In this document: piece after piece, positions 1-64,000 of the stretch | Layout: each line of letters begins with the position of its first letter | How positions within the stretch are numbered: position 1 is the first letter of the stretch | From: a virus | Taxonomy: Duplodnaviria > Caudoviricetes | DNA length: 64,000 bases | Direction: 5' to 3' (one strand) | Virus record (IMG/VR): IMGVR_UViG_3300030060_004467 | Location: 1,335 to 65,334 of that record | Program-made: the position numbers and the translations under genes | Notes under the pieces: model-generated | What the model was told of the DNA's origin: nothing | Database searches by the model: none | Seen by the model: only the letters and a program-made list of their open reading frames with translations

Positions 1-1
1 A

Positions 2-3000
2 AAGGAAGTTAAAGACCCAGAGACTGGTAAGAAGACACGTGTTCCAGCCCGCAGGCGTCGTTTGAGCTCAGCTGTGGCTGCAGCTACAAGAGATGCCGAA
101 GGTCCAATGAAAGATTTTGAAGGCAAGGTTAGAGAAAAGGTATCTAATCAGGCTGCTAAGAATGTCTTCAAAGGCGTCGTCAATATAAACTATGGTGATC
201 CAGGGGCTATGGAGCTGGACATCTACATGGGTAGTAAAGGTGCTGTTCAAAGACCGTCAAGTGCTGTTGATAATGCTTTGAGCGCTATGGAGTCCAGGAC
301 TGGTAGCGTATTTGAATCCAGGGCAGAGGATGCACCGACTCCAGGGAGACCTGAGGGTGAGTTCCAGCAGAGAGACCTGACCAGATTCGGTAGATTTAAG
401 GCCAGGTGGATTCGAAGGCTGCAGGATAAGTACAGCGACATCATGAATCTGCAGGGGGATGTAGAGACATTCTTGGGTAGAGCCGTAAGAGAGGATGAGG
501 ATTTCAAGATGGCCGAGGAGCTCATGTACGGAAAGACGGCGAGCGACCTCAAGAAGCTTGATCAAAAGATCGAAAGGCTAACGGACAACATGAAGGCAAA
601 TGGGGTCAACGTGGGTGAGCTTACCGATTACCTCTACGCACTCCACGCCAAGGAAAGAAACGACGTCATCTTTGAAAGAGACGGTGTTGAGAACGGCAGT
701 GGTATGTCGAATGCAGAGGCCTCGGCAATCCTTGACGGGATCTCTGAGGGCAAAAGGGCTGCCTTGGACAGCGCCCTGAAGATTGTAAGAGAGATTCAGC
801 AGGACACTAGAAACACGATGGTGGAGTTTGGTCTGGAGACAGCTGAGACTGTTGATGCGTGGGAGAGCCTGTTCGAAAACTACGTGCCGCTTTCAGGTAT
901 TGCTACTGACGAGTTCAGCAGTGATAATACCCCCTATCCAACAGGCGGTGCTGGTATGCAGGTACGAGGTCCTATGACCAAGAGGGCTGCTGGTAGAAAG
1001 AGCAAGGCTGATAACCTTGTGGCTCAGATCATTGCGCAGAACTCTGCCGTAAAGATACAAGCCAGAAAGAACGAGGCGCTTGGAACCCTTCACACCCTCA
1101 TTACAAACAATCCAAACCCAGCAATCTGGGAGATCGTTGACGACGCTAAGTTCGGGGACCCGTCAGTTGTACCAGTAAGAATTGGCGGCAGACAGGAGTT
1201 CATTAAGTTCACTGAGCCTCAGCACGCTGAGACGCTCAAGAACATGAACATCCCGAAGACGGTGTGGTTGGCTAAGGTCCTTTCGCCTCTTAACAACTGG
1301 CTAAGACGCTCGTTTACAACACTTAACCCTGAATTTGTAATCTCCAACTTCTCAAGGGACATTCAGTCTGCACTTTTCAATGCGGCTGCGGAGGCTGAGA
1401 TTGAGGGTGGTCAGATACTTGGGGCGCAGGTGATGGGGGATATGGCTCGAATGGTTGGACCAGCAATGAAAGCTCTGCTCAAGGAGACTAATCCAAACTC
1501 GCTTGGGAAGTTGTTCAAAGAAAACCCAATCATTGGTAAGTACTACCAGGATTTCGTCGAGGACGGAGGACAGACTGGGTGGGGGTATCAGAAAACCCTG
1601 CAAGAAATTGCAGCTGACCTTGAGAAATCCACGACAGATAAGTCTAGGGCCCAGGAGATTCTTGGTGCGGTCAAAGAGAATACAATCGATGTGGTTGAGG
1701 GCGTCAACGATGCGTTCGAAAATGCAATTAGGCTCTCCTCATACATTGCCGCAAGAGAGAATGGAGTAAGCAGAGCTAAGGCCGCGCAGTTCGCAAAGAA
1801 CATTACGGTGAACTTTAACAAGCACGGTGAGTACGGTCAAATTGCAAATCAACTCTACCTATTCTTCAATGCGTCAGTTCAAGGTACGGCTAGACTTGGC
1901 AGATCTCTTGTCACTCTTAAACCACCTAAGGCTCCCGACGGATCGTCTCGTGAGTGGTATCAGAGAATCAACACCGCACAGAAGATGGCGGCTGGACTAA
2001 CTGTATTCTCGGCGATGCTTGCCCAGGTGGGTAGAGCTATGTCTGACGAGGATGAGGACGGCACCCTGTACTGGGACAAGATTCCAGATTACGTCAAAGA
2101 GAGAAACCTCGTCGTCATGTTTGACGGGAAGAACTACTTCAAGATACCGCTTCCCTACGGATTCAACATGTTCGCCAATTTGGGGACAGGTATGGTGGAC
2201 CTTGCGGCAGGAGCTAAGTCTTGGGATGAGACGGGATGGTTCTTGGCTAACTCGTTCCTCAGCTCGTTCTCCCCTATCAGCTACGGGCAGTCAAGAGACC
2301 TTTACACCTACGGGACTAAGGCTATAGTGCCAACAGCGTTCAAGCCAGCCGTTGAGGTCGCTATGAATGAGTCGTATTTCGGGGGTCCAGTGTATGCAAA
2401 GCAGTTGCCATTCGGTGCGGCTAAGCCTGAGTCTCACATGTCGTTTAAGTCTCCCAGAATGGTACAGTCCTTTTTTGAACTTATGAACGACGCGACGGGC
2501 GGGTCTGCTCAGGTCCCAGGGGCTGTAGATATTAACCCTGATAAATTCTGGCACATCTTTGACTACTTCGTTGGAGGGGCTGGACAGTTCGTGGGTAGGA
2601 CTGTCTCTACGGCTAGAGAGGCGGTGGTCAAGGCTACCAACGACGAGCTTGAGGTCTCGTTTAACGATATACCTCTCATGCGTAAGATTTACGGTGAGCC
2701 CTCTAAGTATTACGACATGGAGAAGTTTAAGGATCGCGAGGTAGAGATTACTCAGCTTATGAGAGAGGCTAAGGACCCTAAGGCTCGCCGCAATGATCCT
2801 GACAGATATAAAGGTATTGGAAGTCTTGACAGAGCGCTTAAGGCTGTAAATAAGAGACTAAAGCTTATTAGAAAGGCTAAGCGAGACGCTAAGGATATTA
2901 AAGATTACGCCGAAAGGCAAATAAGAATACAGTACCTTATGGACGAAGAGCGCAAGCTTATCATGAGGTTTAACAAAGCATACGACAATGTCAGAAAAGA

Positions 3001-3007
3001 AAACTAA
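2..3007 (+). CDS. Large polyvalent/ejection protein, C-terminal part with LPD38-like domain (5'-truncated)
   Basis: Frame open from position 2. Motifs NPEFVISNFSRD, ITVNFNKHG, YLFFNASVQG and YFKIPLPYG are typical of LPD38-type C-terminal domains of phage polyvalent proteins. Confidence 0.75.
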   Translation, partial: KEVKDPETGKKTRVPARRRRLSSAVAAATRDAEGPMKDFEGKVREKVSNQAAKNVFKGVVNINYGDPGAMELDIYMGSKGAVQRPSSAVDNALSAMESRTGSVFESRAEDAPTPGRPEGEFQQRDLTRFGRFKARWIRRLQDKYSDIMNLQGDVETFLGRAVREDEDFKMAEELMYGKTASDLKKLDQKIERLTDNMKANGVNVGELTDYLYALHAKERNDVIFERDGVENGSGMSNAEASAILDGISEGKRAALDSALKIVREIQQDTRNTMVEFGLETAETVDAWESLFENYVPLSGIATDEFSSDNTPYPTGGAGMQVRGPMTKRAAGRKSKADNLVAQIIAQNSAVKIQARKNEALGTLHTLITNNPNPAIWEIVDDAKFGDPSVVPVRIGGRQEFIKFTEPQHAETLKNMNIPKTVWLAKVLSPLNNWLRRSFTTLNPEFVISNFSRDIQSALFNAAAEAEIEGGQILGAQVMGDMARMVGPAMKALLKETNPNSLGKLFKENPIIGKYYQDFVEDGGQTGWGYQKTLQEIAADLEKSTTDKSRAQEILGAVKENTIDVVEGVNDAFENAIRLSSYIAARENGVSRAKAAQFAKNITVNFNKHGEYGQIANQLYLFFNASVQGTARLGRSLVTLKPPKAPDGSSREWYQRINTAQKMAAGLTVFSAMLAQVGRAMSDEDEDGTLYWDKIPDYVKERNLVVMFDGKNYFKIPLPYGFNMFANLGTGMVDLAAGAKSWDETGWFLANSFLSSFSPISYGQSRDLYTYGTKAIVPTAFKPAVEVAMNESYFGGPVYAKQLPFGAAKPESHMSFKSPRMVQSFFELMNDATGGSAQVPGAVDINPDKFWHIFDYFVGGAGQFVGRTVSTAREAVVKATNDELEVSFNDIPLMRKIYGEPSKYYDMEKFKDREVEITQLMREAKDPKARRNDPDRYKGIGSLDRALKAVNKRLKLIRKAKRDAKDIKDYAERQIRIQYLMDEERKLIMRFNKAYDNVRKEN

Positions 3008-3428
3008 AATCAAAGACACAGGCCTAGGTAAGTGGCTTAAATCAAAAGCACCCAACGTTCTTAGCGTAGTGGGTGATCTATTGCCCGACAGTGGTGGATT
3101 AGGTGTAGTCAAAAATCTCATAGACAAAGACCCTGATGTAGATACGGATGAGGGTATGGCTGCTGTAGAGGCAGAGATACAGTTTCAGAATAATGTTACC
3201 TCTAGGTGGCAGGCGGATATGGGTAGCGATGTAAAGCTGGCTAAGCTTATTAGACCTATTACTTTGATCGCTTTGATGACCATGTTTATGCTTACTATGG
3301 TTGCCGATAGCATGGATAACTGGCCCTTTAACGTGAAAGATTCTTACGTAGATTTGCTTCAGATTTTGATGTTGACCGCATTTGGTGCATACTTCGCAGG
3401 AAGGACCATCGAAAAAGCAAAAAAATGA
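2988..3428 (+). CDS. Putative 3TM-type holin
   Basis: 146 aa with RWQADM..D..LAKLIRP motif, two hydrophobic helices and a GAYFAGRTIEK tail. Confidence 0.65.
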   Translation: MSEKKTKIKDTGLGKWLKSKAPNVLSVVGDLLPDSGGLGVVKNLIDKDPDVDTDEGMAAVEAEIQFQNNVTSRWQADMGSDVKLAKLIRPITLIALMTMFMLTMVADSMDNWPFNVKDSYVDLLQILMLTAFGAYFAGRTIEKAKK

Positions 3429-4135
3429 GACTTATAACAGATGATACGAATCCACCACGTCGAAGGAGACGCAGGAGGTTGACGTCAACTGGCGTGCCTA
3501 TAGCCGATAAAGTTTTCGAAACACCCATGTCTGAAAGAGAAAAACAAGAGATGGCTCTTTCTTTGGCCGCTGCCAATCAGATGAATAGATTGACAGATCC
3601 TATGACTCAACAACCGCTTAGTGAGGATCACCCTCTAGCTAAGGAGTATATTGAGGATAATTTGTTTGCTAGCGTTGGTTACGATGGCGACTCATCTGAG
3701 GATGCATGGTCAGCAGCTACAGTTAGCAACTTGGCAAAAGCTTTTGATCCTACATTTGAAGGCAGCGCACGTCACTCCGATTACATAAGAAGAGGTTTTC
3801 AAAACGAAGGACCTGTAGGGTATAAGTCTGAAAAGGCTAAGAGACGAACTGATTATCAGGTAGGAGACATTCTATTTAAGGGTAGAAAGGACGAAGATGG
3901 CAATCCTATTGGACCACAAACATTTAGTCAGTTTGAAAAAGACGCCGAGGGTAAGGGAAAGTATGGAGATAAGGGTGGATATGGATCTCATTCAGATATT
4001 ATAACTGGCACGGGTGTAGATGAAAAGGGTAAATACTATGAAGTTCAAGGTGGAAATATTGGTGATAAGCTAATGACAAAAAGATTGTACGCTAAAGAAC
4101 TTGCAAAGAGGTACGCTGGTAGACTTACACAATAA
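3425..4135 (+). CDS. DUF2272/CHAP-like putative peptidoglycan hydrolase
   Basis: AWSAATVS, HSDYI, YQVGDILF, SHSDII and VQGGN motifs; directly follows the holin. Confidence 0.55.
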   Translation: MRLITDDTNPPRRRRRRRLTSTGVPIADKVFETPMSEREKQEMALSLAAANQMNRLTDPMTQQPLSEDHPLAKEYIEDNLFASVGYDGDSSEDAWSAATVSNLAKAFDPTFEGSARHSDYIRRGFQNEGPVGYKSEKAKRRTDYQVGDILFKGRKDEDGNPIGPQTFSQFEKDAEGKGKYGDKGGYGSHSDIITGTGVDEKGKYYEVQGGNIGDKLMTKRLYAKELAKRYAGRLTQ

Positions 4136-6198
4136 TGAAAAACTTACTTCTATTATTAACTATTATACCTAGTATGATATTTGCTCAGCCCAGCTGGGTG
4201 AGGGTAGAGTTTCAAAGCGACACCTACGGTCAAGAGAGCACCTGGAACATATACCCTGTGGGATCTGACGAATCTGTAGCCTCTGGAGGTCCATACGCTG
4301 ACTCAACATATTTTGAACAAACTATTCCGCTTCCATCTGGTGAGTACAATATGGTTGTAAACGACGCCTTTGGCGACGGGATATGCTGTCAGTTTGGTGA
4401 AGGATGGTTTAAGCTAAACAACGATTGCAATCTAGACATATCTGTATTTGATTTTAACACAGAGCAGATAACAGTTCCTTTCATTCTTGATCAATGCGAA
4501 CTGCCCATGCCTGGGTGTATGGACGAATCGTCTAACAACTACAACCCATGGGCTACCGTTGATAACGGAACATGTAACGTCAGCGAATGTCCTAATGGTC
4601 AGGCGTTTGTATCCATGGAGCTTACTCTAGATAACTGGCCCAACGAAACTGGATTCACATTGGTGGACCTAGCTGTTGGTCAGTTCTACGAGCAGGTACT
4701 TCCAGGAGGATTTAATTTTGGAGATCAGCTAGCTACCTACACTTACGATTTTTGTGTTGCACTTGGATTTGAACTGATTCTGACAGACACATACGGAGAC
4801 GGTCTCAATGGCTCAGCAAGCGGGGGTCAAGACGGGGGTGTGGTCATTACTGCCTGTGACGAAGAAGTTATATGGGAGCTTGAGGATTTAGCGTACTCAG
4901 ACAATGATGGAAACGTTTACTATTCTGGGGCTGTGTTTGTAGAGCCATGTGAAATAGAAGAGCCTGTAGTGGGATGCATGGACGACGATTATGTTGACTA
5001 CAACCCAGAGGCGACAGAGGCGGGGGACTGCATCACCCTACACACCTGGGGGTGCATGGACCCAGAATCATTTAACTATGATTCAACTGCCACAATATCA
5101 GACCTTAACAGCCCTTGCGTTACTACTATAAGAATTGGTGACGCAGCAGGAGACGGATGGGGGAACTCACACATAGGAGTAAAGCAGGGAGACCTGCAGT
5201 GGATCTTTACGATGGGGCCTGGAGAGTTTTCTCAGTCATGGGACCTGGTCCTTGACTCAGACGAAAAAGTAGACGTGTATTATTTTGAAGTTGGAGGACC
5301 ACAGCAACCGCCTCAAGAAACTGAGTTTCAGACACTTCACAACTCTATTCTTGTTACAAACGAGCTTGGAGACACTCTTATGGTTGAAGGTCTTAATCCA
5401 TTTTTTGACAATGGTCAAGGAGCTCTTCAACCTTTCAAGAACCCAGAGTGGAACGTGTACAGCTTCATGCCTTACTGTGGCACTAGCTGCATTCCATTCA
5501 TGTACGGATGCACTGACAATACAGCACAGAACTACGATAACGAAGCCAATACAGAGGATGGAAGTTGCTATTACAATGCTGGATGCACTCAGGCTGGATA
5601 CGTCGAGTACTACAATCAGGGCTACGAAGCCGACTATGATGACGGAAGCTGTGAGACACTTGCCGTGTTTGGATGCATGGATTCAGAGTCTCTAAACTAC
5701 GATCAAGAAGCAAATGTAGACACGGGGGACTGCATTGAAGTTGTGCTTGACTGCATGGATCCTAACGCTTTTAATTACAATGAGTTAGCAAACACTCCTG
5801 ACGAAGATGCCTGTCTCTATGACGCGGGCTGTATCACAGGTCCAGGCGAACCATACTGGGCCAACGACTACTGTTACTCGTGGGTGATCGAGGTTGATCC
5901 ATATTGCTGCGAGACAGCGTGGGATGCGGTGTGTGCAGAGATGTACGACTACTGTGGCGCTGGCGTTACTTCAGTGGAAATGGCCGTAAGGTCATCGCTT
6001 CGCTTCTTTCCAAACCCAACAGCACGGGTGGTAAACATTCAGGCGCCCGTAGGCACTTTAATTACTTTGTTCGACTCAAGGGGTGCGGTTGTTGAAACAA
6101 CAACGGGAAACAAGGTTGAGCTGCCATCACCAGGACCGTATGTAATCATGGCTAATTATAAGGGTAGAATCAAGAGAGAAACAATCGTAAGACAATGA
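4135..6198 (+). CDS. Secreted acidic Cys-rich repeat protein with T9SS type-A-like C-terminal sorting domain
   Basis: N-terminal signal peptide, multiple GCMD..xNY..A..DDGSC repeats, C-terminal FFPNPT...LFDSRG...PGPYVI...IVRQ. Confidence 0.7.
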   Translation: MKNLLLLLTIIPSMIFAQPSWVRVEFQSDTYGQESTWNIYPVGSDESVASGGPYADSTYFEQTIPLPSGEYNMVVNDAFGDGICCQFGEGWFKLNNDCNLDISVFDFNTEQITVPFILDQCELPMPGCMDESSNNYNPWATVDNGTCNVSECPNGQAFVSMELTLDNWPNETGFTLVDLAVGQFYEQVLPGGFNFGDQLATYTYDFCVALGFELILTDTYGDGLNGSASGGQDGGVVITACDEEVIWELEDLAYSDNDGNVYYSGAVFVEPCEIEEPVVGCMDDDYVDYNPEATEAGDCITLHTWGCMDPESFNYDSTATISDLNSPCVTTIRIGDAAGDGWGNSHIGVKQGDLQWIFTMGPGEFSQSWDLVLDSDEKVDVYYFEVGGPQQPPQETEFQTLHNSILVTNELGDTLMVEGLNPFFDNGQGALQPFKNPEWNVYSFMPYCGTSCIPFMYGCTDNTAQNYDNEANTEDGSCYYNAGCTQAGYVEYYNQGYEADYDDGSCETLAVFGCMDSESLNYDQEANVDTGDCIEVVLDCMDPNAFNYNELANTPDEDACLYDAGCITGPGEPYWANDYCYSWVIEVDPYCCETAWDAVCAEMYDYCGAGVTSVEMAVRSSLRFFPNPTARVVNIQAPVGTLITLFDSRGAVVETTTGNKVELPSPGPYVIMANYKGRIKRETIVRQ

Positions 6199-7241
6199 AG
6201 AGACTTGTAGCCATAGCCTTTATGCTTTTGCCCTTTTTTGCTCTTGGACAAAGCGACTTTTACAAAAATGTGTTAAGAAGAGCTACGTTCTACGCAGCCG
6301 TAAACGGAGGTAACTCTGTGTCAGATCAGGACGTATTCTCTGTATCTACAGGGCCGCTTACAACAGATATTGTAGAGACTCCCTTTGATTACTCCCTAAC
6401 ACTTGGCGTGAGAAAGATTGCAAGGTTTGGGTACGAGAACAGAGCTAACATCTTTTACGACGGAACAGAGAAGACATACGGTGACGCAGCAACAGTAGGA
6501 AAATACGATGGATTTGAGTTCTTGGCCGAAGCTGACTGGAGAAGACAACAAGGGAAGAACTTTCTTGATCAAGACTACTTTGCTAGATATGTGGCAGATA
6601 CATGGATAGTCAAGGCTGAGTACTTACAAGATGGTTTTGCTGATGTCAGATATTTTGAAGCGTCAGAAAGAGCGAGAGTGAAGATTGGTAAGAAGCTTTC
6701 TCTCAATGTGGGAGTGGTGCAAAGAATATCTGAACCCTACGGGTACGATCCGCTGCAACAATGGCTTCTAGACAACAATCAGATACACTACACCGCCTTA
6801 GCTATACAGCAAGGATATAGCGTTGACGTAAACACAGGTGAGTTCTTTTCTCCAGACGGCAACATGATTGCAAACGATCAAGCGGTATGGGAACAGGTGG
6901 TCATCCCCCAGGTCCTTAACGAATACGTATCTCAAAAAAGATCTGAACTTGAAAGTCAGTGGCTGTACTCAGCGGTAATTGGATTTGACTTTTATCACTA
7001 CGAAAAAGACTTTTGGTTGCACTCATGGGGCAACGTAATGCCCTACCACCTTGAGACAGGTGACGAGTATTCCTATCACAACTTCGTTAACAGCAGTCAA
7101 TGGGTTGACCTGGGATTTGGGCTTGTGTTTGGAACCAAGCTCACAAAGAGCCTCGGCGTATTTGCCGAAGGTAAATACAACAGATACTGGAACAGAGAGT
7201 GGCACGACTTCTCTGTAGGACTCAATTATATACTATTGTGA
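6195..7241 (+). CDS. Putative outer-membrane beta-barrel protein
   Basis: Signal peptide, aromatic-rich alternating strands, C-terminal FSVGLNYILL strand. Confidence 0.55.
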   Translation: MKRLVAIAFMLLPFFALGQSDFYKNVLRRATFYAAVNGGNSVSDQDVFSVSTGPLTTDIVETPFDYSLTLGVRKIARFGYENRANIFYDGTEKTYGDAATVGKYDGFEFLAEADWRRQQGKNFLDQDYFARYVADTWIVKAEYLQDGFADVRYFEASERARVKIGKKLSLNVGVVQRISEPYGYDPLQQWLLDNNQIHYTALAIQQGYSVDVNTGEFFSPDGNMIANDQAVWEQVVIPQVLNEYVSQKRSELESQWLYSAVIGFDFYHYEKDFWLHSWGNVMPYHLETGDEYSYHNFVNSSQWVDLGFGLVFGTKLTKSLGVFAEGKYNRYWNREWHDFSVGLNYILL

Positions 7242-7525
7242 TGGCAAAACAAATTGGAGAGGACACTAAAGTAACACTAGACCTGAAGACACTTGGTATG
7301 GTGGCAGCGGGAATAGGAACAATCGTGGGGATGTGGTTTGCTTTGCAGGCTGACATAGCAGAGGCAAAAGAGCTACCGCTTCCTTCCGAGCCAGAGATCA
7401 CGCGCATGGAGTTTGATATGAAGGATCAGCTGGTTCGTCAAACCATTATGACTACTCAAGAAGATGTCACTGAAATCAAGCAAGATATCAAGCGCATTGA
7501 AGAGAAAATAGATCAACTAAAATGA
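7241..7525 (+). CDS. Single-TM coiled-coil membrane protein
   Basis: ATG overlaps the upstream stop; hydrophobic segment followed by a heptad-rich tail. Confidence 0.6.
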   Translation: MAKQIGEDTKVTLDLKTLGMVAAGIGTIVGMWFALQADIAEAKELPLPSEPEITRMEFDMKDQLVRQTIMTTQEDVTEIKQDIKRIEEKIDQLK

Positions 7526-7528
7526 CAC

Positions 7529-7894
7529 ATGAAACTAATATCAACCCTATGTGTATCTTTTGCATTATTACTGGCGGCAGTCTTTGCGACGCCTGCAGAA
7601 GATAAAGACGTATGTGTATCAGGTATCTGTGTGGTTGAGTTCAACGCAAGTTTTAACTCACAGAACAGTGTGCCTTGGATTGAAAAGCTTGACGATTGCG
7701 AGACAGCTCGTATAGATATAGCTTCAGATCCAGACCTTCAAAAGAAGCACAAAATCGTTGTGGTGCCTACCATTGTTATTTTTAATGAGGGAGAGGAAGC
7801 AGAAAGGTTCCAAGCAAACATCATGATGACCATGGAAGCTACTCTTGAAGAAGTTCAAGAAGCTGTTGACGACATCATGCTCAACGACTTCTAG
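7529..7894 (+). CDS. Exported thioredoxin-fold protein lacking the CxxC site
   Basis: Signal peptide; VVEFNASFN in place of WCxxC; IVVVPTIVIFNEGEE cis-Pro motif. Confidence 0.65.
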   Translation: MKLISTLCVSFALLLAAVFATPAEDKDVCVSGICVVEFNASFNSQNSVPWIEKLDDCETARIDIASDPDLQKKHKIVVVPTIVIFNEGEEAERFQANIMMTMEATLEEVQEAVDDIMLNDF

Positions 7895-8124
7895 ACCCAA
7901 GTAACCTTTATTGTAAGCGATATATCTTCCAGATCCCTAAATTCGTTTCTACATATCTTATCTATGATAGGGTATAGATAGCAGTGCATTACTTCCTCCT
8001 CGCTAGTTTCAGTTACTATACGCTGCAAACCGTTGTCGCCTATACCAGCGTCAATGTGTATGAACTTAAAGTCTTTAGAAACTATAGCCTTAACTATCTG
8101 ATGATATTCAGTATTCTTCATCAT
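7891..8124 (-). CDS. Hypothetical protein
   Basis: 77-aa ORF closing the minus-strand arm, convergent with the thioredoxin gene. Confidence 0.5.
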   Translation of the reverse strand: MMKNTEYHQIVKAIVSKDFKFIHIDAGIGDNGLQRIVTETSEEEVMHCYLYPIIDKICRNEFRDLEDISLTIKVTWV

Positions 8125-8291
8125 GACTTATCTGAGTTAGGCTGTTGAGACAGCATTTCAAGAAAGTCATACATGGTAATGAATCCATCACCATTAAAAT
8201 CCATGCAGGCAGCATGAGATTCTGGACTAACAGCTTGACCGTAGTTTGCTAAGAGAAGCAAAAAATCCATTATGTAAGTTGACCACATCAT
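8121..8291 (-). CDS. Small EF-hand/dockerin-like protein (56 aa, not in ORF track)
   Basis: Manual translation MMWSTYIMDFLLLLANYG...CMDFNGDGFITMYDFLEML; DxNxDGxI Ca-binding loop. Confidence 0.55.
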   Translation of the reverse strand: MMWSTYIMDFLLLLANYGQAVSPESHAACMDFNGDGFITMYDFLEMLSQQPNSDKS

Positions 8292-8321
8292 ACTTACGCT
8301 ACGGGTATATGTTAAAAAAAG

Positions 8322-8582
8322 TTACGGGTTGACTACCTGTACCCTTAATGCATATACATTAGGTACTTCAGTTTCTACTAAGGTATACTTAATACCTCTA
8401 TAATCGTAGTAAGTGGTGTTGAGCAAAAGCTCGTGTTCAAAGTGTTTAACTGGATGATTACCATCCCAAATTGTAGGGATGATCAAATCACAGTTGTACT
8501 TTTCTGGGTGAACGTAAAGGTTCTTGGGAGCTGTGCTGCACCCCACTAATAAAATAGCAGCTATTAAATTTAAAACTTTCAT
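8322..8582 (-). CDS. Putative lipoprotein
   Basis: MKVLNLIAAILLVGC lipobox-like signal. Confidence 0.55.
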   Translation of the reverse strand: MKVLNLIAAILLVGCSTAPKNLYVHPEKYNCDLIIPTIWDGNHPVKHFEHELLLNTTYYDYRGIKYTLVETEVPNVYALRVQVVNP

Positions 8583-8638
8583 GTAGCGAAGCTACATACA
8601 CTCAAGTAAACAACATCTATAATATCATATAATGATAC

Positions 8639-8848
8639 TTATGTGTCACTCTGTTTTTTGATGATGTTAAACCAATCTGGATCTATGGCTTCAATGGGTT
8701 TGATAAACATTTCATTGCAATAATCATTAAGCTTTTTTTTCTGCTCTTCAGTGTTGCTTACACACACATTTGCAGCTTGATACTTTGCATTTGCCTCCAA
8801 TAATCTATCAATGTTCATCTTTATTTTTTTGTGTCTGTTTACTTTCAT
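8639..8848 (-). CDS. Hypothetical protein
   Basis: 69-aa ORF in operon orientation. Confidence 0.5.
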   Translation of the reverse strand: MKVNRHKKIKMNIDRLLEANAKYQAANVCVSNTEEQKKKLNDYCNEMFIKPIEAIDPDWFNIIKKQSDT

Positions 8849-8864
8849 GGGTCGATAAAGATAC

Positions 8865-9362
8865 TCAATATCTTTTATCGTATTCCCAGACTCGGTATGA
8901 CATCAAGGCCTTGATATCGTGTAACTTAAGCATTGTTATTACGTCTTTTCTACCGTCTCTAGTATACCTTTTAAGGTATGCATACCTTTTATCTTTAACG
9001 CTTTCTTTTAAAACATGTTTCTCGCAGAAGAATGCTAGCTCGTCTCGATCTACAATAGAGAAGCCTCCCTCTTCAGGCATGTCGAATGCAATAATGGTAG
9101 CCTCACCATATAACCATCCTGGATCTCCATTTACATTATTGAACTCTACCCATATCTCATCTGGTAGATTATTACCTTTTACATCAACTCCCCACCTCTT
9201 GCCATCTTTATTCATGGCAAGCCAGTAATCTATATGTTTGTGTATGTCATCCTCTTTTTTAGAATGAACAACAAGCATTCCTTTATTTCTAGCAGCACGA
9301 GCGAATCTAACCTCAGCTACCCTACCAGTTGAATTAGAATATCGCCTGCGATTATTCATCAA
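8865..9362 (-). CDS. PD-(D/E)xK restriction-endonuclease-like protein
   Basis: G..AE..F, HIDYW and GVDVKG motifs. Confidence 0.55.
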   Translation of the reverse strand: MMNNRRRYSNSTGRVAEVRFARAARNKGMLVVHSKKEDDIHKHIDYWLAMNKDGKRWGVDVKGNNLPDEIWVEFNNVNGDPGWLYGEATIIAFDMPEEGGFSIVDRDELAFFCEKHVLKESVKDKRYAYLKRYTRDGRKDVITMLKLHDIKALMSYRVWEYDKRY

Positions 9363-9570
9363 ATCCTTCTCTGTATTCTGATGTAGCAGATCTAATAGTG
9401 TCTATCTCGTGATTTATCCACTCCCTAAAATCTTTTATCAAATACTCTACCTCCACCTTACCATACAGAGGAACTCCATCTTCATGTAAACTTTCATACA
9501 TGTCGGTGGTAGCTTGATGTATGCGGTTGCAAGAATCGTGTATCAATCTACTCAGTTCAAATATCTCCAT
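9352..9570 (-). CDS. Hypothetical protein
   Basis: Acidic 72-aa ORF; ATG at 9570 overlaps the upstream gene end. Confidence 0.5.
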   Translation of the reverse strand: MEIFELSRLIHDSCNRIHQATTDMYESLHEDGVPLYGKVEVEYLIKDFREWINHEIDTIRSATSEYREGFDE

Positions 9571-10030
9571 TCTGGATAGATTTAATGATTTCTTGTACAG
9601 CATGATCAACTTGCCTGCTGTTCTTAGCTAAAAATACTATGTAATCTGATTCAATACCAACTAAATACCTCAAAAAAAGCTTCCATCTCATTGGGAAGTC
9701 ATGATGAGACGGTAAATATCCCTTAGTCTCTATGATCCACTTGTGTTTCCTCCCCACAAAATCAGGCGTATACGTAATGGGAAGGACGACAGATCCTGTT
9801 TTATCTGACATATCCTTCCCTTTTGACGTCATCTTAAAGTACTTGTTCGGAAATCTGAATCGGTCCATCAGTTCGAACTTGTGTTCTTCGTAATCAAAAT
9901 CTAGCCCGTATTCACGTAACTGATCCGCACAATACTTTTCAATAGAACTCTTATACTTTCCGAGCTGTTTTTTTTTGCGTGTACGCTTACGAGGCGTTTT
10001 CGTTTGTCGCTTCACATTGGGAAGGTACAC
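9557..10030 (-). CDS. Endonuclease I-like Holliday junction resolvase
   Basis: YKSSIE, FDYE, YTPDF and IIETKG motifs of the T7 endonuclease I-like family. Confidence 0.75.
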   Translation of the reverse strand: MYLPNVKRQTKTPRKRTRKKKQLGKYKSSIEKYCADQLREYGLDFDYEEHKFELMDRFRFPNKYFKMTSKGKDMSDKTGSVVLPITYTPDFVGRKHKWIIETKGYLPSHHDFPMRWKLFLRYLVGIESDYIVFLAKNSRQVDHAVQEIIKSIQNGDI

Positions 10031-11863
10031 TCAATTTTCTAAAGAATCCACCCCTGTTGATAAGAAATCAGTGAATACAGGCATCGAACCCTTTTGATCG
10101 AACTTAATTGATTCAAACAGAGGTTGTTGCTTATACCAAGAGAAAAATCCAGTGTGGGAAAGATTCATGGTTAGCTTATAAGGTTCATCGAGTGGTGTTG
10201 GTCTACCGCCTGTCTCTGTCTCACGCACCTTCCTAACATGTAACTCGCTTAGCTTGCGTATGTTATGATCTGCTGATTGAACCTTTCGATGAATAGTCAT
10301 AAAGCAATCAGCTCTATTTACGAACTTTCCACCACCCTCTGTGTCCTCAGCATACGGGGCAAGGGGTAAGCCATCCGCACCCTTGCGACGCTGCGCCTCA
10401 GTCACTGCATGCATATTAAGCCACACAGCTACGTTATTAGACTTACTAAATGTCAAGAACTCCGATGCTGCTTCGTAATGATAGTCGTGAACGCCTATCG
10501 ACGTATTTCTCATATCCAACTTGAGACTATTGTATGGGTCAACAAAAATAGCATCAACCTCTTGCTGGCGCATGATCTTCTCCATAAATACAATGATATC
10601 AGAATAGCTATATACGCTCTCGTTGCTTATAACCACAAAGTGATCCTGAACCCATGCGTAGGCTTGCTTACGCTCAAAATAGTTCATGTCTGCAACTTTC
10701 TTGTCCATTGCGAACTGCATGAGATGCATCTTAACTGATGCGGTCCTGTTCTCGCTAGAGTATATGATCCACTTCCACCCGTGCCTAATAGACGAATTAG
10801 CTATAAGGTAAAGAGCTGTAGTAGTCTTACCCACATTTGAGTGACCGTTTATAATTACAAACTCCTTCTTGTATCTAAAGTATTCATCAAGGGAAGCGTC
10901 ACCAGTGTCAAGACCAATATCAATCTTGCCCTGAGAAAAATCATCTATCCATCGAAAGTCTTCATCATCTGATGATACAAACGACATGTCACCGTCGTTT
11001 ATGAGCATCTCTCTCTTGACATTACGCTCCTCATCTATGAGGTCTCGTATGGGCATAGTCTTTCCGTTCTCAATGCCGTCACGAATCGTGAGCCTAGCCA
11101 TATCAGGTGAGTCGATGTCTCTCTTAGATATCTCCCTAAATAGCACACGTACCGCCTCCTCTTCCTCCATCTTACCTGCTCCGATGTATCCACCACAAAG
11201 TCGTGCTGCATCGAATAGAGTCCTATGCTTGTCCCCATCCTGTGCATTACGAATCATACGCGCAGCTAGGTTAAGCTTCATGTAATCTGTATAGTCGTAT
11301 GCCTCGTTGATTGGCACCTGAGCCTCAGCACGTTCAGTAGTGAAAGCTCCAAACTTCTTGTGCTCATCCTTTATGATGATGTCTGGATCATGTGACTCCC
11401 AGCATGCACGGGACTCGTTAATACCTGACTCATCTAATGCCAGCCCATGTGTTCTTTCAAAGTATTTAATCAGAGCACGAAAGTGATCCCTATGACGCTC
11501 TGGATTAGTTATCTGTACCAAAGCTTTGACGCCCTCACCGCTAGGCGAAGTCCAGCATGAATGAATAAAATCATCCGTAGCAAGAGCTTTCTTTGTTGAC
11601 TTAACGTCAACATGATCAAAGTCTAGAACAATAAACCCAGAGTGTTCAAATAGCGAGTCATCAGAACGAGACGAAAACTCCCCGCTGAAACAAACAACGG
11701 GGAGCGCCTTCTTCTTCTCTTTGTTGCCAGACCTTACATCAGCTACTAGAGTACTCGACTTCCCACTGCGAATCCTCTCCAGAGCTGACTGTAGTGGAAT
11801 GTGATGAGGTGTTGTCTTGTCGAATACGTTCTTGAATATCGTTACTTGCATTGTCTTGGGCAA
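10031..11863 (-). CDS. Primase-helicase (VirE-N/BT4734-like primase domain plus DnaB/Twinkle-like helicase)
   Basis: N-terminal HSGFIVLDFD, SPSGEGVK and SRACWESHDP; Walker A GHSNVGKTT; IFVDPYN; HVRKVR arginine finger. Confidence 0.85.
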   Translation of the reverse strand: MPKTMQVTIFKNVFDKTTPHHIPLQSALERIRSGKSSTLVADVRSGNKEKKKALPVVCFSGEFSSRSDDSLFEHSGFIVLDFDHVDVKSTKKALATDDFIHSCWTSPSGEGVKALVQITNPERHRDHFRALIKYFERTHGLALDESGINESRACWESHDPDIIIKDEHKKFGAFTTERAEAQVPINEAYDYTDYMKLNLAARMIRNAQDGDKHRTLFDAARLCGGYIGAGKMEEEEAVRVLFREISKRDIDSPDMARLTIRDGIENGKTMPIRDLIDEERNVKREMLINDGDMSFVSSDDEDFRWIDDFSQGKIDIGLDTGDASLDEYFRYKKEFVIINGHSNVGKTTTALYLIANSSIRHGWKWIIYSSENRTASVKMHLMQFAMDKKVADMNYFERKQAYAWVQDHFVVISNESVYSYSDIIVFMEKIMRQQEVDAIFVDPYNSLKLDMRNTSIGVHDYHYEAASEFLTFSKSNNVAVWLNMHAVTEAQRRKGADGLPLAPYAEDTEGGGKFVNRADCFMTIHRKVQSADHNIRKLSELHVRKVRETETGGRPTPLDEPYKLTMNLSHTGFFSWYKQQPLFESIKFDQKGSMPVFTDFLSTGVDSLEN

Positions 11864-12104
11864 TCATTAATAAAATCATATATCCTGCGAGATCTTGTAT
11901 AGTGTCCTCTGTGTCTTCTATAGGACCTGACGTTTTTATTCGTTTAAGTTTATCGTCTATCCTTGCCTTAATACTTGACACAGCATTTGCCTGTGAGAAT
12001 ATGTTCAAGGGTTCTAATGATGCATCGCCATATCTGGCATTCTTCTGAAGTAGCAAGTTCTCTAATTTCTTGCACTTCGATTTAATTTTTTGTCTTGTGT
12101 TCAT
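11739..12104 (-). CDS. Nucleotide-modification-associated domain 1 (DUF1599-like) protein
   Basis: KNARYGD, RIDDKLKRI and EDTIQDLAGY motifs. Confidence 0.7.
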   Translation of the reverse strand: MNTRQKIKSKCKKLENLLLQKNARYGDASLEPLNIFSQANAVSSIKARIDDKLKRIKTSGPIEDTEDTIQDLAGYMILLMIAQDNASNDIQERIRQDNTSSHSTTVSSGEDSQWEVEYSSS

Positions 12105-12327
12105 CCAAGGTTAGGTTAGAGCATGAAATAAATTTTTTTGTTAGTATCTCTCGTATGATAATCTTCTTATCAGCCTTTGCGTTCTTCCCGTACAGCTCTT
12201 CTCCTAACCGAATCATGGTTTTGATGTCGTGAGCGGCGATTTGATTTGGGTTATCGAACACTGATACTACCCACACGACACGCTCGGTGACCCTCTTTTT
12301 TTTCTTGAAGGCCACACGAGCTGTCAT
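12082..12327 (-). CDS. Hypothetical protein
   Basis: ORF between SSB and Nmad1; start uncertain. Confidence 0.5.
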   Translation of the reverse strand: MTARVAFKKKKRVTERVVWVVSVFDNPNQIAAHDIKTMIRLGEELYGKNAKADKKIIIREILTKKFISCSNLTLDEHKTKN

Positions 12328-12343
12328 GTAGTATATAGGCGCT

Positions 12344-12640
12344 TTAGAATGGCAGGTCACTTGTTTCAGCCTTTGCCTTCTTCTCAGCACGTTTAGCTTT
12401 AGCGGCCTCACTGTTAGGATCGAACACGCTACAGCATGGCTTACCATTCTTAGACATAAATAGCTTGAGGTATACGTTACCACCCTGCCCTTCGGCGTTC
12501 TTGGTTGTGGTATACTTATCAAGCATCTCTTTCAGTTCCGTGTCTTTAAGTTTGACAGACCAAGATGAAAGGTTTCCCTCGTACATACGAGGCTCTTCGG
12601 TGTACCCTACGAGTACGGAGTCATAGCTTTGATCGCTCAT
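12344..12640 (-). CDS. Putative single-stranded DNA-binding protein
   Basis: Beta-rich 98 aa ending in SDLPF, in a replication context. Confidence 0.55.
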   Translation of the reverse strand: MSDQSYDSVLVGYTEEPRMYEGNLSSWSVKLKDTELKEMLDKYTTTKNAEGQGGNVYLKLFMSKNGKPCCSVFDPNSEAAKAKRAEKKAKAETSDLPF

Positions 12641-12712
12641 GATGTAATAAAATTTGTAAAATAAATATGAAAATTATAAAAGACGATAGCCAAGATAGAC
12701 CATCTAAGTATT

Positions 12713-13480
12713 CTATACGACAAACTCGGCAAAGAATTTTTCAGTGGGGTTGGGGTCATGTAAATAGTTTTTAATGTTTTCTAATGCTTCATGGAACTTC
12801 ATCTCACCCTTAAATAAGGTCTCCTCGGAGCACTTGACATCTGCGGGATAGAACGGGTATGCCTTCTCTTGCACGACCCAGTAAAAATCTTTGAGCTCAA
12901 ATACCTTGCAGTATATGTACGCCTGAATGTCGTAGCAGAAGCTGTTAACATCGTATCTGAACTTGTCTATCGAGCGTGAGGACTTGGAGTCAACGATGAA
13001 CTGTCCGTCTTGTAGACAGTCGAGGAATCCCTTGAGAGGCACACCGTCGATATCTACGTTGAACTCCACCTGAAATTTACCGCCTGCAAAACGTTTGTCA
13101 TACAGGCCGCAGTCTTTCAGGCGCTTGATCATTTGTTTTGCTTTTTTGACATCATCCTCCGAAGCCAGTTCTTTATTTGATTTGTTAGCTTTTTGAGCCG
13201 CTTCCGCTTTCCATTCCTTATATCGTTTTGTATTTCTAGGATACTTGCCGCCAATAGAATTGACAATGGCAGCATCGTCAAGAACATAATAATTATCATT
13301 GAATTTCTCAGGTTCAAACAGGAGCATGTCGTACATACTCCCAAAGGTTAGTGCTTCTGATTCTTTCTTTAACTGCCCCCTCATGTACATCTCCCAGAGA
13401 CGCATGTCTCCAAGAGCATACTTAATTGATGAGTATGACAGGTGTGGTTTACCTACTAATTCTGTTAATTTATCTCTCAT
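12713..13480 (-). CDS. RecE/exonuclease VIII-like PD-(D/E)xK nuclease (DUF3799-like)
   Basis: LSYSSIK, ALTFGS, LKGFLD, IVDSKS and YDIQAYIY motifs. Confidence 0.75.
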   Translation of the reverse strand: MRDKLTELVGKPHLSYSSIKYALGDMRLWEMYMRGQLKKESEALTFGSMYDMLLFEPEKFNDNYYVLDDAAIVNSIGGKYPRNTKRYKEWKAEAAQKANKSNKELASEDDVKKAKQMIKRLKDCGLYDKRFAGGKFQVEFNVDIDGVPLKGFLDCLQDGQFIVDSKSSRSIDKFRYDVNSFCYDIQAYIYCKVFELKDFYWVVQEKAYPFYPADVKCSEETLFKGEMKFHEALENIKNYLHDPNPTEKFFAEFVV

Positions 13481-13688
13481 TTTCTAGGTTGTTCCAGTGT
13501 TTTGTGCTCTTAAAAACATGTTTTGACCATCCATCGTCATACCACTCTTTGTGATAGCTAAGGGCTCCTCTTGCATCGCTGTTAGATCCAAGCTTGCGCC
13601 TGTAGTAATCGTAAAGGATTTCGTGCTCGGCTTCGAGGCGCTTGTCAATAGCCTCGTTTAGCTGTTGCCTTATTCCTGGAGTCATCAC
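13470..13688 (-). CDS. Hypothetical protein
   Basis: 72-aa ORF coupled to its neighbours. Confidence 0.5.
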   Translation of the reverse strand: MMTPGIRQQLNEAIDKRLEAEHEILYDYYRRKLGSNSDARGALSYHKEWYDDGWSKHVFKSTKHWNNLENER

Positions 13689-13855
13689 TCTTCAGTCTTA
13701 ATTACTTTGAACTTTCTAGGTAGGAAGCCCCTAAGAGATAAAAGGGTTGGACACCATATACCGACATAAAGTCCAGACATTTGATTGCCTGTAAACCAAA
13801 GAGTCAAGGACATTGTCATTGACACAAACGCTGCTATTAAAAGTATATTTTTCAT
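13685..13855 (-). CDS. Small membrane protein (56 aa, not in ORF track)
   Basis: MKNILLIAAFVSMTMSLTLWFTG...GLYVGIWCPTLL; overlaps neighbours by 4 nt at both ends. Confidence 0.55.
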   Translation of the reverse strand: MKNILLIAAFVSMTMSLTLWFTGNQMSGLYVGIWCPTLLSLRGFLPRKFKVIKTEE

Positions 13856-14406
13856 CTTACGAATTTTTTAAGTCCAGCGACCTGCTTGTCAGTAAGTTGG
13901 TCACCATATTTTTTTGTGATGGCGCTGAACGCCTTTTTCTTGTCAGTCTGAGATTTGATATATCCCACCGCCTTGTCCATAATGTTTTCTACTGGTGCGT
14001 CGAGCACTTTCGAAAGCTTCTGTACATGAGGATTGTTGACCATCTCTTCTTGCTTGGCGATGGCTTCCTCGACCTCATTAGCTGACGCAATAGACGTGTC
14101 GATTCCGATTCCAAGCATAGCGAGGGCTCGTCCGACGGCTGATGTTTCGCAGTTTTCGACATAGCTGGTTTTATTAATGTTTGATGATCCGCGCTCCTCG
14201 TGAGCGTGACCTGTAGCTACAACTCGCTGAGATTCGTCAGCTATGGTGCATTTGCACACACAGGTGTCTGCGTCTAGGACAGTAAAGTCTGTAGCTATTG
14301 TCCAGTTCATGTAGCGGTCTTCCTGTCGAAAGAACTTGATGCGTTCGTTGACTTCAACGTACTGCTTGCCACGTATGTTCGTGGTCTTAAACTTATAGTT
14401 TGACAT
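13852..14406 (-). CDS. Rad52/Sak-like single-strand annealing protein
   Basis: GKQYVEVNERI, ATGHAHE and ENCETSAVGRAL motifs; next to the exonuclease and SSB. Confidence 0.7.
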   Translation of the reverse strand: MSNYKFKTTNIRGKQYVEVNERIKFFRQEDRYMNWTIATDFTVLDADTCVCKCTIADESQRVVATGHAHEERGSSNINKTSYVENCETSAVGRALAMLGIGIDTSIASANEVEEAIAKQEEMVNNPHVQKLSKVLDAPVENIMDKAVGYIKSQTDKKKAFSAITKKYGDQLTDKQVAGLKKFVR

Positions 14407-14436
14407 GATGATAGTGAATTGAATTGATTGTGCAAA

Positions 14437-14871
14437 TTAAGGGGTAGGTATTTCAAATCCAAGCCCCTCCTTTAGCTTTTGCTCCATTTCTGTTAACAAC
14501 TTTATGCTTTTTTGTACCTCCACAAGCCTGTCATGAGATGTTATTTTTGTGGATATAGGTTTAATATCCATCTCGTCTGCTAAATCCATAACAATTTTAG
14601 TGGCAAGTGAATACTTATTTAAATAATCGGGGGAGTGAAGCATAAGACCATCGTGCTCCTTACGGTGATGCACAAACGTAGAATGATCTTTGTTGAACAG
14701 CTTACCTATTTGAACTAATGTTGCGTATGGTCGCATGGCATTGCCAAGTGCGGCCCTGCTCTCCACGAAGTATCTCAGCCGAGAGTTGTCTTCAATGACC
14801 TCTCCCGTCTCAGACTCAAATCTGATGCGGGCGCCACGAAGCAGTGTCTCCACTTTTTGTTTCTGACTCAT
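14437..14871 (-). CDS. DnaA C-terminal-like HTH DNA-binding protein
   Basis: TLVQIGKLFNKDHSTFVH resembles the DnaA domain IV DHSTV motif. Confidence 0.6.
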   Translation of the reverse strand: MSQKQKVETLLRGARIRFESETGEVIEDNSRLRYFVESRAALGNAMRPYATLVQIGKLFNKDHSTFVHHRKEHDGLMLHSPDYLNKYSLATKIVMDLADEMDIKPISTKITSHDRLVEVQKSIKLLTEMEQKLKEGLGFEIPTP

Positions 14872-14876
14872 GTGTA

Positions 14877-15287
14877 TTATTTAATTGTTTCTTTAATAAA
14901 GTATTGTGCTGCAAAGTACTCGCTAAGCACGTCGAATAGTTCAACTACGCGACCTGAAAAATTACGGAACGTTGATGCGCTATCAAGCCTCTCATCTTGA
15001 TCAATACCCAGATTGTCAAGCATATCTTGTTGCTCTATCATAGCCTCGATGTCTGATACAATCTCTGAGTTGAGTTCTTCAACCGCCTCTTTGAAGTTAT
15101 CTACGATAATGTCAGGGTTCATGAATGCCCATTCTTTAAGTCCATACTCACCTATATCAACAAGAATAATCTTTCGTGCTACCATAGCGGGCCTCACGTT
15201 GTCGGGTAGGTATTCCTTGAGAAAGGAATTAACCTTGTCTTGTGTTAGTGGTTTGGTAAGGAATCGGAATCCTTCGTCGTTAGTCAT
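14877..15287 (-). CDS. Hypothetical protein
   Basis: Acidic 136-aa ORF. Confidence 0.6.
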   Translation of the reverse strand: MTNDEGFRFLTKPLTQDKVNSFLKEYLPDNVRPAMVARKIILVDIGEYGLKEWAFMNPDIIVDNFKEAVEELNSEIVSDIEAMIEQQDMLDNLGIDQDERLDSASTFRNFSGRVVELFDVLSEYFAAQYFIKETIK

Positions 15288-15426
15288 TGGCTTGTGTGTT
15301 TTTTTGTTTCAACAATTTTTTAATTAGTCTTTGCATCTTTCGCCTTCGGTGGCGTGGGGATCGTAGCTCGTCGTTGCCGAGCACCTCGGACATCTGCTTT
15401 GTCCCCTGTCTGGTTTTTTTACCCAT
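15280..15426 (-). CDS. Small basic protein (48 aa, not in ORF track)
   Basis: MGKKTRQGTKQMSEVLGNDELRSPRHRRRKMQRLIKK...; fills the gap with overlaps at both ends. Confidence 0.45.
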   Translation of the reverse strand: MGKKTRQGTKQMSEVLGNDELRSPRHRRRKMQRLIKKLLKQKNTQAND

Positions 15427-15826
15427 ATATTTTTCTTTTAGATGTGGTTAGGATTAGGAATGTCTTGCCGTCGCAGTTTATGTCCTCTTCAGTAAACCAA
15501 TGTGGATTCTTTTTGGGGTTGTACTTGTAATGAGTTAGCACGTGCTCTTCAACCTCTCTGAACTTGGGGTCTTTTCGGTATTCGATGTCAATGTTGTCGC
15601 AGTCCACCCAAGCGCATACTGTTTTATTATCACCCTCAAATATCTTGCGGGCAGTTGATTCCTGATTGCCCAACTTGCATTTGTACATTTTGATATTGCA
15701 CTTCTCGGGATTGTAGTATTCGGTATTAACCCAAGAGGGTGTGCGTTGCACCCCTCTGTCTTTCACTTGCCACATCTTATAGTTTTTACCTTTTCCGAGG
15801 TGAAATCTTACTCTAAATCTTTTCAT
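15419..15826 (-). CDS. Conserved-looking phage hypothetical protein
   Basis: 135 aa with RFHLGKG, KTVCAWV and YNP motifs. Confidence 0.6.
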   Translation of the reverse strand: MKRFRVRFHLGKGKNYKMWQVKDRGVQRTPSWVNTEYYNPEKCNIKMYKCKLGNQESTARKIFEGDNKTVCAWVDCDNIDIEYRKDPKFREVEEHVLTHYKYNPKKNPHWFTEEDINCDGKTFLILTTSKRKIYG

Positions 15827-16440
15827 TGTTCGTTTTCTTCTTGGTCGTCAACCCCGTGGATGCGGCACTCGAACTTCTCGTTTGCACATAGTGTGCCGAG
15901 GGCATCAATAGCTCTCTCTTCGGAGTAGTCCCCGCACTTGCCACGCATCCAGTCCGTGTCAATGTGTTCGTTGAGGTCGATGTCACGCTCGAATGTGACG
16001 TGAAAGTCACCGACGTATTCGCTCTCTTCGATGCGGACGTAGGTGGCCTCGTCAATCTCTGTACATGCGGCCTCCACCCCGTGTTGCACACCCTCACGGA
16101 AGATGGCGATGGCAACAGCCTTGGGGATGACGGGCATAGTAGGGGCGCACACCTTGTCAAGGCGTAGCTTGTCTTTGAGTTTATCGTACTCCTTCTTCCA
16201 AGCATTGGCGTTGGCTGTCTTGACGGTGAGGTCACGCTCCAACTGCTTGATGTCGTCGTACTGACCCTGCACCTTAGATTCGAGCTCGGCCTCACGTCCT
16301 GTCTGCTCGGAGTATTGCTTCTTAGCCATCTCTTGACGGAACTCCATCGACTCGATGGTTTGCTTGGCAGATGAGATAGCGTTTTCTGCATAGCGGATAG
16401 CCGCGTCAAGCTCGTTCTTAGATTCTTCTATTGAATTCAT
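15823..16440 (-). CDS. Coiled-coil acidic hypothetical protein
   Basis: 205 aa, heptad-rich N-terminus, 4-nt overlaps with neighbours. Confidence 0.65.
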   Translation of the reverse strand: MNSIEESKNELDAAIRYAENAISSAKQTIESMEFRQEMAKKQYSEQTGREAELESKVQGQYDDIKQLERDLTVKTANANAWKKEYDKLKDKLRLDKVCAPTMPVIPKAVAIAIFREGVQHGVEAACTEIDEATYVRIEESEYVGDFHVTFERDIDLNEHIDTDWMRGKCGDYSEERAIDALGTLCANEKFECRIHGVDDQEENEQ

Positions 16441-16631
16441 TTGTTCTTAGGTTTTTTTAGTTTGAGTTTTAATTGTTCTGCCGCGTAATTGATGTGTCTT
16501 TGTGTTGTTACTGATACGATACCTGCTAGTTGTTGCAGGGTGTCACCCTCAATGAGAGCGACAGGTGTCCCGTAGCTGACAACGTAGCCGTTGGTTGTCC
16601 ATAGGTTTTGTTTGTATCGTGGGAATCTCAT
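16437..16631 (-). CDS. Hypothetical early protein
   Basis: VSYGTPVA and SVTTQRHIN motifs of a common small phage family. Confidence 0.6.
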   Translation of the reverse strand: MRFPRYKQNLWTTNGYVVSYGTPVALIEGDTLQQLAGIVSVTTQRHINYAAEQLKLKLKKPKNK

Positions 16632-16855
16632 GTTAGTCCGTTCAGTTCTGCTTTGTCGGTGATTCTGCCGTCACGCTCAAGCCACCCGTCATCGATCATG
16701 GCAGACGCCGTGCGTCCGTAGTGACCCTGTAAGCTCCACGCCATGCCTGTCTTGATAAGCTCAGAGAAAAGCCGAAGGGTTTTTACATCGTTGAGATGAC
16801 CCATCTCGTAGTCGATGATGCGGTTGGTTACGTCGTATGCTTTAGCGTTCTTCAT
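16628..16855 (-). CDS. Hypothetical early protein
   Basis: LIKTGMAWSLQGHYGRTA motif; ATG at 16855. Confidence 0.6.
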   Translation of the reverse strand: MKNAKAYDVTNRIIDYEMGHLNDVKTLRLFSELIKTGMAWSLQGHYGRTASAMIDDGWLERDGRITDKAELNGLT

Positions 16856-17084
16856 TGTCTGTAAATTTTGGGGATAGCTCCATGATGTACTGAGCCACAA
16901 GCTCTTCGATGTCTTCGACCACATTGTCTACATCATTGTGTGTGAGGCCGTACTCATCAATCATCATATTGGACAGGCGGTTGTAGCCACTCTCAACACC
17001 GCCTGACATGGAATATCCAACGTGGTTGGTGTTGAAGCAGTTGCTGACGTAGCACCGCAGGTCGTATAAGGTTTCTTCACTCAT
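16842..17084 (-). CDS. Hypothetical early protein
   Basis: Acidic 80 aa from ATG 17084. Confidence 0.55.
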   Translation of the reverse strand: MSEETLYDLRCYVSNCFNTNHVGYSMSGGVESGYNRLSNMMIDEYGLTHNDVDNVVEDIEELVAQYIMELSPKFTDNEER

Positions 17085-17286
17085 TGTCTTCGATTTGTGT
17101 CCATTTGAAAATAAAGTCTTCGAGGTCATTGGCAAGGTTCTCCATGTCGCTGTGGAGTACCACCTCTTCGCGGTCAACGAGTAGCTTGTGCAACTCCTTG
17201 TATGCACCTGTTTCATTGAGCACATAGCTGATGCGCTCGATAAGTTCTTGCCTCTGCTCGTCGTCGTAGTTGATTGTGTATTTCAT
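17077..17286 (-). CDS. Hypothetical early protein
   Basis: Acidic 69 aa from ATG 17286. Confidence 0.55.
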   Translation of the reverse strand: MKYTINYDDEQRQELIERISYVLNETGAYKELHKLLVDREEVVLHSDMENLANDLEDFIFKWTQIEDNE

Positions 17287-17948
17287 GAGATAAAGTTTAC
17301 GTTTTTGTCCATCCACTCTCTAAGGTCGTCCGCAATGGGTTTGATTTTGATTGGTTCGTCATAGCTGTCTGACCCCTTGGGTTTGGGGATACGGAAAGCG
17401 TGCATCACGTAGTCGTCGATGTCTATGAAGGCGTGGTTGCCCATGTACACACTTTGGATGAACTCCGTGAGTTGATACATATTGCCGTGGTGGTCCGTGT
17501 ACTTGCCTGTGTTGTCTTGCACATCTGATGCTACACGGGCCACCAAGGACATACACAAGGGGGTGTAGTCCCATGCTTGGGAGGCATCGAGTTGGTCCCA
17601 CGTCAGCCACATGTGCTCGGTAGAGTCACTGCGGTTGGACATGTCAACCTCGATGATTCGGAACACCTCGACACTTACGTCGTCGCCGTTCTCTGCCACC
17701 CAGTCGTCGTGGTCCATGTCATGTGGTACACAAGCGTGGTAGTCCTCGTACTGACGAGTCATGGTGACGCAGATGTTTGTGGGGTCTGAGTCGTCAATCT
17801 CTACGCACATCTTGTCCTTGCGGTAGCCGCTGAGGATTTGCTTGATATGTTTGTCTGCAAGCTCCCGCTTGGGGAAGAACTCACAGGTGGTGTCGGAGTA
17901 CCCTTCGAAGAGTCCTGCGACAGCGTGTATTACCGCGTATTGCTTCAT
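17283..17948 (-). CDS. Hypothetical early protein
   Basis: 221 aa from ATG 17948, downstream of a promoter and an AAACTTCAA leader. Confidence 0.65.
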   Translation of the reverse strand: MKQYAVIHAVAGLFEGYSDTTCEFFPKRELADKHIKQILSGYRKDKMCVEIDDSDPTNICVTMTRQYEDYHACVPHDMDHDDWVAENGDDVSVEVFRIIEVDMSNRSDSTEHMWLTWDQLDASQAWDYTPLCMSLVARVASDVQDNTGKYTDHHGNMYQLTEFIQSVYMGNHAFIDIDDYVMHAFRIPKPKGSDSYDEPIKIKPIADDLREWMDKNVNFIS

Positions 17949-17982
17949 GGTTATTGAATTGAAGTTTGTAAAAGTCTCGACA

Positions 17983-18040
17983 CAAAGATACGGAATTGAT
18001 GTGGACAATTCCAAATTTTTGTTGAAAAGATTTGTTAACG
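17983..18040 (-). promoter_or_regulatory. Bacteroidota sigma-A-type early promoter with 30-bp upstream repeat
   Basis: Minus strand TTTG-N21-TATCTTTG; 18011-18040 matches 19937-19966 at 29/30. Confidence 0.7.
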
Positions 18041-18049
18041 GGTTGGTTA

Positions 18050-18121
18050 GAAGGGAGGTTGGGAGTTGAACACAACTGCCATCTGCCAAAACTCAGATGT
18101 ACGCACCGACTGCGCTCCCTT
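18050..18121 (-). ncRNA. Non-canonical tRNA-like element A
   Basis: Acceptor AAGGGAG/CTCCCTT; D-like CGCA-gtcgg-TGCG; anticodon-like CATCTG-agttttgg-CAGATG; T-like GTTGTG-TTCAACT-CCCAAC. Confidence 0.55.
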
Positions 18122-18127
18122 GAAGAA

Positions 18128-18196
18128 GGTGGGGGGATGGACTGACGTTTCAGTCCGTTGCATCCAATCGAATTGCATCCCGAAAGGCGTCCCCCC
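18128..18196 (-). ncRNA. Non-canonical tRNA-like element B
   Basis: Closing stem GGGGGGA/TCCCCCC followed by ACC; internal hairpins including GGACTGA-aacg-TCAGTCC and TGCA...TGCA; no TTC loop. Confidence 0.4.
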
Positions 18197-18213
18197 TATG
18201 GTCAAACTTCAAA

Positions 18214-18423
18214 CTAACCAATACCGCTTACGATGTCCATCGCTTTGGTCATCGCGTAAGTTCGTTTTTGCATCCCTGTACCTTCAAGCTGAGGTGACGG
18301 GAGATTCACAAATGTAGTGAATGCGCCCTCATCATCCAAACGATCGATTTTATAGTTATCCTCACCCCTCATAATCGCATCTGCCATAGCGTTGGTGTGG
18401 TAAATCCTTTCTTGAAGTGTCAT
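18214..18423 (-). CDS. Hypothetical early protein
   Basis: 69 aa with AAACTTCAA leader. Confidence 0.55.
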   Translation of the reverse strand: MTLQERIYHTNAMADAIMRGEDNYKIDRLDDEGAFTTFVNLPSPQLEGTGMQKRTYAMTKAMDIVSGIG

Positions 18424-18560
18424 TTCTCTTGTTGTTTTGAAGTTTGATATTTGTCGTATGCTTTTTCCACGGCAGTGTTGAGAGCCTCTGCCTGTGCTCT
18501 GTCGATAGCCTGTCCCTGCATACGGGATAGCTTGACAATTACTTCGATGATGTTATCCAT
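18420..18560 (-). CDS. Small hypothetical protein (46 aa, not in ORF track)
   Basis: MDNIIEVIVKLSRMQGQAIDRAQAEALN...; coupled overlaps. Confidence 0.45.
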   Translation of the reverse strand: MDNIIEVIVKLSRMQGQAIDRAQAEALNTAVEKAYDKYQTSKQQEK

Positions 18561-18735
18561 GGCTATCTCTTTCTTTTGGTGTTAATTCAAAGTTTACGTC
18601 CCATGTGGCCTCGCAGTCTTCGCACTCATAATCGTGCTCTATCTGGACGTATCCGTTGTTGGTATACCCTACTTCTTGTGAGCCTAAGTATACTCCTTGA
18701 CCGCCACACTTGTGGCACTTATCGTAATCGTTCAT
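18553..18735 (-). CDS. Zinc-ribbon protein
   Basis: CHKC and CEDC pairs in 60 aa. Confidence 0.6.
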   Translation of the reverse strand: MNDYDKCHKCGGQGVYLGSQEVGYTNNGYVQIEHDYECEDCEATWDVNFELTPKERDSHG

Positions 18736-18878
18736 TTTAAATCAAATTGTGTGTTTTTGAAGGCCTCTTGAAGGCGAGCCTTATTGCCGTGGTCTGCTTT
18801 GAACCACGCCTCGATGAGGGCTTTCTCGAAACTCCCGCAGTTCTGAGAGCGTATGTTCAGTCGTTCGTATTGTGTCAT
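18732..18878 (-). CDS. Small hypothetical protein
   Basis: GSFEKALIEAWFKADHGNKARL motif; ATG at 18878. Confidence 0.55.
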   Translation of the reverse strand: MTQYERLNIRSQNCGSFEKALIEAWFKADHGNKARLQEAFKNTQFDLK

Positions 18879-19087
18879 TTGTCTTTTGTTTGGGTTTTGA
18901 GCGGTGGAAGTGTGCTCCACCATACAATCTCTTCGTCGTGGATGCGGAACTCGTGGCAAGCCCCGAGGTCGTTGTTCCACACCTCAATCCATACGCCGTG
19001 GTCGTCAGGAGCACCCATTACGTGGGATGCGTAGTGACCCGCATCTTGCAGTGCTTTGACTGCTGATTCGCATTGTTCTTGTGTCAT
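18875..19087 (-). CDS. Hypothetical early protein
   Basis: 70 aa with 4-nt overlaps. Confidence 0.55.
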   Translation of the reverse strand: MTQEQCESAVKALQDAGHYASHVMGAPDDHGVWIEVWNNDLGACHEFRIHDEEIVWWSTLPPLKTQTKDK

Positions 19088-19398
19088 AGGTCAATGATTA
19101 CGCCCTTCTCTTCGAGGGCTTTGATGATGTAGTCAGGGAGTTCGAAGCATCCATCGTACCCTGTGAGGCGTACACTTCCGTCGTCGTCGTGCTCGGTTTC
19201 GAGCACACCCTCTGCATAGAAGCGGTCGCCTCCTGATTCGAGGTCGTAGGTCTCATACCATCCGCCGTAGCGGTGGTCAGGGTCGATAGCCACCTCGGTG
19301 TCCATCTCTACGTTCTTCGCGGCGTCAACGTCTACGTCGTAGGCCGTCCGCATTGACACGAAGGGTAGTGTGTGTTTGAAGGAGTGTGTGAATTTCAT
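19084..19398 (-). CDS. Acidic hypothetical early protein
   Basis: 104 aa with LTGYDGCFELP motif. Confidence 0.6.
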   Translation of the reverse strand: MKFTHSFKHTLPFVSMRTAYDVDVDAAKNVEMDTEVAIDPDHRYGGWYETYDLESGGDRFYAEGVLETEHDDDGSVRLTGYDGCFELPDYIIKALEEKGVIIDL

Positions 19399-19646
19399 TC
19401 TGAAAATAGTTTGTTCTCGGTTGCTATCGCTTCTGTGGCGTGGTCATCCAAGACGTTGATGATTTGCTGAACTGTGTCGGGGCTAACGTTGGGTGCATTA
19501 GCGATGAGAGAGGCAAAGCCCTGCACATCCTTTGGCACCATTTGTGCGGCTCGATTGAGCACATCGAGGTTCTTACCAAAGTGGAAGTCGTTGAGGTATA
19601 GCACCGCCGCACCTACGGGACGTGAGAAAAAATTATCTTTTACCAT
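19395..19646 (-). CDS. Hypothetical early protein
   Basis: 83 aa with AAACTTCAA leader. Confidence 0.55.
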   Translation of the reverse strand: MVKDNFFSRPVGAAVLYLNDFHFGKNLDVLNRAAQMVPKDVQGFASLIANAPNVSPDTVQQIINVLDDHATEAIATENKLFSE

Positions 19647-19673
19647 TGTATTGGATTTGAAGTTTAATGTTTA

Positions 19674-19886
19674 TTATCTGAGGAGGTCATCAAGTTGCTT
19701 CTCAAGTCGCACGATTGCCTCGTCTGCACGGCGTGAAATGTCGTCCTGTTCCTTGATTGCTTTCTTGGTTGCCTCGATAAGAGCCTTGCGCTCCTCGGTG
19801 AATGTGATGAATGACTGCTCTACTTGGTGGAGCGAATCGCATACGAGTGTGCCTTTGGCAGAGGCTCTCAACTTTGAAGTGTCCAT
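19674..19886 (-). CDS. Coiled-coil early protein
   Basis: 70 aa from ATG 19886 after a promoter and leader motif. Confidence 0.55.
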   Translation of the reverse strand: MDTSKLRASAKGTLVCDSLHQVEQSFITFTEERKALIEATKKAIKEQDDISRRADEAIVRLEKQLDDLLR

Positions 19887-19909
19887 TGTATTGGGTTTGA
19901 AGTTTGGTG

Positions 19910-19966
19910 TAAAGATATAGGATTTTGTGGATGAATCCAAATTTCTGTTGAAAAGATTTGTTAACG
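19910..19966 (-). promoter_or_regulatory. Early promoter with 30-bp upstream repeat
   Basis: TTTG-N20-TATCTTTA plus the repeat shared with 18011-18040. Confidence 0.65.
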
Positions 19967-19967
19967 C

Positions 19968-20132
19968 TTAGTAATCACGGGTCGTGATATTGAATTCACG
20001 TAGGTCGATGTATATGTCCTCGTCCCACGCAGCCTCGATAAGGCGTAAAGCCTCCTTGTCGTCCGTGTATGTGAAGTTCTCGTAGGCGAGAATTTTCTCC
20101 TCTGCGTTTAACTCTCTGAATGGATTAAACAT
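19968..20132 (-). CDS. Small acidic protein (54 aa, not in ORF track)
   Basis: MFNPFRELNAEEKILAYENFTYTDDKEALRLIEAAWDEDIYIDLREFNITTRDY; starts 25 nt after the HHR1 cleavage site. Confidence 0.6.
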   Translation of the reverse strand: MFNPFRELNAEEKILAYENFTYTDDKEALRLIEAAWDEDIYIDLREFNITTRDY

Positions 20133-20151
20133 AGCTTGAAGTTTGAAGTTT

Positions 20152-20201
20152 GATACAGACCCCCGAAGGGGTTTCGTCCAATCAGGACTCGTCAGTGTAC
20201 C
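20152..20201 (-). ncRNA. Type I hammerhead ribozyme HHR1
   Basis: gguaca-CUGACGA-gucc(ugauu)ggac-GAAA-cccc(uucg)gggg-UC/uguauc; predicted cleavage after C at 20158. Confidence 0.93.
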
Positions 20202-20368
20202 TTGATGATTTCTGTTAAAGCACCTTCGATGCTGTCTTGCAGGTCAAATGTGTCTTGTGTGTACTCTCCGTTCACCTCGCGAACGTCGTCGCTCAGGAGT
20301 TCAGGCGCGTTGTCCAACAGGTATTCTGTGACGAGGATAGCCACGTCTTTGATGTCATTCGTTGTCAT
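20192..20368 (-). CDS. Small acidic protein (58 aa, not in ORF track) flanked by HHR2 and HHR1
   Basis: MTTNDIKDVAILVTEYLLDNAPELLSDDVREVNGEYTQDTFDLQDSIEGALTEIIKVH; its stop TGA is the UGA of the HHR1 core. Confidence 0.65.
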   Translation of the reverse strand: MTTNDIKDVAILVTEYLLDNAPELLSDDVREVNGEYTQDTFDLQDSIEGALTEIIKVH

Positions 20369-20389
20369 TGTATGTAGTTTTTGAAGTTT

Positions 20390-20439
20390 GACACAGACGC
20401 CTCACGGCGTTTCGCGCACTCAGCGCTCGTCAGTGTGCC
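20390..20439 (-). ncRNA. Type I hammerhead ribozyme HHR2
   Basis: ggcaca-CUGACGA-gcgc(ugagu)gcgc-GAAA-cgcc(guga)ggcg-UC/uguguc; predicted cleavage after 20396. Confidence 0.93.
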
Positions 20440-20441
20440 TG

Positions 20442-20621
20442 TCAGATAGGGTCGAAGTACCTGCGAATCTCCTGCTCCGCACGCTCGTCCTCTGCGTCGT
20501 CAGCCCCGATGAGGTCAGCCAACGTCAGGTGTGCGTCCGTGAAGTGGGTGGACACGATGTCCTGCACGATGGTGGTGAGGGCTTGTACGCGCCCCTCGTG
20601 CGCTTGCTTGGAAGTAGCCAT
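20442..20621 (-). CDS. Small acidic early protein (59 aa)
   Basis: MATSKQAHEG...RYFDPI from ATG 20621; stops 2 nt before HHR2 stem I. Confidence 0.6.
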   Translation of the reverse strand: MATSKQAHEGRVQALTTIVQDIVSTHFTDAHLTLADLIGADDAEDERAEQEIRRYFDPI

Positions 20622-20641
20622 TGTGTTGAAGTTTGATGGTC

Positions 20642-20685
20642 GCAAGATACGACCGAATTGTGGAAAAAACAAGTCTGTCTGTTAA
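20642..20685 (-). promoter_or_regulatory. Possible weaker early promoter
   Basis: TTG...TATCTTGC with upstream TTAAC; imperfect match to TAnnTTTG. Confidence 0.35.
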
Positions 20686-20704
20686 GTCGCTGTGACTCAG
20701 GGAA

Positions 20705-21403
20705 TTACAAGATGTCGTCGGCAGTCACGCCCTCGTCCATCATATCCATATTCACGGCACGTAACATATCCATCACGTCCGTGTACCCTTGCTCGCGCAG
20801 TACCGCGTAGGGTGTGGGTGCTACGTAGTCCGCAGGGTGTTGCGCTTTCGCCTTTGGCGCGGGTGCGTCAACCTCCGTGCGTGTGCCGAATGGCGATGCC
20901 GCCGTTGGCTTGTTGTCGCACACGACCTCGGTCTTGCGAACGTTACGCTTGGCGCTCGCTCGGTTGCTCAGGCGTTGTGCCTGTGCCTCCAACTTGTCGT
21001 TCTTGGTCTTGCGCTTGGTCTTCGTGCGCTTGGGTGCGGGCTTCTTTGGGTCGGTCAGCACCAACCCGCCCAACTCGCGCTCCAACTGCTCGACTGCCTT
21101 GCGCTCAACCTCCGTGATGTCGCTCACGGGGGTGTACGTGTTGGCCGTTTGACAGGCGTCCACGATGTCGAACATCTGCTCCATCGTCAGCCCGTACTGC
21201 TTGCACAGCACGTCCGCACGGGACTGCTTCGCAGTCGTGGCTTTGGCTTTGCGTTTGGGCTTGGCCGTCTTGGGCTTCGCGCTCTTGCGCTTGGCCGCTT
21301 GCTCCTGTGCGAACTTAGCCTTGTTAGCGGCTCTGCGCTCAGCTCGTGTGTACTTGCGCCCTGTCTCGGGGCAGTGTGTGGGGGTGTAGGTCTTTGCAGA
21401 CAT
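20705..21403 (-). CDS. Lys/Ala/Arg-rich (histone H1-like) early protein
   Basis: 232 aa from ATG 21403; AKRKSAKPKTAKPKRKAK and KKPAPKRTKTKRKTK tracts; acidic C-terminus. Confidence 0.65.
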   Translation of the reverse strand: MSAKTYTPTHCPETGRKYTRAERRAANKAKFAQEQAAKRKSAKPKTAKPKRKAKATTAKQSRADVLCKQYGLTMEQMFDIVDACQTANTYTPVSDITEVERKAVEQLERELGGLVLTDPKKPAPKRTKTKRKTKNDKLEAQAQRLSNRASAKRNVRKTEVVCDNKPTAASPFGTRTEVDAPAPKAKAQHPADYVAPTPYAVLREQGYTDVMDMLRAVNMDMMDEGVTADDIL

Positions 21404-21443
21404 AGGTAAAAAGTTTGAAGTTTTGGACTGCGCTTCGTGCGCT

Positions 21444-21493
21444 GACACAGACCCCCGTAGGGGTTTCGGCTACTCAAGCCTCGTCAGTGTGCC
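21444..21493 (-). ncRNA. Type I hammerhead ribozyme HHR3
   Basis: ggcaca-CUGACGA-ggcu(ugagu)agcc-GAAA-cccc(uacg)gggg-UC/uguguc; predicted cleavage after 21450. Confidence 0.93.
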
Positions 21494-21499
21494 TGTGCG

Positions 21500-21673
21500 T
21501 CACTTGCTCATTCGCTCCCGCGCCTCTTCGAGCAGGGCTTGGTGCTCCATCTCCGTGTGCGAGCCGTGAATCAAGGCGTTCAGAATCTCGTCGTCGGTCA
21601 TGGTGCGCAAGGCAAAGTAGTTCGCAGACCCGCTCGTGCGGATGCTCTCGGTGGTTGGTGCTGTGGTATTCAT
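21500..21673 (-). CDS. Small protein (57 aa, not in ORF track) flanked by HHR4 and HHR3
   Basis: MNTTAPTTESIRTSGSANYFALRTMTDDEILNALIHGSHTEMEHQALLEEARERMSK; AAACTTCAA leader. Confidence 0.6.
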   Translation of the reverse strand: MNTTAPTTESIRTSGSANYFALRTMTDDEILNALIHGSHTEMEHQALLEEARERMSK

Positions 21674-21694
21674 AGTGCTTTGTGTTTGAAGTTT

Positions 21695-21744
21695 GACACA
21701 GACGCCTCACGGCGTTTCGTCCATTAAGGACTCGTCAGTGTGCC
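21695..21744 (-). ncRNA. Type I hammerhead ribozyme HHR4
   Basis: ggcaca-CUGACGA-gucc(uuaau)ggac-GAAA-cgcc(guga)ggcg-UC/uguguc; predicted cleavage after 21701. Confidence 0.93.
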
Positions 21745-21884
21745 TTGACGCCCTGCATCTTCGCCAAGATGTCTTTGGCGCGTGCCAGTTCCGCTCGTGT
21801 GGCTTCCGTGCCGTAGGCGTAGTGCGCTTCTGCGGCTCCGTTCACGTATGCGACTGCTGTTTTGATGTTGTGGGGAGTGTACAT
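21735..21884 (-). CDS. First early gene, 49-aa protein
   Basis: MYTPHNIKTAVAY...MQGVKAH; its stop TGA is the UGA of the HHR4 core. Confidence 0.6.
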   Translation of the reverse strand: MYTPHNIKTAVAYVNGAAEAHYAYGTEATRAELARAKDILAKMQGVKAH

Positions 21885-21932
21885 TGTGCGTGTGTTTGAA
21901 GTTCTTCGATTCGACCGTCGAACCGATGCCCC

Positions 21933-21979
21933 CAAAGATAGGTAAATCAAACGGCTGTGTCAAGCCAACGGATGTTAAC
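21933..21979 (-). promoter_or_regulatory. Promoter of the ribozyme-containing early operon
   Basis: TTG-N20-TATCTTTG with upstream GTTAAC, as in the other early promoters. Confidence 0.65.
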
Positions 21980-22574
21980 GTCAGCAATGACGGGGGATGC
22001 AGAGCGAAATTTATACGAGGTTATGTTCATTGTGTGTCCCCGTGATAGGGGATGCAATGTTGTAGTAAAGGTATAGGTGATGTATTGTCCTACGTTCACG
22101 TAGAGCTACCTACCTGCGGTGACCTGATGCGATGATGGAAGTAACGATGCGTAAGTCACTGAGGAACAAGCGATTGCAATCTCAGAAGTAAATCTCCATA
22201 CTATGGCAGAATCAAGGGAGGGGGGTTTGGAAATGTAATTTCCAAAAGATTTGCGTCCCTACATATATATATATAATCCCCCCTATGCGTAGTTCTGATC
22301 GTTTTTTTCGACCCAAACCCGAAAAAACCGCCGATATCCTCAAAAATTTTCACGCGGTATTTTTTGATTGACTCCAATCTACCCATCATAACTGTCTGAT
22401 TTAAAGGTGAAAGCGGTATTTAACCTCTAGTAAGGCTTGAATATTGACATTTAAAGATTTCTGTTATAACTTTGCTATCAAATCAAGATCAAAACAGTAT
22501 AAATAGTAGGGTGTGTGTACACACATTACACCATCCGATCTAGATTTAACTGTTAAATACAGGATAGCTGTGTC
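21980..22574. other. Non-coding region between divergent arms (candidate terminus/origin/packaging region)
   Basis: About 600 nt with no credible ORF, a (TA)n run at about 22265-22275, G/C tracts and the palindrome TGTGTGTACACACA at 22512-22525. Confidence 0.45.
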
Positions 22575-22862
22575 ATGAAGGTAAAAAAGAGAGATCCGAA
22601 GGTAGGAACGGGTAAAAAGCCCAAGGGATCGGATCGTAGGCTCTATACAGACGAGAATCCTAAGGATACGGTAGGTATTAAGTTCGCCACACCTGCCGAT
22701 GCACGGGCCACAGTAGCTAAAGTGAAGCGTAGCGGTAAGCCTTTTGCTAGAAAGATCCAGATATTAACCGTGGGGGAGCAGCGAGCTAAGGTTATGGGTA
22801 AGAATGAGGTGGTGCGTATATTTAAATCAGGCAAAGAAGCTATAAGGCGTAGTAGAAAATAG
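22575..22862 (+). CDS. Basic hypothetical protein
   Basis: 95 aa with RLYTDENPKDT motif. Confidence 0.65.
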   Translation: MKVKKRDPKVGTGKKPKGSDRRLYTDENPKDTVGIKFATPADARATVAKVKRSGKPFARKIQILTVGEQRAKVMGKNEVVRIFKSGKEAIRRSRK

Positions 22863-22864
22863 GG

Positions 22865-22872
22865 TATATTTG
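22865..22872 (+). promoter_or_regulatory. TATATTTG -7 promoter element (also at 23173, 24452, 30765, 33354, 37311, 42160, 44358, 59055; TAATTTTG at 54647)
   Basis: Bacteroidota TAnnTTTG consensus recurring just upstream of late genes. Confidence 0.75.
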
Positions 22873-22876
22873 CTCT

Positions 22877-23167
22877 ATGCTACTGATAAAGATCTCAGAA
22901 AGCGGTTATCGCAGAGATAGCGATGACCAGTACAACGATCACAACGTTATTATGGCAGCATCTATATCTATGGATGCGGTAGATTACCCTGTTGTCGGGA
23001 TGGACAATAGAGGTAACATCAAGATCATGATGCCTGGGTCCAAGCATAACTTTGAAGGTGAGAGGGTGCTGGAGGTACCGCTTAAAAACGATGAGTACAA
23101 CTTCATGAGTCAGGACGACATCTATGATATGGTGCGTATAAAGGCTGCCGAGACGGGTTTCTGCTAA
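22877..23167 (+). CDS. Hypothetical protein
   Basis: 96 aa with ISMDAVDYPV and MMPG..HNFEG..VLEVP motifs. Confidence 0.6.
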   Translation: MLLIKISESGYRRDSDDQYNDHNVIMAASISMDAVDYPVVGMDNRGNIKIMMPGSKHNFEGERVLEVPLKNDEYNFMSQDDIYDMVRIKAAETGFC

Positions 23168-23185
23168 TCCCGTATATTTGCACTC

Positions 23186-23974
23186 ATGGATATTATTAAA
23201 GATATCGGTAAATCTCTAAAGTTCAAGGAGCGTTATGACGATCTTGATCGTACAGGGATGGAGGAGTATGATAGAGAGGAGTGTAAGGAGCTACGTGATC
23301 TCAAAAAAAGTGGGGCACCGCTTTCAGAATCACAGAAAGAGACACTTAATTTTTGCGATACAATTAGAGGGGAGCGAACCAGAGCTGCCATGAATCTTGG
23401 TACTGCGGCTGTAAAGGTGGGTGTGGGTGCTGCCACTGGCAATCCTATGCTTGCCATGCAGGGACTAGGTGATGCTGGTGGGTATTTAATGTCTGAGGCC
23501 CAAGAGGTAGACGGCCCTAACGATGGTGTTGGTCAACAGCTGAATACTCAAGACTTCCTTAAAACTGGAGGTCAAGTACTTGCAGGTGTAGGTGCTATGG
23601 CTATTGGCGGTCAGGGAGTAGATTCAACAACTGGGTTAGGCGATACGGGAAATACATCAACATTTGCACAAAACATTGCACGTCAAGTGGCAAATCCTGC
23701 GCCTGTAGATACAAACGCTCAAGGGGCTGGAAAATATGGTGGGGGTGTGCTTCCACCTACCCAGCCTCCCATCGGTGGCGACCCATTGCTTGGTTCGCTG
23801 CTTCAGAACCCTGAATTTTTGCAGCTTATGCAGCAGCAACAGAACCCTGCTGGTCAAACCACAGCTGCTGATACGCTTGCTGCCCTTGCGAATCAAAACA
23901 CTCAAGGATCAAAACTGAAGCGGTCAACACGACAGCACGAGTATATTAAAGGAAACACTAGAGGCTATACATAA
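23186..23974 (+). CDS. Gly/Gln-rich possible internal virion protein
   Basis: 262 aa low-complexity ORF in the late arm. Confidence 0.55.
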   Translation: MDIIKDIGKSLKFKERYDDLDRTGMEEYDREECKELRDLKKSGAPLSESQKETLNFCDTIRGERTRAAMNLGTAAVKVGVGAATGNPMLAMQGLGDAGGYLMSEAQEVDGPNDGVGQQLNTQDFLKTGGQVLAGVGAMAIGGQGVDSTTGLGDTGNTSTFAQNIARQVANPAPVDTNAQGAGKYGGGVLPPTQPPIGGDPLLGSLLQNPEFLQLMQQQQNPAGQTTAADTLAALANQNTQGSKLKRSTRQHEYIKGNTRGYT

Positions 23975-24444
23975 TGGCTACACTTACAACAACTATTAAA
24001 GAGGAGCTGACGCTCAATGGCGTCGAGAGAGGCTCTACAAACATCCTGTCTATATCGGGGATAAACGAGGTTTTTCAAAGAATGGTGTCGTGTCCAGCTA
24101 ATCAGGATACAACAATAGCTAATTTTAGAGCAGCTGTAAATACATCTGATGGATCTCTGGATCTTGACAACGTTAAATATATCAGAGTTACTAACCTTGA
24201 TACATCAAACGAGGTGGTGCTGTCCCTTCAAATATCTGCTGCAGAGAACGGAACGGCAGATGGGTCTACAAGTATCTTGCTAGCCGCAGGAAGAAGCTAC
24301 ATCATGGGGACACCTCACGACGGTATTGCGGCTGATGACGATGCAGCAACAGTTATAACAGATAGCAACCTTACAGATCTGGAATCATTGGTCGTAGATC
24401 CAAAGACTAACACCGTTGTTGTTGAGGTATTTATCGCAAGCTAA
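23974..24444 (+). CDS. Putative structural (beta-sandwich) protein
   Basis: MATLTTTIKEELTLNG, VKYIRVTNLD and C-terminal VEVFIAS. Confidence 0.55.
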   Translation: MATLTTTIKEELTLNGVERGSTNILSISGINEVFQRMVSCPANQDTTIANFRAAVNTSDGSLDLDNVKYIRVTNLDTSNEVVLSLQISAAENGTADGSTSILLAAGRSYIMGTPHDGIAADDDAATVITDSNLTDLESLVVDPKTNTVVVEVFIAS

Positions 24445-24463
24445 TAACTACTATATTTGCATT

Positions 24464-25531
24464 ATGCCAGGATATCACAAACAATATCAGAAAGGAACAG
24501 GATCAACTGAACCACGATCCCCAGGATTGAAATCAACAGCTACTCCAGCACAGCGTAAAAAAAGAGTTTCTGATCTTTTAACTGCAAGATCAGCTTTCTT
24601 TCCCCTTGTCCCCACTAAGACACCCGAAGAGGCTAAGATTGAGAGGATATATGGAAAGAATTATGACGCCCCCGAAGATGATGATGGTATGTCTGGTCAA
24701 GAACCCAAAAAAAAATCAGCTATGCAAGGCATGAGATTTATTAAAGAAAATCAGGACGGTACAGGTAAAGCAGATAACAAAGGACTAATGGCCCTTGGTA
24801 GATCTGGTGCCAAAGGTAGAGAGGCATACGAAAGAATCACTGGTAAAGAATTCAAGGAGGCGGGTATGGGCATGAAGTACCGCATGGGCACAGGCATGGC
24901 TGATGAGAAGTTGATGGAGTATGGGCAGAAGTTGAAGGAGCGTGGCGAAAAGCTTATGGCTATGGGTGCTAAGATGGAACCATCATTAGATCCAGAGCCA
25001 GGTATGAATGAGATGACAATGGGGGAGAAAATGTATCAGGACGGTACAGGTCAAATGACCGATTCAGAAATGATGCGTCAGGAGATGATGGCTCAAAGAA
25101 GGGCAGAGAGAGGTATGTCTCCTGGTCAAAGATCAAGAATGAAGATGCTTGAATCTCAAGAGGAGATGGATTATACACCTCCTACTGGAAAGGACTATAA
25201 AGGTCCTCTTTATAAAATGCCAGAGATTAAAGAAATTGTAAGAAGCGGTAGTTTTGAAGGCGTTGATTTAGAGAGACTAGCTGCTACTGCATCCAGAGGC
25301 AGTCTTCCTGCAAATCTCAGAGGTATGATTATGCAGTTTCTAGAAGAAGGACCAGGTGCTGCACCTCAGCAAGTAAATCAGCCCGCTGAAAGAGCTGTAA
25401 CACAAACACCAACTCAGTTTTCATTTCAAGAGGGACCTCGTGGAGAGGGAGGCACTCTTACTATCCAAGGTAGACAAAGTGATGTCAAGAAGAGAACGAT
25501 GGGTGGTCGTAATCAAATGTATGTTAGATAA
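24464..25531 (+). CDS. Met/Gly-rich protein with YQDGTG-like repeats
   Basis: ATG 24464 after TATATTTG; YQKGTG, NQDGTG, YRMGTG, YQDGTG. Confidence 0.6.
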   Translation: MPGYHKQYQKGTGSTEPRSPGLKSTATPAQRKKRVSDLLTARSAFFPLVPTKTPEEAKIERIYGKNYDAPEDDDGMSGQEPKKKSAMQGMRFIKENQDGTGKADNKGLMALGRSGAKGREAYERITGKEFKEAGMGMKYRMGTGMADEKLMEYGQKLKERGEKLMAMGAKMEPSLDPEPGMNEMTMGEKMYQDGTGQMTDSEMMRQEMMAQRRAERGMSPGQRSRMKMLESQEEMDYTPPTGKDYKGPLYKMPEIKEIVRSGSFEGVDLERLAATASRGSLPANLRGMIMQFLEEGPGAAPQQVNQPAERAVTQTPTQFSFQEGPRGEGGTLTIQGRQSDVKKRTMGGRNQMYVR

Positions 25532-25553
25532 CATTCCAGTTTTACTGGGTAAA

Positions 25554-25579
25554 AAAAAGGGCCCTCGCGGGCCCTTTTT
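25554..25579. terminator. Bidirectional intrinsic terminator
   Basis: AAAAAGGGCCC-tcgc-GGGCCCTTTTT between convergent ORFs. Confidence 0.85.
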
Positions 25580-25590
25580 GTATTTAGAAC

Positions 25591-26040
25591 TTATTGTCTC
25601 CACAGTGCCTGAGACAGCACGGGCTTCTCCATGCTACCGATTGGGTGGGGTTGATCGCTAATTACCATATCCTCAGTGATAATAGCTGATGCCTGCCCCG
25701 ATACAAAGAAGTCGATGTAGTCTTCGTTAATAACAATGTGAGTTCCGAAAGACATTGCAGTGTCTGCGCTGAATGGAAGCACGAGGTACAGGCCAGGCTC
25801 AGTGAATGTGAAGGCGCTGTCGCTTTCGATGATACCTGCGATTGAGTGATTCGAGTAGAACACGCTCTCGTCTAGCTTTTGCTTGACCCCGTTCGGGACT
25901 TCGAAGTCTTCAACGAGAAAGATGGCAAACTCCTCAGCTTCACCTGCTCTAGCAACAAAGTCTTGAGTGAAGGATCTTGATAGCTGCGCAGAGGCAGCGA
26001 CTGAGATAATACTTAAAAGGACTGTTGTGATGATACGCAT
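25591..26040 (-). CDS. Secreted hypothetical protein (counter-oriented, moron-like)
   Basis: Signal peptide MRIITTVLLSIISVAASA; own terminator. Confidence 0.6.
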   Translation of the reverse strand: MRIITTVLLSIISVAASAQLSRSFTQDFVARAGEAEEFAIFLVEDFEVPNGVKQKLDESVFYSNHSIAGIIESDSAFTFTEPGLYLVLPFSADTAMSFGTHIVINEDYIDFFVSGQASAIITEDMVISDQPHPIGSMEKPVLSQALWRQ

Positions 26041-26219
26041 TTTATGTTGTATTGAATTTTGTAACTTTGTTTAAATCTCTGATCTCAGTATATGGAGAAC
26101 TTTCGATACTCACAAATTTGGCTTGTGAAAAAACCTTAACGACTTGAAAAAGCCGTACTTTAACGCCAAGAAAAAACGAAAGGACTCCTCTGTGGAGAAC
26201 GAAAAAAGAAGACTTCACA

Positions 26220-26699
26220 ATGAATCTATCAGAAAATCTATCACTCGCCGAATGCCTTCGAAGCAAAACAGCAACCAGGCTCGGAGTAAGCAATGAACCT
26301 CATGATGAATGGGTTATCGAAAATCTTAAAGCTATTGCAGAACAAGTATTTCAACCTTGTCGCGACCATTTCGGAAGTCCTATATACGTGTCGAGTGGCT
26401 ATCGCTCGCCTGATCTCAACCGTGCAATCGGTGGCTCAAAGCGCAGTCAGCACATGGAAGGAAGAGCACTCGATCTTGACTGTGATGTATATGGGTCTAT
26501 TACAAACTCTGAGCTCTTCGAATACATTAGAGAGAATCTCGAATTTGATCAACTCATTTGGGAGTTTGGTGATAAAGACAATCCTGATTGGGTTCACGTT
26601 TCTTACATTCACGATGGGGTTAATCGTAAAAGGTGCTTACGCGCTGGTAGGGACGATAAGAACAAGGTTTACTACGAGGTAATTTATAAGCAGCTTTGA
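26220..26699 (+). CDS. Peptidase M15A-family endolysin
   Basis: SSGYRS..LN..IGG, SQHMEGRALD, FDQLIWEF and WVHVS zinc-binding motifs. Confidence 0.85.
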   Translation: MNLSENLSLAECLRSKTATRLGVSNEPHDEWVIENLKAIAEQVFQPCRDHFGSPIYVSSGYRSPDLNRAIGGSKRSQHMEGRALDLDCDVYGSITNSELFEYIRENLEFDQLIWEFGDKDNPDWVHVSYIHDGVNRKRCLRAGRDDKNKVYYEVIYKQL

Positions 26700-26700
26700 T

Positions 26701-27309
26701 ATGTTGGGATTAGGATTAGGAATAAATCGTGGGGGTGTTATCTCAGGGCCTACAAAGCTTCCTGATTTTGTTGAGGTCCAACTCGGACAAGGTGCAGCAA
26801 ATCTGACTACTAAGGTTGAGATTATAGTCGCGCCTGATGATGAAAACCTTTTTGTTGTAGGATCTGGTAGACTCTTTAGTGACTTTTCTGTGGTCTCTGA
26901 TTTGATTTCAATTTTTCCTGAACAGTCTAGTGGTAATTTGGTAGACACACCCACTCAATTAAAGGGTGAGCTTACATTCGAGAGAATAAATCCAGACGGA
27001 AGTGTGGCAGCAACTGCCGTTGGCACCTACAATGCCATATTTTTTAGAGCTCCAGATATAGAAAATAACAGTTATTTAGGTATTAGTTTTACTGAGGATA
27101 CTTCGGATGCAGGCTCTAGTTATTCAGTTCCCATAGAAGAACATCCTAGCCTTATAGATTTAACTAATACTAGTGGCGCGATTAATCAAGACATAACCAC
27201 TACAGATGAAAATCAGATCTTTAGAGTTACTGTTGTTTTAAAAGCAGATGGATTTATAGATTCTGATCCCATGACATCACCAATCGTACCAATACCACCT
27301 AGAACTTAA
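26701..27309 (+). CDS. Putative virion/tail accessory protein
   Basis: MLGLGLGI N-terminus typical of flavobacterial phage fibre/decoration proteins. Confidence 0.5.
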   Translation: MLGLGLGINRGGVISGPTKLPDFVEVQLGQGAANLTTKVEIIVAPDDENLFVVGSGRLFSDFSVVSDLISIFPEQSSGNLVDTPTQLKGELTFERINPDGSVAATAVGTYNAIFFRAPDIENNSYLGISFTEDTSDAGSSYSVPIEEHPSLIDLTNTSGAINQDITTTDENQIFRVTVVLKADGFIDSDPMTSPIVPIPPRT

Positions 27310-27314
27310 TTACT

Positions 27315-28043
27315 ATGTCGTTAGAACTACATTATGCTGTTAGTCTTAAAACCGATCTTGCAGACAATACAGAAATAGGAGATACAACAAAGCTTGCTAA
27401 TTCTAAATCTGGAACTATAAATGGTGCTAATACAACATCAGCTCAAAGACCAAAAGTTAAAGCTCCAAGAACAAATGCAAAGCTTAATAGTCTTAGTGCT
27501 TCTTTGCTATGTGACGGTAATGACTCTCTTAGTCTTTCAACCCCTGTAAATATTACTGCACAAGACTATACTCTTGCGTGTTGCTGGGTTGATGGTGATT
27601 ATACAGCAGATACGTGGTTGTTTACTGGATCAACTAATGACGCTCATTATGGAATTGATGCTGGAGGCGCGGGCGTATTAATAAAGCCTAATAGCAGCAG
27701 ATCTCCACAAGGAGACGAGGTTACCATAGCAACTAATAACACACACAACGGTACTGTAAGCTACACTTTTGGTTCTGACGTAGAGGCGCTGATTATTGTA
27801 AATGACTACAGCACTAATACTGTTAGTTTTTACAATATCGCAGGAGATAAAATAGCAGAAGATACTTCCTCATTGTATTCTTCTAATATCGTATTTAATC
27901 AAATTATCGGTAATGGAGCTAACAACGGATTAAATGGAAGTATTCTTGATATTAGAATACACAAAAACTTTGCTGCTGGGTCTTCATACGTATCTGCACT
28001 TGCAAGATCATACGTTCTTCAAACAAACAGAACCGCCGTGTAG
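27315..28043 (+). CDS. LamG/concanavalin-like fold protein
   Basis: SLLCDGNDSL, beta-rich, LNGSILDIRI motif. Confidence 0.45.
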   Translation: MSLELHYAVSLKTDLADNTEIGDTTKLANSKSGTINGANTTSAQRPKVKAPRTNAKLNSLSASLLCDGNDSLSLSTPVNITAQDYTLACCWVDGDYTADTWLFTGSTNDAHYGIDAGGAGVLIKPNSSRSPQGDEVTIATNNTHNGTVSYTFGSDVEALIIVNDYSTNTVSFYNIAGDKIAEDTSSLYSSNIVFNQIIGNGANNGLNGSILDIRIHKNFAAGSSYVSALARSYVLQTNRTAV

Positions 28044-28441
28044 AATCGTTGAACCAATAATCTAGCTTTTTGAGTAAGAGCATACCTTACTCTGTAGTTG
28101 TACTTAGTCTCTTCTCTAAACAGATGATCCTCCATGGTGTTTGAGGGTGTCATCTTATCAAAGTATTTGTATATGTAACCTGCTTTAACTAACTCATATA
28201 CAATGCGTTCACCTATCTTTTTAGGTGAATAACCATAATCTTTAGCTGCGTATGATAGGGTCCAAAACTCTAAATCGTAAGCCCATATCATAAACATAAG
28301 CTCTTTTTCAAAGATGTCATTCTTGATACAGAACTCGTTGACACTCTTTCTCAGATACTTAAGGTGATTGTTTTTTACGTACCTTTGATTAAGCTTAGAA
28401 AACTCTCGGAACATCTTTCCTCTGGGCTTCTTTGCTGGCAT
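28019..28441 (-). CDS. Putative winged-helix transcription regulator
   Basis: ELVKAGYI and YALTQKAR MarR-like wing pattern. Confidence 0.5.
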   Translation of the reverse strand: MPAKKPRGKMFREFSKLNQRYVKNNHLKYLRKSVNEFCIKNDIFEKELMFMIWAYDLEFWTLSYAAKDYGYSPKKIGERIVYELVKAGYIYKYFDKMTPSNTMEDHLFREETKYNYRVRYALTQKARLLVQRFYTAVLFV

Positions 28442-28465
28442 TGAAATAAATTATACCGCGAAGAT

Positions 28466-28756
28466 ATGGAAGACGAAGAATTTTTGCTTAAAATTAGAGA
28501 GTTGGCGGTTGCAATGGACGATCTTGTTGATACATACGACGTCAGGGATCGTTTAATGTCTGTAATGATTATAGGCGTCACTGAAGAGAATGATTTCGGT
28601 GATACAAATCTAAAGGCTGTGTATAGTTACAATGTTCACAGTCACGATGAGTTAAATGAATTAATTGAATTTATGCAGGACACATACGTTGAGAAAAATA
28701 ATAATGGTCCAGACCTGGATGATCTTCTTAACGGTCTTGGTGTATCATTAAATTAA
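28466..28756 (+). CDS. Acidic hypothetical protein
   Basis: 96 aa. Confidence 0.6.
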   Translation: MEDEEFLLKIRELAVAMDDLVDTYDVRDRLMSVMIIGVTEENDFGDTNLKAVYSYNVHSHDELNELIEFMQDTYVEKNNNGPDLDDLLNGLGVSLN

Positions 28757-28757
28757 A

Positions 28758-28997
28758 ATGGAGGGACTTATTAGAAAAATTGTGGTCGGAAGAGACCCTA
28801 AGGATGCGATGGCTTACTATGTCGGCATGAGAGCTGGCAGAGGTAATGTTAGCGCTATAGTTTTAGATAGAGAGCATTTGCATAAACATGGATCAAAAAG
28901 ATATCTTGTATATTTACAGGAAGAGGATGATTCCCAGGTCTTATGGAAGGCCATTGACAATATGCCATGTATGATAGAATTTGATTGCAATTTCTGA
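28758..28997 (+). CDS. Conserved phage hypothetical protein
   Basis: IRKIVVG..PKDAMAYYVG and LWK..DNMP..IEFD motifs, in a position next to the GroES-like gene. Confidence 0.65.
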   Translation: MEGLIRKIVVGRDPKDAMAYYVGMRAGRGNVSAIVLDREHLHKHGSKRYLVYLQEEDDSQVLWKAIDNMPCMIEFDCNF

Positions 28998-29287
28998 TGA
29001 CTGTAGAAGGGCTTACAACAAGAGGATCTGAGTTTACATTACCTAACGGGGCACCTTACTCTGGTAGATATCATGTACATATTGATAAAGGCGCCATGGT
29101 AGGTGCTAAGCATGTGTCTACGCCTCATTCAATTCTAACACCTGTAAATGCTGAGGTGGCTAATAAAGTTATTTCTCTTCAGAGAGAGCTTAGAGCAAAG
29201 CGAGATCAGCAAAATAAAATTAAATCAATGTCTTCAAGATCTAGTAGGAGGACAACAAATACATCTGGAAATGTCGGAGGATATTAA
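28997..29287 (+). CDS. Hypothetical protein
   Basis: YSGRYHVH..KGAMVGAKH motif. Confidence 0.6.
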   Translation: MTVEGLTTRGSEFTLPNGAPYSGRYHVHIDKGAMVGAKHVSTPHSILTPVNAEVANKVISLQRELRAKRDQQNKIKSMSSRSSRRTTNTSGNVGGY

Positions 29288-29447
29288 AAAACGTCCAGAG
29301 GGTCTCGGCGATACTATCGCAGAGATTACAAGGGCAACTAGGATTAAGAACATTGTTGATCATATCAGTAAGAAGACTGGTAAAGATTGCGGCTGCGCGA
29401 AAAGACAGGCAGCTTTGAATAAAATGTTCCCATATCGAAACAAGTGA
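29271..29447 (+). CDS. Small Cys-containing protein
   Basis: GLGDT...DCGCAKRQAALN motif. Confidence 0.6.
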   Translation: MSEDIKKRPEGLGDTIAEITRATRIKNIVDHISKKTGKDCGCAKRQAALNKMFPYRNK

Positions 29448-30049
29448 AAACTTTTGATTTATTCATCGTTGAACTAGAAAAGACAGTCAACGATACAATT
29501 ACTACCGATTCAGGTCTTGAGCTCTATATTGAGACAAAATTTGAAAATGGTGAGTTTGATCATAGGGTCACTCAGGGTCCAGTTGTAGCTGTGCCTTTTA
29601 AGTATGACACTGGGGTCAACGTCGGCGATACTCTATACTTCCATCACCTTGTCGTAATGCAGGAGGGTCAGGTTCTTACTGGTGTAGATAATCACTACTT
29701 CGTCAAGTATGGTAAGCAAGCTATTGGAAATCAAGCTATTGCATATAAAAGCAAAGATACTGGTGAAATAAAGTGTCTTGGTGGATGGACATTGCTAGAG
29801 CCCATTGAAGATGATTCAATTACCTCAGATATTATTGAGGTAGTGGAGTTAAATGAAAAGCTGCCAACAAAGGGTAGGGTTGTGTACACATGCGGAGACG
29901 GAACATGCGGTGACGTAGTTGTTAATCCTGGAGATATTGTAGGATTTAAACAGAATAGAGACTACAGAATTAAAATTGATGGCGCTGAGATGTACAGAAC
30001 TCGCGCTGAAGATCTTCTATATGTCGAAGAAAAAATTCACAACGATTGA
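29444..30049 (+). CDS. GroES-like co-chaperonin (two GroES-like halves)
   Basis: TTDSGLEL, GPVVAVP..VNVGDTLYF, and a second KGRVVY..VNPGDIVGF..IDG unit. Confidence 0.6.
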   Translation: MKTFDLFIVELEKTVNDTITTDSGLELYIETKFENGEFDHRVTQGPVVAVPFKYDTGVNVGDTLYFHHLVVMQEGQVLTGVDNHYFVKYGKQAIGNQAIAYKSKDTGEIKCLGGWTLLEPIEDDSITSDIIEVVELNEKLPTKGRVVYTCGDGTCGDVVVNPGDIVGFKQNRDYRIKIDGAEMYRTRAEDLLYVEEKIHND

Positions 30050-30311
30050 GGCAGCACAGCGACTCATGCATAGCATGGAGGTTGCCATCAACAATATGAT
30101 TGACGAGGTAAAAAAACCTGTCGATCCTGAAGCTGGTGGTGCAGCTAGAAAGGCTGAGCTTCAATCCATCAAACAAACGGCCACAGATTGCAAAGAACTT
30201 TTGGTAGAGCGCCAAAGACTAGAACAAATGATTAAAGACCTAAGAGATAATGGAAAAATTGAACAAACTAAAGATTACTCGGGAGGTTTCGCTGAAAGAT
30301 TCTCTAAATGA
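30021..30311 (+). CDS. Putative terminase small subunit
   Basis: Helical 96 aa ending GFAERFSK, upstream of the terminase. Confidence 0.45.
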   Translation: MSKKKFTTIEAAQRLMHSMEVAINNMIDEVKKPVDPEAGGAARKAELQSIKQTATDCKELLVERQRLEQMIKDLRDNGKIEQTKDYSGGFAERFSK

Positions 30312-30392
30312 TTGGAAGAGTGTAGTATGGTATTACAATAGCACCGATTATAAATTTTGGGAGGATTCTTGGAATAAAGATGATAAGAAATA

Positions 30393-30755
30393 ATGCCTAT
30401 AAAAGACCCAGATGCTAGAAGGGCTTATAATAAGGCATATCAAAAACAACACTACTCTAAAAACAAGAAGTATTACAAGGACAAGGCTAAAAAATCAAAG
30501 ACTTTACAGAGACAATGGAATAGGTCTTTTGTTAATAGGGTAAAAAAACTTATTTCATGTGTAGACTGTGGAGAGTCAAATCCTATCGTTCTTGATTTTG
30601 ATCATGTATGTGGAGTAAAGACAAAGAATATAGCAGATATGGTTCATAGACCATTCTCGATATCTGCAATAAAAGATGAAATAAGAAAGTGTGAGGTAAG
30701 ATGTGCTAATTGTCATAGAAAACAAACTCACAAAAGACGAAATATGTCCATCTAA
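30393..30755 (+). CDS. HNH endonuclease
   Basis: CVDC, LDFDH and KCEVRCANCH motifs; AT-rich. Confidence 0.8.
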   Translation: MPIKDPDARRAYNKAYQKQHYSKNKKYYKDKAKKSKTLQRQWNRSFVNRVKKLISCVDCGESNPIVLDFDHVCGVKTKNIADMVHRPFSISAIKDEIRKCEVRCANCHRKQTHKRRNMSI

Positions 30756-30776
30756 GACTTTCACTATATTTGCTTT

Positions 30777-31028
30777 ATGAGAGTTAAAAAGCGTAACTAC
30801 GATGAAGAGTATGAGCTTTTCCACAAAAGCAAGAAGGCCAAAAAAGCCCGAGCTGGAAGAAATTATCGTCGTAGAAAGGCAGCGAGAGAGGGTCGCGTAA
30901 AGAAGGGTGACGGTAAAGACTTGCATCACTACGTGGTGGGAGGGGTAACTAAGACGAGAGTTGAAGACGCCTCAGTAAATAGGGGTAGATCAGAGGCCTC
31001 TAGGAAGCCAGGTAGTAATAGAAAATAA
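30777..31028 (+). CDS. Basic HNH-like small protein
   Basis: RNYDEEY, KGDGKDLHH and SVNRG motifs. Confidence 0.55.
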   Translation: MRVKKRNYDEEYELFHKSKKAKKARAGRNYRRRKAAREGRVKKGDGKDLHHYVVGGVTKTRVEDASVNRGRSEASRKPGSNRK

Positions 31029-31034
31029 CATCAC

Positions 31035-31108
31035 GCACCTGTAGCTCAACTGGATAGAGCAGCACACTTCTAATGTGCAGGTTCGGGGTTCGAGTCCCTG
31101 CAGGTGTA
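31035..31108 (+). tRNA. tRNA-Arg (anticodon TCT)
   Basis: GCACCTG/CAGGTGT acceptor, GCTC/GAGC D arm, GCACA-CTTCTAA-TGTGC anticodon arm, GGTTCGAGTCC T loop; CCA not encoded. Confidence 0.92.
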
Positions 31109-31121
31109 CAAATTAAATAAA

Positions 31122-31253
31122 ATGGCAAAGGTTCAAGTATCTACGTATAAGTCTAAGAGGGTGAGACGTAAAGGTGTCCACGCAAAGACAAAATGTTCAA
31201 AGAATAAGTCATCAAAGAACTACACTAAGCGATATGCTGGTCAAGGTCGATGA
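31122..31253 (+). CDS. Small basic protein (43 aa, not in ORF track)
   Basis: MAKVQVSTYKSKRVRRKGVHAK...YAGQGR. Confidence 0.55.
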   Translation: MAKVQVSTYKSKRVRRKGVHAKTKCSKNKSSKNYTKRYAGQGR

Positions 31254-33348
31254 CTATGATGAGGACGTTATCGCAATTTGCCCCCAGGGTACAACGGGTG
31301 AAGTTGTTTCGATTGGTGATCTATACATTGCACTTCCCGCTGAGCCTCCCAAAGAGGAGATTACGGGATATGGACGTCCAGACGACATGCAGCTGTGGGA
31401 GAGGCTTCCTATGCCAGAGGAGCTGTCTAGGATTACAAGTATGGACGAGTGGGCAGAAATGCCAAGAGAGTTCAGGCAAAAGTTTTCTACATATATCGAG
31501 GAGGAGTTTAGACGTAGGCGTGAAGGTCTTTGGTTCTATAATAACGGTACACCTACGTATATTACGGGCAGGCATTACATGATGCTGCAGTGGACCAAGA
31601 TAGATATAGGATTTCCTCACTATCTTGCATTCCAGCGCGAAATTTTTCTACACATGGCCGCGTGTGAGGCAGACCCTAGATGTATTGGTCAGCTATATAC
31701 GAAGTGCAGACGTAGCGGGTACACTAATATATGCTCGTCTGTTCTCTTAGACGAAGCCACGCAGGTTAAGGATAAGCTTCTCGGTATTCAGTCGAAAACG
31801 GGTAAGGACGCGCAGGAGAATATATTCATGAAGAAGGTGGTTCAGATGTTTCGTCACTACCCCTTCTTCTTTAAACCAATTCAGGATGGTACCACTAACC
31901 CACGCATGGAGCTGGCTTTTCGCGAGCCGAGTAAGAGAATCACGAAGAAGAATAAGACTGCGACGAAGGGAGAGGCTCTTAATACGGTAGTAAACTGGAA
32001 GAATACCACCAACAATGCATACGATGGTGAGAAGCTTCACATACTTTATTTAGACGAGGCTGGAAAGTGGGAGAAGCCTACAGATATACGCGATGCATGG
32101 AGAATACAGCGTACCTGTCTTATAGTAGGTAGAAAAATTGTAGGAAAGGCTTTGGTAGGATCTACTGTAAACCCCATGGATAAAGGAGGTAGAGAATATA
32201 AAGAGCTGTGGAGAGATTCAGATCCTGCAGAAAGAAATGCAAACGGTAGAACCATATCTGGACTATACCGTCTCTTTATACCCGCCCACAAATCCCTCGA
32301 AGGATTCTTTGACATTTTTGGAAATGCAGTGGCTTACGATCCACCATCAGCAGTAGAGGGTCTTGATGGTGAGGACATTGTCATTGGTGCCAAAACATAC
32401 CTTAAGAACGAAAGAGATAGTCTCAAGGGAGACCCATCTGAGCTGAATGAGGTGACGAGACAGTTTCCATTTACCACCGACGAGGCTTTTAGAGATAGTA
32501 TCGAGGGAAGTGTATTTAACATCGGAAAGATTTATGAACAAGTACAGTACAATGATGACTTATTTCCTAATCCTGTAGTTGCGGGTAATTTTATATGGAA
32601 GGATGGTGTTAAAGACACCAAGGTTGTTTTCTCTCCTGATCCAAAAGGTAGATTTCGTATTTCATGGATGCCTCCTGATGATATGAGAAACGTATCGTTA
32701 ATGGATCGTGGTAAACGTATAGCACCTAATGCAGAGCTGGGGGTAGGCGGGGTTGACTCTTACGACCTTGACGCCACCGTCGATGGACGGGGGTCTAAGG
32801 GTGCGCTTCACCTGTATAACAAGTTTCACATGGAGCATCCATCGAACATGTTTGTATTGGAGTATGCGTCCCGTCCACCTTTGGCTAAGATCTTCTATGA
32901 AGACTGCCTTATGGCTGCTGTATTTTATGGATATCCACTGTTAATTGAAAACAATAAGTACGGTATCGCAAGATACTTTGAATCAAGAGGTTATGATGGA
33001 TATTTAATGAATAGACCGTCACACCTTTCATCTGGTTCCTCTAGTGTTAAAGTTAAGACTAAGGGTATACCATCAAACTCACAGGATGTTATTCAGTCGC
33101 ATGCTCATGCTATTGAGTCGTATGTACATGATCATGTTGGAATAAATAGGGACACTGGAGACTATGGTAATATGTATTTTAATAGAACTCTAGAGGACTG
33201 GATTGGTTTTCAAATAGATAACAGAACTAAGTTTGACCTTACTATTTCGTCTGGTCTTGCTCTTCTCGCCGCACAAAAAGGTAAATCAAAACCCAAAAAA
33301 GACTTCTCTGAGGTCAAATTTTTTAGGCGATATAAGCCCATAGGATGA
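31234..33348 (+). CDS. terL: Terminase large subunit
   Basis: YITGRHY, Walker A-like KCRRSGYT, Walker B LYLDEAGKW, GSTVN, nuclease GVDSYD, IENN and FDLTISSG. Confidence 0.9.
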   Translation: MLVKVDDYDEDVIAICPQGTTGEVVSIGDLYIALPAEPPKEEITGYGRPDDMQLWERLPMPEELSRITSMDEWAEMPREFRQKFSTYIEEEFRRRREGLWFYNNGTPTYITGRHYMMLQWTKIDIGFPHYLAFQREIFLHMAACEADPRCIGQLYTKCRRSGYTNICSSVLLDEATQVKDKLLGIQSKTGKDAQENIFMKKVVQMFRHYPFFFKPIQDGTTNPRMELAFREPSKRITKKNKTATKGEALNTVVNWKNTTNNAYDGEKLHILYLDEAGKWEKPTDIRDAWRIQRTCLIVGRKIVGKALVGSTVNPMDKGGREYKELWRDSDPAERNANGRTISGLYRLFIPAHKSLEGFFDIFGNAVAYDPPSAVEGLDGEDIVIGAKTYLKNERDSLKGDPSELNEVTRQFPFTTDEAFRDSIEGSVFNIGKIYEQVQYNDDLFPNPVVAGNFIWKDGVKDTKVVFSPDPKGRFRISWMPPDDMRNVSLMDRGKRIAPNAELGVGGVDSYDLDATVDGRGSKGALHLYNKFHMEHPSNMFVLEYASRPPLAKIFYEDCLMAAVFYGYPLLIENNKYGIARYFESRGYDGYLMNRPSHLSSGSSSVKVKTKGIPSNSQDVIQSHAHAIESYVHDHVGINRDTGDYGNMYFNRTLEDWIGFQIDNRTKFDLTISSGLALLAAQKGKSKPKKDFSEVKFFRRYKPIG

Positions 33349-33378
33349 TTTATTATATTTGCACTATAATCGGGATAA

Positions 33379-35796
33379 ATGTACAGCAACTCTAAAGCCA
33401 ACAAATCCTTTCCAAATCCTCTTCTTCCTGCTGAGAAAAAACAGGATAAGAGATATGGAATGAAATACGCTAAGGCGATTGAGGCGCAGTGGAGAGGAGT
33501 TTCAGATAAAAACTCTCTTCAGAAAAGAAGAAGAAAAATTTTTCAAAGAAATAGAAAGTATTCACTGGGCATTCAGGATACTTCTATTTATAAGAGACTA
33601 TTGAATAATGTTGATCCAAACTCAGGCGACGGTAGCTTGATGAATTTGGATTATACCCCAGTACCGATTCTACCAAAGTTTGTTCGTATTGTAGTTAATA
33701 AGATTCTTTCAAAGAATCCATACCCAAACTTAGAGGCCATTGATCCATTCTCATCATCTGAAAAAAACGAATATAAGAAGAGGATTAAAAATCAGGTGGA
33801 GCTTAGGGATGAGCTTAAGAAGCTAAAAGATACAACTGGTGGCCTTGTCTTGGGCGACGATCCAGATAAGCTGCCTGAAACAATGGAGGAGGCTGAGATC
33901 TATCTCGACAGCAACGTCAAGACTGATGGAGAGATCTCTGCTCAGATTGCAACGAATCTTACGCTTTCCTGGAACAACTTCAACGACGGAATATTTAGAA
34001 GATGCGTTAATGACATGGTCGCTCTTGGCATGTCAGTTGTAAAAAGATCTAATGATCCAAACATTGGCATTCGTGTTGAATATGTAGATCCAGAAAAGTT
34101 TGTTCACAGCTACACTGAGGATCCATCGTTTGATGATATGATGTATGCTGGTCATGTAAAAACTATCACCATATCAGAGCTCAAGCGTATAGCTGGCGAT
34201 CAACTATCAGAAGAGGATTATGAAAAAATTTCTCAGAAATCTAAGGGCACAGGAGTAAGTGGTAATGCCACACAGTACGATGATCTTGGAGATCGCACAA
34301 TGTATGAGTATGATGAGTATAGCATTGATATACTTGACTTTGAGTTTTTAAGTGTTGATACCATGCACTTTGAGGAGAAGGAAAATAAATTTGGTAATAG
34401 CAATTTCTATTATCAAGGTTTTTCAGAAAAAGAAAAAACTGACAGTGTATTTGAAAGTTCTCCAAATAAGCTTCAGATTGAGTGCGTGTATGGAGGTATC
34501 TATATTATGGGCACTAGTCATATCATAAACTACGGCAAGAAGACTAATATGCCTAGAAACATCCATGATCTTTCTAGAGCTAAACTGTCATACTCTGTAG
34601 TGTCAACCAACATCAATAGAATGATGCCAAAGTCTATGGTTGATAGCTGCGTGGGTTTTGCTGATATGTTGCAGCTTACTCATCTAAAGATTCAGCAAGC
34701 TATCGCAAAGGCTAAGCCAGACGGATTAATCATTGACATCGAGGGACTTGAAAACGTTCAGCTTGGAAAGGGTGGTGAGCTTCAGCCGTTAGATCTTCAC
34801 GATATCTACGAGCAGACTGGTGTGTTCTACTATAGAAGTAAAAATCCAGAAGGAGGCGGTCAGGCTCCTCCTATTAGAGAGATAGGTAATACTATTCGTA
34901 ATATCAATGAGCTAATAGCGTTATATAATCACTACCTAAGACTTATTAGAGATACAACAGGTATTAATGAGGCAATGGATGCATCATCTCCAAAGGGTGA
35001 TGCTCTTGTAGGTGTTAGACAGCAGGCGATAGCAGCTGGTAACAACGCCATCTATGATATTACAAATGCCTCTATGATACTATACAAAAAGGTTTGTAGT
35101 GATATTGTAAAGTGCCTGCAGATTATTCCAGAGGGTTCTGTTATATCTAAGGCTTATGAGAACGCCATAGGTAAAGAAAATACAGAGGCATTGATGTCTT
35201 TCAAAGATTTGCCTATGTTTAATTTTGGCGTTCAAGTGGTGAAGGAGATGGAGACAGAGGACAAGCAATATCTAGAGCAAAGTATTCAGGTGGCTCTTGG
35301 TCAGAAAGAGATAGATCTTGAGGACGCATTAATTGTTAGAAACATGAAGGATGTCAATCAGGCTGAGAGACTCCTTATGGTTAAAAGAAAGAATCGTCAA
35401 AAGCAGCAGCAGAAGATTGCACAGCAAAATTCACAGCAGCAGGCACAGGTGGCTCAGCAGGCTGCACAGTCAGCAGCTAAGGCTAAGCAGCAGGAGATTC
35501 AAATGGAGGCTCAGGTTGAGATGCAAAAGATTCAGGCTAAGACCCAGTCAGAGATAGAGCTCGAAAAAATTAAGCACGAGCACAGAAGAGAGATAGAAAT
35601 GATTAGAGCCCAGGCGACCCTTGGGTTTAGAACTGAAGATCAAGAATTTAGGGAGAAGTTAGAGACAATGAAGGAGGAGGGTAAGACATCCCGCGTTGAT
35701 CAGCAAGCATCTCTTACCAGCAAGCTTATTGCTCAGCGTCAGGGTCAAGGTGGTGAGTTTGATATCATGGATGAGAACATTGAAAATAATCTATAA
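33379..35796 (+). CDS. Portal protein
   Basis: 805 aa after terminase; PVPILPKF, TGIN..MDAS and Gln-rich coiled C-terminus. Confidence 0.85.
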   Translation: MYSNSKANKSFPNPLLPAEKKQDKRYGMKYAKAIEAQWRGVSDKNSLQKRRRKIFQRNRKYSLGIQDTSIYKRLLNNVDPNSGDGSLMNLDYTPVPILPKFVRIVVNKILSKNPYPNLEAIDPFSSSEKNEYKKRIKNQVELRDELKKLKDTTGGLVLGDDPDKLPETMEEAEIYLDSNVKTDGEISAQIATNLTLSWNNFNDGIFRRCVNDMVALGMSVVKRSNDPNIGIRVEYVDPEKFVHSYTEDPSFDDMMYAGHVKTITISELKRIAGDQLSEEDYEKISQKSKGTGVSGNATQYDDLGDRTMYEYDEYSIDILDFEFLSVDTMHFEEKENKFGNSNFYYQGFSEKEKTDSVFESSPNKLQIECVYGGIYIMGTSHIINYGKKTNMPRNIHDLSRAKLSYSVVSTNINRMMPKSMVDSCVGFADMLQLTHLKIQQAIAKAKPDGLIIDIEGLENVQLGKGGELQPLDLHDIYEQTGVFYYRSKNPEGGGQAPPIREIGNTIRNINELIALYNHYLRLIRDTTGINEAMDASSPKGDALVGVRQQAIAAGNNAIYDITNASMILYKKVCSDIVKCLQIIPEGSVISKAYENAIGKENTEALMSFKDLPMFNFGVQVVKEMETEDKQYLEQSIQVALGQKEIDLEDALIVRNMKDVNQAERLLMVKRKNRQKQQQKIAQQNSQQQAQVAQQAAQSAAKAKQQEIQMEAQVEMQKIQAKTQSEIELEKIKHEHRREIEMIRAQATLGFRTEDQEFREKLETMKEEGKTSRVDQQASLTSKLIAQRQGQGGEFDIMDENIENNL

Positions 35797-36221
35797 TGTC
35801 TACAGTAAATTTTGATGTAGCGCAGACATTAGACATTACCTGCGTAAAGGGAGATACATTCTCTTTAGATCTGACAATAAAAGATTCCTCTGGTACAGCT
35901 ATTGATATCACAAACTACGTTTTTTACACTCAGATATTTGATGGCTCTAAACTTATTATATCTACTACAGACTCAAGAGGGGCAGGTTCTCAGTCAATTT
36001 CTGAGGGCAATATTGTTGTGACAAAGAATGCTGATCAGACAACAAACAAGGGTAAGTTTAATATATCAATAAGCTCTACTGTAATGTCAGTAATTAGTGC
36101 AAAGGGGTATAGATATGAGGTTCAGATGAGCACCACTGGAGATGCTACTGGTGTAGATACCACAATCCTTAGGGGTGTATTTGTTGTAAATCAAGATTTG
36201 GTTCAGCCACCAGCTAGGTAA
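35796..36221 (+). CDS. BppU-N-like Ig-fold virion protein
   Basis: KGDTFSLDL, IDIT.Y, YRYEVQ and TILRG.F.V motifs. Confidence 0.55.
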   Translation: MSTVNFDVAQTLDITCVKGDTFSLDLTIKDSSGTAIDITNYVFYTQIFDGSKLIISTTDSRGAGSQSISEGNIVVTKNADQTTNKGKFNISISSTVMSVISAKGYRYEVQMSTTGDATGVDTTILRGVFVVNQDLVQPPAR

Positions 36222-36336
36222 CAATGTCTGTAGTTCAAGTTAATAGGCCTGCCTACTATCAAATTACCGTGACGTCCCCTTCACTATATTTGTTGACGTC
36301 AACTAGTCCTACAACTTATGTTATAACTAGACCGTA

Positions 36337-36657
36337 ATGCAGCTTGTTAAAGAGAATAAAAAAGGCAGAAAGGGCAAAATGCCCAAGAAGTTCTCTGTAA
36401 AGAGTGGTGACAAGTCTGCATCGGGTGGTTTAACAGCAAAGGGAGTAAGAAGATATAGAGCTGCAAATCCTGGTAGTAAATTAAAGACTGCTGTAACTAC
36501 AAAGCCATCAAAGCTTAAGAAGGGTAGCAAATCTGCTAAAAGAAGAAAATCTTTCTGCGCTAGAATGAAGGGCATGAAAAAAAGACTCACAAGCGCTAAG
36601 ACTGCAAGAGATCCAAACTCACGTATTAACAAGGCGCTTAGAAAGTGGAATTGCTGA
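36337..36657 (+). CDS. Highly basic protein
   Basis: GGLTAKG, RRKSFCARM and ALRKWNC motifs. Confidence 0.65.
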   Translation: MQLVKENKKGRKGKMPKKFSVKSGDKSASGGLTAKGVRRYRAANPGSKLKTAVTTKPSKLKKGSKSAKRRKSFCARMKGMKKRLTSAKTARDPNSRINKALRKWNC

Positions 36658-36848
36658 TGAAAACTGTAAAAGGAAAAAAGAAAGGAAATTTCACAGTCAC
36701 TAATAAGGCTAAAGAAATTGATCCCCCGTCTGGATTTCACTGGATGGAGGAGGGTGGTAGATACTACCTAATGAAGGGTGATTATAAACCGCATCCTGGT
36801 GCAGTTCCAAAGGCTAAGTTTAAGATGGCAGAACATCCAAAATCATGA
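36657..36848 (+). CDS. Small basic protein
   Basis: PSGFHWM motif; 63 aa. Confidence 0.6.
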   Translation: MKTVKGKKKGNFTVTNKAKEIDPPSGFHWMEEGGRYYLMKGDYKPHPGAVPKAKFKMAEHPKS

Positions 36849-37021
36849 AAGTTGTTTCTTATAAAAAGGGCGGTAAGTCCAAGAGTAAAAAAGATCGCTG
36901 CTATCACATTGTGAAGGCAGGAGAAAAAGTATTCCCAAGTGCATACGCTAGTGGTAGAATTGCTAAGTGTAGAAAGATGGGTGCTGATAACTACGGCAAG
37001 AGCAAGAAGAAAAAGAAGTAA
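36845..37021 (+). CDS. Small basic protein (58 aa, not in ORF track)
   Basis: DRCY..VK and FPSAYASG..KCRK motifs. Confidence 0.6.
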   Translation: MKVVSYKKGGKSKSKKDRCYHIVKAGEKVFPSAYASGRIAKCRKMGADNYGKSKKKKK

Positions 37022-37306
37022 GTGCCGAAGATTAGAAAGACAAAAAAAGGTCTGGCTCTAAAGAGGTGGTTCAAAGAAAAATGGAGAACACCAAAAGGCA
37101 AGAAGGGCTATAGCGGAAAGGATAGAACTTTTCGCCCTACCGTTCGCGTATCAAAAGATACCCCAGCCACTTGGAGTGAGCTATCTAAATCTGAAAAGGC
37201 TAGGGCTGCAAAAGAAAAGAGGGAGAAGGGTAGAGTATCAAGATACAAGATTAAGAAAAAGAAAAAAAAGGCTTCTGCAGGTCTTAGATTAGTGAAGTCT
37301 AAATAA
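37022..37306 (+). CDS. Highly basic protein
   Basis: LKRWFKEKW and RPTVRVSKDTP motifs. Confidence 0.6.
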   Translation: MPKIRKTKKGLALKRWFKEKWRTPKGKKGYSGKDRTFRPTVRVSKDTPATWSELSKSEKARAAKEKREKGRVSRYKIKKKKKKASAGLRLVKSK

Positions 37307-37337
37307 TACCTATATTTGCAAAAAATAACAAAGAAAA

Positions 37338-37733
37338 ATGGCTACTACCTCTGTAACTCTCAGTCTCTCCAGCGCTGACTTGACTGGCGACTCGCTTGCT
37401 TTGTCAACTAGTACTAATCTTAACAAGGCTGGCACTCTGACTGGTTTGGATCAAACTACTGGTGTTGCTAGAAAAACATTTAGCACTACTAGTATTCAAA
37501 CACTCATCGCTAAGGGTGATTTTGCCGATGATAAGGCACACAAGGTATATATTAAAAACACAAGCACTACAGCTACTGAAAACCTCATTATTACTATTGA
37601 GTCTCAGCTGCTTGGTAGACTTTACGCTGGTGACTTCATGTTCTTCCCATTCAATGGCGATCAGGATATTAAGGTGACACCAAGCGTTGCTACCGATATG
37701 ACTGTAGAGTTTTTGGTTATTTACGAAGCATAA
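37338..37733 (+). CDS. Putative structural protein
   Basis: Thr/Ser-rich beta protein with VYIKN and LYAGDFMFFP; resembles the next gene. Confidence 0.6.
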   Translation: MATTSVTLSLSSADLTGDSLALSTSTNLNKAGTLTGLDQTTGVARKTFSTTSIQTLIAKGDFADDKAHKVYIKNTSTTATENLIITIESQLLGRLYAGDFMFFPFNGDQDIKVTPSVATDMTVEFLVIYEA

Positions 37734-38140
37734 TGGCTTTAGTTAGAGTAAGTTTAGCTCTATCTAGCTCAGATGTGCTTTCATCCCCGCTTAGTCTGGG
37801 GGTGGATGCTGGACTTGTCGTAGACTCTGGTAATCTTATCAGGGCCAAGGTAAAGGGCACAGCAGCTGATACAAACGATTTGGCGATTTATATCGAAAAT
37901 CAATGTACAGAAAGAGCATACCTGTATGTTAAAAATATGGCTGTTGAACTAGAGCAATATATCTACATTCATAACGACACTGACACGGGTCTAGTAGCCA
38001 AGATCGGTGGTGGTGAGTTTGCATTTATCCCTGTTGCTCCAGATAAGAAGTACGAGGTATATGCCACTAAGGTGGACACCTTGATCGAGTACAGCGTATT
38101 CGGTAATGACGATTCATCTAACCCATACGGAGGTTCATAA
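37733..38140 (+). CDS. Putative structural protein (probable paralogue of the previous gene)
   Basis: LYVKN and GGEFAFIP motifs. Confidence 0.6.
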   Translation: MALVRVSLALSSSDVLSSPLSLGVDAGLVVDSGNLIRAKVKGTAADTNDLAIYIENQCTERAYLYVKNMAVELEQYIYIHNDTDTGLVAKIGGGEFAFIPVAPDKKYEVYATKVDTLIEYSVFGNDDSSNPYGGS

Positions 38141-38150
38141 TAAATAAGAT

Positions 38151-38444
38151 ATGCCACATCCATCAGACGCACTACCTAAAGAGGTATTTGTATTAAACGG
38201 TACAAATGCACTTGAGCCATCAAACGGCAAGTTCATTTATGCTATTATGAATCCAACGGCAGCTGCAATAAACGCTACTGTTAAGGGAAGTATATATAAC
38301 TACGACGGCAGCGCTCCAGCTGGGTATAAGCAAATTGCATCCACAGCTACAGACGTCATTCCAGTGCCTTCAGGAGCTACTATCTATGGCAGGTTCACGT
38401 CTTGCGCAGCCAGTGCAGCAGATCTGCTTTGCTACGTAGCATAA
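38151..38444 (+). CDS. Putative structural protein
   Basis: GATIYGRFT motif and C-terminal LCYVA. Confidence 0.55.
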   Translation: MPHPSDALPKEVFVLNGTNALEPSNGKFIYAIMNPTAAAINATVKGSIYNYDGSAPAGYKQIASTATDVIPVPSGATIYGRFTSCAASAADLLCYVA

Positions 38445-38469
38445 TAAGAAAACAAAATAATTCAATACA

Positions 38470-39531
38470 ATGGAAGAGCAGGAAAACACAACTGCAGGCT
38501 TCGAGGTGTTTGACACCCCAGAGGCTATGATGGAGGCTTCGGCCCCAGAACAACAACAAGAACAATCACTTGATCAGGCACAAGCTCCAATGGAGGAGCC
38601 GCAAGGTCAAGAACAACCGCTTCAGGAATCAGCATACGTTGATCCCGAGGCACCATCACAGCCTGAAATTACTGATCAGCAGCTGGATGATATGACCCTT
38701 CAATACCTTAGTCAAAAGCTAGGTAGAGAGGTTACATCATTCGATGAGTTCAGTCAGGCTCAAGAGCAGCAGGTTCTCGACGAAAGAGTCGATGCGATCT
38801 CTCGATTTGTACAGGAGACAGGGCGTTCTCCTCAGGATTGGTTTGCCTACCAGTCGCTCGATCCAAATAATATGGACGACGCTACGGCTGTTAGGGTAAA
38901 GCTAGCCACAGATCATCCAGATCTCTCGTCTCAAGAGGTAAATCTGCTCATGAAGAGCAAGTATAGTGTTGACGACACTCTGGCTTCAGAGGAGGAGATC
39001 AACATGGCTAAGCTCAATCTTAAAATCGCGGCGCAGCAGGCCCGTCAAGATATTTCTGTCATTAGAGAGGAGTATATGGCACCTGATGTATCGCAAGGCC
39101 AGACATCGTTTGTCGATGACGACTGGATTAACAGCATGTCCCAAGAGGTCGATGCACTGCAGGCTCTAGAGTTTGATGTCGCAGATGGCAAGACCTTTCA
39201 GTTCTCGCTGGACGAATCCTATCTGTCAGAGCTGAAGGATAAGCAGGCCAATCTAGATTCCTTTTTTGATCGCTTCGTTGATGACGATGGGAACTGGAAT
39301 CACGATGAGCTTTCGTCAATGTTCGCTGTGCGTGACAACATTGATCGCATCGTATCCTCGGCGTACCGCCAGGGTATGAGCGATGGTCAGCGCAACGTCG
39401 TGTCGGAGGCCGCAAACATTTCAACCGCATCCCCTAATACACAGGGTATGCCACAACAGGAGAACCCTCTTGGCGCACAGGTAAAACAGATCCTGCGCGG
39501 AGGAGGCGGTTTCTCTTTTGGAAACATCTAA
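38470..39531 (+). CDS. Putative capsid scaffolding protein
   Basis: Very acidic 353-aa helical protein immediately upstream of the capsid gene. Confidence 0.65.
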   Translation: MEEQENTTAGFEVFDTPEAMMEASAPEQQQEQSLDQAQAPMEEPQGQEQPLQESAYVDPEAPSQPEITDQQLDDMTLQYLSQKLGREVTSFDEFSQAQEQQVLDERVDAISRFVQETGRSPQDWFAYQSLDPNNMDDATAVRVKLATDHPDLSSQEVNLLMKSKYSVDDTLASEEEINMAKLNLKIAAQQARQDISVIREEYMAPDVSQGQTSFVDDDWINSMSQEVDALQALEFDVADGKTFQFSLDESYLSELKDKQANLDSFFDRFVDDDGNWNHDELSSMFAVRDNIDRIVSSAYRQGMSDGQRNVVSEAANISTASPNTQGMPQQENPLGAQVKQILRGGGGFSFGNI

Positions 39532-39543
39532 TACTAAGAAACT

Positions 39544-40989
39544 ATGGCTGATCTCGGATCAACTCCCAGTACTTACAGCACTACCTCAGTAGCTGATAAG
39601 ACTGTAAAAAATACTTTGCTGTCTAGAGGCTTTAAGCTTACTCCTGACAGCTATACTACTGTGGATGAACTCATCAAGGCGACCCGCGAGGACGTCATGC
39701 CTGAGCTCGTCCAAATCTACGGTGACCAAGGACTCACGGGCTTCTTGAAGCTCACTGGTGCCGTAAACAATGGCGGTTCCTCAGACCAGATTGACTGGTG
39801 GGAGGCTGGCCGTCGCCACAGAGCATACACGCTGACCGACAACTTTACGTCAGGCAGCACTGGTGCTTCTGTAACTGTTACTGACTCAGACTTCATTAAG
39901 AACGTTCAGAAGAACGACGTCGTAATGGAGGCTTCAACTGGTGTTCGTTTTATCGTACAGTCTGGTGGTGCAACCACCTCTACGAGCTCTCCATCAAACG
40001 TTGTTTTGGTGAAGATGGACAACACTGCTATTGTTGATGCTGATTTGACTGACGGCGCGAACAACTGCGTCATGTTGGTTATCGGTAACATCTACGCACA
40101 GGGCACAAACCAGCCTACTGGTTTCACTGATCCTGGAATCAAGCGTTACACCAACCCATACATGATCGTCAAGGATCGCTACGAGGTCAACGGATCTCAG
40201 GCTACCAACGTCGGTTACGTAAACTTGGGCGGTGGTGACTTCCGCTGGTTCATGTACGGTGAGAAAGAGGCTCGTGCTCGTTTCGAGGACAAGCGTGAAT
40301 TGATGATGCTCTTCGGTGAGAAGAGAAGCGGAGCTGCTGGAACTGCTTTGGATAATGCCATGGCTGGTTCTGAGGGTTACTTCTCAGCTATCGAGGACAG
40401 AGGTATCGTCGTTCAGAACGCTTCTGCTAACCCACTCGACAGCTTCTCTGAGTTTGATGATATCATCTTGGAGTTGGATAAGCAGGGTGCTCCTTCTGAG
40501 TACGCAATGTACGTAAATAGAAAGCAGGACCTCGCTATCGACGACATGTTGGCTGCAGGTATCGCTACTGGTGTGACCGCTGGTCTCCCAGGTCAGTTCG
40601 GTGCCTTCCAGAACAACGCAGACATGGCTGTACAGCTTGGATTTAAGAGCTTCACACGCGGTGGCTACACCTTCCACAAGCACGAATGGAGATTGTTGAA
40701 CGATCCAACGATGTTGGGTGCTGCTACAAACAACTTCCTGCAGGGTGCTATGGTGCCATTGAGAACGGTAAATGACGCAAGAAGCGGTGCTTCTGTGCCA
40801 GCCCTCTCTATGATGTACAAGGAGGCTAATGGCTACTCTCGTGAGATGGAGCACTGGGTAACTGGCGGTGGCGTGTTGGGTCACACCAACAACGGTGACG
40901 CTGGTACGGATCAGGCTGTATTCCACTACAGATCAGAAATTGCTCTCTGCGTTCGCGCTGCAAACCAGCACGTAATGATCAAGGGGTAA
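39544..40989 (+). CDS. Major capsid protein
   Basis: 481 aa with WWEAGR, RFEDKRELMM and LGFKSFTRGGYTF; strongly biased codon usage; follows the scaffold. Confidence 0.85.
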   Translation: MADLGSTPSTYSTTSVADKTVKNTLLSRGFKLTPDSYTTVDELIKATREDVMPELVQIYGDQGLTGFLKLTGAVNNGGSSDQIDWWEAGRRHRAYTLTDNFTSGSTGASVTVTDSDFIKNVQKNDVVMEASTGVRFIVQSGGATTSTSSPSNVVLVKMDNTAIVDADLTDGANNCVMLVIGNIYAQGTNQPTGFTDPGIKRYTNPYMIVKDRYEVNGSQATNVGYVNLGGGDFRWFMYGEKEARARFEDKRELMMLFGEKRSGAAGTALDNAMAGSEGYFSAIEDRGIVVQNASANPLDSFSEFDDIILELDKQGAPSEYAMYVNRKQDLAIDDMLAAGIATGVTAGLPGQFGAFQNNADMAVQLGFKSFTRGGYTFHKHEWRLLNDPTMLGAATNNFLQGAMVPLRTVNDARSGASVPALSMMYKEANGYSREMEHWVTGGGVLGHTNNGDAGTDQAVFHYRSEIALCVRAANQHVMIKG

Positions 40990-41024
40990 TAGTCCATTGT
41001 TTAACTATTAAAACCTAGATCATT

Positions 41025-41504
41025 ATGCCTATTTATTCGCACAAAAAATCAGGAGTGCTCAACACTTCAACGAGAGTTGAGGTTAAGGATGGTTTCGTTC
41101 AAAATAGCGAGGCTGTGATTGAAATTCTTCAACCAGCCAACAGCCTTGTAACGAATGCATACTTTAGACAGATTGATGCGGCAGCTTTTGCCACTAACGC
41201 AAGCGTTGGTGTCGAGCTCGGTATCTCAAGCAGCACTAACGAAATTGCAGCTGATGCAACTGACGCTGTTCTGGATGAAGGAACTGCCATTCCTGCAAAC
41301 TTCATTTTGGAGCTCAAGGGTGATTCTGAGGTCACTTGGAACGGAGGCTACTCCGTTAGTGATTCTAACGCTCCCGCAGTTCCAGCTGGAAGTGCTTTTA
41401 CTGCAGACGAAAGAACTATTTTCTTTACTGTGACTTGCTCTGACGATGTCGTCACCACGCAAGGAAAGTATGAGGTAATTGTTGACTTTCAAGTCTTCTC
41501 TTAA
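41025..41504 (+). CDS. Putative capsid decoration protein
   Basis: 159-aa beta-rich protein after the capsid gene. Confidence 0.5.
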   Translation: MPIYSHKKSGVLNTSTRVEVKDGFVQNSEAVIEILQPANSLVTNAYFRQIDAAAFATNASVGVELGISSSTNEIAADATDAVLDEGTAIPANFILELKGDSEVTWNGGYSVSDSNAPAVPAGSAFTADERTIFFTVTCSDDVVTTQGKYEVIVDFQVFS

Positions 41505-41511
41505 TGCGAAT

Positions 41512-41542
41512 GGGGCTTCGGCCCCCTTTGCTTTCTTTTTTT
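41512..41542 (+). terminator. Intrinsic terminator
   Basis: GGGGC-ttcg-GCCCC followed by a T-rich tract. Confidence 0.75.
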
Positions 41543-41565
41543 AAAACACGAAAACAAAAATTATT

Positions 41566-42108
41566 ATGGGACACTTTGATGAATTGCTGGTGACAAAAGC
41601 TACCTTTGGGGGCGTTGTTTCTGGCGATAAGAAAAGAGTTGTAGACATCACTACCGCCACAAACACTCTAGGCGAAGGTGATTCTGGGACTATTTACACG
41701 ATTAACGTTGGTTCAAACGCAGCCACCACGATTACGCTTCCTGCCATCACAGCTACAAACCTTGGAACTTACTACGAGTTCTTTGTGGGAACAGAGAATA
41801 CTGGAGGTATTGACATCTTGACTGCAACTACTGACGACACCACTGGCGATGTTTTCCTTGGCGCTCTTACATCTCATACAGATGCAGCTGAAAATGGCGC
41901 TGTTGGATACATTATTGCTGGAGGTGATGTAAACCAAATTAACTTGACTGGCGCTGAAGCAAACGGCGCTGGTGAGGTGGGTTGTTATGTTCGTTGCGTT
42001 GCTGTTTCTTACAGCGCAGCAGGACACAGCCAATGGCAAGTAACTGGCTTGCTCGGCACTGACGATCCAAACGGAAACATGTCTACTATCTTTGTTGACA
42101 GAGACTAA
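41566..42108 (+). CDS. Putative head fibre/decoration protein
   Basis: DSGTIY, ITLPA and G..YEF motifs. Confidence 0.55.
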   Translation: MGHFDELLVTKATFGGVVSGDKKRVVDITTATNTLGEGDSGTIYTINVGSNAATTITLPAITATNLGTYYEFFVGTENTGGIDILTATTDDTTGDVFLGALTSHTDAAENGAVGYIIAGGDVNQINLTGAEANGAGEVGCYVRCVAVSYSAAGHSQWQVTGLLGTDDPNGNMSTIFVDRD

Positions 42109-42128
42109 TTCGTTTTATACTCTACGAG

Positions 42129-42156
42129 AAAGGCCCTTCGGGGCCTTTTTCTTTTT
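42129..42156 (+). terminator. Intrinsic terminator
   Basis: AAAGGCCC-ttcg-GGGCCTTTTT. Confidence 0.85.
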
Positions 42157-42182
42157 CACTATATTTGCGGTACTTTAGTACA

Positions 42183-43469
42183 ATGAACAAGTATTTCATT
42201 TTCCGTAGGGAGGAGGTAACTACAGCCAGTATTACCGCTTCAGACACAGGTGTTGGTATGAGCGTATTCGCTGTGCCCGCAGAGAATGTGTCGTATATGT
42301 CTGCGGAGAGGGGAAAGGTGTTCATTGTATTCAATAATGCCACACTGTATCAGGAGGCAAATCTCCGAGATGGAGAGTCTATTAAGAAGTCAGCTGTAAC
42401 GATTGGTTGCCCAGAGGGTGAGGAGACTCAGTTCATTGAGGATATAGCAAGCTTTATTACAGGCGAGACTCAAAGAAACATCATGAGATTTGATGTTCTG
42501 TCTAACAAGTCTACATTTAAGTTGGCTGACACTAAGGACGCGGATAGCATTACGCCTGTCATCAGCACCAGACCTGTAAATATGCAATCAGGAGATATCA
42601 GCGGTAGGTTGTCAAGGACAACTGAGGCTTCTGATACTATTATAGCAGGTATTGATTTTGGAGCTATTCAGCCTGTTGCAGATTATAATCATGAGGGTTT
42701 GGCCTCATACTCTGACGGGACTGAAATAGCTCACTCTGGCAACGTATGGGATAATGCTGGGTCTGGTGGGGCCACTCACGATATTAGCACAAACGTAGGT
42801 GCTCCTGTGGTAAGAGATCCAGCGTCAAATGATAGAGGACTTTCTAAAAAGGGTATACAGTTTGTCAATGGTGATCATCTTATTGTCCCAACACTTTCGG
42901 TTGAGCGAGACTACACATTGTACGTAGTGTTTAGCACACAATATACTGCCTCTTTGTATACCGATTTTTTTAATGTGATATATGGGGACGCTGCTGGAGA
43001 GACGCTGGGTCCAGGGGGTAGATTCCCAGATAGTGGTCCTGCATTAAAGGTAGCCATGGATAAAAACAGATTTTCTTTTAGGCACTCAGGTCAAACTGGT
43101 TCAGTAGCAACAGCGCTTGGAGATGGTCAAATTTTGGATGATAATATTACTAATCCAGATTTTGATCCATGTCATGTATTTGTTATTAGAAGGGATAAAA
43201 ATGACAATATTATTGTTCACAACAGAGATGGAGAGGTTGAAGTCATAATTCAATCCGTTGCAGCAGATCAAGAATCAGAATTACCATCTGCTACTAGTCA
43301 ATCAACTAAAGGCAAGCTTGTTATAGAAAGACTTGGAACCACTGAGGACATTGCAGTAAATCATTTCAATAAATCTGTTCTTGCTCGATTTGGAGTGATA
43401 TCAAAAGACATCGGAACTAACGAGTCAGCCAAACTCGCTAGGGACTTATTTTCATTATATAAATCTTAA
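42183..43469 (+). CDS. Virion-associated protein with LamG-like C-terminal domain
   Basis: WDNAGSGG, GIQF and YTLYVVF motifs. Confidence 0.5.
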   Translation: MNKYFIFRREEVTTASITASDTGVGMSVFAVPAENVSYMSAERGKVFIVFNNATLYQEANLRDGESIKKSAVTIGCPEGEETQFIEDIASFITGETQRNIMRFDVLSNKSTFKLADTKDADSITPVISTRPVNMQSGDISGRLSRTTEASDTIIAGIDFGAIQPVADYNHEGLASYSDGTEIAHSGNVWDNAGSGGATHDISTNVGAPVVRDPASNDRGLSKKGIQFVNGDHLIVPTLSVERDYTLYVVFSTQYTASLYTDFFNVIYGDAAGETLGPGGRFPDSGPALKVAMDKNRFSFRHSGQTGSVATALGDGQILDDNITNPDFDPCHVFVIRRDKNDNIIVHNRDGEVEVIIQSVAADQESELPSATSQSTKGKLVIERLGTTEDIAVNHFNKSVLARFGVISKDIGTNESAKLARDLFSLYKS

Positions 43470-43480
43470 TTAATTTTATC

Positions 43481-44320
43481 ATGGCACAACAAAAAAGACG
43501 GTCTCCTGGAAGACCTAAAAAGGTCCAGGCTGAAGAAATGCAGGTTGCAGTTGCCGAAGCCCCAAAGCCTAAAAAGAAGTCTGTAATTAAGCGTAAGGAC
43601 AATCTTAGCACTGTTGTTGAATATGAGATCCAACGCGGCGGTGGTGTTGCGTATATGCTACCTCAAAAAGGCGTTACAGTATTTGACAAAGAAAACAATA
43701 CCGTTAGAGAGATGCGGTACTGTCCCAACGAGCCATCTATTTATGTGGATGAGCAGAGCGACAATGCCATCAAGGAATCTGTAATTTTTAGGGAGGGTAG
43801 ACTTTTTGTTCCTCAGAACAAGCCAAACCTAAAGTATTTTCTAGACAATCATCCATTTAACGTGGGTAACGGAGGTCACATCTTTAAACTTGTAGATAAG
43901 AAACGTGACGCCGAGGCTGAGCTGGCTAAAGAGTTTAAGGCGTCTGAGGCTGTAGTTATGGTTAGAGATAAGGATATTAATGATCTATTGCCTATTGCAT
44001 TGTACTTTAAGGTAAATATCAATACACCTACATCAGAGATCAGATACAATCTGTTGAATATTGCAAAGAAGAAGCCACAGGAGTTTATTGAGGCTTTTGA
44101 TTCACCACAGGTGCAGGCTCGATCTGTTATTCAGCAGGCTAAGGATTATCAAATCATTGGTCTTAAAGATGATAGATGCTTCTGGTTCGACAGCAAGACA
44201 ATGATAGTGAGTGTGCCAGCGGGTCAAAATCCAATGGATGTTATGGTTAGATATTGCCTAACAGAGAAAGGGGCTAGCGTTCTAGCAGAGCTAGAGCAGC
44301 AGCTAGAGAAGCTTGCATAA
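43481..44320 (+). CDS. Conserved morphogenesis protein (post-capsid gene)
   Basis: MRYCPNEPSIYVDEQ, IFREGRL and HPFN motifs. Confidence 0.6.
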   Translation: MAQQKRRSPGRPKKVQAEEMQVAVAEAPKPKKKSVIKRKDNLSTVVEYEIQRGGGVAYMLPQKGVTVFDKENNTVREMRYCPNEPSIYVDEQSDNAIKESVIFREGRLFVPQNKPNLKYFLDNHPFNVGNGGHIFKLVDKKRDAEAELAKEFKASEAVVMVRDKDINDLLPIALYFKVNINTPTSEIRYNLLNIAKKKPQEFIEAFDSPQVQARSVIQQAKDYQIIGLKDDRCFWFDSKTMIVSVPAGQNPMDVMVRYCLTEKGASVLAELEQQLEKLA

Positions 44321-44325
44321 CAGAT

Positions 44326-44355
44326 AGCCGCCCTTCGGGGCGGCTTTTTGTTTTT
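44326..44355 (+). terminator. Intrinsic terminator
   Basis: AGCCGCCC-ttcg-GGGCGGCT followed by T tracts. Confidence 0.85.
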
Positions 44356-44369
44356 CGTATATTTGCCGT

Positions 44370-45167
44370 ATGATAAGCGTTATTGACGTATACAGAACCC
44401 TGGTTGATTATTGCAATAAAGATCAGAAGGGTTTTGTTACACCCTCAGTGTTTAACTCATTCGCTTCGATGGCGCAAAAGAAGATATACAATTCTTTCTT
44501 TTCTGCTGTGGCTACGGCTAAGGGTGTGAGGTTAAATCAAACAGATGGTAGCAGAGAGTTCTCTACAAACAAATACATCAAGGAGGACCTGTCTAGGTAT
44601 ATTAAAAAAGTACGTATCCCTTCTTATGCTATTGGTAATCAATATGGATATGACAGTCCAGCTGATGGCCCAAGTCCAGGCAATGATATTTATCAAATTT
44701 TAGATTCATCTAGGTTTAAAAAACCAAAAGATTTAGGCAGGGTTATATCTGTGTCAAACCAATACAAAAATCTAGCTGAGCTAGTTTACAATGATGACGA
44801 TATCAACAACATCCTGCGAAGCAATCTATCTAGGCCTAGCAAAAACTTTCCTGTAGCTCTTATTGGAGATCAGATTGAGCTTTTCCCTAAGAATGCAACT
44901 AATAGTGGCGTTGCGCCCGAGGTCATCACCCTGTCATACTACAGGCAACCAAGGTCTTGCTATGTGATTGGTGACGGTGTGTTTTCAGCTGGTGATATAG
45001 ATGATACCAGCGATCCAGGATATGCAGAAAGTGGATCTGTTGCAGACCCTATAAACTGCAGAGATTTTGACTTACCTGAACACTATAAGAATGAGATTAT
45101 TGAGTTAATCGCATCATATATTGGAATTAGACTTAGAGATCCGATCCTACAAAATCAACCACAGTAA
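44370..45167 (+). CDS. Head-tail adaptor/ring protein
   Basis: NKDQKGFVTP..FN, YYRQP and DFDLP motifs; position in the module. Confidence 0.6.
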   Translation: MISVIDVYRTLVDYCNKDQKGFVTPSVFNSFASMAQKKIYNSFFSAVATAKGVRLNQTDGSREFSTNKYIKEDLSRYIKKVRIPSYAIGNQYGYDSPADGPSPGNDIYQILDSSRFKKPKDLGRVISVSNQYKNLAELVYNDDDINNILRSNLSRPSKNFPVALIGDQIELFPKNATNSGVAPEVITLSYYRQPRSCYVIGDGVFSAGDIDDTSDPGYAESGSVADPINCRDFDLPEHYKNEIIELIASYIGIRLRDPILQNQPQ

Positions 45168-46051
45168 TGGCTGTATCTAGAGATAACCATAACGAAGGTC
45201 ACAACTATGTCTCGTTGAGAGAGGTTATTGTAGACTACATGCTTACTATGGATGAGGATGACTACGCCTCATCTGCGACTGAGTACGCCATAAGGAACAT
45301 CGCCCTTAGAGGTATTAGGGAGTTTGGATTTGATGTACAGCCGTCTGTCAGGTCGTTAAAAAGACCTCTTCAATCAAACAACACAATTATTCTCCCCGAC
45401 GACTTTGTTGATGTGATTAAGATTGGAACTGTAGATGAGAACGGTATTGTTCGTGCATTTGCTGAAAACAAAAATCTGAACATATCTCAGGCTTATGATG
45501 ATAATTTAAATATTACTAATCAAAGCTCTTCGGGTGGTCTTGACGATTCTGATCAGACTGGTAATAGGAGATATATTCCTGACAATCAGATTGAGAACAG
45601 GAAAGATGATCTAACAGCTACCAACTCAGAGGCCAACAACGAGGACATAGACTGGTACATCTTTGAAAACTACCTGTATCAGGGCAGCCTTGGCAGAATG
45701 TACGGTCTGGGTGGAGGAAAGCTGCGTGGCACATACCGCATCAACTACGATCAGAACAGAATAGAGATTGATTCTGAGGCTGGCGTTACAGAGGTTGTCA
45801 TAGAGTATATCTCTGACGCTGCGAGGTCAACGGACCCTGTGATTCACGTTTATGCAGAAGAGGCGCTTAGGGCGTTCATATACTACAAGATTGTAGAGCG
45901 CAAGAGCTCTGTTCCTGCGGGGGAGAAAGCTAGGGCAAGACAGGAATACTATAACGAACGCAGAAAGGCGCGTGGCAGACTCAGCAACTTCTCAAAGACT
46001 GAGGCTTTGAACGTTATAAGAAGAAACTTTAAGCTAGTACCCAAGTACTAA
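45167..46051 (+). CDS. Tail tubular protein
   Basis: LPDDFVD, VVIEYISD and HVYAEEALRAFI motifs; precedes the stabilisation protein. Confidence 0.7.
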   Translation: MAVSRDNHNEGHNYVSLREVIVDYMLTMDEDDYASSATEYAIRNIALRGIREFGFDVQPSVRSLKRPLQSNNTIILPDDFVDVIKIGTVDENGIVRAFAENKNLNISQAYDDNLNITNQSSSGGLDDSDQTGNRRYIPDNQIENRKDDLTATNSEANNEDIDWYIFENYLYQGSLGRMYGLGGGKLRGTYRINYDQNRIEIDSEAGVTEVVIEYISDAARSTDPVIHVYAEEALRAFIYYKIVERKSSVPAGEKARARQEYYNERRKARGRLSNFSKTEALNVIRRNFKLVPKY

Positions 46052-49000
46052 TGATTGAAAAGAAAAGACCAAGGAAGCTCAACTCTTCAAAAGATTCAAG
46101 AGTTAGGGGCTCGGATGAGATGTATGATGCGGTCAACATTCAGGTTTCGTCTGATTATGAAGGCGATGGCTCTGATGTTGATAGCAATCCTGGCGGTAAT
46201 CTAGGTGTTATAAAAGCAGCTCAAGGAAATCAGGTTGAGACTTTATTTGAGTATTTAGGTGAGCTCGATGGTTTTGATTCTACAACTGCATCATCGTTAA
46301 GAGTCTTAGGTAGTGTAGTTGATAATGAGAATGATATCATCTACTATTTTGTATGGTCACCTAAAGCTGTAGAGCATGGGATATATGCTTACGATCCAAA
46401 CAATTACATAGATAATCTTGCCAGCAGCCTATTGTCATTAACGTTACCTGACGCTGGACCTCAGGTAAAAGCAATTTATAAATCACCGCTTTTAAATTTT
46501 CAATCTGATGGATTTATAAAGGCTGATGTAGTCAACCTAACACCGCCATCTAGCGACTTTATAGTTGATACAGATGCAAATAATAAAGATATTAGCTGGC
46601 CCACTCTATATTTTACAGATGGAGTAAACGAACCCAGAAAGGTAGATGTAGTTTTTGCTCGTGCTAGTATGTCAAATAGCCCTATAGTTTCTCAGGCTGT
46701 AGATATTTTTGATGGCGGTTCGTATGATTCCTTTAGTTCCGACAAAGGAATTAGAAGATCAGACTATTTTGATCAGCAGGACTTTCTTCATGTGTGCCCC
46801 AAAACTCCAGTTCATCCAATAAAAGCATCGTTTAAAAACGATTTTGATACACGGACATCGAACTTCGAGGGTATATCTGGATATCAGTTTGCTTATCAAT
46901 ATCTGTATACAGACGGACGAGAATCTGCCCTATCAACCTACTCCGATATTATTGTCCCGCCTGCGTATCTACAGCAGGGGGCTAAAGCATCTGCAAATCT
47001 AAGTCAAACTAATATATGCAGATTAAAAATACCTAGAGGCTCTGTAATAGATTCAAATAACTTAGACGAAAATGGTCTTCTAACTACAGCTGCTATTGAT
47101 GGCACTGATGACACTCTAAGTTTGATAAATAGATACATTCCAAAAAATGTTGAATCTATTAGGATCTTAATTAGGGAGGGCAATACTGGAGCTTTTAGTG
47201 TTATTGATAAAATTAAGGCTAATACTCAGGCGACTCAGAAAAATGATGATGATCGTACCAGCCCAGTGGGTTTGTATCAAGATCTCATATATGAGTTTAG
47301 AAACGATAGATTAAAAACTGGATTTCCAAAGTCAGAGGCAGACAAGTCATTCGATAATGTACCTCAAGTGGCTGGCGCTCAAGTCATAGCGTCAGACAGA
47401 TTGATGTATGGCGATTACATTACTGGGTATGACACCATAGATGCAGAGGCCACCGCTACTATAACGTACAACAATAGACCAGAGGATTTTAAATCTATAG
47501 ATATAACGGTAAGACCTACTATTGATATTTTAAATCAAGACCTTGATGTTAACAATAGAAAAACTGGTATATACTTTGATGTAGATAGTTTTCCATCAGA
47601 TGAGGAGGGGTTGTCCAACAATACAACCATTGATTTTACTTTCACGGTAAGGCCAAAGAGGAATTGGCATATCTACAACTCTAATGGGTCGTTTCACGGG
47701 TCTAGACATGTAGGCAATATATCTCCAGATCCTATTGAAGGCACTGAGGATAATGTTGGCAATGCAAATGAAATAATAGAGCCATATCAGGTATCTCCAA
47801 ACCTAGCGAGCGATGGTATAAGCGGTGTCAACGGGGTAAATAATGAACCGTCTGCCACTGGCGGTCAGATAGGATCTAGTCGATCAAGGACTAATAATCT
47901 ATCCAACACGGGCTTAAATACTATCTGGGGGCGAAACAATGGTGTCACCCTGGGTGGATTCCAACCAAAATGGAAGACGGTAGCATCACAGGCTGGCGTT
48001 AATCCTAACGACGATGGAACAATAAGTACATCGACTGTTGTTTCTGGTTCAGGTTCTGAGGTGCCAGTAAGGTATGGCACATCGGCAGCAAACCCATTTA
48101 TTCTTAGAGGTAGACCGCTTCTATTTAGTCTAAGCCTAAGGTTAAAGACAGATCTAGCTGGGCCTAATTACAAAAAAATACTTAGAGAGTTTATAACAAG
48201 GGCTATTACATGGGATAATGACCCTGACACTCAAGCCAGTCACTTTGATGATCCTAATTTTTATGATGAAAATGGAGTATCACCGTTCTTAGAGATTTTA
48301 GATATTAAGAATGAATATTCATATTCTATTGATGAAGGTATTGATGGTGGTGACGCTAATAGCTCCATTGACGACGTAACTGACGGTAGTAATCAGATTA
48401 ATGTGACCACAAATGGTGATGACAGAAAGCATCTTATCATAGCCGTAGGTAACGGTAATATTGTCAATGAAAATGCATCATCGAGCGATTTAGAAAACCT
48501 ACCGCCTTGTGGTTATTTTATAGTAAACAAAGCTAGACCGACCTTTAGACTTACCGCTAGGGAGGACCTTCCAAACTCAGCCACCTACGGTGTATTTCAG
48601 ATTGATCTTAGAAGTCTTGAGCAGGTAGAGACTCTGACGTGTGTGCCTTTTGTAAACTCTGACTTATGGGAGGATAAGGGCATGGTGTTAAATGCTGAGG
48701 ATGGTCCGTCTCTAGGGCCAGAGAATAGTCAATATTGGGCAGAACCCAGTATTGTAGGATTAGGTAATTTTGCAAAACCAGATAATTGGGGACTAAGGGA
48801 TGTAAGTGTTTGGCAGTTTCAAACTATGGTTGTTGAGTCATGGTACTGCTTTTCCAAGCAATATCTGAACAGAAGGCCCATGCCAGAGTTTTTGTTTACA
48901 TCACTATACTCTGACTATGCTAGGTATATGAATGGTCCTTATCAGTTATCTGAACAACAGATTTCAGATCTTGGCCTTTCCGATACCGACCCAACTATCA

Positions 49001-52000
49001 CTGGAAACCCTGGTGATTTAAACCCAGAGGTAACTAACAATGGAGTTCTTAAAAATGCAGCTGTATTAAAGCAGAGTACGATTGCTTTTTTAATTCAGAA
49101 CAATGCTGGTGGGCTGGGCGGTGAAACTGACAGCGCTCAAGCAAAGCTCCACTTCCGTCACAATATGAGACTTAGAGTTGGTGGCGATGGATTTTATCCT
49201 GGATTTCAAAACTACACCGTAGCGGATACTCAGGGTGCCTTCTACCCTGAGATTACACCCGATGAGGATAGATACGAAAAAACTAGAGCTAGAATTATTG
49301 GATGGATTGATAGCGGTCAAGGATATCTAGGCGATGAATCAGCTAACATATACAACACTGGAGGTCCAGGTGAGGAAATATATTCAGAAAATGATGCAAA
49401 TAAAGGATTTACTATTCTTGATGGTGCAGGTGGTATAGGGGCAAACCCAACTGGCGGTGAGGCAACACTTCGATACGACAAGGGCCTTAGATGCACTATG
49501 GGTTCGGTCAATGGCATGATGATCTTCATGGGATATATAGGCCCAAGAGAGACCATACTGCCTAGTAAAATAAAAAACGGTGCTAAGCCACCATTTGATC
49601 TTGACGGTTCGGCAGGCATTGGAGATGCTAGATATTCAAACTATTTTAATAAGTTTGGTCAGGACTCTATGATGCCATTTCTGGGTCAGTTTAATTACAC
49701 TAAGCTGAGTCCAGATGGCGGGTTTATGTTTAAGCCAGGTCAATGGCCTAATAACGACGTAAAAGCGCTGTACTATACTACACCTCTAAATCTATCTCCA
49801 GGTGAAGCGGGATATCAGGATGTATTAGATGAGGATGATGGTGGATACTCAAATCACGACTGGAGGGATGACTTTAGAGATCAGATAGCAAGAAATCAGC
49901 CTGTGCTTGATGTGCTAGATGTTGGTGGTGGGACTATTTTGGCCGATGAGATAAGATCTGGTGCTAGATCGTTTAAGACTAGGGCCAATCACTCCTTTGG
50001 TATTGTGTACTATGATGAGCGAGGCAGGGCTGGAAAGGTATCACCTATATCAATAGATGGCAAAGATTCCTTATATGTACAGGGGTATGACGAGAGAGAG
50101 GGCGAAGACGGTAGAGGTAGGGTATCAATAAAACTAACCCTTGATGATGCAATGATCCCATCATGGGCTCGTCATTATCAGATCGTATATGGCGGTAATT
50201 CTAGCGTATTGAATTTTGTTCAATACTCAACGGGTGGGGCTTTTGTTTCTACAGCAAACGAAGGGGAGGCCGAGCAGGATAGTCAGAATATATATGTATC
50301 ACTAAACTATCTTCAAGGCAATAAGGACGTTTCATATACTGAGGCGTTTGGTGCTGTATCACCATCTGGTACTAAGCAGATGTATGTCCACTCCCCAGGC
50401 GATAAGCTAAGAGTTATATCTTACTTTTTGTCAAATCCATTTAATGAGGATGATGGGACTATACAGGGTAGGGTCTTCCCCGAAAACTATGAGTTTGAAA
50501 TTGTTGGTGTAGAGACGCTATCTGCTAATCCAGAATCTAATCCTTTACGTAGAGCATTTAGCAATTCATCTGACTCAGCCGTTATGTCTGACGCTAAGAC
50601 GGGTCAGTTCCTTGTGTTAAAAAACAACCCGTTTGCAGCAGGATTCTCATACAATGATGTAAAGAACGGAGAGAACGATCCATCATCTAACAGTCACTTT
50701 TGGAACAATATCTGCGTTGTAGAGATATTCTCACCTTTAAAAGAAGCCGCTGACGATGATCAAAGACTATTCTTTGAGACTGGTCAGGTGTACGACATAG
50801 GAGTTTCTGATGGATCTATTCAAATACCTATTGATGAAACCTTTCCTGCTGCAGGATCTAATTACTACAAGACCAACCCAGTGCTTCTTGAAAAGGGTGA
50901 TGTATGGTTCAGAAGGGTGCCACTAGCGGTGCCTAAATTTGATACAGATCCAGACTCAGATACGTTTGGTAGATTTAGAAATCTTATCACATACGATAAG
51001 GACAATGAGATAGGCAGCACCCCTAGATTTGAAAATTACTTCTTAGAGACGCAGGCGTTTAACGATACGTTCTCAGGCAATAATGTTCTGTCTAAAGGAA
51101 AGCCTAATATCATTGACGATGATTTTGTGTCTGGCAGAAAGAAGGCCTCTATTACATTTTCTGACAAGCATGTGTACGGTAAGCCAAAGGTTAGATTTAG
51201 CTCTTTTAAAGAGTTGAGTTTCAAGGACTTACCAGCAGAGCACGGACCTATCAGGTACCTGATGGACAATTACGATTCTATCGTAATGATTCAGGAATCT
51301 AAAACCAGCTCTATACCTGTAGAAAGATCAATCCTCAGCACAGCCGATGGGTCCAACAGTCTTGTTCAAAACAAAGAACCGCTAGGTATTCAAACTTTTT
51401 ATGCTGGTGATTACGGGTGTGACAAAAATCCAGAGTCGGTAATTAAGGCTGGGGGTGCTATATATTTTGCATCACCTAAGACATCAGAGGTGTACCGCCT
51501 CTCACCTACCTCTGGTATAGAGGTTATATCATCTATGGGTCTGAAGTCTGAATTTTATAAGACGTTTAGGTATGTAAAGTCTTTGTCAAACGACTCTAGA
51601 GTTTATGTGCCCACAGGGTACGACCCATTGAACGACGAGTTTTTAATTACTGTAAAGACAGAGAATTTTATTAATGTGCCAGGGGTCGTGAAGGAGTCAC
51701 AGGGGGTTCTAGGCCCTGTTGTTGAGGATCAGGGTGATCAAATTTTTGAAACAGGGGGTGAAATAACCACGGGATGCACATTTGATGAATCGACCAACTG
51801 GAATCCTTTTGCCCTTCAGGATGACGGAAGCTGCTTTATTCTTGGATGTAACGATGCCACAGCAATAAATTATTTGACACCATCAGAGCTATCAATACCT
51901 GTCATTTCTTGTGACGATGGTTCTACTACGACATATGACAAGCAAACATATCAGAATCCCCCCGACTGTGCTTGCAGATTCTTTAACCCATGCATATTTG

Positions 52001-53259
52001 ATGCATTCTCACTCATACCAGACGGTATAGTTAATTTTAAGGATATTAGTGAGTACTACAATGACCTGTCAGGATTGTCTGCCACAGTGCCTACGTATAC
52101 CACAGACTTTGCTCCAAATCAGGGGCTGGAGATATTCTCTCCAGGCGTTATAAATAATCTGGGTCTTGACTTTGTATGGACCGATGGATTGGGTGTTTTA
52201 CCGCCTACATCTCTCAATGCTTACGACAGCTGGGACTTTGAGAATGATGTATTTAATATAGACTCATACCGCTTTGCTGTTGCTGCCTATACAGAGGGCC
52301 CAGATATGGATGGATATAGTGCTGGCGACCCAGCGTTTCAGGGTACTGTTCAGCAGATATGGGACGATTCTCCCGATGTGGAGCTACAGTCCGAGGGGTG
52401 GTGGAAGGATGTAGACACTGGTCAGCCAGTATGGTTAGCCCCGTGGTCATTGGCATCTCATAATCCTTATGACGTAACTGAAAATCTAAGTTCTTTTAAT
52501 GGGTCTCCAGATGTATGCGACTATGTAGGTTGTAAAGATCCTAATGCCTTAAATTTCGACTCGTCCGTATCTGTATCGTGCTCTAGCGAACTACCGACAG
52601 GGAATCCTGATGATGCCTTCAGGACTGATGGTGATGACGATGGTGCTGGCTTTGACTGTCCTGACGGTAGTAGTCCTTGTTTTTGCGGGGAGTGTCCTGG
52701 AGTTGGCGAAGATTGCTTCGATACATGCTGTCCTGAAGCCGTGGTTACATTTAACTTTTACTGCATAGATTTCGTAACTTCTGAAACATACGGATACACA
52801 AGCATAGGTATCAACGATAATGACTATGGATTACAGGAGTATCTTGCAACTACTTCTGTTTGGGATACTTGCTCTGCGGCAGGTCCAGATAATCCAGCTG
52901 GTGTTGGTGAGTTTGATATATATACCACGAATCCAGAAGGCTTGCAAAACGAGGTTGTTGCTCACTTTGCGCCAGGTATACCAATAAATGATTATGATCA
53001 ATGTGGATCTCAGACCGTTCAGCTTAATATTGTAAACACCACAGATGCTTGCGATGAAGATGACCCTGTTTTAGAGGAGGAGGTCGATTACTACTACTGG
53101 ATTGACTGCTGTCAGTATAAATGCACACCAGATGATATGAATCCTGACGGAGGGGTGTCAGATTGTTATAATGAGAGATATCCATCTACAGAGTATAGCG
53201 AGGGGGATCTAAACCCAGATTTTGATTACAACCCTAACCTAAGCGGTGATCAGCCTTAA
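46051..53259 (+). CDS. Tail stabilisation (P22 gp10-like) protein with large insertions and Cys-rich C-terminal extension
   Basis: LYFTDGVNEPRK, QFAYQY, RLMYGDY, FGIVYYDERGR, YGCDKNPES and GYDP motifs. Confidence 0.75.
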   Translation: MIEKKRPRKLNSSKDSRVRGSDEMYDAVNIQVSSDYEGDGSDVDSNPGGNLGVIKAAQGNQVETLFEYLGELDGFDSTTASSLRVLGSVVDNENDIIYYFVWSPKAVEHGIYAYDPNNYIDNLASSLLSLTLPDAGPQVKAIYKSPLLNFQSDGFIKADVVNLTPPSSDFIVDTDANNKDISWPTLYFTDGVNEPRKVDVVFARASMSNSPIVSQAVDIFDGGSYDSFSSDKGIRRSDYFDQQDFLHVCPKTPVHPIKASFKNDFDTRTSNFEGISGYQFAYQYLYTDGRESALSTYSDIIVPPAYLQQGAKASANLSQTNICRLKIPRGSVIDSNNLDENGLLTTAAIDGTDDTLSLINRYIPKNVESIRILIREGNTGAFSVIDKIKANTQATQKNDDDRTSPVGLYQDLIYEFRNDRLKTGFPKSEADKSFDNVPQVAGAQVIASDRLMYGDYITGYDTIDAEATATITYNNRPEDFKSIDITVRPTIDILNQDLDVNNRKTGIYFDVDSFPSDEEGLSNNTTIDFTFTVRPKRNWHIYNSNGSFHGSRHVGNISPDPIEGTEDNVGNANEIIEPYQVSPNLASDGISGVNGVNNEPSATGGQIGSSRSRTNNLSNTGLNTIWGRNNGVTLGGFQPKWKTVASQAGVNPNDDGTISTSTVVSGSGSEVPVRYGTSAANPFILRGRPLLFSLSLRLKTDLAGPNYKKILREFITRAITWDNDPDTQASHFDDPNFYDENGVSPFLEILDIKNEYSYSIDEGIDGGDANSSIDDVTDGSNQINVTTNGDDRKHLIIAVGNGNIVNENASSSDLENLPPCGYFIVNKARPTFRLTAREDLPNSATYGVFQIDLRSLEQVETLTCVPFVNSDLWEDKGMVLNAEDGPSLGPENSQYWAEPSIVGLGNFAKPDNWGLRDVSVWQFQTMVVESWYCFSKQYLNRRPMPEFLFTSLYSDYARYMNGPYQLSEQQISDLGLSDTDPTITGNPGDLNPEVTNNGVLKNAAVLKQSTIAFLIQNNAGGLGGETDSAQAKLHFRHNMRLRVGGDGFYPGFQNYTVADTQGAFYPEITPDEDRYEKTRARIIGWIDSGQGYLGDESANIYNTGGPGEEIYSENDANKGFTILDGAGGIGANPTGGEATLRYDKGLRCTMGSVNGMMIFMGYIGPRETILPSKIKNGAKPPFDLDGSAGIGDARYSNYFNKFGQDSMMPFLGQFNYTKLSPDGGFMFKPGQWPNNDVKALYYTTPLNLSPGEAGYQDVLDEDDGGYSNHDWRDDFRDQIARNQPVLDVLDVGGGTILADEIRSGARSFKTRANHSFGIVYYDERGRAGKVSPISIDGKDSLYVQGYDEREGEDGRGRVSIKLTLDDAMIPSWARHYQIVYGGNSSVLNFVQYSTGGAFVSTANEGEAEQDSQNIYVSLNYLQGNKDVSYTEAFGAVSPSGTKQMYVHSPGDKLRVISYFLSNPFNEDDGTIQGRVFPENYEFEIVGVETLSANPESNPLRRAFSNSSDSAVMSDAKTGQFLVLKNNPFAAGFSYNDVKNGENDPSSNSHFWNNICVVEIFSPLKEAADDDQRLFFETGQVYDIGVSDGSIQIPIDETFPAAGSNYYKTNPVLLEKGDVWFRRVPLAVPKFDTDPDSDTFGRFRNLITYDKDNEIGSTPRFENYFLETQAFNDTFSGNNVLSKGKPNIIDDDFVSGRKKASITFSDKHVYGKPKVRFSSFKELSFKDLPAEHGPIRYLMDNYDSIVMIQESKTSSIPVERSILSTADGSNSLVQNKEPLGIQTFYAGDYGCDKNPESVIKAGGAIYFASPKTSEVYRLSPTSGIEVISSMGLKSEFYKTFRYVKSLSNDSRVYVPTGYDPLNDEFLITVKTENFINVPGVVKESQGVLGPVVEDQGDQIFETGGEITTGCTFDESTNWNPFALQDDGSCFILGCNDATAINYLTPSELSIPVISCDDGSTTTYDKQTYQNPPDCACRFFNPCIFDAFSLIPDGIVNFKDISEYYNDLSGLSATVPTYTTDFAPNQGLEIFSPGVINNLGLDFVWTDGLGVLPPTSLNAYDSWDFENDVFNIDSYRFAVAAYTEGPDMDGYSAGDPAFQGTVQQIWDDSPDVELQSEGWWKDVDTGQPVWLAPWSLASHNPYDVTENLSSFNGSPDVCDYVGCKDPNALNFDSSVSVSCSSELPTGNPDDAFRTDGDDDGAGFDCPDGSSPCFCGECPGVGEDCFDTCCPEAVVTFNFYCIDFVTSETYGYTSIGINDNDYGLQEYLATTSVWDTCSAAGPDNPAGVGEFDIYTTNPEGLQNEVVAHFAPGIPINDYDQCGSQTVQLNIVNTTDACDEDDPVLEEEVDYYYWIDCCQYKCTPDDMNPDGGVSDCYNERYPSTEYSEGDLNPDFDYNPNLSGDQP

Positions 53260-53270
53260 TATCATATAAG

Positions 53271-54641
53271 ATGAAGACTTTTGCATTTAAAAACTCTCAG
53301 AAATACTGGTCTACTAGGTACTCGTTTACGGCTAGAAACTACGCCACCTTAGATCGTGATATGTTCACATCCCCTGGGGGGAGGGAGATATATAAGCATG
53401 GTCCAGATGCCGATAAGAATACATTTTTTGGACAAGCCTACGGCTCAAGTATAAACTTTACGTTTAACAACGATCCAGGTCAAAATAAGATATACAAAAA
53501 CATATCATTGGAGGGATCTTTTGGTGATGGTGGATCGAATGTGTCTGGTTCTTTTAAGGCTAATGACAGCACCGATTCCACACAGGCTAGACCATCGGTT
53601 ATATCTTCATGGAAAGAAAAGGGTGCTCATATACACGCAACCCTATCTAGCTCTGTAAAAAGCGGTAGGGCTAACATAGAGCCTGTGGGTGTGTTTCGTA
53701 GAGCTCATCAGATATTTCACCCCAAAAATGTAGATGCTTTAAAAGATTTAATTAATGGAGAGCCAGATAATCCAACACTAGATGCTTTTGGTCCATTTGC
53801 ATTCCCTATGGGTATGTATGAATCATTTAAAAATGCTGATATAGATTACAACGGTATTTTTGATATAGATAATCTGTGGAAAAGTCCTTTTGAATCCAGA
53901 TATCTGTTCTTTGAGATTGATTTCTTTCCAGGATATAGAGGATCTTCAAAAAAAGTAAAGTATATCATAGAGGGGTCTGGCAGTGGTGCTATTCAGGATT
54001 TTTATGGACAAAATTTTGCATCAGTAAATGACCTGTTCGTAAGTGACAAAAAGATTTGTCAGTATGCATTTAACAAGGGGACACTAGATTTCAGGAAAAA
54101 AACCTACAATTCAGATACTGGTCAGTATGATGTAGATATCGACTCTGCTCTATCGGTAGATGGAACTTCAAAGAAGGGTGGTATTCTTGTTTACACCAAT
54201 GCAGATATACAAACAGGATCAGCGGACGTTTTTGGTGATTTTGATTTTGATGGCAATGTGGGCGTCAGTGACCTGTTGCTACTGCTGACTGCTTACGGAT
54301 ATGGTGAAGGTGAGTCCCTATTTGATGCGATTTTTGACTCCAATGATGACGGAAATATAGGTGTGTCAGACATTCTTGCGTTTTTATCCAATTTTGGTCA
54401 ACAGGACCTTAATGTGGAAGAGAGGGATATATCTGATTTTGTTAATGATTTAAATAGTCTTGAGGATATATTGAGTGAAAGTCTCATTGTATATGCCGTA
54501 ACCCCTACCTCGGTAAATGGAGAGGCTGCTAGAGGTAACTATGCTGATGTTAGTCTTTCGTTTTCAAAAGACAATCCAAATTTCGAGCTCGATGTTGTAA
54601 ATCTTGATTATGAACCCACCCAGCTCGATCATAGCAGATAA
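53271..54641 (+). CDS. Tail protein resembling the C-terminal part of the stabilisation protein, with dockerin-like insert
   Basis: W.TRYSF, KIYKNISLEG and RGNYA motifs; two DxDxDGxVGVSD loops. Confidence 0.6.
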   Translation: MKTFAFKNSQKYWSTRYSFTARNYATLDRDMFTSPGGREIYKHGPDADKNTFFGQAYGSSINFTFNNDPGQNKIYKNISLEGSFGDGGSNVSGSFKANDSTDSTQARPSVISSWKEKGAHIHATLSSSVKSGRANIEPVGVFRRAHQIFHPKNVDALKDLINGEPDNPTLDAFGPFAFPMGMYESFKNADIDYNGIFDIDNLWKSPFESRYLFFEIDFFPGYRGSSKKVKYIIEGSGSGAIQDFYGQNFASVNDLFVSDKKICQYAFNKGTLDFRKKTYNSDTGQYDVDIDSALSVDGTSKKGGILVYTNADIQTGSADVFGDFDFDGNVGVSDLLLLLTAYGYGEGESLFDAIFDSNDDGNIGVSDILAFLSNFGQQDLNVEERDISDFVNDLNSLEDILSESLIVYAVTPTSVNGEAARGNYADVSLSFSKDNPNFELDVVNLDYEPTQLDHSR

Positions 54642-54659
54642 TTCACTAATTTTGCAATC

Positions 54660-55571
54660 ATGAGGATAACTAGTAATCCAAATCGCGAGGACAAACGCAA
54701 AACATATCAAGACGGTACTGGATTAATGAATCTCGTTAATCCAGGCGAGGGTCAGACTGGGCTCTTTGGTTACATCTCTCCACTGTTAGGTATTGCAGGT
54801 GAGGTTCAGATGAGGAATATGCCTAAGCTAGAGGCCGAGGCACTTGCTTCAGATGTAGATAGTAAAAAAAGATTACTTGAGAGGGCTGCGGTTCAGCCTG
54901 AGGTAAGCAGGCTGGGTCTAGAGAATTTACAAAGAAATATAGAGAGATCACAGGAGGAGGATGCATCTAGTCTATCGACTTTGATTGAGCAGGGCATGAG
55001 CCCGCAGGACGCTGCAAATTTTGTTGCCAATAGAGCAAATCAGAGAGATCAACAGCTTACTGCAGCTCTTATGCAGGATGATGCTCAAAGTAATGCCAGG
55101 GCTTTAGCGCAGCAGCAAGCTACAGACGCTGCATTCGCTAATCTTGAGCAGTCTAAGTTGGCTGCTGAGCAATTTGATATACTTGGTCAGAAGCAGGCTA
55201 ACATTGATTCTTTGTTTGCATTTGGAACTCAGGCTGCAAATATCGAGGGTCTAATAAATCCACAAGCAGCTAGTAGTGATAATGATGAAGAAAATACAAG
55301 GAGTGCAAAGCTGTCCGAGAGAGGTTACAAACATGGAGGTATCACACCTGGGCCTCATGATCACGACGTACTCAACCTAATAATTATGCACGAGGACGGA
55401 ACTCCCGCCCTTGACAGTGACGGTGATGAGATGCATGTTACTGGTAGTGAGGCTATTATACCAGATTACATCTTTGAGGAACTTATGGCAGCGGCTAAGT
55501 CTGGCGATAAAAACGCTCTGTTCGAAATCTTTATGGATGAGATTGCTACGGAGAAAAGATTTCAAGTATAA
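54660..55571 (+). CDS. Putative internal virion (ejection) protein
   Basis: Gln/Ala-rich coil with GGITPGPHDH and TGSEAII motifs. Confidence 0.55.
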   Translation: MRITSNPNREDKRKTYQDGTGLMNLVNPGEGQTGLFGYISPLLGIAGEVQMRNMPKLEAEALASDVDSKKRLLERAAVQPEVSRLGLENLQRNIERSQEEDASSLSTLIEQGMSPQDAANFVANRANQRDQQLTAALMQDDAQSNARALAQQQATDAAFANLEQSKLAAEQFDILGQKQANIDSLFAFGTQAANIEGLINPQAASSDNDEENTRSAKLSERGYKHGGITPGPHDHDVLNLIIMHEDGTPALDSDGDEMHVTGSEAIIPDYIFEELMAAAKSGDKNALFEIFMDEIATEKRFQV

Positions 55572-58500
55572 TGGCAAATGGATTTGACCCAAGAAGCCAG
55601 TTCTATAGAGCTCAGGCATCTCAGGTAGCACAGAAAAGGCAGGCTCTAAACTTCGCTAAACAGCGTCAAGACGCTGAGGAAGCAACAAAGATAAAGAATG
55701 TAAATACGCTATCTGGCTTTCAGGCGTCTCAAATACCTGAGGGTCCTATGCGTGAGATATACGAGGAGCGTATCAGAGATGCTCAGGCGTATATGAATAG
55801 TGCTGGAGAATATGGTGGTGAAAACTATAGCGCTCTTGAGGCGGCTAATAAAATAGCTGGTCTGACAACCATGTTTAACAAGATGTCAGCTCATAATATG
55901 GGTGCGGTGGCAGAGGCTCAAGCGGCATACAAAAAGGGTGCTTTTGAGGTGGCTGATGACAGAGAGAGAATTAATCCTTATGGCGATCCTAGCGGCAACG
56001 CCGTATACTCCAACAACTCACCCGATGGGTACAGGTCTAGAGTGCAAAGACACAATAATTACTTTCAGTGGACTGGGGATTACGATGCAAACGGTGATCC
56101 GATAGGATATATGCTCGATGATGAGGGTAATCCAACTGGTGACCCTATGAGCATTTTTAAAATGCAGGGATATGCAAATCCAGCGTCTTTTGAGTCAGAT
56201 ACGGTTATTGAGGACATACCAGCACTTGTAGATATAGCAGAGGATCCAGTGCTTCAAAGAAGGATAAGCACCATTGCATCCGCACCTTCAACATTAAAAG
56301 AACTAAAAAACATAACAGACCCCGTTGAGAGACACAATTTTGTAATCAATAAAGTTTTACAGGATTACATGGGGCAGGGTAAGCAAGATGTAGAATTTCG
56401 TGAGTCTATCATTACACAGCTTCAAAGGCAGGGTAAAGAGTTTAAGCCAGAGCATATAGACAATTTCATAAACAACCCACTATCCGATCCTGAGCTTCTA
56501 TCAGATATCTTAGATCCCGCATCTGCTGTTCTTGCTGACCTTACATATACAGCACCAACCGTTTCTAGCCCGTTTAAAGGCACTCTTGAGGTTCAGGGTA
56601 GGGGCGGTTCTGCTGCAGATGCTCCGTATACGGTGAGAACAGATAGACTAGCAGATCCTGTTACTATTAGTGGCGGAGAAAACCTTCCAGGTGAATCTAC
56701 CAGCTACACAATTAACTCAGTAGGTATTGATCCAACCAATGGCGATATTCTTATACCGATTACCTATGAGGAGGAGGGTGAACCTATTTTGGACGCTTTG
56801 ACTGGGGCACAGACTGGCACCAGGACTAGCACTAGTCAACAGACACTTAGGATTCCAGGTGGTGACGTGAATCAGGCAGACCCATTGGCTCTAGAGGCAT
56901 TTGAAAACTTACCCGTTGGTCAGCAGGCCTTGATTCAGCAACGAGTAAATGAAAGAAATGTTAGATCAGATGCTGAGATTCAAGCTGAAATGGAGCGTCA
57001 GCAGCAAGATCAAATGGATCGTGAGCAACAATCAACTCAGCCACCAGCATCTACTGAAGCTGAGCAACAGGCTCAGGGTGCAACGGCTGCTGCAACCACT
57101 CAACAGGCTCAGGGTGCAACGGCTGCTGCAACCACTCAACAGGCTCAGGACACTCCAGCCGCTGATGAGACACTTGATATTCAGCCTATTGACCAGCAGG
57201 AGGAGGAGTTTGACGACGATCAGCCAGCGCAGGGTGCTGTGCCTCAGTCATTGAACAACGCCCCAGGTACAACTACAACAACATCCCCTGATGGCGGTCA
57301 GCTTGTATCTGTATCAAGCCTCCCTCAGAATCAGATAGATCTAGCAGCCAGGGCTACTGAGGTTAATCAAAGGTTCCCAGTCGGAGGACAATCTAGAACC
57401 CCTGAAATTGCAGCCGCCATAGAAACACTAAGAGACCCATCAGCTACAGATGGCGCAAGATCACGAGCTGAGTCAGTGCTTCAGGCAGAGGTTGATCGTG
57501 GTGATAGGATGGAAGATGTTACTAACACAGAAAGTGTTCCGTCCAACGCGGTAAACTATAGAGGTGGTGTTTATGTGCCCTCAAGTCAGGCCACTCAAAA
57601 CCCTGTGTCTATACCAGGGAGGGATGGCAGCTATGAATATTTAGGAGATAGAGTTACAACACCTAATCCTAATGAACAGCTATACAGACCTATGACTGCA
57701 GCTCAAAGAGAGCGCGGTGAAACAGGTATGGCGGGCGTATCCGTGCCTACATTTGGTCAAGATGTAAGTAGGGCTGAAGCTGCCATTACTGAGGCTATAG
57801 GAAACGCTGCTAGAGACTTAGGATTGGGATCGCTTGATGATAGGGCTGACGAAATAGGCAGAAGTATAGCTAATACATTGTTTGGGCCTAGTGATTTCAA
57901 AAGACAAACTGGTGAGTTTGTAGATGACGTTGCTGCTGGTGCATCTGAATTAGCGTCAGATCTTAGAGACAACACTGGCATGAATTTGCGTAGGGCTTAT
58001 GACGCAGTTGTAGATGCAGCACAGACAGGCGGTAGCGCCCTTATGGACTTTCTTAGGGGCTCAGGGCCTACTCAGGAAGAGGTTGATAGACAGAGATTTG
58101 ATGCTGCAAGAGAGCAACAGAGGCGAGATGAGGAGGCTGCTAGAGCACCATTACCAGAAACAGAACCTGTAGCTATTGATCCACCGACTCCATCAAGGGG
58201 TGCAGATACGCCCACTCCCATTACGGTACAGCCTCAATCGCCTAGACAGGCACAGGCTGAGGAGCAGCTTAGAGAGAGGCTTGAGGCAATAGAGTCAGAG
58301 CAGACACCAGAGTATATAAATGAACTTCAGAATCTAGTCCCAGAGATGAATCTAGTTTCTACATTTGAAGGTTACGCATCTGAAGGTCCAACTGCTACTA
58401 GGGCTAATGTTCCTAAGGGTGATGATGGTAAGCCACATAATAATAGCGGATACACTATAGGTGGATTAGATATATCAGAGCACTCCCTTGATGATCTTCC

Positions 58501-59032
58501 CTTCTTAAATAGAATACTTAAGGATGATGATTTTGAAAAAATCAAACAGTTAGAGGGTCTTAAGGGTAAGGCAGCTCAAGATAAATTAAACGAGCTATCT
58601 GAGGGTGATTTTGATGCAAATCTATCTTACCTCACACCTGACGATATTCGACTTATAGAGGCAGAGACATACAGAACTAAAATACTTCCAGATTTAAAGA
58701 ATGGTCTTGAAAAGAATAATGCATCAATAAGCGACTTTAAAAATCTACCTCTTAGTGTAAGGGATGCAATGAACTCTGTATTCTTCTTGTCGCCATCATC
58801 TAGTTCACCTAAGGCAACAAAACTTCTTGCTAACGCTATGAATAGCGGAGAGAATAGCGACTGGGAGAAACTTGTAAAGGAGCTTGACAGGTTCTGGGAT
58901 AGATCAGGTAAAACTCAAGAGAAGAGAGTAAAGGATAAGAATGACGGCATATCTCAGGGTCATGTAAACAGAATGCAGGCCAGTGCTGCTCAAATAGCAA
59001 AACAATACGGTATATCGTATACTAAGAGCTAA
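55571..59032 (+). CDS. Large ejection protein with C-terminal pesticin-like muramidase domain
   Basis: FEG...NVP...NSGYTIGGLD motif near the C-terminus. Confidence 0.55.
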   Translation: MANGFDPRSQFYRAQASQVAQKRQALNFAKQRQDAEEATKIKNVNTLSGFQASQIPEGPMREIYEERIRDAQAYMNSAGEYGGENYSALEAANKIAGLTTMFNKMSAHNMGAVAEAQAAYKKGAFEVADDRERINPYGDPSGNAVYSNNSPDGYRSRVQRHNNYFQWTGDYDANGDPIGYMLDDEGNPTGDPMSIFKMQGYANPASFESDTVIEDIPALVDIAEDPVLQRRISTIASAPSTLKELKNITDPVERHNFVINKVLQDYMGQGKQDVEFRESIITQLQRQGKEFKPEHIDNFINNPLSDPELLSDILDPASAVLADLTYTAPTVSSPFKGTLEVQGRGGSAADAPYTVRTDRLADPVTISGGENLPGESTSYTINSVGIDPTNGDILIPITYEEEGEPILDALTGAQTGTRTSTSQQTLRIPGGDVNQADPLALEAFENLPVGQQALIQQRVNERNVRSDAEIQAEMERQQQDQMDREQQSTQPPASTEAEQQAQGATAAATTQQAQGATAAATTQQAQDTPAADETLDIQPIDQQEEEFDDDQPAQGAVPQSLNNAPGTTTTTSPDGGQLVSVSSLPQNQIDLAARATEVNQRFPVGGQSRTPEIAAAIETLRDPSATDGARSRAESVLQAEVDRGDRMEDVTNTESVPSNAVNYRGGVYVPSSQATQNPVSIPGRDGSYEYLGDRVTTPNPNEQLYRPMTAAQRERGETGMAGVSVPTFGQDVSRAEAAITEAIGNAARDLGLGSLDDRADEIGRSIANTLFGPSDFKRQTGEFVDDVAAGASELASDLRDNTGMNLRRAYDAVVDAAQTGGSALMDFLRGSGPTQEEVDRQRFDAAREQQRRDEEAARAPLPETEPVAIDPPTPSRGADTPTPITVQPQSPRQAQAEEQLRERLEAIESEQTPEYINELQNLVPEMNLVSTFEGYASEGPTATRANVPKGDDGKPHNNSGYTIGGLDISEHSLDDLPFLNRILKDDDFEKIKQLEGLKGKAAQDKLNELSEGDFDANLSYLTPDDIRLIEAETYRTKILPDLKNGLEKNNASISDFKNLPLSVRDAMNSVFFLSPSSSSPKATKLLANAMNSGENSDWEKLVKELDRFWDRSGKTQEKRVKDKNDGISQGHVNRMQASAAQIAKQYGISYTKS
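57065..57149 (+). repeat. In-frame 36-bp tandem repeat (about 2.4 copies)
   Basis: CAACAGGCTCAGGGTGCAACGGCTGCTGCAACCACT twice plus a partial copy; encodes QQAQGATAAATT. Confidence 0.9.
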
Positions 59033-59065
59033 GTGCTCTAATCTTATAATTAAGTATATTTGCGT

Positions 59066-62000
59066 ATGGCAAATGAATTTGATAACACAGATCCTCTGCA
59101 GTTGAGCAATACGCCACAGGCAGCCGTTCCACAGCCTGTACAGCAACAAGCATCCGTTCCAGATCCAGTTCAGCCTCAACAGCCTGTTCAGACACAGAGA
59201 GAGCTAACTAACGAGGACCGCATCAATTTTTACAGAAGTAAGGGTTACTCAGATAGCCAGATCGTTGGCATTATGCAGGCATCGGGCAAGGCCACCCGTG
59301 ATCAGACTCAGGGTATTATTCTTGCTCAGCGAGAAATTAGAAATCGCGAGATCCTTGCAGAGAATGAAAGGCTCAAGAAGGAGCAGGAGGAGGCAGAGCG
59401 TCATCGCATTGAAAGAGAAAAGGCCCTTGAGGATCTCTTAAAAAAAAAAGATTCAGAATCGGTTCCTACCACTTTGCCTGGTGGCGCTCAAGTTCTTGAT
59501 GATCTAGGTTTACCACAGGAAGAGCCAAGAGATGTAGACGCAGAGATCAACGATCTTGTTCAGCAGGATGGCTTTGAAAGTCTTAGATACGAGAACTCTA
59601 GACCAGAAGATTACGATACACCAGAGCTTCTTCGTATGTATCAGGCCAATGGTCAGCTTGCTGATCTTGCCGTGAGCATGTCGTTGGGTGATGCTGGGAT
59701 AAAAGCAATTAAGGAGGGTAATGCAGCCGACCTGAAAGAGGTCATAGAAGCCTTGTCTGAGGATAATAGTGGATGGGGAGCCCTATACTCTCAGCATCTA
59801 ACGGGCGATAGCAGTGAACTACAGAAGGCTCTGTTTGACTTGTACGATGAATCTAACAGGCAGTCGTCACTGGCTATGCAGGAGCTCCAGTCTATCAACG
59901 AAGAGCTTGGACTACAGTGGAACTACAATCATGATAGTGATATAGATAGGGCTCAGGCTATGATGGAGTCCATGAGGATTAGAGAGGACGGAGAGAAAAC
60001 TACACAGAGGTATCAGGACATGCTGTTTAGCCAGCGTATGGCTAGGGCTAGATACGATGAGCTTGAGAATATGTTGCCAGACTGGATGGTGGCTAGGGGG
60101 GTGGCGGTGGGTAATTTTGTAAATACTATTAGATCTGTAATGCCAAATCAAATCGCTGGTCTGGCATTCGATCAGATAGGTGATAGAGATAGGGCTAACT
60201 ATTATATGGAAAAGGCACGGATGGTGTCTGACTACAATCAACAGCTAACGACGGAGAGAAACAAAAGGAGCTACGAGTTTACCGACGAGGAGCTACAAAT
60301 GGGGATAACTGATAGCATTATTTCTGCTTGGAATGGCGAGGGCGACGGTGGTTGGGGTCTTGTTGCTAGAAAGGCTGCTTCGACGTTTGAAGATGTATTA
60401 CCAGATGTAGTGCTTGCAATCGCCACTATGGGTGAGGGCACCTCAATGAAACAGATTGCAAAAGAAAGTCTTAAGGAGGCTACAGAAGCCTCTGTAAAAA
60501 GAGGTCTAAAAAGAAGAATACTTTTGGGCAACGGACTCACTAATGGAACCGCAGCACTATTTGGTATTAGAACCACTGGTGATGTTTATGAGTCGGTATT
60601 TGATGACCCCACTAGAAGTAAAAACGAGAAACTGTTTTTAGCTACAACTGTAGGAGTAGCGGAGGCTACTTTACAAAGAATCTTTGTTGGAGCCGAGGCT
60701 GCTATATCTAAAGGAGGAACCGCCTTTAAAAATTTCGCAACAGGCGCCGCCGAGAAGAATTGGAAGGAGTCTATGAAAGAGGCATTGAAGGGGGTTACAA
60801 AGAGGCAGATTGCTTTGAGAGGAGCTGGTCAGGCATCTGGCGAGTTTCTTGAAGAGGCACTGATTGAGACTATAGACCAGGGGGTTAGAATCATTCAGGA
60901 TAAGGCAGCTGGGAGAAAGAGCGATGATGTAAACTGGAATGCTATTATGGACGCTGGTCTCGCTGGTCTGCTGGGCACTGGACCTATGACCACGCTTCAG
61001 AGCACATCTGCAATGTTTGGTAATCACAAGGTTAAAAAAACTCGATCATTTATTGTAGAGCAACTCAGACAACTTGATAGAGACATAACCCTAGAGAGCA
61101 ACACCACCGTACTAGGTGGACTTAAGTCAAGGCGTAGAGAGCTTGAAGGGTACTTGAATCAACTGGAGGGTATGTCTGAGGCTGAGTATCATAAGCTTAC
61201 AGACAGCGAGAAAAAGCAAATCAATGCAATTCATAGAGAGCTTGCTACTACTCGTGATCAAATCAAAAGGGAAAAGAACTCAGACACCAAGAGAAGGCTA
61301 GAGGAGAGGTTTGAGGGCTTGTATAAAAGAAAGGTGGATATTGAGAAGGCAGCTGAGTCTAGAGCCTCTATGCCACCATCACCGCCTCTTGCAGATTCTG
61401 AGGGTAATGATGTGGCATCTAACGAAAAGGACGTAGACCCAGAGACTCAAAGAGAGCATGATGGTATGCGTGAAGAGCAGGATAGGGATGCTCCAGAGAT
61501 TACAGAGGCTATTGACAAAAAAGTTGACGGTCATGTTGCATCACACCGACGAGCTGTAGAAAGAGTTGGCTCAGATCCAGATAACGCAACTAGACACGCT
61601 AGAACAGCTAAAGGCATGCGCACAAAAGCTAAAAAGCTTTTGATGGCTGAGGGCATGACTGATGCTGAGGCTGAGGCAGAGATTGAAAGAAGAATCGGTA
61701 CAGCTGAAGCTGACACCGACACTAAGGGCCCCAGACCCTCTAGGTCTGTTGACCTAGATATTAACTCTGACACCGACGTAAATGCTGACTGGATTGGTGA
61801 GGGGCCAGGTCAGATACCGCTTCCCGTAGTGGCGCAGGTAGATAGAATGAAACGTGCATTTGGTAAGGTTCTAAATGCTATGGGCGTTAAGCTTAAGGTT
61901 CATTTAGATGCAGAATCATTTATGGATGAGACTGGCACGGGCAAGAACTCAAGAGGTGTTTATGATCCAAAAACCAAAACAATTCATCTTAATCCAAATA

Positions 62001-64000
62001 GTAGCGTTAAAGATGTTATTGAAGAGTTCGGTCATGCTGCTTTTAGATCTATACTTAAGACAGATTCTAAGTTTGCTCAAAAAGTATACGAATCTATTCT
62101 GCTTGAGGCAGGTATGGGCAAAGGACAGTTTGGTAGAATAGATCCTAAGACTGGTATGCTTGTCTTGCCTAAAAATTTTAGGGAGGATCCTGAACTTCAG
62201 AGATTAGCAAAAGAAAATCCATTTGCAGCAGCAGTGTTAAAAACGGAAGATCTTTATCCAGACTACGATAATGCAAGGCGAAGAGAAGAGACAATACTTG
62301 AGGCGATAAGAGAATATGCAACCAATCCAAGTAAGTTTAACGCTGCATCTAGAAGAGGTAGAGGAAGAACAAGGCTTGAGCAGCTTAAGGCCATTGTAAA
62401 TAGAGCTATGACCAAAGCTGGTCTAAGGGGTAACTTTATATCTGATGAAGGTGGCGCAGATTTTTACAGTTTTGCAAATAAATTTAAACTTGCAACTGAA
62501 GGTGTAGAGACTGACGTAACTATGGATGAGTCGGACTATACGGCCCAAACAAATGTTGAGGACTCAACAAAAAGAAAAAGAAATAGATCTAAGAAGAAGA
62601 AGCGAGTAGTTAGAGCTAGACAGGGAGAGACAAATGAGGAGGCTATACTTAGAGACAGGAGAGAGCAAGAAATTAAAAAGAAAAGACAGAGTCAAAGGGC
62701 TGTTGAAGACTTTGAAAGAACTCTTGATCAACCAGCACCTCCTGGAATTTTTGAGTCTAGAGAGGGTAGTGTATTTGATTATTTAAAGAACACTGAAGTA
62801 TTTTATGAGGCGGTGCCTCCACTTAGTGGTGGTGTAGTGAATCAAATGCCCCGTAGAAAATCTATTAAGGTAAAAGATTATTATCACTTTAGGAACTGGT
62901 ACAATTACATGACCAGGAATCAAACTGACAATAATATAAGACGTATGTACTACGTCCAGGATGGGGTCAAAAAGATGATAAACCCACCTAAGATTTCAAT
63001 AGATAAAGATACTGGTGAGCGTAAGTATATAGCTGGCCCAGAGACGTGGAGACAGAGGCAAATAAGATTAAATCAAGAGGCTTTTGAAAAAGCATCTAAG
63101 GCTAGAAGAACAGAGCTCAGAAGTCCTGATGACGTGGAGCCAGGGCAGTCTCTTGGAGACGGTAATGTCCAGCTTGAGTCGAGAGAGGGTGGTGTGTTTG
63201 ATCCCGAAACGTTTACGTTCGGATCAGATACATACGACATTGCTGAGGCGCAGCGCCTGTCGTCCAACAATGAGGTTAAGACGTTGCCGAATGAAAACCT
63301 GAGAAACCTCAGGATGCCATTCGTCCGTTTTAATCCTGAATTTGTCGACTCCGCTGATTTGTCGAGACCTATTATACTTGCCCCATACAGAGATCAGGGC
63401 CTCCTGATGATCGACGGAAACCACAGGGTCGAGAAGGCAATCAAGGAGGGGGTTGACCTAAAGTATGTTCAGCTAACCAAAGAGCAGACAGAAAAGATAC
63501 TCAACACTGGCGCCCTGGAGTCCAGAGAGGGTGGTGTATTCTCTGCCGCAAATCAGCTTCAAGCTCACAACGAAAACCGTGGATCTACATTTACGTTCGA
63601 CGGCGTAAACCAGGTGGGTAGGCCTATGTCTGCCGTGTCCATCTTCCCAGAGAGAAGCAGGATAATTACGGGACAACTTACTGAGGATCAGATAAATAAG
63701 TATGTTCAAGACAACAAAGACTTTACGTCAGGTAACGAGGACGTTCTTGCTATTGGTACGTGGTACGAAGCGCCAGAAAATCAGACATACCTTGACATAT
63801 CTGCGGTGCTGCCTCATGAGCAGGCAAATCAGCTCGGTAGAGACTACAACCAGAAAGCGGTATTCAATCTTGAGACACTAGAGGAGGTTGATACTGGAGG
63901 CACTGGTGAGGCCGTTCAAGGACTAAAGCCCGAGTCAGAGAGAGTGGCCGATCTTAGAAGAATGGCTGGTGAAAAGCTTGAGGCCAGAGCTGGTGGTGTG
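59066..64000 (+). CDS. Giant polyvalent protein, N-terminal part (at least 1645 aa, 3'-truncated; not in ORF track)
   Basis: ATG after TATATTTG; same frame at every point checked through to the window end; metallopeptidase-like GVYDP..IHLN..EEFGH and ParB-like PIILA..LMIDGNHR modules. Confidence 0.75.
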   Translation, partial: MANEFDNTDPLQLSNTPQAAVPQPVQQQASVPDPVQPQQPVQTQRELTNEDRINFYRSKGYSDSQIVGIMQASGKATRDQTQGIILAQREIRNREILAENERLKKEQEEAERHRIEREKALEDLLKKKDSESVPTTLPGGAQVLDDLGLPQEEPRDVDAEINDLVQQDGFESLRYENSRPEDYDTPELLRMYQANGQLADLAVSMSLGDAGIKAIKEGNAADLKEVIEALSEDNSGWGALYSQHLTGDSSELQKALFDLYDESNRQSSLAMQELQSINEELGLQWNYNHDSDIDRAQAMMESMRIREDGEKTTQRYQDMLFSQRMARARYDELENMLPDWMVARGVAVGNFVNTIRSVMPNQIAGLAFDQIGDRDRANYYMEKARMVSDYNQQLTTERNKRSYEFTDEELQMGITDSIISAWNGEGDGGWGLVARKAASTFEDVLPDVVLAIATMGEGTSMKQIAKESLKEATEASVKRGLKRRILLGNGLTNGTAALFGIRTTGDVYESVFDDPTRSKNEKLFLATTVGVAEATLQRIFVGAEAAISKGGTAFKNFATGAAEKNWKESMKEALKGVTKRQIALRGAGQASGEFLEEALIETIDQGVRIIQDKAAGRKSDDVNWNAIMDAGLAGLLGTGPMTTLQSTSAMFGNHKVKKTRSFIVEQLRQLDRDITLESNTTVLGGLKSRRRELEGYLNQLEGMSEAEYHKLTDSEKKQINAIHRELATTRDQIKREKNSDTKRRLEERFEGLYKRKVDIEKAAESRASMPPSPPLADSEGNDVASNEKDVDPETQREHDGMREEQDRDAPEITEAIDKKVDGHVASHRRAVERVGSDPDNATRHARTAKGMRTKAKKLLMAEGMTDAEAEAEIERRIGTAEADTDTKGPRPSRSVDLDINSDTDVNADWIGEGPGQIPLPVVAQVDRMKRAFGKVLNAMGVKLKVHLDAESFMDETGTGKNSRGVYDPKTKTIHLNPNSSVKDVIEEFGHAAFRSILKTDSKFAQKVYESILLEAGMGKGQFGRIDPKTGMLVLPKNFREDPELQRLAKENPFAAAVLKTEDLYPDYDNARRREETILEAIREYATNPSKFNAASRRGRGRTRLEQLKAIVNRAMTKAGLRGNFISDEGGADFYSFANKFKLATEGVETDVTMDESDYTAQTNVEDSTKRKRNRSKKKKRVVRARQGETNEEAILRDRREQEIKKKRQSQRAVEDFERTLDQPAPPGIFESREGSVFDYLKNTEVFYEAVPPLSGGVVNQMPRRKSIKVKDYYHFRNWYNYMTRNQTDNNIRRMYYVQDGVKKMINPPKISIDKDTGERKYIAGPETWRQRQIRLNQEAFEKASKARRTELRSPDDVEPGQSLGDGNVQLESREGGVFDPETFTFGSDTYDIAEAQRLSSNNEVKTLPNENLRNLRMPFVRFNPEFVDSADLSRPIILAPYRDQGLLMIDGNHRVEKAIKEGVDLKYVQLTKEQTEKILNTGALESREGGVFSAANQLQAHNENRGSTFTFDGVNQVGRPMSAVSIFPERSRIITGQLTEDQINKYVQDNKDFTSGNEDVLAIGTWYEAPENQTYLDISAVLPHEQANQLGRDYNQKAVFNLETLEEVDTGGTGEAVQGLKPESERVADLRRMAGEKLEARAGGV

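What the first reader, a model, noticed from the sequence alone, without database searches (positions are those of the whole stretch)
18043..18221. Tandem non-canonical tRNA-like structures inside an enclosing stem
Seen in sequence: a mostly intergenic 180-nt block holds two cloverleaf-sized units. Unit A (18050-18121) has a perfect 7-bp acceptor, a short D-like arm, a 6-bp stem with an 8-nt loop AGUUUUGG and a T-like GUUCAACUC loop. Unit B (18128-18196) has a GGGGGGA/UCCCCCC stem followed by ACC, and internal hairpins. The pair is bracketed by the inverted repeat TTGGTTAG/CTAACCAA. Neither fits canonical tRNA geometry. Inference: they could be tRNA mimics acting as decoys or substitutes against anticodon nucleases (the loop carries UUU, and tRNA-Lys is the known PrrC and PARIS target), RNase P/Z processing signals for the early transcript, or an undescribed ncRNA.
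Basis: partly seen in the sequence, partly recalled or inferred. Interest (0 to 1): 0.7.

Follow-up and report, generated by a model that had tools for sequence, protein, structure and literature searches.

The report
Phage tRNA-like RNA cassette, no anticodon
A marine phage carries a conserved non-coding RNA cassette: a tRNA-shaped unit whose anticodon arm is freely replaced, a conserved hairpin, and a short leader that is the exact complement of the motif in front of the phage's own early genes, so it looks like an RNA processing and regulation device and not a decoding tRNA.

Summary
The structures are real and lie on the minus strand (18221->18043). They sit in the early region of a 65-kb phage whose terminase is closest to those of Flavobacterium and Cellulophaga phages. 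ARAGORN and Rfam find nothing there.

- **Unit A (18121-18051)** is a conserved tRNA-like scaffold: a 7-bp acceptor, a compact D arm, and a T arm with a canonical T loop. Pairing is supported by covariation. The arm at the anticodon position has 62 different versions in 161 copies, 3-84 nt long including short flanks, and is missing in some. The UUU loop is not conserved, so the tRNA-Lys/anticodon-nuclease decoy idea fails.
- **Unit B** is not tRNA-like. It is a G-rich hairpin with an invariant UGAAACGUCA tip.
- **Leader** (new here): a conserved sequence TGGTTRRTTGAAGTTTGACCA precedes Unit B. Its core is the reverse complement of the CAAACTTCAA motif found 3-13 nt upstream of the early-gene start codons. 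The two co-vary in three variant lineages.
- **No own promoter:** unrelated upstream ORFs end inside the leader, and no conserved promoter precedes it.

Best reading (inferred): the cassette is co-transcribed with the early genes, Unit A is a processing and stability signal for tRNA-maturation enzymes, and the leader-hairpin RNA pairs with early-gene start regions. Expression as discrete RNAs is untested.

The parts
18199..18220 (-). Conserved leader TGGTTAGTTTGAAGTTTGACCA. Its core TTTGAAGTTTGA (18213-18202) is the reverse complement of the early-gene 5'UTR motif. It contains the stop codon TAG (18216-18214) of the upstream ORF.
   Evidence: Of the 22 leader positions, 18 are invariant and one more nearly so across 27 distinct sequences. 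It is the only minus-strand exact copy of TTGAAGTTTG in the window, against 8 exact plus-strand copies. It co-varies with the UTR motif.
18131..18196 (-). Unit B: outer G-rich stem GGGGGGA/TCCCCCC enclosing optional hairpins (18189-18157) and the conserved apical hairpin GGAC-TGAAACGTCA-GTCC (18156-18139). ACC follows at 18130-18128.
   Evidence: The apical motif is exact in 25 of 27 distinct sequences. The stems covary. The sense strand folds better than the antisense strand in 25 of 27.
18122..18130 (-). Pyrimidine-rich linker ACCTTCTTC between Unit B and Unit A (ACCTTTTTC in many relatives). Its end, together with the first two bases of Unit A (CTTCAA), can pair with TTGAAG of the leader.
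18051..18121 (-). Unit A, the tRNA-like element: acceptor 18121-18115 with 18057-18051, D-like arm 18114-18102, replaceable arm 18099-18080, T arm 18076-18058, and a following C at 18050.
18043..18050 (-). CTAACCAA, the 3' half of the lineage-specific enclosing stem that pairs with TTGGTTAG (18221-18214).
   Evidence: (repeat I4) and 40: present only in the window and its two closest relative groups.
17983..18015 (-). Host-type (Bacteroidota) promoter-like site TTTG-N21-TATCTTTG between the cassette and the next gene.
   Evidence: The consensus is recalled from the literature on Bacteroidetes promoters, not from a tool.
17959..17968 (-). CAAACTTCAA, the 5'UTR motif of the downstream gene (ATG at 17948). 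It is the nearest target-like partner of the leader.
   Evidence: predicted duplex -17.9 kcal/mol.
18214..18423 (-). Upstream early ORF (69 aa, no family) that ends inside the leader.

Best explanation
The block is a modular non-coding RNA cassette in the early region of an uncultivated marine phage lineage whose terminase is closest to those of Flavobacterium and Cellulophaga phages. It is read on the minus strand and most likely transcribed as the 3' untranslated end of the preceding early gene.

Shown:
1. Unit A is a conserved tRNA-shaped scaffold: acceptor stem, compact D arm with GG, and a T arm with a canonical T loop. The arm at the anticodon position is freely replaced, capped or deleted, so it does not decode.
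2. Unit B is a conserved hairpin with an invariant UGAAACGUCA tip.
3. The leader in front of Unit B is the exact complement of the motif that precedes the start codons of the phage's early genes. Leader and motif change together in variant lineages.

Inferred:
- Host tRNA-maturation enzymes (RNase P at the 5' side of Unit A, RNase Z and the CCA-adding enzyme at the 3' side) recognise the acceptor/T-arm/elbow half of Unit A and cut the cassette out of the polycistronic early RNA.
- This defines the 3' end of the leader-Unit B RNA and yields stable small RNAs. The logic is that of MALAT1/mascRNA or the MHV68 tRNA-like-miRNA transcripts.
- The released leader-hairpin RNA then pairs with the shared start-region motif of early mRNAs, in trans or in cis with the next gene. 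This would tune or shut off early translation.
For: Identity and strand:
- ARAGORN and Rfam give no tRNA call.
- T-loop orientation, G-U cells and the sense/antisense fold difference put the RNA on the minus strand.

Unit A scaffold:
- 28 distinct sequences, 92.7% of cells paired, 8 pairs with changes on both sides.
- The divergent copy L033:939-1002 has acceptor AAAGACG/CGUCUUU, three compensatory pairs.
- A pyrimidine-C mismatch next to the T loop is kept in 27 of 28 sequences and in 157 of 161 copies.

Replaceable arm:
- 62 versions in 161 copies, several closed by UNCG or GNRA tetraloops, none at all in 17 copies.
- The D loop also takes inserts in L007 and L015.
- In L033, Unit A sits alone between two ORFs, 9 nt after a stop codon and 28 nt before the next ATG.

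No promoter of its own:
- Upstream ORFs of several unrelated kinds run into the leader and stop in it.
- A host-type promoter pattern occurs in only 2 of 90 distinct 200-nt upstream contexts, which is the background rate.
- No phage RNA polymerase was found among 68 ORFs.

Leader and motif:
- In the window there are 8 exact sense copies of the motif at 17959-21686 and exactly one inverted copy, at the leader.
- L027 and L030 have CAAACATCAA in 3-4 sense copies and one inverted copy at the leader. L033 has CACTCAAA in 3 sense copies and one inverted copy.
- The three L133/L136/L152 loci have leader TTGAAGTTGA and mostly TCAACTTCAA in their UTRs.
- Contig L034/L042 shows no shared CAAACTTCAA motif before its ORFs, and no leader or Unit B stands upstream of its Unit A.
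- Predicted leader duplexes with the ten motif-bearing early-gene start regions run from -14.7 to -21.6 kcal/mol, against a median of -9.0 over all 75 start regions tested.
- The seed is more often unpaired (0.60) than the cassette average (0.39).

RNA libraries: a 351-nt metatranscriptome contig of a relative bridges the cassette and both flanks.
Against: - No direct evidence of discrete RNAs, cleavage sites or CCA ends. The RNA-library evidence consists of assembled contigs that may derive from carried-over DNA.
- Unit A lacks the two-base linker between acceptor and D stem, has a 5-nt D loop and a 6-bp T stem with a mismatch. Whether RNase P and RNase Z accept it is assumed.
- Leader/motif co-variation would also arise if both were sites for one DNA-binding factor. 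On the antisense strand the motif resembles the host -7 promoter box.
- The invariant GACCA of the leader and the invariant tip of Unit B are not explained by pairing.
- Part of the seed can pair with the linker.
- Near-identity of the scaffold among phages could partly reflect recombinational spread of modules.
- A 34-nt insert recurs in two different contexts. That hints the inserts carry functions which a pure processing-signal model ignores.
Confidence: 0.45

Rival explanations
1. tRNA scaffold as a display platform. Unit A and the further tRNA-like units in relatives exist to express, fold and stabilise exchangeable cargo hairpins placed in the anticodon or D loop. The cargos would be the functional parts, for example decoys or sponges for host defence or RNA-binding proteins.
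For: - Inserts occur at exactly the two loops that tolerate cargo.
- Within insert families the stems covary and the hairpins are maintained.
- One 34-nt insert occurs both inside the Unit A arm (L042, L046) and as a free hairpin after Unit A (L008/L043).
- Some inserts carry direct repeats (L007, L008, L009, L015).
- Arrays vary from 161 to 698 nt with 1-3 T-loop units among close relatives. Such turnover is typical of accessory or counter-defence regions (my inference).
Against: - 17 of 161 copies have no arm, and many have only a tetraloop-capped stub. Unit A is therefore kept even without cargo.
- No motif common to the cargos was found.
- Only one cargo was seen in two contexts.
Confidence: 0.2
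2. DNA-level reading. The CAAACTTCAA motif and its inverted copy are binding sites for one protein (a promoter element, operator or other DNA site). The leader would then be the promoter of the ncRNA or a regulatory site, not an RNA seed. Units A and B would still be a structured RNA, but without antisense function.
For: - Co-variation of leader and motif fits a shared protein equally well.
- On the strand of the leader the motif reads GAAGTTTG, close to the recalled Bacteroidota -7 box TAnnTTTG. Unit B starts 7 nt after it.
Against: - No -33 element lies at the right distance from the leader motif.
- Read the same way, the 8 motif copies at early genes would all fire antisense.
- The motif lies 3-13 nt from the ATG, inside a preceding ORF in at least one case (18437-18446 lies in ORF 18420-18560). 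That placement fits an mRNA signal.
- Genuine host-type promoters with both boxes exist elsewhere, at 21963-21933 and 18015-17983.
Confidence: 0.2
3. Anticodon-nuclease decoy or tRNA-Lys mimic.
For: - The window's loop contains UUUU.
- Phage tRNAs that evade anticodon nucleases are known (recalled).
Against: - The loop sequence is present in 4 of 161 copies.
- The arm is hypervariable, tetraloop-capped or absent.
- The loop has 8 nt with no U33-type context.
- tRNA models do not match.
Confidence: 0.03
4. Decaying tRNA pseudogenes, or chance structure.
For: - Non-canonical geometry.
- No tRNA-finder call.
Against: - The 5' scaffold 20-mer is exact in 33 viral and at least 109 metagenome stretches, while the adjacent protein ranges from 49 to 80% identity.
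- There are compensatory changes in all four helices.
- A specific mismatch is conserved.
- Variation is confined to two loops.
Confidence: 0.02

Closest known systems
Canonical tRNA (Rfam RF00005)
   Same: 7-bp acceptor stem, T loop UUCRANY, GG in the D loop, and a short variable region before the T arm.
   Different: - No two-base linker after the acceptor.
- 5-nt D loop.
- 6-bp T stem with a conserved pyrimidine-C mismatch.
- No conserved anticodon arm.
- Not found by ARAGORN or the Rfam tRNA model, even at E <= 5-10.
mascRNA / MALAT1 and MEN-beta tRNA-like 3' elements, and the MHV68 tRNA-like-pre-miRNA transcripts (recalled; eukaryotic and herpesviral)
   Same: A tRNA-like unit with a non-conserved anticodon loop, joined to another functional RNA. 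It is thought to serve as a cleavage signal for tRNA-processing enzymes and is not aminoacylated.
   Different: - Those are nuclear RNAs of animals or of an animal virus; this is a phage of bacteria.
- Processing here is untested.
- No sequence relation: Rfam gave no match.
YrlA-type bacterial and phage Y RNAs with a tRNA-like domain (PMC4201824, passages read)
   Same: A non-coding RNA, also found in phages, with T-arm, D-arm and acceptor-like features. A 7-bp acceptor made M. smegmatis YrlA an RNase P substrate that also receives CCA.
   Different: - In YrlA the RNA ends form the Ro60-binding stem and the acceptor-like stem is closed by a loop. Here the ends are at the acceptor.
- No Ro60 gene was found among 68 ORFs.
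- No Rfam match.
Engineered tRNA scaffold for recombinant RNA (PMC3753655 seen in a search listing only; principle recalled)
   Same: Cargo RNA replaces the anticodon arm while the acceptor, D and T arms give folding, processing and stability.
   Different: That is a laboratory design. Here the arrangement is natural and has many natural inserts.
Base-pairing small RNAs derived from mRNA 3' ends, and protein-based early shutoff in T4 (RegA, RegB) (recalled)
   Same: A seed right after a stop codon followed by a stable hairpin. The target is a shared signal at the start regions of early genes.
   Different: - An RNA acting on the phage's own early start regions through one shared motif did not turn up in my searches.
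- Pairing is predicted, not shown.

Membership tests
tRNA (decoding) | 7-bp acceptor stem closed by the 5' and 3' ends | tested here: met
   AAGGGAG/CTCCCTT. All 196 cells (7 pairs in 28 sequences) are paired. Compensatory variant in L033.
tRNA (decoding) | T arm with 7-nt loop UUCRANY | tested here: met
   TTCAACT in the window and TTCGAAT in most relatives. The stem, however, is 6 bp with a conserved pyrimidine-C mismatch.
tRNA (decoding) | Two-base linker (positions 8-9) and a D arm with a 7-11-nt loop | tested here: not met
   The D stem follows the acceptor directly and the loop is GTCGG, 5 nt.
tRNA (decoding) | Anticodon arm: 5-bp stem, 7-nt loop with U33, and an anticodon conserved among orthologues | tested here: not met
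   62 versions in 161 copies, 3-84 nt including short flanks, absent in 17 copies. The window has an 8-nt loop.
tRNA (decoding) | Recognised by tRNA models | tested here: not met
   ARAGORN: none in the window region or in the arrays of 38 loci. Rfam tRNA: no match at E <= 10 on the region or at E <= 5 on 10 loci.
tRNA pseudogene (neutral decay) | Decay spread over all arms and no purifying selection | tested here: not met
   The scaffold is nearly invariant with compensatory changes. Variation is confined to two loops.
tRNA-like processing element (mascRNA type) | tRNA-like top half kept, anticodon loop not conserved | tested here: met
tRNA-like processing element (mascRNA type) | Cleaved by RNase P and RNase Z, with CCA added | not testable with these tools
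   Only assembled contigs of RNA libraries were available. The phage's own tRNA-Arg also lacks an encoded CCA, so its absence here says nothing.
Y RNA (YrlA) | Encoded next to a Ro60 (TROVE) gene, with the ends forming the Ro-binding stem | tested here: not met
   No such domain among 68 ORFs. The ends are at the acceptor stem. No Rfam match.
Base-pairing regulatory RNA | Seed complementary to the targets, and co-varying with them | tested here: met
   Exact 10-11-nt complement of the motif of at least 8 early genes. Three variant lineages co-vary.
Base-pairing regulatory RNA | Expressed as an RNA that contains the seed, with an effect on the targets | not testable with these tools
   A bridging metatranscriptome contig only. 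No conserved promoter upstream argues that the seed is transcribed with the upstream gene.
tmRNA | tRNA-like ends plus a tag reading frame | tested here: not met
   ARAGORN found no tmRNA in the window. Low-threshold calls on arrays were inconsistent noise.

The most novel reading that the evidence does not exclude
The phage runs an RNA-only switch for its early genes. A seed embedded in the 3' end of an early mRNA is complementary to the start-region motif shared by the early genes. It is released and stabilised by a tRNA-shaped module that borrows the host's tRNA-maturation enzymes, then anneals to those start regions to shut down or re-time early translation. The same tRNA-shaped module doubles as a natural display scaffold for exchangeable RNA hairpins used against the host.
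Probability: 0.25. Interest if true: 0.85.

Novelty: new variant of a known kind. Interest (0 to 1): 0.66.

Why it matters
Phage tRNA genes are usually read as codon-usage helpers or as replacements for tRNAs cut by defence nucleases. Here a tRNA shape is kept under strong constraint with the decoding arm discarded. That points to use of the host's tRNA-processing machinery for something other than translation.

The leader adds a second layer. A conserved RNA segment that mirrors, and co-evolves with, the start-region signal of the phage's own early genes would be a simple RNA solution to early-gene control. The host group largely lacks Shine-Dalgarno-led initiation (recalled).

The cassette would also be a natural counterpart of the laboratory tRNA scaffold, with dozens of natural inserts to mine. 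It is frequent in marine metagenomes (at least 109 stretches), yet it is absent from Rfam and from cultured phage records.

Tried and rejected
- **Pairing with 16S rRNA.** I asked whether the UTR motif pairs with 16S rRNA, so that the leader would mimic rRNA. In 22 Bacteroidota 16S genes no site has 1 mismatch or fewer to TTGAAGTTTG, and the best duplexes (-9 to -13 kcal/mol) are unremarkable. Rejected. The true host is unknown.
- **Virion RNA polymerase and hairpin promoters of the N4 type.** The giant ORF carries only an LPD38 domain and has no PDB sequence match. No RNA polymerase was found among 68 ORFs. Dropped.
- **Copy of a host tRNA 3' half, or a prophage site.** A scan of 185,579 species genomes with the T-arm-plus-acceptor pattern gave 29 hits. 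My own estimate of the chance expectation for 17 fixed bases is about 70. ARAGORN called none of them a tRNA. Only one 12-kb contig (L081) is a real relative.
- **Cultured relatives.** blastn against 50,697 phage records found nothing, and only two 25-nt chance hits at E = 2.
- **ARAGORN with introns and lowered thresholds.** 2 inconsistent calls with introns allowed and 73 at the lowered threshold. No information.
- **Rfam sub-threshold hits in the region.** FopS-like at 17937-18024 on the plus strand (19.6 bits against a gathering score of 56) and a C/D-box snoRNA-like hit, both at E = 1.6. The first overlaps the promoter-like site and its hairpin. Not pursued.
- **Unit B as an intrinsic terminator.** Not called by the scan in the window. 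Many relatives have ACC plus TTTTT after the stem. Left open.
- **Stop codon in the leader as a coding constraint.** In most loci the frame ending at GGT-TRR is not a real ORF, and other ORFs end at the TGA of TTGAAG. The leader is therefore not conserved for coding.
- **RNA runs.** Four RNA runs were laid. Parts of the stretch without cover, and contig depths, carry no weight.
- **Supplements.** The supplementary tables of PMC10690425 (10,006 candidate viral RNAs from IMG/VR) could list this element. They were closed, so I cannot say it is absent there.

Full report
**Context**

The window is 64 kb of a one-contig, 65.3-kb phage genome. Genes between about 7.9 and 22.4 kb lie on the minus strand, so the finding has to be read from 18221 down to 18043.

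The large terminase is most similar (41-48% identity) to those of Flavobacterium, Cellulophaga and Tenacibaculum phages. The DNA is held by marine metagenome runs.

Pfam and PHROG scans found a primase-helicase, an exonuclease, terminase, portal and virion proteins. Over 68 ORFs, Pfam found no RNA polymerase, RNA ligase, Ro60 or nucleotidyltransferase.

Two sites on the minus strand, 21963-21933 and 18015-17983, fit the host-type promoter pattern TTG-N17-23-TAnnTTTG (the consensus is recalled). The second lies between the finding and the next gene.

**Observation**

ARAGORN finds only tRNA-Arg(tct) at 31035-31109. Rfam 15 finds only that tRNA, at gathering thresholds and in an E <= 10 scan of 17900-18450.

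The single-sequence fold is only moderately unusual: z = -2.29 on the minus strand and -3.44 on the plus strand. The case for a real feature therefore rests on comparison with relatives.

**Relatives**

The downstream gene (17283-17948) has relatives in 36 IMG/VR loci at 49-80% protein identity. blastn finds the element in 31 of the 38 loci then held.

No cultured phage record has the element. A scan of 185,579 species genomes with the T-arm-plus-acceptor pattern gave 29 hits, at or below my own estimate of chance, with one real relative on a 12-kb contig.

**Unit A**

On 28 distinct sequences (alignment A1) the four helices are paired in 92.7% of cells, against 43-55% when partners are slid. 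Eight pairs show changes on both sides, and 0 of 500 shuffles reach the covariation score.

- The acceptor never varies in this set, apart from one G-U that fits only the minus strand. The divergent copy L033:939-1002 (37.6 bits with model R1) has AAAGACG/CGUCUUU, three compensatory pairs.
- The T stem exists in two covarying forms. A pyrimidine-C mismatch next to the loop-closing pair is kept in 27 of 28 sequences, and in 157 of 161 copies in the larger set.
- The T loop is canonical and the D loop keeps GG.
- Against tRNA membership, there is no linker between acceptor and D stem, the D loop has 5 nt, and tRNA models do not match any array unit at E <= 5.

The decisive point is the arm at the anticodon position. 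Among 161 copies the segment holding it has 62 versions, 3-84 nt long including 2-3 nt flanks.

- In 17 copies there is no arm.
- Others are 4-5-bp stems closed by UACG, UUCG, GAAA or GAGA.
- The window's AGTTTTGG loop occurs in 4 copies. Its nearest variants read AGTATTGG, AGTTAGG and AGTTGTAGG.
- The D loop also accepts inserts in L007 and L015.

So Unit A does not decode, and it cannot be a loop-specific decoy. It is not decaying either.

**Unit B**

Twenty-seven distinct sequences share three features:

- a G-rich outer stem whose sequence covaries (GGGGGGA/UCCCCCC, GAGGGG/CCCCUC, GAGGAGG/CCUCCUC, GGGGGUG/CACCCCC);
- an apical hairpin with the motif UGAAACGUCA, exact in 25 of 27;
- optional side hairpins.

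The apical stem is paired in 88.9% of cells against 20-52% slid, with 27 double-change cells. The sense strand folds better than the antisense strand in 25 of 27. Unit B is not tRNA-like. The ACC after the stem is common but not constant.

All 28 distinct arrays start with TGGTTRR(T)TTGAAGTTTGACCA. Its core is the reverse complement of CAAACTTCAA.

In the window that motif occurs 8 times exactly in the sense of the early genes (17959-21686), ending 3-13 nt upstream of their ATGs. It occurs once inverted, at the leader. No shuffle reached the observed count of matches.

Motif and leader change together:

- L027 and L030 have CAAACATCAA in 3-4 sense copies and TTGATGTTTGA as leader.
- L033 has CACTCAAA in 3 sense copies and TTTGAGTGA as leader.
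- The three loci L133, L136 and L152 have the leader TTGAAGTTGA. Their UTRs read TCAACTTCAA in 3 of 6, 1 of 1 and 1 of 2 motif copies.
- Contig L034/L042 shows no shared motif before its ORFs, and no leader or Unit B stands upstream of its Unit A.

Predicted duplexes of the leader with the ten motif-bearing early-gene start regions are -14.7 to -21.6 kcal/mol. The median over the 75 start regions tested is -9.0. The seed is predicted unpaired with probability 0.60, against 0.39 for the whole cassette.

**How the cassette is transcribed**

Upstream ORFs of several unrelated kinds all run into the leader. They stop either at the TGA inside TTGAAG or at TRR of GGTTRR.

A host-type promoter pattern occurs in 2 of 90 distinct 200-nt upstream contexts, which is the background rate. 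The cassette therefore most likely lies in the 3' untranslated end of whatever early gene precedes it, and the leader is part of the RNA.

One 351-nt metatranscriptome contig of a relative bridges the upstream gene, the cassette and the start of the next gene. A 151-nt contig from another study covers Unit A. These are assembled contigs in which DNA carry-over is not excluded, so they are a hint only.

**Arrays in relatives**

Arrays span 161-698 nt. Twelve have one T-loop unit, 14 have two and 2 have three. The further units have canonical T arms (for example GGTGGTTCGACTCCACC) and long middles. They score only about 14 bits with the Unit A model.

Leader-plus-B and Unit A can be separated. 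In L033, Unit A stands alone between two ORFs, 9 nt after a stop codon and 28 nt before the next ATG. One 34-nt insert occurs both in the Unit A arm and as a free hairpin.

**Interpretation**

Shown:

- a conserved, structured, strand-specific non-coding cassette;
- a tRNA-shaped unit that has given up decoding;
- a leader that mirrors and co-evolves with the early start-region motif.

Inferred:

- Unit A is recognised by host RNase P, RNase Z and the CCA-adding enzyme through its acceptor, T arm and elbow. This cuts the early transcript and gives stable ends. [quoted passage not shown]
- The leader-Unit B RNA anneals to early start regions.

The rivals are:

- a cargo-display role for the scaffold;
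- a DNA-level role of the motif, since on the leader's strand it resembles the host -7 box;
- pseudogene decay, also contradicted.

**Literature**

Six full-text searches returned no description of such a cassette.

- The phi14:2 preprint (passages read) reports abundant early intergenic RNAs of unknown function in a Cellulophaga phage. That shows such RNAs exist in this host group, but no relation was tested.

**Verdict**

This is a new variant of the known kind "viral tRNA-like non-coding RNA", with an unexpected companion: a leader complementary to the early-gene start-region motif.

Noticed in passing
window 17959-21695 (minus-strand sense): The motif CAAACTTCAA ends 3-13 nt upstream of the ATG of at least 8 small early genes. 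It is absent from the middle and late gene starts. Its own function (translation signal, protein site) is unknown.
   Followed up: partly
window about 20160-20185, 20395-20420 and 21700-21725 (minus strand): Three early genes carry a near-identical upstream block: CGAAAC, a short GC hairpin closed by a GTGA or TTCG-type loop, then TCTGTRTCAAACTTCAA. Two more have other hairpins before the motif. The stable RNA tetraloops suggest an RNA-level role.
   Followed up: no
window 21963-21933 (-) and 22444-22474 (+): Divergent promoter-like sites of the Bacteroidota type (TTGACA ... TAnnTTTG) at the boundary between the leftward early genes and the rightward genes.
   Followed up: no
window 59060-64000 and 1-3007 (+): A giant ORF runs off the contig end and resumes at its start, about 3,000 aa if the contig is circularly permuted. 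Its C-terminal part matches 2,800-3,900-position PHROG profiles and carries an LPD38 (polyvalent protein) domain. There is no RNA polymerase signature and no PDB sequence match.
   Followed up: partly
L002, L004, L006, L009 and others, just before the downstream UTR motif: Many relatives have a long, nearly perfect 20-bp hairpin (two sequence types) between the array and the next gene. Rfam gives only a sub-threshold match to a plastid 3'UTR stem-loop (E = 0.18).
   Followed up: no
L016, L017, L020, L034 arrays: A further conserved unit of about 125 nt (starting ATTACCTTGTCAGGTGTGGTGGGG and ending ...GACGGCTCGGAAAGACGAGC) without a T loop occurs in some arrays. No Rfam match.
   Followed up: no
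L023:309-358 and 1134-1204, beside 1239-1309: Two sub-threshold type I hammerhead-like matches (22.8 and 24.9 bits against a gathering score of 34). One lies directly upstream of a tRNA-like gene that ARAGORN calls with a 2-base anticodon and Rfam scores at 38.8 bits.
   Followed up: no
L088:6785-6888 (contig of a rumen Bacteroidaceae MAG): A tRNA-like sequence with a canonical D arm and T arm and about 40 extra bases in the anticodon loop matches the Unit A model weakly (20 bits). Possibly an unrelated case of the same design.
   Followed up: no
L081:6860-6920 (12-kb contig binned as a Parvibaculum MAG): A clear Unit A relative (36.8 bits). The contig is probably a phage of this lineage binned into an alphaproteobacterial MAG.
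   Followed up: no
window 31035-31109 (+): The phage's one genuine tRNA, Arg(tct), has no encoded CCA end.
   Followed up: yes
window 53271-54641 and 55571-59032 (+): A crAss-type muzzle protein C-terminal domain, and a Pesticin-type lysozyme domain at the end of a 1,153-aa virion-region protein.
   Followed up: no

What the first reader, a model, noticed from the sequence alone, without database searches (positions are those of the whole stretch)
20152..21744. Four hammerhead ribozymes punctuate the phage early operon
Seen in sequence: four 50-nt elements on the coding (minus) strand. Each has the full hammerhead core CUGACGA...GAAA...UC, the G10.1-C11.1 pair, a 6-bp stem I and 4-bp stems II and III. 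The stems covary: stem II is gucc/ggac, gcgc/gcgc or ggcu/agcc, and stem III is cccc/gggg or cgcc/ggcg, closed by UUCG, UACG or GUGA tetraloops. This points to selection on structure rather than simple duplication. Each lies at a gene junction, with GUC cleavage sites at 21701, 21450, 20396 and 20158, which are 27, 46, 27 and 25 nt before the next ATG. Established: type I hammerheads self-cleave to give 5'-OH and 2',3'-cyclic phosphate ends, and hammerheads have been reported in phages. Inference: the phage uses self-cleaving RNA to cut its earliest polycistronic transcript into defined short mRNAs, a protein-free analogue of RNase III processing of T7 early RNA.
Basis: partly seen in the sequence, partly recalled or inferred. 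Interest (0 to 1): 0.95.

Follow-up and report, generated by a model that had tools for sequence, protein, structure and literature searches.

The report
Four hammerhead ribozymes between phage genes
Four small self-cutting RNA motifs (hammerhead ribozymes) sit between the first small genes of an uncultured marine phage and probably chop its early messages into single-gene pieces, a layout first described for phages in 2011.

Summary
Four 50-nt type I hammerheads lie on the minus strand at 21744-21695, 21493-21444, 20439-20390 and 20201-20152. Each has the full core and all 15 pairs. My descriptor finds exactly these four; 2 of 500 simulated windows gave any hit. Relatives keep the fold: 22 distinct copies, 330 of 330 pair cells paired, 8 of 15 pairs with compensatory changes. 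Each copy sits in a short gap after a stop codon. In 16 of 22 it is followed at once by the leader CAAACTTCAA, with an ATG 21-30 nt after the cut in 20 of 22. The window is a complete 65-kb phage record related to Flavobacteriia phages. Best reading: self-cleavage splits host-transcribed early messages into single-gene mRNAs. No RNA ends were available, so cleavage is inferred. Rfam models score the elements below threshold. Perreault et al. 2011 described and tested this layout. This scan has noted such arrays on other DNA (275 notes, at least 230 genomes). It is a clean new member of a known kind. A cultured relative, Flavobacterium phage elemoA_7-9A, carries the same unannotated module.

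The parts
21695..21744 (-). Hammerhead A (type I). The cut is 3' of C17 at 21701. The UGA stop of g1 (21737-21735) lies inside the CUGA core.
   Evidence: R1 82.9 bits
21444..21493 (-). Hammerhead B (type I). The cut is 3' of C17 at 21450. The g2 stop lies 15 nt before C3. A 20-nt extra spacer precedes the leader, and the ATG of g3 follows 46 nt after the cut.
   Evidence: R1 78.8 bits
20390..20439 (-). Hammerhead C (type I). The cut is 3' of C17 at 20396. The g4 stop lies 11 nt before C3.
   Evidence: R1 83.2 bits
20152..20201 (-). Hammerhead D (type I). The cut is 3' of C17 at 20158. The UGA stop of g5 (20194-20192) lies inside the CUGA core.
   Evidence: R1 82.9 bits
21735..21884 (-). g1, a 49-aa ORF with no Pfam match and no homologue in the fetched relatives.
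21500..21673 (-). g2, a 57-aa ORF with no Pfam match and no homologue in the fetched relatives.
20705..21403 (-). g3, a 232-aa Lys/Ala-rich ORF, conserved in the closest relatives at 71% aa identity.
20442..20621 (-). g4, a 59-aa ORF, 97% identical in relative G002.
20192..20368 (-). g5, a 58-aa ORF. Its homologue in relative L221 (68% aa) again lies directly after a diverged hammerhead.
19968..20132 (-). g6, a 54-aa ORF with homologues in 12 fetched loci.
21935..21963 (-). Promoter-like site P1 (TTGACA, 17 nt, TATCTT, continuing as TATCTTTG) upstream of g1.
   Evidence: a consensus match only
20643..20685 (-). Promoter-like site P2 (TTG..TATCTTG) between g3 and g4. No hammerhead lies at this junction.
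   Evidence: my reading of the sequence, not tested
21896..21903 (-). Leader motif AACTTCAA before g1. Further copies before g2-g6 lie at 21686-21693, 21415-21422, 20626-20633, 20381-20388 and 20136-20150.
   Evidence: 17 window matches against 3.68 expected; 0 of 100 shuffles reach 17

Best explanation
The four elements are active type I hammerhead ribozymes. They are built into the intergenic spacers of two host-transcribed units of small, probably early, genes in a marine phage whose host is probably a member of the Flavobacteriia. As RNA polymerase passes each spacer, the 50-nt motif folds and cuts itself 3' of C17. The upstream message then ends in a compact ribozyme with two tetraloop-capped hairpins and a 2',3'-cyclic phosphate. 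The downstream message starts with a 5'-OH, six nucleotides of stem I, the leader CAAACUUCAAA, and an AUG about 25 nt from the new end. Each small gene thus becomes its own mRNA, and its stability and translation no longer depend on its neighbours. Shown here: motif, structure, covariation, placement and conservation. Inferred: cleavage, its timing, and its effects on stability and translation.
For: The core and stems are complete in 4 of 4 copies. Chance is excluded (4 hits, against 2 of 500 simulated windows with any hit). A model built from the four finds 1-2 copies in 16 of 36 related IMG/VR records, and in 11 of the 20 that are at least 90% complete. In the 22 distinct copies, 330 of 330 pair cells are standard pairs. 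Eight of 15 pairs show changes on both sides. No shuffle of 500 reaches the observed percentage paired or covariation score, and slid registers pair only 23-50% of cells. The core is invariant except N7 (C or U), the position that the family definition leaves free (definition in PMC3088659). Placement is constant. The upstream frame stops from 29 nt before C3 to inside the core in 22 of 22 copies. The ATG follows 21-30 nt after the cut in 20 of 22. AACTTCAA starts exactly 7 nt after C17 in 16 of 22. The same leader follows the promoter-like sites P1-P4, so the cut puts the leader near a 5' end, as in a primary transcript. A distant cultured relative, elemoA_7-9A (terminase 41% identical), has the same module with a compensated stem I (GGCAAA/UUUGUC) and the ATG of gp69 28 nt after the cut. 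Precedent: tandem prophage hammerheads gave the expected cleavage products in vitro and in E. coli (PMC3088659).
Against: There is no RNA-end or expression evidence. The only RNA run held one 234-nt contig, which reaches just 9 nt past cut site C. Rfam hammerhead models score below their gathering thresholds. I found no loop II-stem I tertiary contact or pseudoknot. Loop II (U-N-N-N-U) does not covary with the leader (my reading), so the rate at cellular Mg2+ is unknown. With 60-120 nt of flank, the nearest-neighbour model gives all 15 pairs a probability of only 0.000-0.11, although that model ignores core tertiary energy, co-transcriptional folding and ribosomes. One measure, further pair types, does not exceed the shuffles (430 of 500 reach it). 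That alignment was also fitted to the model's structure. One leader (19664) follows a plain stop codon with neither a ribozyme nor a promoter, so the leader works without a nearby 5' end.
Confidence: 0.75

Rival explanations
1. The hammerhead-plus-leader units mainly serve as shared junction sequences for gain, loss and exchange of small gene cassettes among related phages. Ribozyme activity is kept only so that each incoming cassette brings its own 5'-end maker. This can hold together with the processing reading.
For: The closest relatives, G001 and G002 (primase 93-94% identical), lack the whole g1-HH_A-g2-HH_B block. The 470-nt difference is bounded by the two AACTTCAAAC copies. They carry one hammerhead after g4, followed by a different gene in place of g5-HH_D. 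Copy number ranges from 0 to 4 among relatives. g1 and g2 have no homologue in the 105 fetched loci.
Against: Simple recombination repeats would not need an invariant catalytic core, nor compensatory changes in all three stems. The module is also kept in a phage as distant as elemoA.
Confidence: 0.12
2. Cleavage is coupled to translation of the upstream gene. A ribosome stopping at a UGA inside or just before the core unfolds the 5' strand of stem I, so cutting reports on, or is gated by, upstream translation.
For: The stop codon is the UGA of the CUGA core in 2 of 4 window copies and in 5 of 22 overall. All other stops lie within 29 nt upstream. Flanking coding sequence competes with stem I in thermodynamic folds.
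Against: The position of the stop varies (+1 to -29), as expected from simple compaction of short spacers. There is no alternative conserved structure and no data. Co-transcriptional cutting may well precede the first ribosome.
Confidence: 0.07
3. Fragments excised between two ribozymes (g2, 251 nt; g5, 238 nt) are circularised or joined to other fragments. This would happen by reverse hammerhead ligation or by an RtcB-type ligase, giving circular or spliced early RNAs.
For: Stem I is identical in A, B and C. The 5' end left by one cut can therefore pair with the ribozyme at the 3' end left by the next. The ends produced, 5'-OH and 2',3'-cyclic phosphate, are substrates for ligation (established chemistry).
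Against: Perreault et al. looked for circular or spliced products from tandem prophage hammerheads and detected none (PMC3088659). The contig laid shows no joint. Most relatives have only one copy, which cannot excise a fragment.
Confidence: 0.04
4. These are decayed or chance look-alikes with no function.
For: Rfam scores are below threshold.
Against:: the motif is far beyond chance, the core is invariant, and 330 of 330 cells pair across 22 diverged copies.
Confidence: 0.02

Closest known systems
Clustered hammerhead ribozymes flanking single genes or short gene blocks in prophages and phages (Perreault et al. 2011, PLoS Comput Biol, PMC3088659; passages read, supplements not seen)
   Same: Several same-strand hammerheads lie in intergenic spacers of small phage genes of varied identity. 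The proposed role is the same: cutting long phage transcripts into single-gene mRNAs.
   Different: Here the carrier is an uncultured phage related to Flavobacteriia phages, and no integrase was looked for. All copies are one compact type I subfamily (6/4/5 bp) fused to a non-Shine-Dalgarno leader. The examples named in the passages I read are from Clostridium, Azorhizobium and Agrobacterium prophages. Nothing here has been tested at the bench.
Hammerhead ribozyme, type I (Rfam RF00163, clan CL00010)
   Same: The core C3-A9, G12-A14, A15.1-U16.1 and C17 match, as do three helices with an open stem I and the G10.1-C11.1 pair.
   Different: The score is 20.9 bits against a gathering score of 34 for D, and the other three are not reported by that model. 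No stem I internal loop exists to meet loop II.
RNase III processing of phage T7 early mRNA
   Same: A polycistronic early transcript made by host polymerase is cut at intergenic structured sites into gene-sized mRNAs with hairpin-capped 3' ends.
   Different: Here no protein is needed. The ends differ chemically (5'-OH and 2',3'-cyclic phosphate rather than 5'-phosphate and 3'-OH). T7 processing is shown by experiment, whereas this is inferred.
Type I hammerheads in 5' UTRs of fungal and plant RNA viruses that enable cap-independent translation (Lopez-Galiano et al., NAR 2026, PMC13725137; abstract only)
   Same: A type I hammerhead lies directly upstream of a viral ORF, leaving a short 5'-OH leader.
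   Different: Those are eukaryotic hosts and RNA genomes, and the need for cleavage in translation was shown by reporter assays. No such test exists for any phage that I found.

Membership tests
Hammerhead ribozyme class | Conserved core: C3 U4 G5 A6 N7 G8 A9, G12 A13 A14, A15.1-U16.1, H17 (criteria as listed in PMC3088659) | tested here: met
   Met in 4 of 4 window copies. Met in 22 of 22 distinct copies in relatives, with only N7 varying between C and U. Met in elemoA.
Hammerhead ribozyme class | Three helices around the core, supported by covariation | tested here: met
   Pair cells are standard pairs in 60 of 60 and 330 of 330. Pairs with changes on both sides number 5 of 15 and 8 of 15. 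Slid registers pair 23-55% of cells. The alignment was fitted to the model.
Hammerhead ribozyme class | No mispair next to the core (10.1-11.1, 1.1-2.1, 15.1-16.1) | tested here: met
   G-C, A-U (U-A in 4 relatives) and A-U in all 22 copies (pairs 16-28, 8-58, 32-56).
Hammerhead ribozyme class | Tertiary contact between loop II and stem I (loop-loop or pseudoknot) for fast cleavage at cellular Mg2+ | tested here: inconclusive
   Stem I is open after 6 bp. Loop II is a 5-nt U-N-N-N-U loop. By my reading there is no covariation with either flank. The conserved unpaired A before stem I and AAA after it could serve, but this is untested.
Hammerhead ribozyme class | Self-cleavage 3' of H17 giving 5'-OH and 2',3'-cyclic phosphate | not testable with these tools
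   This needs in-vitro transcription or end-specific RNA-seq.
Rfam RF00163 Hammerhead_1 / RF00008 Hammerhead_3 | Bit score at or above the curated gathering threshold | tested here: not met
   No hit at gathering thresholds. D scores 20.9 against 34, A scores 28.7 against 48.5 in a permuted reading, and B and C are not listed.
Clustered phage hammerheads (Perreault 2011) | Two or more same-strand hammerheads flanking single genes in a phage gene block | tested here: met
   Four copies flank g2 and g5 and bound g1, g3, g4 and g6. The record is a phage (terminase, portal, primase).
Clustered phage hammerheads (Perreault 2011) | The ribozymes lie on one polycistronic transcript | not testable with these tools
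   Only promoter-like consensus sites are available. No minus-strand terminator-like site lies between 19968 and 21884.

The most novel reading that the evidence does not exclude
In these phages, whose hosts appear to start translation without a Shine-Dalgarno sequence, the hammerhead may be a translation device and not merely a cutter. Cleavage would place the conserved leader CAAACUUCAAA 7 nt from a fresh 5'-OH end. This copies the position the leader has just downstream of promoters P1-P4 (about 5-29 nt after the TATCTTKN element, my reading). Internal genes would then need the cut to be translated efficiently. That would be a bacterial counterpart of the ribozyme-dependent translation initiation reported in 2026 for RNA mycoviruses. 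The module would also act as a portable substitute for a promoter, letting cassettes move between phages.
Probability: 0.15. Interest if true: 0.75.

Novelty: new member of a known kind. Interest (0 to 1): 0.33.

Why it matters
The biological purpose of bacterial and phage hammerheads is still called undefined in the 2019 review I read in part (PMC6765202). This family offers a clean natural set for study. It is one compact ribozyme fused to one leader, present in 0 to 4 copies among close relatives. It also occurs in a cultured phage-host pair, elemoA_7-9A on Flavobacterium sp. BAL314, where cleavage, mRNA stability and translation could be measured directly. Two practical points follow. Standard Rfam annotation misses these elements. 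In the elemoA RefSeq record the ribozyme lies under an annotated 35-aa opposite-strand ORF. As a discovery it is ordinary, because the layout and its proposed role date from 2011 and this scan has met it many times.

Tried and rejected
Rfam at gathering thresholds reported no hammerhead in the window. It reported no ribozyme of any class in 8 relatives' loci (138 kb) that lack the hammerhead. Those loci may not reach the early region.

The type III reading of element A, from the Rfam Hammerhead_3 match, was rejected. It deletes stem I and relies on a chance upstream GGCGUC.

I considered a pseudoknot between loop II and the leader (UGAA with UUCA) and rejected it. Loops UUAAU, UGUAU and UCAGU, and the two copies without the leader, do not fit it.

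RNA evidence: one RNA run (X1, oligo-dT library, 6% of the sampled words) gave a single 234-nt contig over 20387-20616. It reaches 9 nt beyond cut site C and shows neither ends nor strand. I count it neither for nor against cleavage.

DNA search of the 2.2-kb region against GenBank phages found no match. A 74-nt query at E<=10 gave only 19-28-nt chance matches.

A scan of 185,579 species genomes for the stem III-stem I-leader pattern found 0 hits. The host is therefore not identified that way.

Four of 5 named Flavobacteriia phage records had no significant match to the model, and Larrie scored only E 0.26. The loose core pattern on those records was no better than its backwards control.

The sigma-70 scan flags a different hexamer pair near P2 (TTAACA..CACAAT) from the one I read. 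Promoter assignments are therefore provisional.

A literature search for elemo or Flavobacterium phage together with hammerhead listed 3 papers, and none of them holds the word hammerhead. The supplements of Perreault 2011 (Dataset S1 alignments, Figures S1-S6) were closed. This subfamily may already be in their alignments.
Full report
WHAT IS THERE. The window is nearly all of a 65,334-bp IMG/VR virus record rated 100% complete. It encodes a large terminase, a portal, a virion protein, a primase/helicase and an exonuclease. The nearest named phages all infect Flavobacteriia (Flavobacterium, Cellulophaga, Maribacter, Tenacibaculum, Nonlabens). Terminase identity reaches 41-48% and primase identity 35% at most. 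Minus-strand genes run from about 22,000 down to about 8,800, and plus-strand genes start near 22,575. The finding therefore lies at the head of the minus-strand arm, next to the divergent switch region.

THE FOUR ELEMENTS. Read on the minus strand, each element has the same layout. It begins with GG(C/U)ACA, followed by CUGACGA. Next come a 4-bp stem II with a 5-nt loop, GAA, and a 5-bp stem III that starts with A15.1-U16.1 and is capped by GUGA, UACG or UUCG. C17 follows, then UGU(G/A)UC. The elements span 21744-21695, 21493-21444, 20439-20390 and 20201-20152. C17 lies at 21701, 21450, 20396 and 20158. All 60 pair cells are standard pairs, and 5 of 15 pairs change on both sides among just these four copies. 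A, B and C fold into the three-way junction as their minimum-energy structure, and D keeps 10 of 15 pairs.

CHANCE. I wrote a type I descriptor requiring the core and stems I >=4, II >=3 and III >=4 bp. It returns exactly these four on the minus strand and nothing on the plus strand. Two of 500 second-order Markov simulations of the window gave a single hit. An earlier version of the script missed B and D because of a loop-length bug. The looser core pattern gave 18 nested matches against 5.2 expected.

RFAM. At curated thresholds Rfam 15 sees only a tRNA-Arg in the window. In E-value mode D matches Hammerhead_1 at 20.9 bits against a gathering score of 34. A matches Hammerhead_3 at 28.7 bits against 48.5, through a permuted reading that has no stem I. 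B and C are not listed. By Rfam's own membership rule these are not hits. By the structural definition of the class they are complete.

RELATIVES. The primase/helicase brought in 80 related IMG/VR loci. A covariance model built from the four elements found 1-2 copies in 16 of 36 related records, and in 11 of the 20 that are at least 90% complete. No record had more than two, so the window's four is the highest count seen. The 28 matches collapse to 22 distinct sequences. On these, 330 of 330 pair cells are standard pairs and 8 of 15 pairs change on both sides. No shuffle of 500 reaches the observed pairing or covariation score, and registers slid by 1-3 columns pair only 23-50% of cells. Two cautions apply. 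One measure, further pair types, is not above the shuffles (430 of 500 reach it). The alignment was also fitted to the model. The catalytic core is invariant apart from N7.

PLACEMENT. In all 22 copies the longest upstream frame stops between 29 nt before C3 and the UGA inside the CUGA core. The latter holds for 5 of 22 copies, including A and D. A downstream ORF starts 21-30 nt after the cut in 20 of 22. The exceptions are B at 46 nt, and one relative where the script picked an in-frame ATG inside stem I; by my reading the next ATG there is at 25 nt. AACTTCAA begins exactly 7 nt after C17 in 16 of 22, variants occur in 4, and 2 have none.

The same leader also follows four promoter-like sites, P1-P4, each ending in TATCTTT or TATCTTG, and once follows a plain stop codon. 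From recall, TAnnTTTG is the Bacteroidota -7 promoter element; I did not check this in a paper.

The layout reads as P1-g1-HH-g2-HH-g3 and P2-g4-HH-g5-HH-g6, followed by P3. The ribozymes occupy exactly those junctions that lack a promoter.

VARIATION BETWEEN RELATIVES. The two closest relatives lack the whole g1-HH_A-g2-HH_B block, and the difference is bounded by two copies of the leader. After g4 they carry a single hammerhead, like C in one relative and 98% like D in the other, followed by a different gene. A g5 homologue at 68% identity in a more distant relative again sits directly behind a hammerhead, one with altered stems. The units therefore behave as exchangeable cassettes while the ribozyme fold is maintained.

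A CULTURED EXAMPLE. Of five named Flavobacteriia phage records, one has a significant match: Flavobacterium phage vB_FspP_elemoA_7-9A (48.3 bits, E 5.7e-10). The element lies at 17287-17349 on the minus strand, between gp67 and gp69, underneath an annotated 35-aa opposite-strand ORF called gp68. It has a compensated stem I and the same UUAAU loop II as element A. The leader CAAACTTTAAA follows, and the gp69 ATG lies 28 nt after the cut.

HOW COMMON THIS IS. My descriptor found 82 type I hammerheads in them. Eleven loci had two or more on one strand, and two loci had four. Of the 82 hits, 74 had an ORF of at least 40 codons starting within 200 nt downstream, and in 48 of those 74 it starts roughly 20-39 nt after the cut. 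Only 1 of the 82 carried this family's leader.

Perreault et al. 2011 stated that multiple hammerheads often flank single genes in prophages and may process long phage transcripts into single-gene mRNAs. They saw the expected products for three tandem arrangements in vitro and for one in E. coli, and they did not detect circular or spliced products (passages only). A 2019 review still calls the purpose undefined. Earlier notes of this scan describe arrays of 5, 13 and about 24 hammerheads in other phages.

MECHANISM AND LIMITS. The best reading is co-transcriptional self-cleavage that yields single-gene mRNAs with a ribozyme-capped 3' end and a short 5'-OH leader. What is missing is any RNA evidence, since the single contig is uninformative. 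I also found no identifiable tertiary contact. With long flanks the thermodynamic model prefers competing folds. Rival or additional roles are scored separately: cassette junctions, translation-gated cutting and RNA ligation. The boldest reading not excluded is that the cut is needed for translation of the downstream gene in hosts that do not use a Shine-Dalgarno sequence, by analogy with a 2026 report on RNA mycoviruses (abstract only).

VERDICT. This is a clean, well-conserved new member of a known kind, with a tractable cultured relative for testing.

Noticed in passing
window 15091-21903, minus strand: The leader motif AACTTCAA (usually CAAACTTCAAA) lies 3-12 nt before the ATG of at least ten small minus-strand genes. 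The window has 17 matches against 3.7 expected. The motif follows promoters, hammerheads or a plain stop codon, and a variant occurs in the distant phage elemoA. It is not a Shine-Dalgarno sequence. It could be a translation enhancer or an operator for a translational repressor.
   Followed up: partly
L248 1776-1883 (NC_055852.1 17275-17382): In the RefSeq record of Flavobacterium phage elemoA_7-9A, a 35-aa hypothetical protein (gp68) is annotated on the strand opposite a complete hammerhead. It is probably a spurious ORF covering an unannotated ribozyme.
   Followed up: partly
ARAGORN calls no tRNA there, and Rfam gives no tRNA match at E<=10. The stems are visible in the sequence, but their nature is open.
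   Followed up: partly
window 19911-19960 and 17984-18035, minus strand: Promoter-like sites P3 and P4 share a repeated block of about 50 nt (ttaacaaatcttttcaaca.aaatttgga..). On the plus strand the P4 copy reads as a hairpin plus T-run and gives a weak sub-threshold match to the Bacteroidetes sRNA family FopS (19.6 bits against a gathering score of 56, E 1.2).
   Followed up: no
window 21424-21893: The g1-HH_A-g2-HH_B block is absent from the two closest relatives, and the indel is bounded by direct repeats of the leader motif. g1 and g2 have no homologue in the 105 fetched loci of relatives.
   Followed up: partly
window 20705-21403, minus strand (g3): This 232-aa protein is rich in Lys/Ala/Pro basic repeats (KPKTAKPKRKAKA, KRTKTKRKTK). 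It has no Pfam family above threshold and may bind nucleic acid.
   Followed up: no
L009, L107, L035, L074 (IMG/VR loci): Unrelated phage contigs carry 3-4 type I hammerheads at 150-800-nt spacing. Within each contig stem I is nearly constant and a contig-specific leader precedes the ATG. Ribozyme-plus-leader modules therefore seem to be a general design.
   Followed up: partly

What the first reader, a model, noticed from the sequence alone, without database searches (positions are those of the whole stretch)
20192..21744. Stop codons embedded in the ribozyme catalytic core, suggesting translation-coupled cleavage
Seen in sequence: ORF 21735-21884 ends AAG GCA CAC TGA (KAH*) and ORF 20192-20368 ends AAG GTA CAC TGA (KVH*). 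Their last codons form stem I and the stop is the UGA of CUGACGA. The other two upstream ORFs stop 2 and 6 nt before stem I. Inference: a terminating ribosome would cover or unfold the ribozyme, so cleavage could depend on translation status, acting as a timing switch. The dual coding also fixes the protein C-termini.
Basis: partly seen in the sequence, partly recalled or inferred. Interest (0 to 1): 0.75.

Follow-up and report, generated by a model that had tools for sequence, protein, structure and literature searches.

The report
Phage hammerhead ribozymes that contain stop codons
Four self-cleaving hammerhead RNAs sit between small genes of a marine phage, and two upstream genes borrow the ribozyme's built-in UGA as their stop codon, which looks like a recurrent but evolutionarily unstable side effect of tight packing, not a proven switch.

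Summary
Four intact type I hammerheads lie on the minus strand (20152-20201, 20390-20439, 21444-21493, 21695-21744). ORFs 21735-21884 and 20192-20368 end at the UGA of the CUGACGA core. The other two upstream ORFs stop 2 and 6 nt before stem I.

A covariance model finds 138 relatives in 89 IMG/VR stretches plus the window, with strong covariation. Among 108 confidently called upstream ORFs:
- 24 (22%) end at the core UGA
- 5 read deeper (p = 6e-8 against random frame)
- 62 stop within 12 nt of the core

The overlap is not conserved between orthologues.
- The g4-hammerhead junction has offsets of -12, 0 and -24 in close relatives.
- 3 of 24 g5 homologues end K[AV]H, and 0 of 6 fetched g5 loci have a hammerhead after the gene.
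- Compared with its nearest relative, the overlap costs g5 one residue.

Best reading: these are intercistronic mRNA-processing ribozymes. Each sits just before a conserved Shine-Dalgarno-less leader, 25-27 nt upstream of the next AUG. The core UGA is used as a stop when the frame allows, and deeper read-in is selected against.

A terminating ribosome must unfold the ribozyme. A selected translation-gated timing switch remains untested and is not favoured. Clustered phage hammerheads are already known, so this is modestly interesting.

The parts
21695..21744 (-). Hammerhead D, type I. Stem I 21744-21739 pairs with 21700-21695. Core CUGACGA is 21738-21732. Predicted cleavage lies between 21701 and 21700. 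The core UGA (21737-21735) is the stop of g1.
   Evidence: 81.9 bits with R1, by construction
21444..21493 (-). Hammerhead C, type I. Predicted cleavage lies between 21450 and 21449. The g2 stop lies 6 nt before stem I.
20390..20439 (-). Hammerhead B, type I. Predicted cleavage lies between 20396 and 20395. The g4 stop lies 2 nt before stem I.
20152..20201 (-). Hammerhead A, type I. Predicted cleavage lies between 20158 and 20157. The core UGA (20194-20192) is the stop of g5.
   Evidence: (Hammerhead_1, 20.9 bits)
21735..21884 (-). g1, 49 aa, ends ...GVKAH* at the core UGA of hammerhead D. No homologue found.
   Evidence: (codon score positive; the competing 87-aa frame is negative)
21500..21673 (-). 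g2, 57 aa. Its own TGA lies 6 nt before hammerhead C.
20705..21403 (-). g3, 232 aa, basic and low-complexity. 71-75% identical in L060, L037 and L083, where it is the first gene after the promoter.
20442..20621 (-). g4, 59 aa. Its own TGA lies 2 nt before hammerhead B. Orthologues stop at different offsets relative to the same ribozyme.
20192..20368 (-). g5, 58 aa, ends ...IIKVH* at the core UGA of hammerhead A. The family consensus ends ...IIKQ*.
19968..20132 (-). g6, 54 aa, the first gene after hammerhead A.
21684..21694 (-). Leader motif AAACTTCAAAC directly after stem I of hammerhead D. The AUG of g2 lies 27 nt after the cleavage site.
21413..21423 (-). Leader motif before g3. It is separated from hammerhead C by a small hairpin (21430-21442).
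20379..20389 (-). Leader motif (one mismatch) directly after hammerhead B. The AUG of g5 lies 27 nt after the cleavage site.
20134..20151 (-). Two overlapping leader motifs directly after hammerhead A. The AUG of g6 lies 25 nt after the cleavage site.
21935..21963 (-). Promoter-like site (TTGACA, 17 nt, TATCTT, followed by TG) that would start the transcript carrying all four ribozymes.
   Evidence: consensus match only. The same site is conserved upstream of g3 in L037, L060 and L083.

Best explanation
The four elements are genuine type I hammerhead self-cleaving ribozymes. They sit in the intercistronic gaps of a minus-strand operon of small genes in a roughly 65-kb marine tailed phage.

Inferred mechanism:
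- One transcript from the promoter-like site near 21963-21935 is cut after the GUC of each ribozyme.
- Because stem I is the open helix, the upstream fragment keeps its whole ORF and its stop codon. It ends in the folded stems II and III with a 2',3'-cyclic phosphate.
- The downstream fragment starts with a 5'-OH, 6 nt of former stem I and an unstructured leader without a Shine-Dalgarno sequence (AAACUUCAA). The next AUG lies 25-27 nt from the new end.

The stop-in-core overlap is real. It is best explained as opportunistic use of the UGA that every hammerhead core must contain. When a ribozyme module comes to lie against the 3' end of a gene in the right frame, the gene ends at that UGA at a cost of 1-3 residues. 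Genes in the other two frames keep their own stop just before stem I, because reading deeper into the ribozyme is selected against.

A ribosome terminating there must transiently unfold the ribozyme, so translation and cleavage do compete physically. The evolutionary instability of the overlap argues that this competition is tolerated and is not a tuned switch.

Shown: sequence, fold, covariation, offsets, frame bias, instability among relatives. Inferred: cleavage itself, the nature of the RNA ends, the role in mRNA processing, and selection against read-in.
For: Ribozyme identity:
- All core nucleotides are present in all four copies: CUGANGA, GAAA, the G10.1-C11.1 and A15.1-U16.1 pairs, and C17.
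- The three-way junction is the minimum-energy fold in 3 of 4 copies.
- Stem II differs between the window's own copies while keeping pairing: UCC/GGA, CGC/GCG, GCU/AGC.
- Model R1 finds 138 matches in 90 sources. 99.3% of cells are paired against 73.1% in shuffles. 13 of 15 pairs change on both sides, and the two invariant pairs are the two that hammerheads conserve. The covariation score is 0.645, against 0.14 for shuffles and at most 0.051 for slid partners.

Processing role:
- The ribozymes lie only in intergenic gaps of one co-oriented gene string.
- The distance from cleavage site to AUG is 25-27 nt in 27 of 30 family members that carry the leader.
- The same leader elsewhere follows a promoter-like site (11 of 96 sites) or a long hairpin (27 of 96), and follows a hammerhead at 30 of 96. 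The ribozyme therefore occupies a slot otherwise held by elements that could create or mark a 5' end.
- Shine-Dalgarno-like 4-mers precede 3 of 49 long ORFs, against 12% of random windows.
- Perreault et al. 2011 (PMC3088659, passages read) showed clustered hammerheads flanking genes in prophages. They observed cleavage of about 2-kb polycistronic constructs in vitro at all sites.

By-product reading of the stop overlap:
- 24 of 108 called family ORFs end at the core UGA.
- The g4 junction has offsets of -12, 0, -24 and others, so 1 of 13 overlaps.
- g5 homologues end K[AV]H in 3 of 24 clusters.
- 0 of 6 g5 loci have a hammerhead after the gene. Instead the stop overlaps the next ATG: ATGA in 5 and TAATG in 1.
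- Homology between the window and L094 runs through ...ATCAAGGTA and breaks exactly where the ribozyme continues. The window's protein is therefore one residue longer.
- Metagenome contigs break homology at the ribozyme edges (20202, 21746-21748). One contig lacks 21424-21910 altogether, like L060, L083 and L037.

Selection against read-in:
- 24 ORFs end at the core against 5 that read deeper (p = 6e-8).
- Frame counts are 46:6:15 for stops at or after -12 and 16:9:16 for stops further upstream.
Against: - No cleavage data exist for these sequences.
- The four copies fall below Rfam's gathering scores: 20.9 against 34 for Hammerhead_1, and 28.7 against 48.5 for a mis-registered Hammerhead_3 alignment.
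- Folding z-scores of the single copies are weak, from -0.6 to -2.2.
- No loop II-stem I tertiary contact was identified, so activity at cellular Mg2+ is uncertain.
- The one RNA-library contig on the region (X20, 234 nt, 20387-20616) runs about 9 nt past the cleavage site of hammerhead B. Some uncut RNA, or contaminating DNA, therefore exists.
- Stops pile up at offsets -10, -9, -6 and 0, and 62 of 108 lie within 12 nt of the core. Frame 0 is over-represented overall (62:15:31, p = 1e-7). Simple compaction does not predict this, so some functional link between termination and the ribozyme could exist.
- Junctions of the same leader without a hammerhead are not compact: the median gap from stop to leader is 79 nt.
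- Upstream ORFs were called with my own codon log-odds score, not a validated gene finder.
- Rows are not phylogenetically independent.
- The alignment used for pair counts was fitted to the model.
Confidence: 0.6

Rival explanations
1. One reading: ribosome-gated cleavage as a selected timing device. The stop is placed in or at the ribozyme, so a terminating or queued ribosome keeps stems I and II unfolded. Cleavage, and with it the release of the next cistron, then depends on how heavily the upstream early gene is translated.
For: - With UGA in the A site, the ribosome's mRNA channel covers roughly the next 10-13 nt. This is established footprint knowledge, not tested here. Stem I, the core and the 5' strand of stem II therefore cannot be folded.
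- Stops lie within 12 nt of the core in 62 of 108 family contexts and within 30 nt in 96 of 108.
- Frame 0 is over-represented (46:6:15 among close stops).
- There is no sign of selection to move stops away from stem I.
Against: - The exact overlap is not conserved among orthologues: g4 in 1 of 13 junctions, g5 endings in 3 of 24 clusters, and 0 of 6 g5 loci with a ribozyme after the gene.
- 41 of 108 contexts have the stop more than 12 nt upstream, and 12 have it more than 30 nt upstream.
- Within this one window the four junctions differ (0, -16, -12, 0).
- The overlap at g5 looks like a recent junction that adds a single residue.
- Nothing here measures cleavage.
Confidence: 0.18
2. Recombination-linker model. 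Each hammerhead plus leader is mainly a conserved boundary sequence at which small gene cassettes are exchanged between related phages. The stop overlap is simply the scar of a microhomology junction, and self-cleavage is secondary or vestigial.
For: - Homology between metagenome contigs and the window ends exactly at the ribozyme edges (loose ends at 20202 and 21746-21748).
- A contig joins a g5-like gene to a hammerhead D-like copy.
- The block g1-hammerhead D-g2-hammerhead C is present or absent as a unit.
- The 5' flank NAGGYACA is shared by many copies.
- The g5 junction lies in the shared letters AAGGTA.
Against: - A pure DNA-level linker would not need the catalytic core intact in every copy. 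It would also not need compensatory changes in all three stems.
- The core nucleotides and H17 are conserved across 120 distinct contexts: CTGANGA in 120 of 120, and TC or TA before the cut site in 120 of 120.
- Linker behaviour and RNA function are compatible, so this is more an account of origin than a true alternative.
Confidence: 0.1
3. Fail-safe terminator model. The core UGA is kept in frame as a back-up stop, forming tandem in-frame stops with UAG or UAA at -9, -6 or -12. Readthrough ribosomes then never cross the ribozyme into the next cistron's leader.
For: Frame-0 stops just upstream of the core are common: -9 in 11 cases, -6 in 8 and -12 in 3. Each forms an in-frame pair with the core UGA. 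Deep read-in is rare, in 5 of 108.
Against: - Part of the -9 and -6 signal is forced by stem I sequence (UAG|CCACA, G-UAA-CA).
- Stops in the other two frames inside the ribozyme are only slightly above shuffled expectation: 72 and 63 of 120 against about 57. Only 29 of 120 ribozymes hold stops in all three frames. There is thus no general design to block translation.
Confidence: 0.07

Closest known systems
Clustered hammerhead ribozymes flanking genes in prophages (Perreault et al. 2011, PLoS Comput Biol, PMC3088659; passages read)
   Same: Several hammerheads lie close together between single genes or short gene blocks of phage origin. Processing of long phage transcripts into gene-length mRNAs was proposed there. 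In that paper, in vitro cleavage was seen at all sites of three such arrays.
   Different: Those arrays are in prophages of Clostridium, Azorhizobium and Agrobacterium and mix ribozyme types. This one is a uniform, minimal type I family in marine virus contigs, always followed by one conserved leader. That paper's main text has 0 occurrences of 'stop codon'. Its supplements could not be opened, so I cannot tell whether this family is in its alignments.
Rfam Hammerhead_1 (RF00163), type I hammerhead
   Same: Same core, same open stem I, same cleavage-site triplet GUC. Copy A aligns end to end with the model.
   Different: The score is 20.9 bits against a gathering score of 34. The other three copies are not reported for this family. 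Stems are at minimal length (6, 4 and 5 bp), and no stem I internal loop is visible.
Type I hammerheads in 5' UTRs of fungal and plant RNA viruses, where self-cleavage enables translation (Lopez-Galiano et al. 2026, NAR, PMC13725137; abstract and passages read)
   Same: A type I hammerhead sits immediately upstream of a coding region. The cut creates the 5' end of the translated RNA.
   Different: That system is eukaryotic and cap-independent, on RNA genomes. This one is a DNA phage, the sites are internal to a polycistronic mRNA, and no translation data exist.
RNase III processing sites between early genes of coliphage T7 (recalled, not checked in a call)
   Same: Intercistronic RNA elements cut a long early transcript into gene-length mRNAs with structured 3' ends.
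   Different: In T7 a host enzyme cuts a hairpin. Here the RNA would cut itself. Relatives of this phage carry long hairpins in the same slot, which may be the enzyme-dependent counterpart. This was not tested.
Ribozyme insulators of synthetic biology such as RiboJ (recalled, not checked in a call)
   Same: A hammerhead placed before a ribosome-binding leader removes upstream context and standardises the 5' end of each cistron.
   Different: RiboJ is engineered, derived from a satellite RNA, and carries an added hairpin. The elements here are natural, and the upstream ORF runs into them.
Ribosome-position-dependent RNA folding, as in leader-peptide attenuation of the trp operon (recalled)
   Different: Attenuators have conserved, precisely placed codons and alternative helices. 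Here the stop position drifts among orthologues, and no alternative fold was found or sought.

Membership tests
Hammerhead ribozyme | Conserved catalytic core: C3 U4 G5 A6 N7 G8 A9 on one strand and G12 A13 A14 on the other | tested here: met
   All four copies read CUGACGA ... GAAA. Across the family, 120 of 120 distinct contexts read CTGANGA.
Hammerhead ribozyme | Three helices radiating from the core, supported by compensatory changes | tested here: met
   The three-way junction is the minimum-energy fold in 3 of 4 copies. 99.3% of cells are paired, 13 of 15 pairs change on both sides, and the covariation score is 0.645 against 0.14. The alignment was fitted to the model.
Hammerhead ribozyme | Invariant G10.1-C11.1 and A15.1-U16.1 pairs, and a non-G nucleotide (H17) 5' of the cut | tested here: met
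   GC in 115 of 115 and AU in 115 of 115 distinct rows. H17 is C in 114 and A in 6 of 120. It is C in all four window copies.
Hammerhead ribozyme | Site-specific self-cleavage giving 2',3'-cyclic phosphate and 5'-OH ends | not testable with these tools
   No biochemical assay is available. The only RNA-library contig (X20) neither shows nor excludes cleavage.
Hammerhead ribozyme | Tertiary contact between stem I and loop II that gives fast cleavage at cellular Mg2+ | tested here: inconclusive
   Stem I is 6 bp with no internal loop. By eye, pairing of loop II with the leader is possible for copy C (5 bp) but not for copies A or D. The A residues flanking stem I are conserved.
Type I hammerhead (Rfam RF00163) | Stem I open, stems II and III closed by loops | tested here: met
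Type I hammerhead (Rfam RF00163) | Score at or above Rfam's gathering threshold | tested here: not met
   20.9 bits against 34 for copy A. The other copies are not listed for this family. This is a database cut-off that penalises very short stems and is not a biochemical criterion.
   g4 junctions overlap in 1 of 13. g5 endings are K[AV]H in 3 of 24 clusters. 0 of 6 g5 loci have a ribozyme after the gene.
   This needs coupled transcription-translation assays.

The most novel reading that the evidence does not exclude
In this phage lineage, which lacks Shine-Dalgarno sequences, each early cistron needs its conserved AAACUUCAA leader close to a free 5' end to be translated. That end is supplied interchangeably by a promoter, by a long hairpin cut by a host nuclease, or by a hammerhead. 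Where the upstream stop lies in or at the ribozyme, termination traffic on the upstream gene sets how fast the next cistron's 5' end is released. Translation of one early gene would then time the activation of the next.
Probability: 0.15. Interest if true: 0.7.

Novelty: new member of a known kind. Interest (0 to 1): 0.4.

Why it matters
Hammerheads between phage genes have been known since 2011, but their purpose is still open.

This family offers an unusually clean natural system:
- a uniform minimal ribozyme
- a fixed 25-27 nt distance to the next start codon
- a shared leader without a Shine-Dalgarno sequence
- close relatives in which the same junction carries a promoter-like site or a long hairpin instead

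Two family-wide statistics are new as far as my searches show. About a fifth of upstream genes end at the ribozyme's own UGA. Almost none read deeper. This gives direct comparative evidence that ribosomes are kept out of the catalytic body while termination on top of stem I is tolerated.

That makes the interplay of translation and self-cleavage testable with simple constructs. The result also warns annotators that short phage ORFs ending ...[AV]H may owe their last residues to a ribozyme.

Tried and rejected
- Longest-ORF rule for the upstream gene. It picked spurious frames, even for the window's own copies C and D. I replaced it with a codon log-odds score trained on 223 long ORFs of the loci. 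Of 120 contexts, 10 stayed ambiguous and 2 had no candidate. These 12 were left out of the offset counts.
- First census by regular expression (99 contexts, 90 called, 22 at the core). It was superseded by the covariance-model census and gives the same picture.
- 'N4-like phage'. I considered this because the ORF that wraps the record ends matches a 3,427-position PHROG profile. Pfam finds only LPD38, a domain of large polyvalent proteins, and no polymerase. I dropped it.
- Bacteroidota host. Promoter-like TTG-N17-21-TAnnTT[TG] sites and near absence of Shine-Dalgarno motifs fit it. The consensus is recalled. Pfam found no family at all in ORF 4135-6198. The host is not established.
- Three-frame stop design of the ribozyme: not supported.
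- Loop II-leader pseudoknot: inspected by eye only, and not conserved among the four copies.
- Expression evidence. One RNA-library run (X20, oligo-dT, contigs only) has a single 234-nt contig on 20387-20616, covering g4 plus hammerhead B. It passes the cut site by about 9 nt. Contigs cannot show ends, and DNA may be present in the library, so there is no verdict.
- Known phage records. The only hit is a 265-nt match at 68% identity to a Pelagibacter phage, outside the ribozyme region.
- g1 homologues: none found beyond the window's own record. Conservation of that overlap cannot be judged.
- Pfam on the ten small early proteins: nothing above curated cut-offs.
- Literature on a stop codon inside a hammerhead core in phages. 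Searches found no such report. 'Stop codon' has 0 occurrences in PMC3088659 and PMC6765202. The two occurrences in PMC13725137 are unrelated. The library lacks most subscription-journal papers, and supplements were closed, so this is not proof of absence.
I added the field and sent the report again unchanged otherwise.
Full report
**What is there.** The window is nearly all of a 65,334-base virus record rated complete. The gene string read leftwards from about 22,000 is on the minus strand. It has this order:
- a promoter-like site at 21963-21935
- g1 (21884-21735), then hammerhead D (21744-21695)
- g2 (21673-21500), then hammerhead C (21493-21444)
- g3 (21403-20705) and g4 (20621-20442), then hammerhead B (20439-20390)
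- g5 (20368-20192), then hammerhead A (20201-20152)
- g6 (20132-19968) and further small genes, then replication genes (primase/helicase at 11863-10031)

The pattern CTGANGAG-N6-30-CGAAAC occurs four times, all here and all on the minus strand, against 0.04 expected. A covariance model built from the four copies finds no fifth copy. The next best score in the window is 13 bits, against 79-82 bits.

**Check of the observation.**
- g1 ends AAG GCA CAC TGA and g5 ends AAG GTA CAC TGA.
- In both, the final codons are stem I plus C3, and the TGA is U4-G5-A6 of the core.
- g4 stops 2 nt before stem I and g2 stops 6 nt before it.
- For g1 a longer competing frame exists (21987-21724, 87 aa). It has a negative codon score, while the g1 frame is positive.
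- The public collection's gene calls give the 49-aa and 58-aa proteins.

**Are they hammerheads?** All defining core nucleotides, the G10.1-C11.1 and A15.1-U16.1 pairs and a C at position 17 are present. The three-way junction is the minimum-energy fold in three of four copies. Stem II differs among the window's copies while keeping pairing.

Rfam does not report them at gathering score. At relaxed threshold, copy A aligns end to end to Hammerhead_1 at 20.9 bits (cut-off 34). Copy D gets a mis-registered Hammerhead_3 alignment at 28.7 bits (cut-off 48.5).

The decisive evidence is comparative.
- A pattern scan of IMG/VR gave 89 stretches.
- Model R1 finds 138 matches in those stretches plus the window.
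- On the 115 distinct rows, 99.3% of cells pair and 13 of 15 pairs change on both sides.
- The two pairs that never vary are exactly the two that hammerheads conserve.
- The covariation score is 0.645, against 0.14 for shuffles and at most 0.051 for slid partners.
- The alignment was fitted to the model, which favours the structure somewhat.

Self-cleavage itself cannot be tested here.

**How common is the stop-in-core arrangement?** For the 120 distinct ribozyme contexts, I assigned the upstream ORF with a codon log-odds score. Of these, 108 were confident, 10 ambiguous and 2 had no candidate. The stop position is given relative to the U of the core UGA.

| Position of the upstream stop | Contexts (of 108) |
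|---|---|
| At the core UGA | 24 |
| Deeper in the ribozyme | 5 |
| Inside the 5' strand of stem I | 10 |
| Abutting stem I (0-3 nt) | 28 |
| 4-21 nt before stem I | 29 |
| Further upstream | 12 |

Without the window's four copies, 22 of 104 end at the core UGA. So 2 of 4 in the window is ordinary for this family.

What is not random is the frame.
- ORFs that enter the ribozyme end at the core UGA in 24 cases against 5. With random frames the expectation is 1:2 (p = 6e-8). After collapsing one homologue group the count is 22 against 5 (p = 4e-7).
- Stops at or after -12 fall in frames 0:1:2 as 46:6:15.
- Stops further upstream fall as 16:9:16.
- The ribozymes do not carry stops in all frames by design. 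Frames 1 and 2 hold a stop in 72 and 63 of 120, against about 57 expected, and only 29 of 120 hold stops in all three frames.

My reading is that reading into stems II and III is selected against, while ending at the first possible point, the core UGA, is tolerated.

*g4-hammerhead junction.* This is the most widely shared junction. The stop is at -12 in the window and in L083 (97% identical protein). It is at 0 in L060, where the protein is shortened and ends ...QAH. It is at -24 in L037, and at -18 to -112 in nine more distant relatives. So 1 of 13 overlaps.

*g5.* A search of the large protein collection gave 24 full-length clusters.
- 3 end K[VA]H: the window's own, P0002 and P0023.
- 12 end KQ, and the rest end variously.
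- Six IMG/VR loci with g5 relatives were fetched. None has a hammerhead after the gene (model search with filters off).
- In those loci the stop overlaps an ATG instead: ATGA in five and TAATG in one.
- Two of the six have a hammerhead before the gene, as the window does.

The nearest relative (L094, 81% identical) ends ...AAG GTA TGA. The alignment with the window is continuous through AAGGTA and then breaks, and the window continues with the rest of stem I and the core. The overlap therefore added one histidine to the protein. It looks like a junction formed in a few shared letters.

*g1.* It has no homologue.

**Mosaic context.** The closest relatives (L060, L083, L037; g3 is 71-75% identical) lack g1, g2 and hammerheads D and C. 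In them, g3 directly follows the conserved promoter-like site.

Metagenome contigs show the same pattern.
- One contig joins 21423 to 21911.
- Several match only a ribozyme and then diverge exactly at its edges (20202, 21746-21748).
- One joins a g5-like gene to a hammerhead D-like copy. By eye it is in frame with the core UGA, and this matches the ending of P0023.

The ribozyme plus leader is thus a shared boundary between exchangeable small genes. The 20-22 kb segment also has a higher G+C content (0.56) than its surroundings (0.37-0.50).

**What the ribozymes most likely do.** Immediately after stem I comes the motif AAACTTCAA(A/T). It has 10 matches in the window against 1.9 expected. In 27 of 30 family members with this leader, the AUG lies 25-27 nt after the cut.

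The same leader occurs at 96 distinct sites in the window and loci.

| Element upstream of the leader | Sites (of 96) |
|---|---|
| Hammerhead | 30 |
| Perfect hairpin of at least 10 bp | 27 |
| TTG-N17-21-TAnnTT[TG] promoter-like site | 11 |
| None of these | 28 |

Several of the last group hold imperfect hairpins, and some are probably chance matches inside genes.

Shine-Dalgarno-like motifs precede only 3 of 49 long ORFs, against 12% of random windows.

Because stem I is the open helix, cleavage leaves the upstream mRNA with its stop codon and a structured 3' end. It gives the downstream mRNA a new 5' end a fixed short distance from its start codon. This fits the proposal of Perreault et al. 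2011 that clustered phage hammerheads process polycistronic RNA (passages read) and a later review. It recalls type I hammerheads in the 5' UTRs of RNA viruses, whose cleavage enables translation (abstract read).

**Verdict on the interpretation.** A ribosome terminating at or next to stem I must unfold the ribozyme. This follows from footprint knowledge and applies to most family members. Stops pile up right at the ribozyme edge and frame 0 is over-represented overall (62:15:31). So I cannot exclude that termination next to the ribozyme is favoured.

But the exact overlap drifts in and out among orthologues, differs among the four junctions of this one operon, and at g5 is a one-residue junction scar. 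I therefore rate a tuned timing switch at about 0.18. I rate opportunistic use of the core UGA, with selection against deeper read-in, at about 0.6.

**Novelty.** Hammerhead arrays in phage genomes are known. This is a new, well-populated marine family of the known type I class. I did not find the stop-in-core statistics in print (searches; zero occurrences of 'stop codon' in the two key papers). Supplements and most subscription journals were out of reach.

Noticed in passing
Related loci, e.g. L006 about 11,590-11,640 (+), L016 about 10,630-10,680 (+), L018 about 3,790-3,850 (+); 16-26 nt upstream of the AAACTTCAA leader: Long perfect hairpins occupy the slot that hammerheads occupy elsewhere. 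Stems are 12 or 15 bp in 23 of 27 cases, and loops are 12-13 nt. Their stems differ between copies while keeping pairing. They precede 27 of 96 leader sites. They could be nuclease processing sites or hairpin promoters. None was seen in the window's own early region.
   Followed up: partly
window 21424-21910: The block g1-hammerhead D-g2-hammerhead C is an insertion or deletion. It is absent from the closest relatives (L060, L083, L037) and from one metagenome contig that joins 21423 to 21911.
   Followed up: partly
window 20196-20203 and L094 1660-1675: Homology between the window and the nearest g5 relative ends inside the shared letters AAGGTA. In the window these letters are both the last two sense codons of the ancestral gene and the start of stem I. 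This suggests a microhomology junction.
   Followed up: partly
window 20001-22000: G+C content is 0.56 here, against 0.37-0.50 in the rest of the window. The ribozyme-bearing segment may have a different history from the rest of the genome.
   Followed up: no
window, upstream of 49 ORFs of at least 120 aa: Shine-Dalgarno-like 4-mers precede only 3 of 49 starts. Several plus-strand genes have TATATTTG or a similar motif a few bases before the ATG (for example before 23186, 24464, 33379, 42183 and 44370), as another first-reader note says.
   Followed up: partly
window 20387-20616: A 234-nt contig from an oligo-dT RNA library of a marine metagenome covers almost exactly g4 plus hammerhead B. It ends about 9 nt past the predicted cut site and 5 nt inside the start codon region.
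   Followed up: partly
window 59060-64000 and 2-3007: One giant ORF appears to run across the ends of the record (more than 1,647 aa plus 1,001 aa in the window). It carries an LPD38 domain of large polyvalent proteins and matches PHROG profiles of about 3,400 positions. No polymerase domain was found.
   Followed up: partly
window 21430-21442 (-) and 20636-20652 (-): Two small hairpins lie just before leaders. One (GCGCACGAAGCGC) is between hammerhead C and the g3 leader. The other (GGTCG, 7-nt loop, CGACC) is before the g4 leader, where no ribozyme is present.
   Followed up: no
window 31035-31109 (+): A tRNA-Arg gene with anticodon TCT (67 bits in Rfam) lies just upstream of the large terminase gene.
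   Followed up: no
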